Shown here: positions 1-18,260 of the stretch, piece by piece
How positions within the stretch are numbered: position 1 is the stretch's first letter
How the letters are laid out: each line of letters opens with the position of its first letter
Virus record (IMG/VR): IMGVR_UViG_3300039366_000282
Location: 1-18,260 of that record
Direction: 5' to 3' (one strand)
Length of the DNA: 18,260 nt
DNA from: a virus
Lineage: Duplodnaviria > Heunggongvirae > Uroviricota > Caudoviricetes
Notes under the pieces: generated by a model
Databases searched by the model: none
Told to the model about the DNA's origin: nothing
Seen by the model: only the letters and a program-made list of their open reading frames with translations
Position numbers and translations under genes: made by a program

Positions 1-2631
1 TACAGCGGTATCTGGGACGGAACGTTTAAGCCAGCATACAGCAACAACATGGCCTGGTGTCTGTGGGATATGCTGACCCACCCGCGCTACGGCATGGGTA
101 AACGTCTTGGTGCGGCGGATGTGGACAAATGGGCGCTGTATGTCATCGGCCAGAATTGCGACCAGTCGGTGCCGGACGGTTTTGGTGGCACGGAGCCGCG
201 CATTTCCTGTAATGCCTACCTGACCACACAGCGTAAGGCGTGGGATGTTCTCAGTGATTTCTGCTCGGCGATGCGCTGTATGCCGGTATGGAACGGGCAG
301 ACGCTGACGTTCGTGCAGGACCGACCGTCGGATAAGGTGTGGACCTATAACCGCAGTAATGTGGTGATGCCGGATGATGGCGCGCCGTTCCGCTACAGCT
401 TCAGCGCCCTGAAGGACCGCCATAATGCCGTTGAGGTGAACTGGATTGACCCGGATAACGGCTGGGAGACGGCGACAGAGCTTGTGGAGGACACGCAGGC
501 CATTGCCCGTTACTGTCGTAACGTCACGAAGATGGATGCCTTTGGCTGTACCAGCCGGGGGCAGGCACACCGCGCCGGGCTGTGGCTGATTAAAACGGAG
601 CTACTGGAAACGCAGACCGTGGACTTCAGCGTGGGTGCAGAAGGGCTTCGCCATGTACCGGGGGATGTCATTGAAATCTGTGATGATGACTATGCGGGGA
701 TCAGCATCGGCGGGCGCGTGCTGGCGGTGAACAGCCAGACGCGGACACTGACGCTCGACCGTGAAATCACGCTGCCATCCTCCGGTACCACGCTGATAAG
801 CCTGGTTGACGGAAGTGGTAATCCGGTCAGCGTGGAGGTTCAGTCCGTCACCGACGGACTTAAGGTGAAAGTGAATCGGGTTCCTGACGGCGTTGCAGAA
901 TACAGTGTGTGGGGGCTGAAGTTGCCGACGTTGCGTCAGCGCCTGTTCCGCTGTGTGAGTATCCGTGAGAACGATGACGGCACGTATGCCATCACTGCCG
1001 TGCAGCATGTACCGGAAAAAGAAGCCATCGTGGATAACGGGGCGCACTTTGACGGCGACCAGAGCGGCACGGTGAATGGTGTCACGCCGCCAGCGGTGCA
1101 GCACCTGACCGCCGAAGTCACCGCAGACAGCGGGGAATACCAGGTGCTGGCGCGCTGGGATACGCCGAAGGTGGTGAAGGGCGTGAGCTTCCTGCTTCGC
1201 CTGACCGTGGCAGCGGATGACGGCAGTGAGCGGCTGGTCAGCACGGCCAGGACGACGGAAAACACATACCGCTTCAGGCAGCTGGCGCTGGGAAACTACA
1301 GGCTGACAGTCCGGGCGGCAAATGCGTGGGGACAGCAGGGCGATCCGGCATCGGTATCGTTCCGGATTGCCGCACCGGCAGCACCGTCGCGGATTGAGCT
1401 GACGCCGGGCTATTTTCAGATAACCGCCACGCCGCATCTTGCCGTTTATGACCCGACGGTACAGTTTGAGTTCTGGTTCTCGGAAAAGCGGGTTGCTGAT
1501 ATCAGACAGGTTGAAACCACAGCCCGCTATCTTGGCACGGCGCTGTACTGGATAGCCGCCAGTACCAATATCAAACCGGGTCGTGATTATTACTTTTATA
1601 TCCGCAGTGTGAACACCGTTGGCAAATCGGCATTCGTGGAGGCTGTCGGTCGGGCGAGCGATGATGCGGAAGGTTACCTGGATTTTTTCAAAGGCCAGAT
1701 AACCGAATCCCATCTCGGCAAGGAGCTGCTGGAAAAAGTCGAGCTGACGGAGGATAACGCCAGCAGACTGGAGGAGTTTTCGAAAGAGTGGAAAGACGCC
1801 AACGATAAATGGAATGCCATGTGGGGCGTCAAAATTGAGCAGACCGAAGACGGCAGGCATTATGTCGCGGGGCTTGGCCTCAGCATGGAGGATACGGAGG
1901 AAGGCAAACTGAGCCAGTTCCTGGTTGCCGCTAACCGTATCGCGTTTATTGATCCGTCTAATGGCAACACAAGACCAATGTTTGTTGGTCAGGGCGATCA
2001 GATATTCATGAACGACGTGTTCCTGAAACGCCTGACGGCTCCGACCATTACCAGCGGCGGTAATCCTCCGGCATTTTCCCTGACACCGGACGGGCGGCTG
2101 ACGGCGAAAAATGCCGATATCAGCGGTAACGTGAATGCGAACTCCGGGACGCTCAACAACGTCACGATTAACGAGAACTGTCGGGTTCTGGGAAAATTGT
2201 CCGCCAACCAGATTGAAGGCGATCTCGTTAAAACAGTGGGCAAAGCTTTCCCCCGGGACTCCCGTGCACCGGAGCGGTGGCCATCAGGGACCATTACCGT
2301 CAGGATTTATGACGATCAGCCGTTTGACCGGCAGATTGTTATTCCGGCGGTGGCATTCAGCGGCGCTAAACATGAGAGAGAGCATACTGATATTTACTCC
2401 TCATGCCGTCTGATAGTGCGGAAAAACGGTGCTGAAATTTATAACCGTACCGCGCTGGATAATACGCTGATTTACAGTGGCGTTATTGATATGCCTGCCG
2501 GTCACGGTCACATGACGCTGGAGTTTTCGGTGTCAGCATGGCTGGTAAATGACTGGTATCCCACTGCGAGCATCAGCGATTTGCTGGTTGTGGTGATGAA
2601 GAAAGCCACTGCAGGCATCACTATTAGCTGA
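1..2631 (+). CDS. J: Tail tip / host-specificity protein J, C-terminal ~877 aa (5' end lies upstream of the window)
   Basis: Frame 1 is open from nt 1 with no stop before the first Met at 49; the translated product matches the C-terminal two thirds of phage lambda J as recalled from memory; stop TGA at 2629-2631; gene order J-lom-stf follows. Confidence 0.9.
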
Positions 2632-2649
2632 ATTTTATAACCCAGATAC

Positions 2650-2676
2650 GGGCGCCAGAAATGGCGCCTTTTTTAT
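2650..2676 (+). terminator. Rho-independent terminator after J
   Basis: GGCGCCA-GAAA-TGGCGCC perfect 7-bp GC-rich stem followed by TTTTTTATT, starting 19 nt after the J stop. Confidence 0.55.
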
Positions 2677-2698
2677 TGCAGAAAAGCGAGAGGTAATT

Positions 2699-3298
2699 AT
2701 GCGTAAATTATGTGCTGTTATTCTGTCCGCAGTAGTCTGGCTGGTTGCCGCTGGTACGCCAGCGAGCGCAGCAGAGCATCAGTCCACACTAAGCGCCGGG
2801 TATCTTCAGACCCATACTGATATGCCAGGCAGCGATGACCTGAAGGGCATTAATGTGAAATACCGTTATGAATTTACGGACACGCTGGGGCTGGTGACGT
2901 CATTCAGTTATGCCAATGCCAAAGATGAGCAAAAAACGCATTACAGCGATACCCGCTGGCATGAAGATTCAGTGCGTAACCGCTGGTTCAGCATGATGGC
3001 GGGGCCATCTGTACGCGTGAATGAATGGTTCAGTGCTTATGCGATGGCGGGTATGGCTTACAGCCGTGTGTCGACCTTCTCCGGGGATTATCTCCGCGTA
3101 ACTGACAACAAGGGGAAAACGCACGATGTGCTGACCGGAAGTGATGACGGTCGCCACAGCAACACGTCTCTGGCGTGGGGGGCTGGCGTGCAGTTTAACC
3201 CGACCGAATCCGTGGCCATTGACCTTGCTTATGAAGGTTCCGGCAGTGGTGACTGGCGCACTGACGGTTTCATCGTGGGTGTCGGTTATAAATTCTGA
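2699..3298 (+). CDS. lom: Lom outer-membrane protein (Ail/Lom family beta-barrel)
   Basis: 199-aa ORF with N-terminal signal peptide (MRKLCAVILSAVVWLVAAGTPASAA), C-terminal ...GVGYKF typical of OMP barrels; matches lambda Lom from memory; RBS GAGAGG 7 nt upstream of ATG; position immediately downstream of J as in lambda. Confidence 0.85.
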   Translation: MRKLCAVILSAVVWLVAAGTPASAAEHQSTLSAGYLQTHTDMPGSDDLKGINVKYRYEFTDTLGLVTSFSYANAKDEQKTHYSDTRWHEDSVRNRWFSMMAGPSVRVNEWFSAYAMAGMAYSRVSTFSGDYLRVTDNKGKTHDVLTGSDDGRHSNTSLAWGAGVQFNPTESVAIDLAYEGSGSGDWRTDGFIVGVGYKF

Positions 3299-3325
3299 TT
3301 AGCCAGGTAACACAGTGTTATGACA

Positions 3326-3351
3326 GCCCGCCGGTTCAGGCGGGCTTTTTT
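3326..3351 (+). terminator. Rho-independent terminator after lom
   Basis: GCCCGCC-GGTTCA-GGCGGGC stem-loop followed by TTTTTT. Confidence 0.55.
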
Positions 3352-3362
3352 GTGGAGTGGAT

Positions 3363-5738
3363 ATGGCAGCAGTAAAAATCTCAGGTGTGCTGAAAGATGG
3401 TGCGGGAAAACCAATACAGAACTGCACTATTCAACTGAAGGCAAAGCGTAACAGCACCACGGTACTGGTGAACACGGTGGCCTCTGAAAATCCGGATGAA
3501 GCCGGGCGTTACAGCATGGATGTTGAGTATGGCCAGTACAGCGTTATCCTGCTTGTTGAAGGTTTTCCGCCTTCACATGCCGGAACCATTACCGTCTATG
3601 AAGGTTCCAGACCAGGTACGCTGAATGATTTTCTCGGTGCCATGACGGAAGATGATGTCATGCCGGAGGCATTGCGTCGTTTTGAGGAAATGGTGGAAGA
3701 AGCGGCACGCAACGCCGAAGCCGCCTCTCAGAGCGCAGCGGCGGCAAAGAAATCCGAAACTGCAGCGGCATCATCGAAGAACGCGGCGAAAACCTCAGAA
3801 ACGAATGCAGCTAATAGTGCACAGGCGGCAGCGACCTCACAGACTGCATCAGAAAACTCCGCGACAGCAGCCAAAAAATCAGAAACCAACGCGAAAAATA
3901 GCGAGACAGCCGCAAAGACGAGCGAAACCAACGCAAAGTCCAGCCAGACGGCAGCGAAAACCAGCGAAACGAATGCCAAAGCCAGTGAAACTGCGGCGAA
4001 AAGCAGTCAGGATGCAGCAGCCGAAAGCGAGAGCGCGGCAGCCGGTTCTGCGACTTCAGCTGCTGGATCAGCAACTGCTGCGGCTAACAGTCAGAAAGCA
4101 GCGAAGACGAGTGAAACTAACGCAAAGTCCAGCCAGACGGCAGCGAAGACCAGCGAAACGAATGCCAAAGCCAGCGAAACTGCGGCGAAAAGCAGTCAGG
4201 ATGCAGCAGCCGAAAGCGAGAGTGCTGCAGCTGGTTCTGCAAGCGCGGCTGCTGCTTCTGCCACTGCATCAGCTAACAGTCAAAAAGCAGCAAAAACCAG
4301 TGAAACCAACGCAAAGGTGAGCGAAACAGCGGCTGCGAACTCAGCGAAAGCATCGGCAGCAAGCCAGACGGCAGCTAAAGCAAGCGAAGATGCAGCCAGA
4401 GAGTACGCAAGCCAGGCTGCGGAGCCGTATAAATATGTCTTACAGCCGCTGCCTGATGTGTGGATACCATTTAACGATTCGCTGGATATGATTACGGGCT
4501 TTTCGCCGTCATATAAAAAGATTGTTATTGGTGATGATGAAATAACGATGCCTGGCGACAAGGTTGTTAAGTTTAAACGCGCATCGAAAGCAACCTATAT
4601 TAATAAATCTGGTGTGCTGACAGAGGCTGCCATTGACGAGCCACGGTTTGAACGTGATGGCCTGCTTATTGAGGGGCAAAGAACGAACTACATGCTCAAT
4701 TCGGAAAGCCCTGCCAGTTGGGGGCGATCGTCAAATATGGATGTTCCCGAAACCGGGACGGATAGTTTTGGTTTTACCTATGGAAAGTTTGTCTGTAACG
4801 ATTCTCTGATTGGGCAAACCTCAGCCATTAATATGGCATCAATTGCTGCAACAAAGTCAGTTGATGTCTCAGGCGATAATAAATACGTGACAACCTCATG
4901 TCGTTTTAAAACAGAACTGCAGGTAAGGTTGCGTATCCGATTTGATAAATATGACGGTAGCGCAACAACTTTTCTTGGTGATGTGTATATTGATACACAA
5001 ACGCTTGAAATTAATATGACAGGCGGCGCTGCCTCAAGGATTACAGCGAGAGTCAGAAAGGACGAAGTTATCGGATGGATTTTTGCAGAGGCAACAATTC
5101 AGGCAATTGATGGGGAGTTAAAAATAGGTTCTCAGATACAGTATTCTCCTAAGCAGGGCGGGGCAACCGTATCTGGTGACTATATTTATCTGGCCACCCC
5201 ACAAGTAGAAAATGGGCCTTGTGTATCATCTTTTATTATATCAGGAACGACGGCGGCGACCCGCGCAAGCGATATAGTCACAGTTCCCATTAAGAATAAT
5301 CTTTATAATCTTCCTTTTACGGTTCTTTGTGAGGTACATAAGAACTGGTATAAAACGCCAAATGCAGCACCGCGTGTTTTTGATACCGGCGGTCATCAAA
5401 CCGGAGCGGCTATTATTCTTGGCTTCGGTTCTTCAGCAGATTACGACGGATTTCCTTATTGCGATATTGGTGGGTCTAACAGACGGATAAACGAAAATGC
5501 ATCACTTGAAAAAATGGTTATGGGGATGCGTGTAAAGTCTGATCAGTCTACATGCGCAGTAAGTAACGGGCGTATATCCAGCGAAACAAAAACCACATGG
5601 TCCTGTATTCAGAACACCGCAATTATCCGTATTGGAGGCCAGACTACAGCCGGGTTACGTCATTTATTTGGTCATGTAAGGAATTTCAGAATATGGCACA
5701 AGGCATTGACTGATGCTCAGGTGGGGGAGTCAATCTAA
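3363..5738 (+). CDS. stf: Side tail fibre protein: lambda Stf-like N-terminus, heptad-repeat shaft, divergent AT-rich C-terminal domain
   Basis: N-terminus MAAVKISGVLKDGAGKPIQNCTIQLKAKRNSTTV... matches lambda Stf from memory; ATG at 3363 preferred over track GTG 3357 (GGAG 5 nt upstream); long Ala/Ser/Thr/Lys heptad region (KTSETNA/KSSQTAA...); C-terminal ~430 aa encoded by visibly more AT-rich DNA, ending in a LamG-like motif (..VRNFRIWHKALTDAQV..). Confidence 0.8.
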   Translation: MAAVKISGVLKDGAGKPIQNCTIQLKAKRNSTTVLVNTVASENPDEAGRYSMDVEYGQYSVILLVEGFPPSHAGTITVYEGSRPGTLNDFLGAMTEDDVMPEALRRFEEMVEEAARNAEAASQSAAAAKKSETAAASSKNAAKTSETNAANSAQAAATSQTASENSATAAKKSETNAKNSETAAKTSETNAKSSQTAAKTSETNAKASETAAKSSQDAAAESESAAAGSATSAAGSATAAANSQKAAKTSETNAKSSQTAAKTSETNAKASETAAKSSQDAAAESESAAAGSASAAAASATASANSQKAAKTSETNAKVSETAAANSAKASAASQTAAKASEDAAREYASQAAEPYKYVLQPLPDVWIPFNDSLDMITGFSPSYKKIVIGDDEITMPGDKVVKFKRASKATYINKSGVLTEAAIDEPRFERDGLLIEGQRTNYMLNSESPASWGRSSNMDVPETGTDSFGFTYGKFVCNDSLIGQTSAINMASIAATKSVDVSGDNKYVTTSCRFKTELQVRLRIRFDKYDGSATTFLGDVYIDTQTLEINMTGGAASRITARVRKDEVIGWIFAEATIQAIDGELKIGSQIQYSPKQGGATVSGDYIYLATPQVENGPCVSSFIISGTTAATRASDIVTVPIKNNLYNLPFTVLCEVHKNWYKTPNAAPRVFDTGGHQTGAAIILGFGSSADYDGFPYCDIGGSNRRINENASLEKMVMGMRVKSDQSTCAVSNGRISSETKTTWSCIQNTAIIRIGGQTTAGLRHLFGHVRNFRIWHKALTDAQVGESI
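3906..4283 (+). repeat. 189-bp (63-codon) near-identical in-frame tandem duplication inside the tail-fibre shaft
   Basis: acgcaaagtccagccagacggcagcgaa... occurs at 3931 and again at 4120 (period 189 bp) with only a few substitutions; partial further units flank it. Confidence 0.85.
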
Positions 5739-6019
5739 TGAAAGATTTAACACTCAAATTTCCCGACAGGGCCGACTTTTCGGCCTTTATGGAGAGCATT
5801 GGCTATTATGATGACGAGTTGATGCAGGATGATATTCTTATTGACGTGATAGGTAACGTGTACAAAGAAACCGGAGAACTGACTGAAGATGGCGAACCGG
5901 TATGTGTTAAGGAAGACGGATATTTTGTAAACGTGCGCATCATTAATGATTCGCAAATATCGTCATTATTCGATGAATACGTGGTTGCTGTTGAGCATCA
6001 ACTTCGTGGCTGGATGTGA
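5738..6019 (+). CDS. Hypothetical 93-aa acidic protein, translationally coupled to the tail-fibre gene
   Basis: ATG overlaps the stf stop (TAATG at 5736-5740); GGGGGAG 8 nt upstream; no family recognised. Confidence 0.5.
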   Translation: MKDLTLKFPDRADFSAFMESIGYYDDELMQDDILIDVIGNVYKETGELTEDGEPVCVKEDGYFVNVRIINDSQISSLFDEYVVAVEHQLRGWM

Positions 6020-6028
6020 GGAAGAAAA

Positions 6029-7069
6029 ATGGCTACATCGACAGTAATTCCTGATGACATCAAAACGCTAAAATCCGACGTTAGCAAATTAAAAAACGAT
6101 CAAGGAAGCTACGCAACAAAATTATATGTAGACAGCAAAGATGAAATCGTTGGTGACTGGTCTGCTTCATGGTATCAGCAGGTATTGCCAACTAGCGGAG
6201 CTATATTTGGGAGAAAACTCCGCTCAACTCACAGGACGGCAGGTGTTGAGGATGCGTATTGCGAACTATACCTCAAAAAATGGATAGACAGTCCAGGTAA
6301 CGCAATGGCGCGCCTTAACCTGAACGATAACGGGACAAACATTTGCTGGGACTTTACCAACCTTTATGGCGGTACGATGATTTTTCCCGGTGACAGCGGA
6401 TACCTCAAAATGGGTAACTGCCTTATGTCATACAGCAAGCGTGGAAGTAACGCGCTTATTAAATTTGATTACACCGACACATTACAGATCAAATATGCCA
6501 ATCATGGGTCAACCATGACATTAAACACACAGGGAACCGCTTATGCTGGTGTTACTGCTCAATTGTGGGGCAACACCAGCCGTCCTGTTGTTTATGAAGT
6601 CGGTGTTGATGGTGGCGCTTATATGTTCTATGCGCAGAAAAATACCGATAACACCTATATGTTAAGCGTTAATGGTGCATGTCATGCCACCGCATTTAAC
6701 CAGCATTCCGACCGGGATCTGAAAGACAACATTCAGGTGATCGATAATGCAACCGACCGCATCCGTAAAATGAACGGCTATACATACACGCTTAAAGAAA
6801 ACGGTATGCCCTATGCTGGTGTCATTGCACAGGAAGCTCTGGAAGCAATCCCAGAAGTTGTAGGTTCCGCAATGAAATATCAGGACGGTGCAAGCGGATC
6901 GGAAGGTGAAGAAGGTGAACGTTATTACACAGTAGATTATTCTGGTGTTACTGGCTTGCTTGTTCAGGTAGCCAGAGAGTCAGACGACAGAATAACAGCA
7001 CTGGAAGAAGAAAACGCAGAATTAAGACAAAGATTATCTGCAATTGAGGCGGCGCTTGCGTCTAAATAA
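6029..7069 (+). CDS. Tail fibre/tailspike-like protein with C-terminal intramolecular chaperone (peptidase S74-type) domain
   Basis: RBS GAGGAAG before ATG; C-terminal region contains ..NQHSDRDLKDNIQVIDNATDRIRKMNGYTYTLKENG..YAGVIAQEALEAIPEVV.. followed by a coiled-coil tail (ALEEENAELRQRLSAIEAA), matching the SD-x-R-LK-x-NI self-cleaving chaperone signature of phage fibres as recalled. Confidence 0.65.
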   Translation: MATSTVIPDDIKTLKSDVSKLKNDQGSYATKLYVDSKDEIVGDWSASWYQQVLPTSGAIFGRKLRSTHRTAGVEDAYCELYLKKWIDSPGNAMARLNLNDNGTNICWDFTNLYGGTMIFPGDSGYLKMGNCLMSYSKRGSNALIKFDYTDTLQIKYANHGSTMTLNTQGTAYAGVTAQLWGNTSRPVVYEVGVDGGAYMFYAQKNTDNTYMLSVNGACHATAFNQHSDRDLKDNIQVIDNATDRIRKMNGYTYTLKENGMPYAGVIAQEALEAIPEVVGSAMKYQDGASGSEGEEGERYYTVDYSGVTGLLVQVARESDDRITALEEENAELRQRLSAIEAALASK

Positions 7070-7075
7070 TATTAA

Positions 7076-7098
7076 GGGGCCGAGCGCCCCGTTTTATT
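7076..7098 (+). terminator. Rho-independent terminator after the fibre module
   Basis: GGGGC-CGAGC-GCCCC hairpin followed by GTTTTATT, 7 nt after the stop at 7069. Confidence 0.55.
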
Positions 7099-7111
7099 GG
7101 GTAGGATGAAA

Positions 7112-7399
7112 ATGGATATAACACCTTTTCTTCATGCGCTTTGTGCTGTGGCTGCGCAGGTACTGGTTGGTTTTTTTACCGGAAACTGGGCTTACGGGGC
7201 GATAGCCGGTTGTACATTCTTCATTGCGCGGGAACACACCCAGGCAGAATATCGCTGGATTGAAATGTTCGGGCATGGCAAGCGGATTAACATGCCGTGG
7301 TGGGGCGGTTTTGATCCACGTGCATGGGATGTGGCAAGCCTGATGGATTTTGCTGTGCCGGTGGTGGCGTGTCTGCTGATCTGGATGTTGATCCGTTAA
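7112..7399 (+). CDS. Small hydrophobic (predicted membrane) protein, ~96 aa, unknown function
   Basis: ORF with two strongly hydrophobic stretches (ALCAVAAQVLVGFFTGNWAYGAIAGCTFFIA and FAVPVVACLLIWMLI); AGGA 5 nt upstream of ATG 7112 (track start 7097 is TTG; 7106 is an alternative ATG). Confidence 0.45.
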   Translation: MDITPFLHALCAVAAQVLVGFFTGNWAYGAIAGCTFFIAREHTQAEYRWIEMFGHGKRINMPWWGGFDPRAWDVASLMDFAVPVVACLLIWMLIR

Positions 7400-7747
7400 A
7401 TATAAAAAGTAAAAAGCCGCAGTAACTTGTCATGATAGGATACTGCGGCTGGCTGGTTAACTTTCGATAGTGCGAGTATTGAATGATTTCCAGCCGTTAC
7501 CGATTTTATATAACTGCAGTGGAATTATTCAACACACAGGCAAAACGGAATAAGCTGAGAAAAAAGCGTGCTTACCCAATCTGGGGTAAATCACGTCTGA
7601 ATGACACCTGAAAACAGGTGGTGGCCTCAAGAAGGCTTGGAATATTCTTCTTTAATGTTATGTAATTTATTGATTTTTCGTGTACGATTTTAAGACATTT
7701 ATTCCAAGAAAAATTTTTAACTCTTTGATTTTTCGACTCTGTATCAT

Positions 7748-7809
7748 CGGTCTCGAAAACCGGAGTAGGGGCAACTCTACCGGGGGTTCAAATCCCCCTC
7801 TCTCCGCCA
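7748..7809 (+). tRNA. Partial tRNA-Ser(CGA) (serU-type), 3' 62 nt only, without 5' acceptor/D-arm; att-core duplicate at the prophage boundary
   Basis: Anticodon stem-loop CCGGT-CTCGAAA-ACCGG (anticodon CGA), long variable arm, T-arm GGGGG-TTCAAAT-CCCCC, 3' acceptor strand TCTCTCC + G + CCA; no matching 5' strand (GGAGAGA...) upstream; matches E. coli serU 3' portion from memory. Confidence 0.75.
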
Positions 7810-8087
7810 ATCATTCAACAAAATCAATCACTTACAAAGCATTTTTGATTTTGTCGTGCATAAATCCCTGCATTAAAATTCCTTTCTCTCGCTCAATTTT
7901 TCTTACTACTGATGCTGTTTTTTACCATTTTGCCGCGCGTCGGGCATCCACTTTTATGCTCTCGAGTTCACACTCTTAACAACAACTTAGCCATTCCCCC
8001 GTCTCTGATGACAAAACAGTTGAACTTCAATTGTTCCAAACGGATCCTGTGAAGATATATCAAAGGAAATGGATTGTTGGAGGATGG

Positions 8088-8924
8088 ATGAAAAGAAGTG
8101 AAATCAGGAAAGCACTGGAAGCATGGTTTGATGTGGAACGCTATGAGGCGATAGAGAAACTCACCTTACAGCAGTTTTATGTTGAGGTTGAGCGGCGCAT
8201 CTTGGCTTACAGAATGTTGTTGAGCCGGAACACCATACCTACCTTTAACCGATTAATGCTGGATGATTACCGCAACAAGATCCTCAGCGGTGAAATCTTT
8301 TTCAGTGGTGATACTGAGACCATTGGATATGAGCTTGCCAGAACCTATGCGGTAAACCCTACGACAAGAAGCCACGCGCAATTTTATGCGAAAACTCTGT
8401 CATTAACCGAAGCCACGCCTGAACTCTCTGGGTTAAGCCAGTCTGAATTTCTGTCCGAATATCTGAAAGAGACATCCCTTAATAATCTTTCACGCATTAC
8501 TGTCGATATTCATCTGGAAGAAGCATCAACCGAAGAGATCATTGAACATCTGAAAGTGCTGATCCCTCAATGGAAGAGGCAGCTTAAGATGACGTCTCCA
8601 GCTCCAAGAGAGTATCGTTTCGGCAAAAGCACGTTCAGAAAAATTATTGAATATCGTCTTATCCCGATGATGGACCTGATCTTCTGGGGAGAAGATAACG
8701 GCATTAAAATCCCGCTTTCACTGATTTCCTCGTTGCTTCATGAGGACAGCGACAACGATCGTGATGAAGGAATGCTCAAGGCAACAGATTACCCGTTAGC
8801 AATGGCTTTTCTGACGGATGCGAGCTATCTGAAATCGCTTGAAGATTACATGATGGAAAACAACCACTTGAAAGACTCCCCTGTTGAAAAGCATGTAGAA
8901 GACGACAGGAATAAGAAAAAATAA
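8088..8924 (+). CDS. Hypothetical protein (278 aa from ATG 8088)
   Basis: Long ORF; track start 8031 is TTG; GGAGGA lies just upstream of ATG 8088; no family recognised. Confidence 0.5.
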   Translation: MKRSEIRKALEAWFDVERYEAIEKLTLQQFYVEVERRILAYRMLLSRNTIPTFNRLMLDDYRNKILSGEIFFSGDTETIGYELARTYAVNPTTRSHAQFYAKTLSLTEATPELSGLSQSEFLSEYLKETSLNNLSRITVDIHLEEASTEEIIEHLKVLIPQWKRQLKMTSPAPREYRFGKSTFRKIIEYRLIPMMDLIFWGEDNGIKIPLSLISSLLHEDSDNDRDEGMLKATDYPLAMAFLTDASYLKSLEDYMMENNHLKDSPVEKHVEDDRNKKK

Positions 8925-9140
8925 GCCAAGTAAAAAGGGTTACGTTCGCTCCGTGCGAACGTGATCGCATCCAGTGTCAACCGTTATCTTTCCATCCGTG
9001 CCCCTTCGAATTTTTCAAAAAAAACTTATTTGAACGTCCCTAAATTGTCATAAGCAAAATCGCTATCATTGTTCACGTCGAAACAACATAGAGAAAAGCG
9101 AAATCTCATAGAGATTACTTACAATAATAGAGGACAGACA

Positions 9141-9359
9141 ATGAAAGAAAATAATGAAACCAGCGTAAAACGATTTATCCGCGTTCCTGATGTTTTAAAT
9201 CGAGTGGGATTTAGTCGCACGACTTTATATGAACGTATTAAGGAAGGAAACTTTCCAGACAGAGTAAAAATAGGGCCAAGATGTGTCGCCTTTGTCGAAA
9301 GTGAGATTGATGAATGGATTGAAGCGGCTATTCGAAACTCACGCCAGAACGCAGCATAA
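9141..9359 (+). CDS. AlpA-family phage/island transcriptional regulator (small HTH)
   Basis: 72-aa product ..FIRVPDVLNRVGFSRTTLYERIKEGNFPDRVKIGPRCVAFVESEIDEWIE.. matches the AlpA/prophage CP4-57 regulator pattern from memory; RBS AGAGGA before ATG 9141. Confidence 0.7.
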   Translation: MKENNETSVKRFIRVPDVLNRVGFSRTTLYERIKEGNFPDRVKIGPRCVAFVESEIDEWIEAAIRNSRQNAA

Positions 9360-9440
9360 AAACAGAAACAAGATCTCGTGTCGAACAGATATCTGTTCGC
9401 TCAGGGCATCTTATTATCCTAAACAATAATGGAGAAAAAT

Positions 9441-9731
9441 ATGAAGATAGAGCTTATTACGACAAAACAGTTTATTGAACAAGCCGAATGTTATTTCAGG
9501 CGCTATATGGACGGATTGCGGAGGAATGCACCAGATGATTTTTATTATTTTCTCAACAATAAATACAATATGAATGACATTATGGAAAGTATCATTAAAA
9601 AAACGAGATATCATTTTTACGATGACACAGAAGAAAACCAAAGGAATCGGATTTATGGAGAAGTAAGCCACTGTAAGGTAAAACAACACCTTCGTCAGCT
9701 TTGGATTATCTATAAGTGTGTATACCGCTAA
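9441..9731 (+). CDS. Hypothetical small protein (96 aa)
   Basis: ORF with GGAGA 5 nt upstream of ATG 9441 (track start 9429 also possible); AT-rich; no recognised family. Confidence 0.4.
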   Translation: MKIELITTKQFIEQAECYFRRYMDGLRRNAPDDFYYFLNNKYNMNDIMESIIKKTRYHFYDDTEENQRNRIYGEVSHCKVKQHLRQLWIIYKCVYR

Positions 9732-9783
9732 TATTTATACAAATATTTTGCTATTCCAATATTAAACTAAAGAGGAAATAAAA

Positions 9784-10080
9784 ATGAATACATTTAAAAA
9801 TAAAACTACTAAAATCTTTTATGTTGTGTCCTTGCATATCTATGCGGAGCTTTTTAACTCAAAGGATAAAACGACCAGTAATATGATTATAACGCATGTA
9901 ATGGATCATGAGTTTGTTTGTAAGCTAATCGATCTGGCGATGAGAAATGCTGAAAAGCATCTTCTGAAAAAAGCATGGAAAAAGAACGCGGCTGAAAAAC
10001 TATCTGAGGTGGATTTTAAAGAGGTTAGGCAGGCATTAGCCAAAATGCACTACACTGTTCTGGCGGAATCAATATGTTGA
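9784..10080 (+). CDS. Hypothetical small protein (98 aa)
   Basis: ORF preceded by strong RBS AAAGAGGAAATAAAA-ATG; no recognised family. Confidence 0.4.
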   Translation: MNTFKNKTTKIFYVVSLHIYAELFNSKDKTTSNMIITHVMDHEFVCKLIDLAMRNAEKHLLKKAWKKNAAEKLSEVDFKEVRQALAKMHYTVLAESIC

Positions 10081-10152
10081 TATGTTCTGGTGTCTATCTG
10101 CCCCTTCTTGGGGCTGATAACAAATATTATTTTTCTATCCAAGGAGCAAAAA

Positions 10153-10395
10153 ATGACTGATGAATTTCATGTGATGTATATGTATAAAAAAATCCAAGCG
10201 GAAGCCGTAACTACTGACATCAAAACACTTGAACAGCTTTTGAAAAAGTTCAGGAGCGTTGTCAACGAACGTCGTGAAGAATACTATCAGGAGATTGGTG
10301 AGAAAAAAGCGCATAAGTTGAAAATGAAAAGATTACAAAGAATGCTTGAGAAAATGGCGTGTGACCGAGTCTCGCCAGAAGATCTCATTGACTGA
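10153..10395 (+). CDS. Hypothetical small charged/helical protein (80 aa)
   Basis: RBS AAGGAG 6 nt upstream of ATG 10153 (track ORF starts earlier at 10090 without an RBS); product lysine/glutamate-rich. Confidence 0.4.
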   Translation: MTDEFHVMYMYKKIQAEAVTTDIKTLEQLLKKFRSVVNERREEYYQEIGEKKAHKLKMKRLQRMLEKMACDRVSPEDLID

Positions 10396-10443
10396 TAAGT
10401 GTTCTGTATAATAACTTATCTATATAAAAACATGGAGGTGGTT

Positions 10444-10833
10444 ATGGGCTGGGAGCTTCACATAGTAAGAACGGAACATTGGTTCGATAGCGCAAGTGTT
10501 CCAATCAGTAGTGAAGAATGGCTCCAGCTTGTTAATGATGATAAAGAACTATCCATAGATAACAAGAACGGTGATTTTTTCGCCATATGGAGTGGTCAAA
10601 GTGAACTCGATGAACCTTGGCTTGACTGGAGTGATGGAAGAATTTCAACAAAACATCCTGACGAAGCCCTTTACTGTAAAATGTTGCAGATAGCTGAGAA
10701 GCTACATGCTGTAGTCGTTGATGAGGATGATCACAAATATTCGCTACCAAGTGACCTGATGAATCCTTCATGGGCGAATTCATCACTGACTGATAAAAAA
10801 CAAACTTTATGGAAAAGGTTGTTTTCAAAATAG
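10444..10833 (+). CDS. Hypothetical protein (129 aa, Trp/Asp-rich)
   Basis: RBS GGAGGTGG before ATG 10444 (MGWELHIVRTEHW...); track ORF starts at 10399. Confidence 0.45.
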   Translation: MGWELHIVRTEHWFDSASVPISSEEWLQLVNDDKELSIDNKNGDFFAIWSGQSELDEPWLDWSDGRISTKHPDEALYCKMLQIAEKLHAVVVDEDDHKYSLPSDLMNPSWANSSLTDKKQTLWKRLFSK

Positions 10834-11139
10834 TTTTGTCAAGTATTCAGGGAATAGCAATGGCACGCCGAATTGATCTTCATGAAATTGTTAACGCTCT
10901 CAACGGGAGCTTTGTTAGTCGAAACAACGACTTTAGAAGATACGGGGCTATTGGGCAGTTAAAATCATTGGCTATCTGTATTAGCTCAGACTTGATCTGG
11001 TGGTTTTCACTGGTAGCACACTATCAAATCTGACAGTCTGCTATGAGCGAGGAGCGGAAGTTAGTACCTCCGATGCTATAGCGCAGCGTTCTTAATTATG
11101 TAAAAATATTCTACCATTCAAGTAAAGTAAGTGAAAACA

Positions 11140-12057
11140 ATGGAATTTAAACTTGATCTAAAATCCAATGCTTTAGATAGTTTTAATGAAGCCATCAAAA
11201 AATTCCAGCAAGGAGAAAATGGAGATTATAAAGCTTTCAAGTTTGCTATACTACATTTGTCTCATTGTTTTGAGTTGACGTTGAAAATGTATATTCAAAC
11301 ATTAGACGAAAACTTGATTTTTTCAAAATGCTACAGAGCAGTAATAGAGCGTGCCAAAAGTGACAAAGTCAATCTTATTGAAGCTTTTTATAAAATGGAG
11401 GCTGAAGAATTCGACTTTGAAGAACTTATTAAAGGACATAAAAATCCTCATACTATTACTTTGGATCAAGCAATATCGATAGCTACACATGAAAAGTGTA
11501 GCATAACCTCAGTGGACTTAGTTGATAAAGAGTTACTAGATGATATCGCTTGGATGAAAGATCTTAGAAATTCAATTGAGCATTACGAATTCTCGTTTAC
11601 TATTAAATATGTTCGTCTGGCAATGGGGCGTTTGGTCAGAGGGTTGGCTGAGTTCTCTGATATATTTGGTTTATACGATCTAGATAAAGAAGTTTCTAAG
11701 GAAATATCTAATTCCTATAATATACTTTCTGACGAATATGAGCATAATGTTCATGAAGGTTATCTTGATGTAGCTGATGCTAGAAAAGCAGCATTTCTTG
11801 GGGTTAGACCAAAGTTTTTTGAGTTAGTTAATTGGAAAGAATATATCTGCGATTACTGTGGTCATGAGACAATGATTCAAAATAACGATTCTACTTCAGG
11901 ATATCGTTGTACGTATTGCGGTGCCGAAGACTCAGGCTCAATTGAAGTCACATGTGATGTTTGTGGTGCTGAATGGCCTGAAGAGGAAATGAGTTCTTGG
12001 CTTGGGGAGGGGACTAACACTTGTCCTGACTGTAGAGATATTAGCAACAAACCATGA
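11140..12057 (+). CDS. HEPN-like (R-x4-H) domain protein with C-terminal four-CxxC zinc-ribbon region; candidate abortive-infection/RNase effector
   Basis: 305 aa from ATG 11140 (track GTG 11131 alternative); helical N-terminal region ending in ..WMKDLRNSIEHYEF.. (R-N-x3-H at nt 11566-11583); C-terminus carries CDYC, CTYC, CDVC, CPDC pairs; RBS weak. Confidence 0.55.
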   Translation: MEFKLDLKSNALDSFNEAIKKFQQGENGDYKAFKFAILHLSHCFELTLKMYIQTLDENLIFSKCYRAVIERAKSDKVNLIEAFYKMEAEEFDFEELIKGHKNPHTITLDQAISIATHEKCSITSVDLVDKELLDDIAWMKDLRNSIEHYEFSFTIKYVRLAMGRLVRGLAEFSDIFGLYDLDKEVSKEISNSYNILSDEYEHNVHEGYLDVADARKAAFLGVRPKFFELVNWKEYICDYCGHETMIQNNDSTSGYRCTYCGAEDSGSIEVTCDVCGAEWPEEEMSSWLGEGTNTCPDCRDISNKP

Positions 12058-12326
12058 CTAAGATTAATCCTTGATTGAAGATGCATTCTTGTCCGCCTCT
12101 CATGTTTTATAATGTATAATGCTTCTGGCATTATAGCGTGAGAGGCGGAAGATATTGTTAACCGAATTGGCAAGCCTAATTTATAACATTATTGCTAATA
12201 TGGAGGAATAGATTTCTGTTCATCCGCTTACATGGAGTATATACTGTAAACCTTACATCCTTTGAATAAACGGGATGGGAGGCGTCCATCCTGTTTAAGA
12301 TCTCCATCATAAAGATTAAAAATTTC

Positions 12327-12851
12327 TTATTCTTCTGAAGTAAGCATCTTCTCCTGATGGGGGTGATACTTATATGCATAATTAAAGAGGGTCAGATCTA
12401 GTTCAAACGTTTCTCGCATACCATCCATCGTTACGGACGTATTCAGTAATCCACGACGGGCCAGAGATTCTACACCCGGTTCAGGATCATCAAGCCTATT
12501 CATTTGTCCCCATGTCATAACAGAACCACCATGCGTCACAAAGTGCATGACTACTTCTTTTTCTCTTCCAGTCAGAGAATTATAAAGCGTTGCCAGTCGT
12601 TTTTCTGCAACTGCCTCTCCCTTGCGGGTAATAATTCGCAGATATAATCCTCCCGCAATAATCTTTACAACCGGAAAAATAATAACAAAAGAAAACAGAG
12701 TCAGTACATAATCGCGAAGAATAAGATAACAGGTAACTCCTGCGATTCCGGAGACAAATATTGCGATGTTAATGCTGAAGTCTTTCTCCGAATAAACACG
12801 ATCAAACATTTTTTCAAGAAATTCTGTCACGATTTCATTCCTTGTTAACAC
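12327..12851 (-). CDS. Hypothetical membrane protein (two predicted TM helices near N-terminus, soluble C-terminal domain)
   Basis: Minus-strand ORF; hydrophobic segments FSINIAIFVSGIAGVTCYLIL and LTLFSFVIIFPVVKIIAGGLYL; start ambiguous (GTG 12851 or ATG 12809, neither with a clear SD). Confidence 0.45.
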   Translation of the reverse strand: MLTRNEIVTEFLEKMFDRVYSEKDFSINIAIFVSGIAGVTCYLILRDYVLTLFSFVIIFPVVKIIAGGLYLRIITRKGEAVAEKRLATLYNSLTGREKEVVMHFVTHGGSVMTWGQMNRLDDPEPGVESLARRGLLNTSVTMDGMRETFELDLTLFNYAYKYHPHQEKMLTSEE

Positions 12852-13283
12852 TAAAGATGCTCGAGTGGGTATGAATATACCGCAATAGTGCGGGAGGATT
12901 TCATTAGTGTCCCATCAAAATCTGGCTTGAACTGGCTATTGAGTCGCTAATCATTATAAATTTTAGCTGTCAATACTACCATAATAAATAGCAGCATTCT
13001 CAAGAGTTGTGGCGAACGCAACAAAACTCTCCCCAACAACCCGCTTGTAAAGATGCTTTTATACTTCTAACGTCCGCTCTTGGCACGGAGTTGCCTGTCA
13101 AATTAGGTTTAGATCTGTGCGATAGCTGTGTCAGGTCAAATCTGAGCTAATAGAGCTATCGATACCGGCGTCACTTCGATGAGGTTTTCTCTCATAGCCG
13201 AGAGCGACACCCTCTCTTCGCACGTAGGATTTTCTTTGGGAGAGAACAAAAACCGCCAAATTTGGTTGACGGCTTTATTGTGA

Positions 13284-13688
13284 TCAGAGCGCGAAGTCTT
13301 CCAGCGTTTTACCAGCTTCGATAGCAGCAGCGATCGCTTTAGGAGTACGGCCTTGACCTGTCCAAGTCTGCTCATTACCATTTTCATCTGTATATTTGTA
13401 TTTAGCAGGACGAGGAGCACGAGTTGATTTGGCTTTAGGCTGGGATGAACTAACAGCAGCAAGGAGTTCTGCCGGATCAATGCCATCTTCTAACAGTTTC
13501 TGGCGGAAGGCTTCCAGTTTAGCCTGACGTTCTTCTTGTTCTTTACGGGCTGAATTTTCTTCCTCACGGCGATCTTCAACGACAGCAGAGAGCTTTTCCA
13601 GCATCTCTTCCAGAGTTGTCAGATCTGTTTCACGAGCATGTGCGCGAAGTGTACGAATATTGTTCAGTGCCTTGAGAGCTTCACTCAT
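13284..13688 (-). CDS. H-NS family nucleoid-associated protein (island-encoded H-NS/StpA paralog)
   Basis: 134-aa product [28 protein letters not shown].. with C-terminal DNA-binding motif [12 protein letters not shown] and ..[12 protein letters not shown]..; matches E. coli H-NS/StpA from memory. Confidence 0.85.
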
Positions 13689-13844
13689 AGTATGTCATCC
13701 GGTGTTTTAAAATGGGCGATTAATAAAAATAATGCTTACGGTGATGTTGGAAAAATCAAAAAAACAGTCAGTAAATAATATAGTAAACATTATCGTTTAA
13801 GCAATCTAATACATCTCATTTCACACGAATAACATAGGAGTGCT

Positions 13845-14324
13845 TTAAAGAGACATTTTCCTGCGCTTCTGGCTTGATGGCTCGAACTCTGACGAGATGC
13901 GAGATAGCTGGTCAAGACTGTATTCAATTGAACGCTGGAACTCAACAGCGGCTTCTGTGCGTTGTTTTATGACCAAGGCTACTATTTCTTCATCACTCTT
14001 TTCTGAAATAGCCTTACGGTATAACACGCGTTCGTTAAATAAATCGAGATTTCCTGATGATTTGGCTGATGTGTTAGCTTTTGAACTGCTGATAGGATTT
14101 AGCTCATCAATAAAGTATTCAATAAGCGATTCTCTCTTTTTATCCAGCCTGCGAAGTTCGGTATGTGCGGACTTAAATTTCTGAGCTTTTATCAATGGAA
14201 TATCATCAGAACGCAGTTTGCGATATTCATTTCTGTATTCTTCTATCGGAATATGGTTTTTTAGTTCTTTGACTGTATTTACGTATTCGATTAAATCACT
14301 GTTGTCTGTTTTTACTTTTCTCAT
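13845..14324 (-). CDS. Hypothetical protein (159 aa, charged/helical)
   Basis: Minus-strand ORF with GAGG 9 nt upstream of ATG 14324; no recognised family. Confidence 0.45.
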   Translation of the reverse strand: MRKVKTDNSDLIEYVNTVKELKNHIPIEEYRNEYRKLRSDDIPLIKAQKFKSAHTELRRLDKKRESLIEYFIDELNPISSSKANTSAKSSGNLDLFNERVLYRKAISEKSDEEIVALVIKQRTEAAVEFQRSIEYSLDQLSRISSEFEPSSQKRRKMSL

Positions 14325-14600
14325 AAGAAATACCTCGTAGATAAAATAGTTGATATATTTATATTACGAGATATGGTGCAGGTGTCAAATTTATGGGGCT
14401 GGGCGCTATTTTTGTATTTTACTTTTAGCTACTGTTTCTTTTGAGAAGAACCGAGAGTTAAATGTGCCGTTCTTAGTCAGTATCTTAGCGTCCACTAATA
14501 ATTTTAACCGTTCTTCATCGGTTCTCTTAGCCGCTAATTTTTTCACCTTTTTTGTCAGATCTTCAATATCTATTATTTACATCCTTATCTTTTAAGTTGT

Positions 14601-15401
14601 TTAAACAATCTGAGGTGTTTTATACTGTTCAAAAATAAGATTTCCTGAATATGTATAAATTTCTATTTTTCCTACTTTACCATCAGTGCCTTTTATCGAG
14701 AAACGAATTAATCTTTCATTATAATATTTTTCTAACAAGTCTGGTCGTTCAGTAAAATATCTTGATTTTGTTGAGCGATCTTTCAGATAGTCGCAGCTTG
14801 AACAAACCTGCTTTTTGAAATCCTTCTCAGATAAACCACTTTCTTTTATTTTTAAAGAAATAAAAGCCTTTAAAGGTCGTTCATATTCATCTCTTTCTTT
14901 TGCTTTGCGTATTTGTTCTTCTTTCTTGCGCTGTTCTTCAATACGGTAAAGTCTGCCTTGTTCTTCCTGCGCTCGTATTATATCCTCTTGAATCATTTTA
15001 CTGATGATTGAGGCAGGAACAACACTGATACCTTCAGACCACCCCTGATAAGGATTATTGTTTTGTATATTTCGGACTGTAGCAGATATTCTGTCTATAT
15101 CCAGTTCTTTATCAAAGGAAACAATGCGTTGTCTGTTTTCTTTTGATATGAGCTTAGCCGTGTTTACCGGGGATTCCAGACCCTTTAATTTGAATGTAGC
15201 TACGGCACTGTTGCGACTTCTATAATATAATGCTTGTTTCTTATCTCCAATATAACATTCAAGGTAAGAGAAAATCTTAAACTCCTGAATGCCAAATGTT
15301 TCCTCAAGCATGGTCATCTGCTCAGCCAATATATTTAGTATATCACTCTTGGATAGTTTTTCGTGGAGCTTAATCTCAAGCGAACCGGGTAGTTTTTTCA
15401 T
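14601..15401 (-). CDS. Hypothetical protein (266 aa), second gene of minus-strand operon
   Basis: Minus-strand ORF; AAGGA 7 nt upstream of ATG 15401; 27-bp gap to the upstream gene; central lysine/glutamate-rich helical segment; no recognised family. Confidence 0.5.
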   Translation of the reverse strand: MKKLPGSLEIKLHEKLSKSDILNILAEQMTMLEETFGIQEFKIFSYLECYIGDKKQALYYRSRNSAVATFKLKGLESPVNTAKLISKENRQRIVSFDKELDIDRISATVRNIQNNNPYQGWSEGISVVPASIISKMIQEDIIRAQEEQGRLYRIEEQRKKEEQIRKAKERDEYERPLKAFISLKIKESGLSEKDFKKQVCSSCDYLKDRSTKSRYFTERPDLLEKYYNERLIRFSIKGTDGKVGKIEIYTYSGNLIFEQYKTPQIV

Positions 15402-15428
15402 TGTTATTTCCTTGTTGTTGTTATTTTA

Positions 15429-16163
15429 TCAGGATACTTTCTGCATATGAGAGTCGGCGTCAACAGCGTTTCTTCTTGCTTCCTCATTTTCCTTTGTTCT
15501 TTTATATACTTTTCGTGGTTTATCAATATGTATGCTGTTATTTGTATTAGGAACAGCATTATTCTTTTTCTTCTTACTGAAAACAAATGCGTCAGTATAG
15601 ATTTCTTTGGTCTCAGTTTCTAAGGATAGGGTTCTTCTTTCACTTTTTGACATAGCTGAATAACTTTCTGGATACTGTTCTATTTCTGCGCAAAGATTGC
15701 GAGCGTTGCTCAACTGTTCTTTACGTTTCTGATCCAGTTGGTGACTCATTCCTTTAGCGAAAATGTTAGAGTTGATATAGAGATGACCATGATGCTCGAC
15801 GAGTATTCCTTTCTGTCTGAGTTTTTTAAAAATGTTAGACATATTACCGGAAGCGATGTTCAGTGCTTTACACAGCGATGATTGCGAAAGATTGATCAGA
15901 TTTCCAAACTCCATATACTCCAGAATATAGGTTAATACACGGAATTCATTCTTGGATATGTCAAGATCAGAGAAGACACGAAAGTTGGAAGTAAAAGCAA
16001 ATACATAAGGTTGTGAAAACGATATAGCTTTATCTTCCTCAGAAGAAATAACTGTCGTTGATTTTATTTCTTTGTTTTGTAGCAAGCGTCTTGCGATATC
16101 AATCTTTTGTTCTGTAGTTAATGATTCAAATAAGTGTAATAGATCAGCATCTGGTGTATTCAT
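15429..16163 (-). CDS. Winged-helix DNA-binding protein, RepL-like (putative replication initiator or regulator)
   Basis: 244 aa from ATG 16163 (track start 16226 would lie upstream of the predicted promoter); segment ..ISKNEFRVLTYILEYMEFGNLINLSQSSLCKALNIASGNMSNIFKKLRQKGILVEHHGHLYINSNIFAKG.. resembles RepL-type wHTH proteins as recalled; repeated palindromes upstream. Confidence 0.5.
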   Translation of the reverse strand: MNTPDADLLHLFESLTTEQKIDIARRLLQNKEIKSTTVISSEEDKAISFSQPYVFAFTSNFRVFSDLDISKNEFRVLTYILEYMEFGNLINLSQSSLCKALNIASGNMSNIFKKLRQKGILVEHHGHLYINSNIFAKGMSHQLDQKRKEQLSNARNLCAEIEQYPESYSAMSKSERRTLSLETETKEIYTDAFVFSKKKKNNAVPNTNNSIHIDKPRKVYKRTKENEEARRNAVDADSHMQKVS

Positions 16164-16197
16164 ATTATTCTCTCTTATTATTTTTGTTATATATATT

Positions 16198-16226
16198 TTA
16201 ATACTATGCAAAAAAGTGAAAGTCAA
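16198..16226 (-). promoter_or_regulatory. Putative sigma70 promoter for the minus-strand operon (TTGACT-17-TATTAA)
   Basis: On the minus strand, -35 TTGACT (16221-16226) and -10 TATTAA (16198-16203) are separated by 17 nt, about 35 nt upstream of ATG 16163. Confidence 0.4.
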
Positions 16227-16287
16227 TAGTAGAACTATAAATAAAATAGGAAGTATATTCTTATGACAATGTTATATGTTAAAAAAA

Positions 16288-16371
16288 CTATGTTCGAACA
16301 TAGATCTTGCTATGTTCGAACATAGGACGGATCTATGTTTGAACATAGGAGTTTGCTATGTTCGAACATAG
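16288..16371. promoter_or_regulatory. Array of four 16-bp palindromes CTATGTTCGAACATAG (one with a single mismatch) at 22-23-bp spacing; putative operator/iteron array
   Basis: Perfect palindromes at 16288-16303, 16310-16325, 16356-16371 and CTATGTTTGAACATAG at 16333-16348; located 60-150 bp upstream of the predicted promoter of the RepL-like gene. Confidence 0.6.
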
Positions 16372-16627
16372 GAAAAAAAGTTGTGAAGCCGCGATTTTAC
16401 TGGTCCGGGACTATGCTTATAATTAAATAATTAGTAAGAAGTTAAGAGAGTCCAGTTTTACTTTTGCGTTATGTTTTAGTGGTTTTACAGGGGGTATTGT
16501 ATTCCTTAATAACTGCTATCAGCGAAGTGATTGTTTCGAACAATCACGAACCGCTGCTTTTATTGCGAGAGCTTAATTAAGATTTCTTTTGTTTTATTAG
16601 CGTCTACGACGCGATCTTTTTTTGGAT

Positions 16628-16790
16628 AAATCCATCATTAACAGGGGCAAGCCCTGTCCAGCAAAGTGATTGTTGCCAACAATCACGAAGTGCTGCTACT
16701 AAGGATATAGTTTTCCTATGTGTTTAAGAGCAAATGCTATATGTCAGAGGGAATATCATGTTCGCATAGGATCTGAATTCTAACTTGGTG
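16628..16790 (+). repeat. Copy 1 of a ~160-bp non-coding direct repeat module
   Basis: aaatccatcattaacaggggcaagccctgtccagcaaagtgattgttgccaacaatcacgaagtgctgctactaagg... recurs at 17124 at roughly 90% identity (period 496 bp); contains the palindrome GTGATTGTT-GCC-AACAATCAC. Confidence 0.8.
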
Positions 16791-17123
16791 GAGGGAATGA
16801 TCTTTATACTGATCGCTTTGTTGTCCATTGATAAAATATTAATGCATTATAGCTGAACAAGGAAAATAGTTTTATACCAGTATTAGGGGCGTAGCCGTGC
16901 GCCAGCACAATGTATGTATTTTCAAAAAAATAATTGAATGTATCAGGTAAAAATAAATATCAATAAATGTAAGTAAGAGTGTTCTGTAAACTGTTAATAA
17001 ACCGCACAGGAAGTGTGGTAAGGATTTGGGATCTGAAAGATAACACATATAACCATCTTCACGCTTAAAGCTCTTATAACTGATTACAGGCAGTAATTTA
17101 TATGGGAAAAATTATTAATTGAA

Positions 17124-17286
17124 AAATCCATCATTAACAGGGACAAGCCCTGTCCAGCAAAGTGATTGTTGGCAACAATCACGAAGTGCTGCTACTAAAG
17201 ATATAGTTTTCCTATACGTTTAAGAGCAAATGCTATATGTCAGATGGGGAATGCTATGTTTAAAAATAGGATCCGAATTAAAAGTT
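17124..17286 (+). repeat. Copy 2 of the ~160-bp non-coding direct repeat module
   Basis: Near-identical to 16628-16790; palindrome GTGATTGTT-GGC-AACAATCAC at 17162-17182; hairpin CAGGG-ACAAG-CCCTG. Confidence 0.8.
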
Positions 17287-17520
17287 AAAAGGAAAATAGA
17301 TCTGACTATGAGCGAATACATTCGCTTATTAGCTCATAGTAGTAAAATAAAATACAAAATGTCAGTTTTAGGGCGTAGCCGTGCATAAGCACAGAGATAA
17401 AAATCTTTTCAAAAAGAAGTTTAATAATAAGAAGTAAAATCATTAATAAATGAAAATATATTTGATTTTTACACTTGCGATAGAGTATTAAACAGTAATA
17501 AATAAAAAAAGGAAAATATA

Positions 17521-17790
17521 ATGAATAATATCAAAATGATCACACTCTTCCATCCACATGACAAAACACCATTTATGATCTGTATTGTAAACACAGTAGA
17601 AGATACAGAACTTGGATTGAAATTAACTCTTGAAAACGGCAACAGCATTTGTGTCAATAACTATGACCATTATCTGTTATCAGAGTCTGTAAGTCGTTGT
17701 GATAAAGACAGGGTGAAAAATATTTATATCCGTTTGGTTTCAGAACTCACACAGATGAGTGAAGAAACTATAAAATCACAGATGTTATAA
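17521..17790 (+). CDS. Hypothetical small protein (89 aa)
   Basis: ORF with RBS AGGAAAATATA-ATG; possible promoter TTGATT-18-TATTAA at 17462-17491; no recognised family. Confidence 0.4.
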   Translation: MNNIKMITLFHPHDKTPFMICIVNTVEDTELGLKLTLENGNSICVNNYDHYLLSESVSRCDKDRVKNIYIRLVSELTQMSEETIKSQML

Positions 17791-17873
17791 AACATCTATA
17801 AAAGCATAATAAATATTTTTGATATTACGATTAGTTGCATGGTATTAAATAAAAACAATAACAGGAAAATATC

Positions 17874-18260
17874 ATGAGAAAAATAAAAACAAAAATCTAC
17901 TTGCCTACAGCTTTAACAGGAAACATGGATAAACACTATATCCCTGTTTTAGAGGATTTAAGAAAAACGATATACAGCGACAGAATGTTATCAAGGCTTG
18001 CAGATAGCGGCAATATTGTTATCCATAGTTCAGTTGGGTATCCGGTTGCTAAGTATAAAAACACGGGGATTAGCATAGGCATAGAACCATTAAATCCGAT
18101 GATAAGACAAGATCTGACTCTTGGATATATCGTGGTAGTCAGAAACGGAAAAGCATCACAGGAGATTAATGGTTTACTTAACAGGTCATTGCCAAAAGCG
18201 ATAAGCACTTTTAAGGACCATATTAATGAATATGAAGCAGCAAAAAGTAAAATGCGATAA
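17874..18260 (+). CDS. Hypothetical protein (128 aa)
   Basis: ORF with RBS CAGGAAAATATC-ATG (same context as the preceding gene); stop TAA at the window end. Confidence 0.4.
   Translation: MRKIKTKIYLPTALTGNMDKHYIPVLEDLRKTIYSDRMLSRLADSGNIVIHSSVGYPVAKYKNTGISIGIEPLNPMIRQDLTLGYIVVVRNGKASQEINGLLNRSLPKAISTFKDHINEYEAAKSKMR

What the first reader, a model, noticed from the sequence alone, without database searches (positions are those of the whole stretch)
16521..17480. 1.3-kb gene-free region with a tandemly duplicated ~160-bp module and a recurring 21-bp palindrome GTGATTGTT-N3-AACAATCAC
The divergent genes at 16163 (minus) and 17521 (plus) are separated by about 1.3 kb with no convincing ORF. A roughly 160-bp module occurs twice (16628-16790 and 17124-17286, period 496 bp). 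The palindrome occurs three times (16527-16547, 16666-16686, 17162-17182) with identical arms but different 3-nt spacers (TCG, GCC, GGC). Hairpins CAGGG-N5-CCCTG and GTGC-N4-GCAC are kept in both copies while their loops differ (GCAAG vs ACAAG; GCCA vs ATAA), which hints at selection on structure or protein binding rather than coding. Small ORFs inside the module are not conserved between copies (ATG to ACG in copy 2). Candidates are sRNA genes, an origin of replication or transfer, or a repeated regulatory site.
Basis: seen in the sequence. Interest (0 to 1): 0.6.

Follow-up and report, generated by a model that had tools for sequence, protein, structure and literature searches.

The report
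Conserved non-coding control region of island
The gene-free 1.35 kb beside the RepL gene of an E. coli genomic island is a widely conserved, so far undescribed non-coding control region of repeated palindrome-bearing units that most likely act as regulated promoters for small RNAs, though what reads the palindromes is not settled.

Summary
The window is an E. coli chromosome carrying an EARL/ROD21-type island at tRNA-Ser. The gap 16164-17520 has no annotated gene. It holds three exact copies of GTGATTGTT-N3-AACAATCAC and a 496-bp tandem duplication.

The two copies are 88-98% identical over the ~125-nt module "M", about 50% in the middle, and conserved again at GGGCGTAGCCGTGC-N4-GCAC ("box5"). 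So this is an old duplication under differential selection, not a recent neutral one.

M and box5 recur in at least 18 genera of Enterobacterales and in 72 distinct metagenome units, always on the same strand. M is nearly always preceded by an intrinsic terminator. It lies next to RepL-type iteron arrays. It is followed by orf89 or by a strong terminator. Arms are invariant, spacers vary in sequence but not in length. M is more conserved than the flanking genes.

Best reading (confidence about 0.35): the palindromes are operators laid over + strand promoters that drive small non-coding transcripts or an orf89 leader.

Rivals are hairpins acting in RNA, and RepL-linked origin or single-strand DNA signals. 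oriT and RfaH ops membership were tested and not met. Rfam and the literature hold nothing.

The parts
15429..16163 (-). repL-like gene (winged-helix protein). It flanks the region on the left.
   Evidence: RefSeq names it 'replication/maintenance protein RepL'. Pfam RepL scores 20.9 bits, just above its cut-off, and HTH_36 also matches.
16288..16371 (.). Array of four 16-bp palindromes, CTATGTT(C/T)GAACATAG, spaced 22-23 bp apart. These are the presumed RepL binding sites (iterons or operator).
   Evidence: Arrays of the same architecture but different sequence accompany other RepL types: GTTTCC-N6-GGAAAC in Klebsiella, and CTGACT-N4-AGTCAG before + strand repL-like genes.
16396..16423 (+). 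Promoter-like site P1, TTTACT-16-TATAAT, divergent from repL.
   Evidence: 10 of 12 matches. It is conserved in islands with the same RepL type: L004, L022, L048, L065, L100, L206.
16520..16558 (+). Unit U0: the extended inverted repeat CAGCG-AA-GTGATTGTT-TCG-AACAATCAC-GAAC-CGCTG, followed by CTTTTATT. It is a truncated paralogue of M. In this island it is terminator-like for P1 transcripts. In relatives it carries a good promoter (-35 just upstream, -10 TACAAT in the right arm).
16600..16622 (+). Intrinsic terminator Term2, GCGTC-TAC-GACGC plus a T run, directly abutting M copy A.
   Evidence: It is present before M in nearly all lineages. It has two compensating alleles, GCGTC/GACGC and GCGGC/GCCGC. 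In some genera it ends a + strand ORF.
16624..16744 (+). Module M, copy A. Its parts are the 5' box GGATAAATCCATCA (16624-16637), IR1 ACAGGG-N5-CCCTGT (16641-16657), the extended IR2 with the palindrome (16659-16697), the -10-like TATAGT (16706-16711), and the conserved block TTTTCCTATGTGTTTAAGAGCAAATGCTATATGT (16712-16744).
16887..16908 (+). box5 copy A, GGGCGTAGCCGTGC-GCCA-GCAC, followed by TTTTCAAAAAA at about 16919-16929.
   Evidence: When loci are collected through M instead, box5 has 0-1 mismatch in 61 of 72 units.
17120..17240 (+). Module M, copy B. It has no terminator in front of it. Its parts are the 5' box with 2 changes (TGAAAAATCCATCA), IR1 (17137-17153), extended IR2 (17155-17193), TATAGT (17202-17207), and the conserved block ending at 17240.
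   Evidence: nhmmer E 8e-43.
17254..17269 (.). Degenerate iteron-like palindrome CTATGTTTAAAAATAG inside unit B. In CFT073-type islands it is the perfect palindrome CTATGTTTAAACATAG.
17371..17392 (+). box5 copy B, GGGCGTAGCCGTGC-ATAA-GCAC, followed by TTTTCAAAAA at 17406-17415.
17462..17491 (+). Proximal promoter-like site of orf89, TTGATT-18-TATTAA.
   Evidence: Read from the sequence. It is conserved in Klebsiella and other genera, and the same motif precedes + strand repL-like genes.
17521..17790 (+). orf89, a small beta-rich protein of unknown function. It is the usual downstream neighbour of the M-box5 unit.

Best explanation
The gap is the conserved non-coding control region of an EARL/ROD21-family island. 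It is built from tandem paralogous units on the + strand.

The core of each unit is a 39-bp interrupted inverted repeat: CAGCR-AA-GTGATTG-N7-CAATCAC-GAAS-YGCTG. I propose this repeat is an operator, the site of a dimeric DNA-binding protein that is still unknown, laid over promoter elements.

- **Upstream unit U0.** The repeat covers the spacer and the -10 hexamer. The -35 sits just 5' of CAGC. The short transcript ends at the terminator Term2.
- **Full units M.** The repeat is centred about 42 bp upstream of the start predicted from a conserved -10-like TATAGT that has no -35. This is the geometry of an activator-dependent (class II) or -35-occluded promoter.
- **The M transcript.** It would begin with the conserved block UUUAAGAGCAAAUGCUAUAUGU and carry the near-invariant box GGGCGUAGCCGUGC-N4-GCAC. 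In this island it would run on into orf89 as a leader. In other genera it would stop at a strong terminator, giving a free-standing RNA of about 200-350 nt.
- **Insulation.** Terminators in front of the units protect the regulated promoters from read-through.
- **The 496-bp repeat.** It is an old duplication of the M unit.

Shown: the anatomy, its conservation, the terminators, the promoter-like hexamers and their fixed positions. Inferred: transcription starts, protein binding, and the regulatory logic.
For: **1. Selection.**
- M is 81-83% identical between the E. coli and Klebsiella islands. The adjacent variable stretch is 52% identical, orf89 is 55% at nucleotide and 46% at amino-acid level, and RepL is 24% at amino-acid level.
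- Inside this one genome the two copies kept M (88-98%) and box5 while the rest fell to about 50%.

**2. Arms and spacers.** IR2 is N7 in about 150 distinct copies and IR1 is N5. Arms are invariant and spacers vary in sequence but not in length. No length variant was found for either.

**3. Promoter signal, asymmetric between strands.**
- At U0 copies a sigma-70 weight-matrix score taken at the palindrome averages 5.6 bits on the + strand. 48% of copies score at least 6 bits, against 0.3% of background positions. The reverse strand averages -0.8.
- The tool scan finds TGGACA-16-TACAAT (10 of 12) in Klebsiella and ATTACA-17-TACAAT in the CFT073 type. Each sits between two terminator-like hairpins.

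**4. U0 and M differ in the right arm.**
- The right-arm hexamer is TACAAT in 41 of 75 U0 copies and in 0 of 78 M copies. That T improves a -10 hexamer but breaks the palindrome.
- In 61 of 78 M copies the best -10-like hexamer (TATAGT in 51) lies exactly 19 nt after the palindrome.

**5. Terminators.**
- A + strand terminator precedes M in nearly all lineages and covaries.
- A strong + strand terminator follows box5 in ten loci.

**6. The palindrome is dispensable for the rest of M.** A fourth M-like copy without the palindrome sits after the dotA/traY terminator, upstream of another gene (L001 26894-26989, nhmmer E 5e-10). This is consistent with the palindrome being a regulatory add-on to a promoter or leader module.

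**7. Precedent.** Mobilisable islands carry class II boxes for a master activator upstream of xis, rep and tra genes (PMC4207636).
Against: - No transcription data exist here, so every start site is predicted.
- The M promoter has no -35. Its in-arm hexamer is poor, and AGCAAT in Klebsiella-type copies loses the key A.
- The window's own U0 promoter is weak (CTATCA-17-AACAAT).
- The constant palindrome-to-TATAGT distance may simply reflect overall conservation of M.
- No binding protein is identified. No HTH protein is consistently adjacent, and orf89 gave an unusable model with pLDDT 57.7.
- The outer arms CAGCR/YGCTG are out of register by 2 nt in duplex DNA. That suits a folded hairpin better than a symmetric protein site. 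They also show a compensating difference between U0 and M.
- Three or four different inverted repeats with the same behaviour would need several proteins. A single folded strand explains them with one mechanism.
- box5 has no role in this model beyond 'conserved RNA or DNA element'.
Confidence: 0.35

Rival explanations
1. The inverted repeats act as hairpins in a + strand RNA. On this reading the units are structured non-coding RNAs, or a cis-acting leader of the orf89 operon, whose stems are read by an RNA-binding protein or act in attenuation or processing.
For: - Single-sequence folds give the same two hairpins in both copies, with z-scores of -2.5 and -4.5.
- The consensus fold keeps 16 pairs, 4 of them with a double change somewhere.
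- Yersinia has GGAG/CTCC where E. coli has CAGGG/CCCTG.
- The outer stem differs in a compensating way between U0 (CAGCG/CGCTG) and M (CAGCA/TGCTG), and its asymmetric internal loop is conserved.
- In the E. coli and Klebsiella lineages the U0 hairpin is followed by a T run.
- All terminators are on the + strand.
- box5 with its neighbours folds into three short hairpins closed by a stem.
Against: - The stems are almost invariant, so covariation rests on very few events.
- Non-Watson-Crick cells are 3 G.T against 7 A.C on the + strand, so there is no wobble signal for a + strand RNA.
- M begins directly after a terminator and no promoter upstream of its hairpins was found.
- Palindromic operators also covary arm against arm.
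- No Rfam family matches.
- The T run after U0 is missing in several lineages.
Confidence: 0.25
2. The units belong to the RepL replication or maintenance system. They would be either host-factor sites of an origin, or hairpins that act in the single-stranded transferred DNA to prime complementary-strand synthesis (ssi or sso-like).
For: - M-box5 lies next to a four-fold iteron array of a RepL-type gene in both arrangements: repL on the minus strand upstream, or on the plus strand downstream.
- M is constant while RepL and its iterons change, as expected for host-read parts of an origin.
- The start of M contains TTATCCA(A/T)A on the minus strand, 8 of 9 positions of a DnaA box (read from the sequence; consensus from my own knowledge).
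- Terminator insulation is typical of origins.
- The sense strand of the hairpins is the strand inferred to be transferred, because the inverted repeat lies 5' of the nick-like block on the + strand beside mobQ (inference by analogy with R1162).
- ICEBs1 has a single-strand origin (my own knowledge).
Against: - RepL assignment is weak: Pfam 20.9 bits against a cut-off of 20.3.
- M also occurs without an adjacent RepL, in L013 and L122.
- A fourth M-like copy lies far from repL.
- A single 8-of-9 DnaA box is about what chance gives in 1.3 kb.
- There is no long imperfect hairpin carrying -35 and -10, as in Frpo.
- None of this is testable with the tools available here.
Confidence: 0.15
3. box5 read on the minus strand, GTGC-N4-GCAC-GGCTACGCCCT, is the MOBQ-type origin of transfer: an inverted repeat followed by a nick site.
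For: - CGCCCT and the preceding T match the MOBQ core TAAGTGCGCCCT (consensus from PMC3832669), at the right distance from a small inverted repeat.
- The island encodes a MobQ relaxase.
- box5 is nearly invariant.
Against: - Only 7 of 12 positions match.
- Matches to the consensus with up to 3 mismatches in 41 kb number 13 against 25 expected, and none lies at box5.
- A 70-bp block with a 7-bp inverted repeat and a nick-like tail lies directly upstream of mobQ. It is 100% identical between E. coli and Intestinirhabdus although the relaxases are only 60% identical.
- box5 is duplicated here and lies 19 kb from mobQ.
- The stem of its inverted repeat is only 4 bp.
Confidence: 0.03
4. The repeat is a functionless by-product of slippage or recombination between palindromes.
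For: - Unit number varies between lineages, with periods of 139, 296, 324, 347 and 496 bp.
- Hybrid units exist, so the palindromes do promote rearrangement.
Against: - Decay is differential between the paralogues.
- M and box5 are conserved across genera above the level of the neighbouring genes.
- Orientation and context are fixed.
Confidence: 0.02

Closest known systems
Master-activator boxes in mobilisable genomic islands (AcaCD boxes of SGI1 and MGIVmi1; SetCD boxes)
   Same: - A short conserved DNA site recurs upstream of island genes, including rep.
- The geometry is class II, with a poor or absent -35.
- The elements are mobilisable islands that depend on a helper (PMC4207636).
   Different: - The AcaCD motif itself could not be compared, because the logo is not in the text.
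- No activator is known here.
- The site is a 7+7 palindrome with an N7 spacer.
- It also occurs over a -10 hexamer in U0.
- In the 41 kb examined it is confined to this one region.
Plasmid global-regulator operators over promoters (for example KorA and KorB operators of RK2)
   Same: An invariant palindrome is repeated at several promoters of a maintenance region, overlapping core promoter elements (my own knowledge).
   Different: - No cognate regulator gene is identified.
- There are only 2-3 sites and they are clustered.
- The sequences are unrelated.
Island- or plasmid-borne small RNAs with intrinsic terminators (for example the SGI1 sgm-sRNA, PMC9299015; isrN)
   Same: These are short transcription units bounded by a promoter and a rho-independent terminator inside horizontally acquired islands.
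   Different: - No sequence or Rfam relationship exists.
- Transcription is not shown here.
RfaH ops element (GGCGGTAGCGTG)
   Same: - box5, GGGCGTAGCCGTG, shares GG..GTAGC..GTG.
- It lies on the non-template strand of a leader.
- It has GG at -11/-10 and TG at -1/+1, as in a consensus pause.
- It can form a small GGC-GTA-GCC hairpin.
   Different: - Positions 3 and 4 are swapped (CG to GC). G4C alone abolishes RfaH recruitment (PMC5995543).
- There is one extra base before TG.
- No NusG paralogue was found among the 27 products of the 41-kb stretch scanned.
MOBQ oriT (R1162/RSF1010 type)
   Same: An inverted repeat is followed within 8 nt by a ..CGCCCT motif, in an island with a MobQ relaxase.
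   Different: - It fails the consensus.
- A better candidate lies beside mobQ.

Membership tests
EARL / ROD21-like genomic island (context of the element) | A tRNA-borne island with an AlpA-type RDF, an H-NS paralogue, TraD and a MOBQ relaxase (PMC6035254, PMC10763509). | tested here: met
   Found after tRNA-Ser: AlpA (PF05930), two H-NS-like proteins, TraD (PF06412) and a MobQ relaxase. The CFT073 and E2348/69 islands named in those papers carry the same module.
Any Rfam RNA family | A covariance-model score at or above the family's gathering threshold. | tested here: not met
   0 hits in the window. Only chance miRNA-like hits on the iterons at E of 0.03 or worse. None on the module in 7 related loci.
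Rho-independent terminator (Term2, 16600-16622) | A G+C-rich stem, a short loop and a 3' T run on the transcribed strand. | tested here: met
   GCGTCTACGACGC followed by GATCTTTTTT. The same holds in L005 and L002. There are two compensating stem alleles among 59 distinct sequences.
Sigma-70 promoter overlapped by an operator | -35 and -10 hexamers 16-18 bp apart. | tested here: inconclusive
   - Met at U0 in relatives, with 10 of 12 and 9 of 12 matches and 48% of copies at 6 bits or more.
- Weak at the window's own U0.
- At M only a -10-like TATAGT at a fixed offset, with no -35.
Sigma-70 promoter overlapped by an operator | A protein that binds the inverted repeat. | not testable with these tools
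   No candidate was identified. The orf89 model is unusable.
MOBQ oriT | Nick-region consensus NWACCNNTAAGTGCGCCCTYNN next to an inverted repeat, usually beside the relaxase gene. | tested here: not met
   There is no match at box5 with up to 3 mismatches, and matches overall number 13 against 25 expected. A conserved inverted repeat plus nick-like block lies beside mobQ instead.
RfaH ops | GGCGGTAGnnTG with G4, G5, T6, A7 and G8 required. | tested here: not met
   box5 has G at position 3 and C at position 4. G4C abolishes recruitment (PMC5995543). G5, T6, A7, G8 and the TG are present.
Iteron-type replication origin | Repeated Rep-binding sites. | tested here: met
   Four palindromic repeats at 16288-16371, just outside the finding's coordinates. 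Equivalent type-specific arrays occur in other genera. That RepL binds them is inferred.
Iteron-type replication origin | DnaA box(es), an AT-rich unwinding element, and origin activity. | not testable with these tools
   Only an 8-of-9 DnaA-box-like TTATCCAAA at the start of M, read from the sequence. No functional test is possible.
Single-strand initiation signal or ssDNA promoter (Frpo, G4-type or phiX-type ssi, sso) | An orientation-specific fold of the transferred strand that recruits RNA polymerase or primase. Frpo is a long imperfect hairpin carrying -35 and -10. | not testable with these tools
   Only short hairpins of 5 and 9+5 bp are present and no long hairpin. There is no DNA similarity to plasmid leading regions: 4 plasmid records match, and all are island-like contexts.

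The most novel reading that the evidence does not exclude
The M-box5 unit is a sensing and elongation-control cassette shared by a whole family of mobilisable islands. The invariant palindrome would be the box of a trans-acting master regulator, helper-encoded or island-encoded, which switches the island's RepL/orf89 module on. This would be analogous to AcaCD boxes in SGI1. box5 would be an ops-like consensus-pause site whose non-template-strand hairpin GGC-GTA-GCC recruits an elongation factor other than E. coli RfaH.
Probability: 0.1. Interest if true: 0.75.

Novelty: new member of a known kind. Interest (0 to 1): 0.5.

Why it matters
**Where the islands occur.** EARL/ROD21-type islands sit in uropathogenic E. 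coli (the CFT073 serU island with TcpC), EPEC E2348/69, Salmonella Enteritidis and Klebsiella ST258.

**What is unknown about them.** Their excision is studied, but how their replication, maintenance and transfer genes are controlled is unknown. Their non-coding DNA has not been described in the papers I could search.

**What this work adds.** This module is the most conserved sequence of its neighbourhood across at least 18 genera. In E. coli the 1.3-kb region matches 10% of complete genomes, and the 43-nt palindrome segment alone matches 14%.

It gives a precise, testable handle on island regulation:
- three short boxes to mutate;
- predicted RNA 5' and 3' ends to map;
- a duplex probe to fish for the regulator.

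**Limits.** If the palindrome proves to be a helper-sensing or switch operator, it would explain how these islands time their mobilisation. If it is only a promoter and leader, it is useful annotation and not a surprise.

Tried and rejected
- **Rfam.** Searches at gathering and at permissive thresholds, on the window and on seven related loci, found nothing relevant.
- **Coding potential.** The ORFs in the gap are short, unannotated and not conserved. A 15-22 aa reading frame starting at the first bases of M changes frame and end between lineages and has no ribosome-binding site, so it was rejected.
- **oriT at box5.** Rejected on the consensus and on the better mobQ-proximal block.
- **RfaH ops.** Rejected on positions 3 and 4. 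No NusG or KOW protein was found among 27 island products scanned against Pfam.
- **Strand from wobble pairs.** 3 G.T against 7 A.C on the + strand, which is uninformative.
- **Sigma-70 promoter upstream of the M hairpins or just before box5.** No position scored consistently. A minus-strand TTGCTC-18-TATATT appears in 32 of 86 units but is degraded to TATATC in the E. coli lineage.
- **orf89 as the binding protein.**
  - No family was found in Pfam, NCBIfam or PHROGs.
  - Homologues are unnamed and limited to Enterobacteriaceae.
  - The AlphaFold2 model has pLDDT 57.7, too poor for a fold search.
- **Plasmids and phages.** The module is in no phage record. It is in only four 'plasmid' records, and the two examined (Klebsiella, Yersinia) show island-like context.
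- **Core-genome regulon.** The 43-nt palindrome segment is in 758 of 5426 E. coli genomes only, so it is not a site of a universal host regulon.
- **Literature.** Exact-string searches for the boxes returned no relevant paper. The EARL papers and a 2026 preprint on island oriTs do not mention the region.
- **dif/cer, LexA, CRP, attC, REP and RCR nick-site resemblances.** I considered these by eye from memory and dropped them as poor matches. They were not tested with tools.
Full report
**Where the window comes from.** The 1.3-kb query is 100% identical to several E. coli chromosomes. In NZ_CP031215 the window covers the following, in order:
- ybtP-ybtS, an integrase, tRNA-Asn, mtfA and tRNA-Ser;
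- then an island with DUF6387, an AlpA-type regulator, two H-NS-like proteins, DUF4756 and RepL;
- the gap, then orf89 and orf128;
- further on, a restriction enzyme, DotA/TraY, a reverse transcriptase, a MobQ relaxase, TraD and a PilV shufflon.

This gene set is that of the EARL/ROD21-like islands (PMC6035254, PMC10763509). CFT073-type and E2348/69 islands carry the same region. A putative 35-kb ICE with repL, traYD and mobQ noted in mouse strain MP1 has the same gene set and may be the same island; this was not checked (PMC11773190). None of these papers mentions the non-coding region.

**The observation.**
- The repeat is 127 nt at 94% with period 496. The palindrome is present three times with identical 9-bp arms and different spacers. 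The two small hairpins have differing loops, and ATG is ACG in copy B.
- The palindrome is far beyond chance: 0 matches in 200 shuffles even with 2 mismatches allowed.
- The repeat is really a duplication of a whole ~496-bp unit. Identity is 88-98% over the first ~125 nt (module M), about 50% in the middle, 75% around GGGCGTAGCCGTGC-N4-GCAC (box5), and low afterwards.
- Such differential decay between paralogues in one genome means the duplication is old and that M and box5 are under purifying selection.

- Four 16-bp palindromes (CTATGTTCGAACATAG) at 22-23-bp spacing lie just upstream of repL.
- A + strand promoter-like site, TTTACT-16-TATAAT, lies at 16396-16423.
- An intrinsic terminator, GCGTCTACGACGC plus T7, lies at 16600-16622 and ends two bases before M copy A.
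- The first palindrome (16520-16558) is embedded in the same extended inverted repeat as the other two: CAGCG-AA-...-GAAC-CGCTG against CAGCA-AA-...-GAAG-TGCTG. It is a truncated paralogue, which I call U0.

**Distribution.**
- The region matches 540 of 5426 complete E. coli genomes. Of these, 131 have the two-unit form and most have one unit at 80-85% identity. It is always chromosomal.
- The 43-nt extended palindrome alone is in 758 genomes at 1-10 places each, and never on plasmids.
- BLAST found diverged copies in Klebsiella and Yersinia.
- A scan of one genome per species with box5 gave 23 further Enterobacterales loci among many chance hits in GC-rich genomes. They come from Apirhabdus, Enterobacter, Mangrovibacter, Intestinirhabdus, Salmonella, Kluyvera, Brenneria, Citrobacter, Raoultella, Buttiauxella, Cedecea, Pluralibacter, Serratia, Pectobacterium, Photorhabdus and Klebsiella.
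- That scan makes the invariance of box5 circular, so I repeated the collection from metagenomes with an anchor in the 5' end of M. In 72 distinct units the palindrome core GTGATTG-N7-CAATCAC is present in all. Five carry one or two substitutions.
- box5 follows at 198-267 nt with 0-1 mismatch in 59 of them. Two further units carry it at 402 nt, beyond an intervening M copy. Most units without it are first members of M-M tandem arrays.
- The module is absent from phage records. It appears in only four 'plasmid' records; the two examined (Klebsiella, Yersinia) show island-like context.

**Common anatomy**. From 5' to 3' on one strand:
1. A terminator, Term2. It has two compensating alleles, GCGTC/GACGC and GCGGC/GCCGC. 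In some genera it ends a + strand ORF.
2. M, made of these parts in order:
   - TGGATAAATCCATCA;
   - IR1, ACAGGG-N5-CCCTGT;
   - IR2, CAGCA-AW-GTGATTG-N7-CAATCAC-KAAG-TGCTG;
   - 19 nt;
   - TATAGT;
   - TTTTCCTATRCGTTTAAGAGCAAATGCTATATGT.
3. A variable stretch of 60-130 nt. It is absent in Pectobacterium and K. grimontii.
4. ATGTCAG-NGT-YAGGGCGTAGCCGTGC-N4-GCAC, often followed by ATGAGC-N4-GCTCAT, and then TTTTCAAAAA.
5. One of two endings:
   - the orf89 promoter and gene, or
   - a strong terminator (GAAACCCCATATGGCGATCATAAAAATCGCCCGGTTTCTTTT), then four iterons of another type (CTGACT-N4-AGTCAG), a + strand repL-like gene, and orf89.

Further points on this anatomy:
- M-box5 is tied to RepL-type iteron arrays on either side, but its sequence does not change when the RepL type and iterons change.
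- M is 81-83% identical between E. coli and Klebsiella. The variable part is 52%, orf89 is 55% (46% aa) and RepL is 24% aa.
- Unit number varies by lineage, with periods of 139, 296, 324, 347 and 496 bp. A hybrid U0/M unit shows that recombination between palindromes produces this variation.

**What reads the palindromes?** Arms are invariant and spacers vary in sequence but not in length, in roughly 150 distinct copies. That fits both a protein site on duplex DNA and a hairpin whose stem matters.

Covariation is scarce:
- a few double changes in IR1 (Yersinia GGAG/CTCC);
- one in the inner pair of IR2;
- the U0/M difference in the outer stem.

Mismatches give no strand signal, with 3 G.T against 7 A.C.

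Two observations favour a promoter-operator reading.
- First, at U0 copies a sigma-70 weight matrix placed on the palindrome scores well on the + strand only. The mean is 5.6 bits and 48% of copies reach 6 bits, against 0.3% of background positions. The reverse strand averages -0.8.
- The tool scan finds TGGACA-16-TACAAT (10 of 12) in Klebsiella and ATTACA-17-TACAAT in the CFT073 type. Each lies between two terminator-like hairpins, about 70 nt before Term2.
- Second, the right-arm hexamer is TACAAT in 41 of 75 U0 copies and in none of 78 M copies. That T improves a -10 hexamer while breaking the palindrome. In contrast, 61 of 78 M copies have their best -10-like hexamer, mostly TATAGT, exactly 19 nt after the palindrome.
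- This puts the palindrome centre near -42 of a promoter without a -35, the class II geometry reported for master-activator boxes in other mobilisable islands (PMC4207636).

A fourth M-like copy sits after the dotA/traY terminator. It lacks the palindrome but keeps the 5' box, TATAGT and the conserved block. This suggests the palindrome is a regulatory add-on to a promoter or leader module.

**Weak points of the operator reading.**
- The M promoter has no -35.
- The window's own U0 promoter is weak.
- The constant distance may only reflect conservation.
- No binding protein is known.
- The 2-nt asymmetry of the outer arms suits a folded strand better.
- Several different inverted repeats behave alike.

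I therefore give the operator-promoter model 0.35, RNA hairpins 0.25, and origin or single-strand DNA signals 0.15.

**Hypotheses tested and not met.**
- *MOBQ oriT.* box5 on the minus strand resembles a MOBQ nick region, but it fails the consensus. A 70-bp block with an inverted repeat and a nick-like tail lies directly beside mobQ. It is 100% identical between E. coli and Intestinirhabdus although the relaxases are only 60% identical. That block also indicates, by analogy with R1162, that the + strand is the transferred strand. This keeps a single-strand DNA role formally possible.
- *RfaH ops.* box5 resembles the ops element (GGCGGTAGCGTG) and has the GG...TG of a consensus pause. However, positions 3 and 4 are swapped, and G4C abolishes RfaH recruitment (PMC5995543). 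No NusG paralogue was found in the island.
- *Rfam and literature.* Rfam has no matching family. Exact-string literature searches found nothing.
- *orf89.* It has no family assignment and the model is unusable, with pLDDT 57.7.

**Verdict.** This is a real, strongly conserved and apparently undescribed non-coding module of a medically relevant island family. Its kind is most likely ordinary: regulated promoters with small transcripts or a leader, next to a RepL iteron array. The particular element is new, and its reader (protein, RNA fold or single-stranded DNA) is unresolved. Interest is 0.5.

Noticed in passing
window 16288-16371; L005 4689-4775; L079 (reverse-complemented) about 2217-2300: RepL-type genes are always accompanied by four palindromic sites at 21-23-bp spacing. 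Their sequence changes with the RepL type: CTATGTTCGAACATAG, GTTTCC-N6-GGAAAC, CTGACT-N4-AGTCAG, and direct repeats in Yersinia. A degenerate copy of the first type sits inside the M units even in islands whose own RepL uses another type.
   Followed up: partly
L001 38065-38130 (outside the window, upstream of mobQ): A likely oriT. This 70-bp block contains the inverted repeat ACACTGC-GTA-GCAGTGT followed by ATAGGTGGGCATTG. It is 100% identical between the E. coli island and Intestinirhabdus alba although the relaxases are only 60% identical.
   Followed up: partly
L001 26894-26989 and about 26994-27046 (outside the window): A fourth M-like copy lacking the palindrome lies after the dotA/traY terminator. 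It is followed by a (CTAA)n tetranucleotide repeat of about 12 units upstream of the next gene, which could be a phase-variable tract.
   Followed up: partly
L005 4851-4868; L002 about 5840-5865; L006 about 4925-4947; L037, L065: A conserved hairpin GTGCC-N8-11-GGCAC followed by a T-rich tail precedes the U0 unit in many lineages, but not in the window's lineage.
   Followed up: no
L002 5676-5716; L060, L081, L101, L144: Upstream of a third RepL type lies a conserved element, GTACCGGGATTCGGGACTTTAACTCCC...CGGTAC. It has nested complementary segments and some compensating differences between loci. It could be an RNA or protein-binding structure.
   Followed up: no
L006 1275-1408: Rfam isrN (Hfq-binding sRNA, 81.8 bits) lies near the start of the Yersinia pseudotuberculosis island.
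   Followed up: no
window 1-11000: The yersiniabactin island (ybtPQXS, integrase, tRNA-Asn) and the EARL-type island at tRNA-Ser lie back to back, separated only by mtfA.
   Followed up: no
L001 35019-36393 (outside the window): An HTH protein gene overlaps a reverse-transcriptase gene just before mobQ. This may be a retron- or DRT-like defence cassette carried as island cargo.
   Followed up: no
window 16856-16868, 17287-17298, 17507-17518: AAGGAAAATA recurs once in each unit and again as the orf89 ribosome-binding site. The M block AUAUAGUUUUCCU is complementary to it (7+4 pairs with one bulge). A leader starting in M could therefore mask the orf89 Shine-Dalgarno sequence.
   Followed up: no
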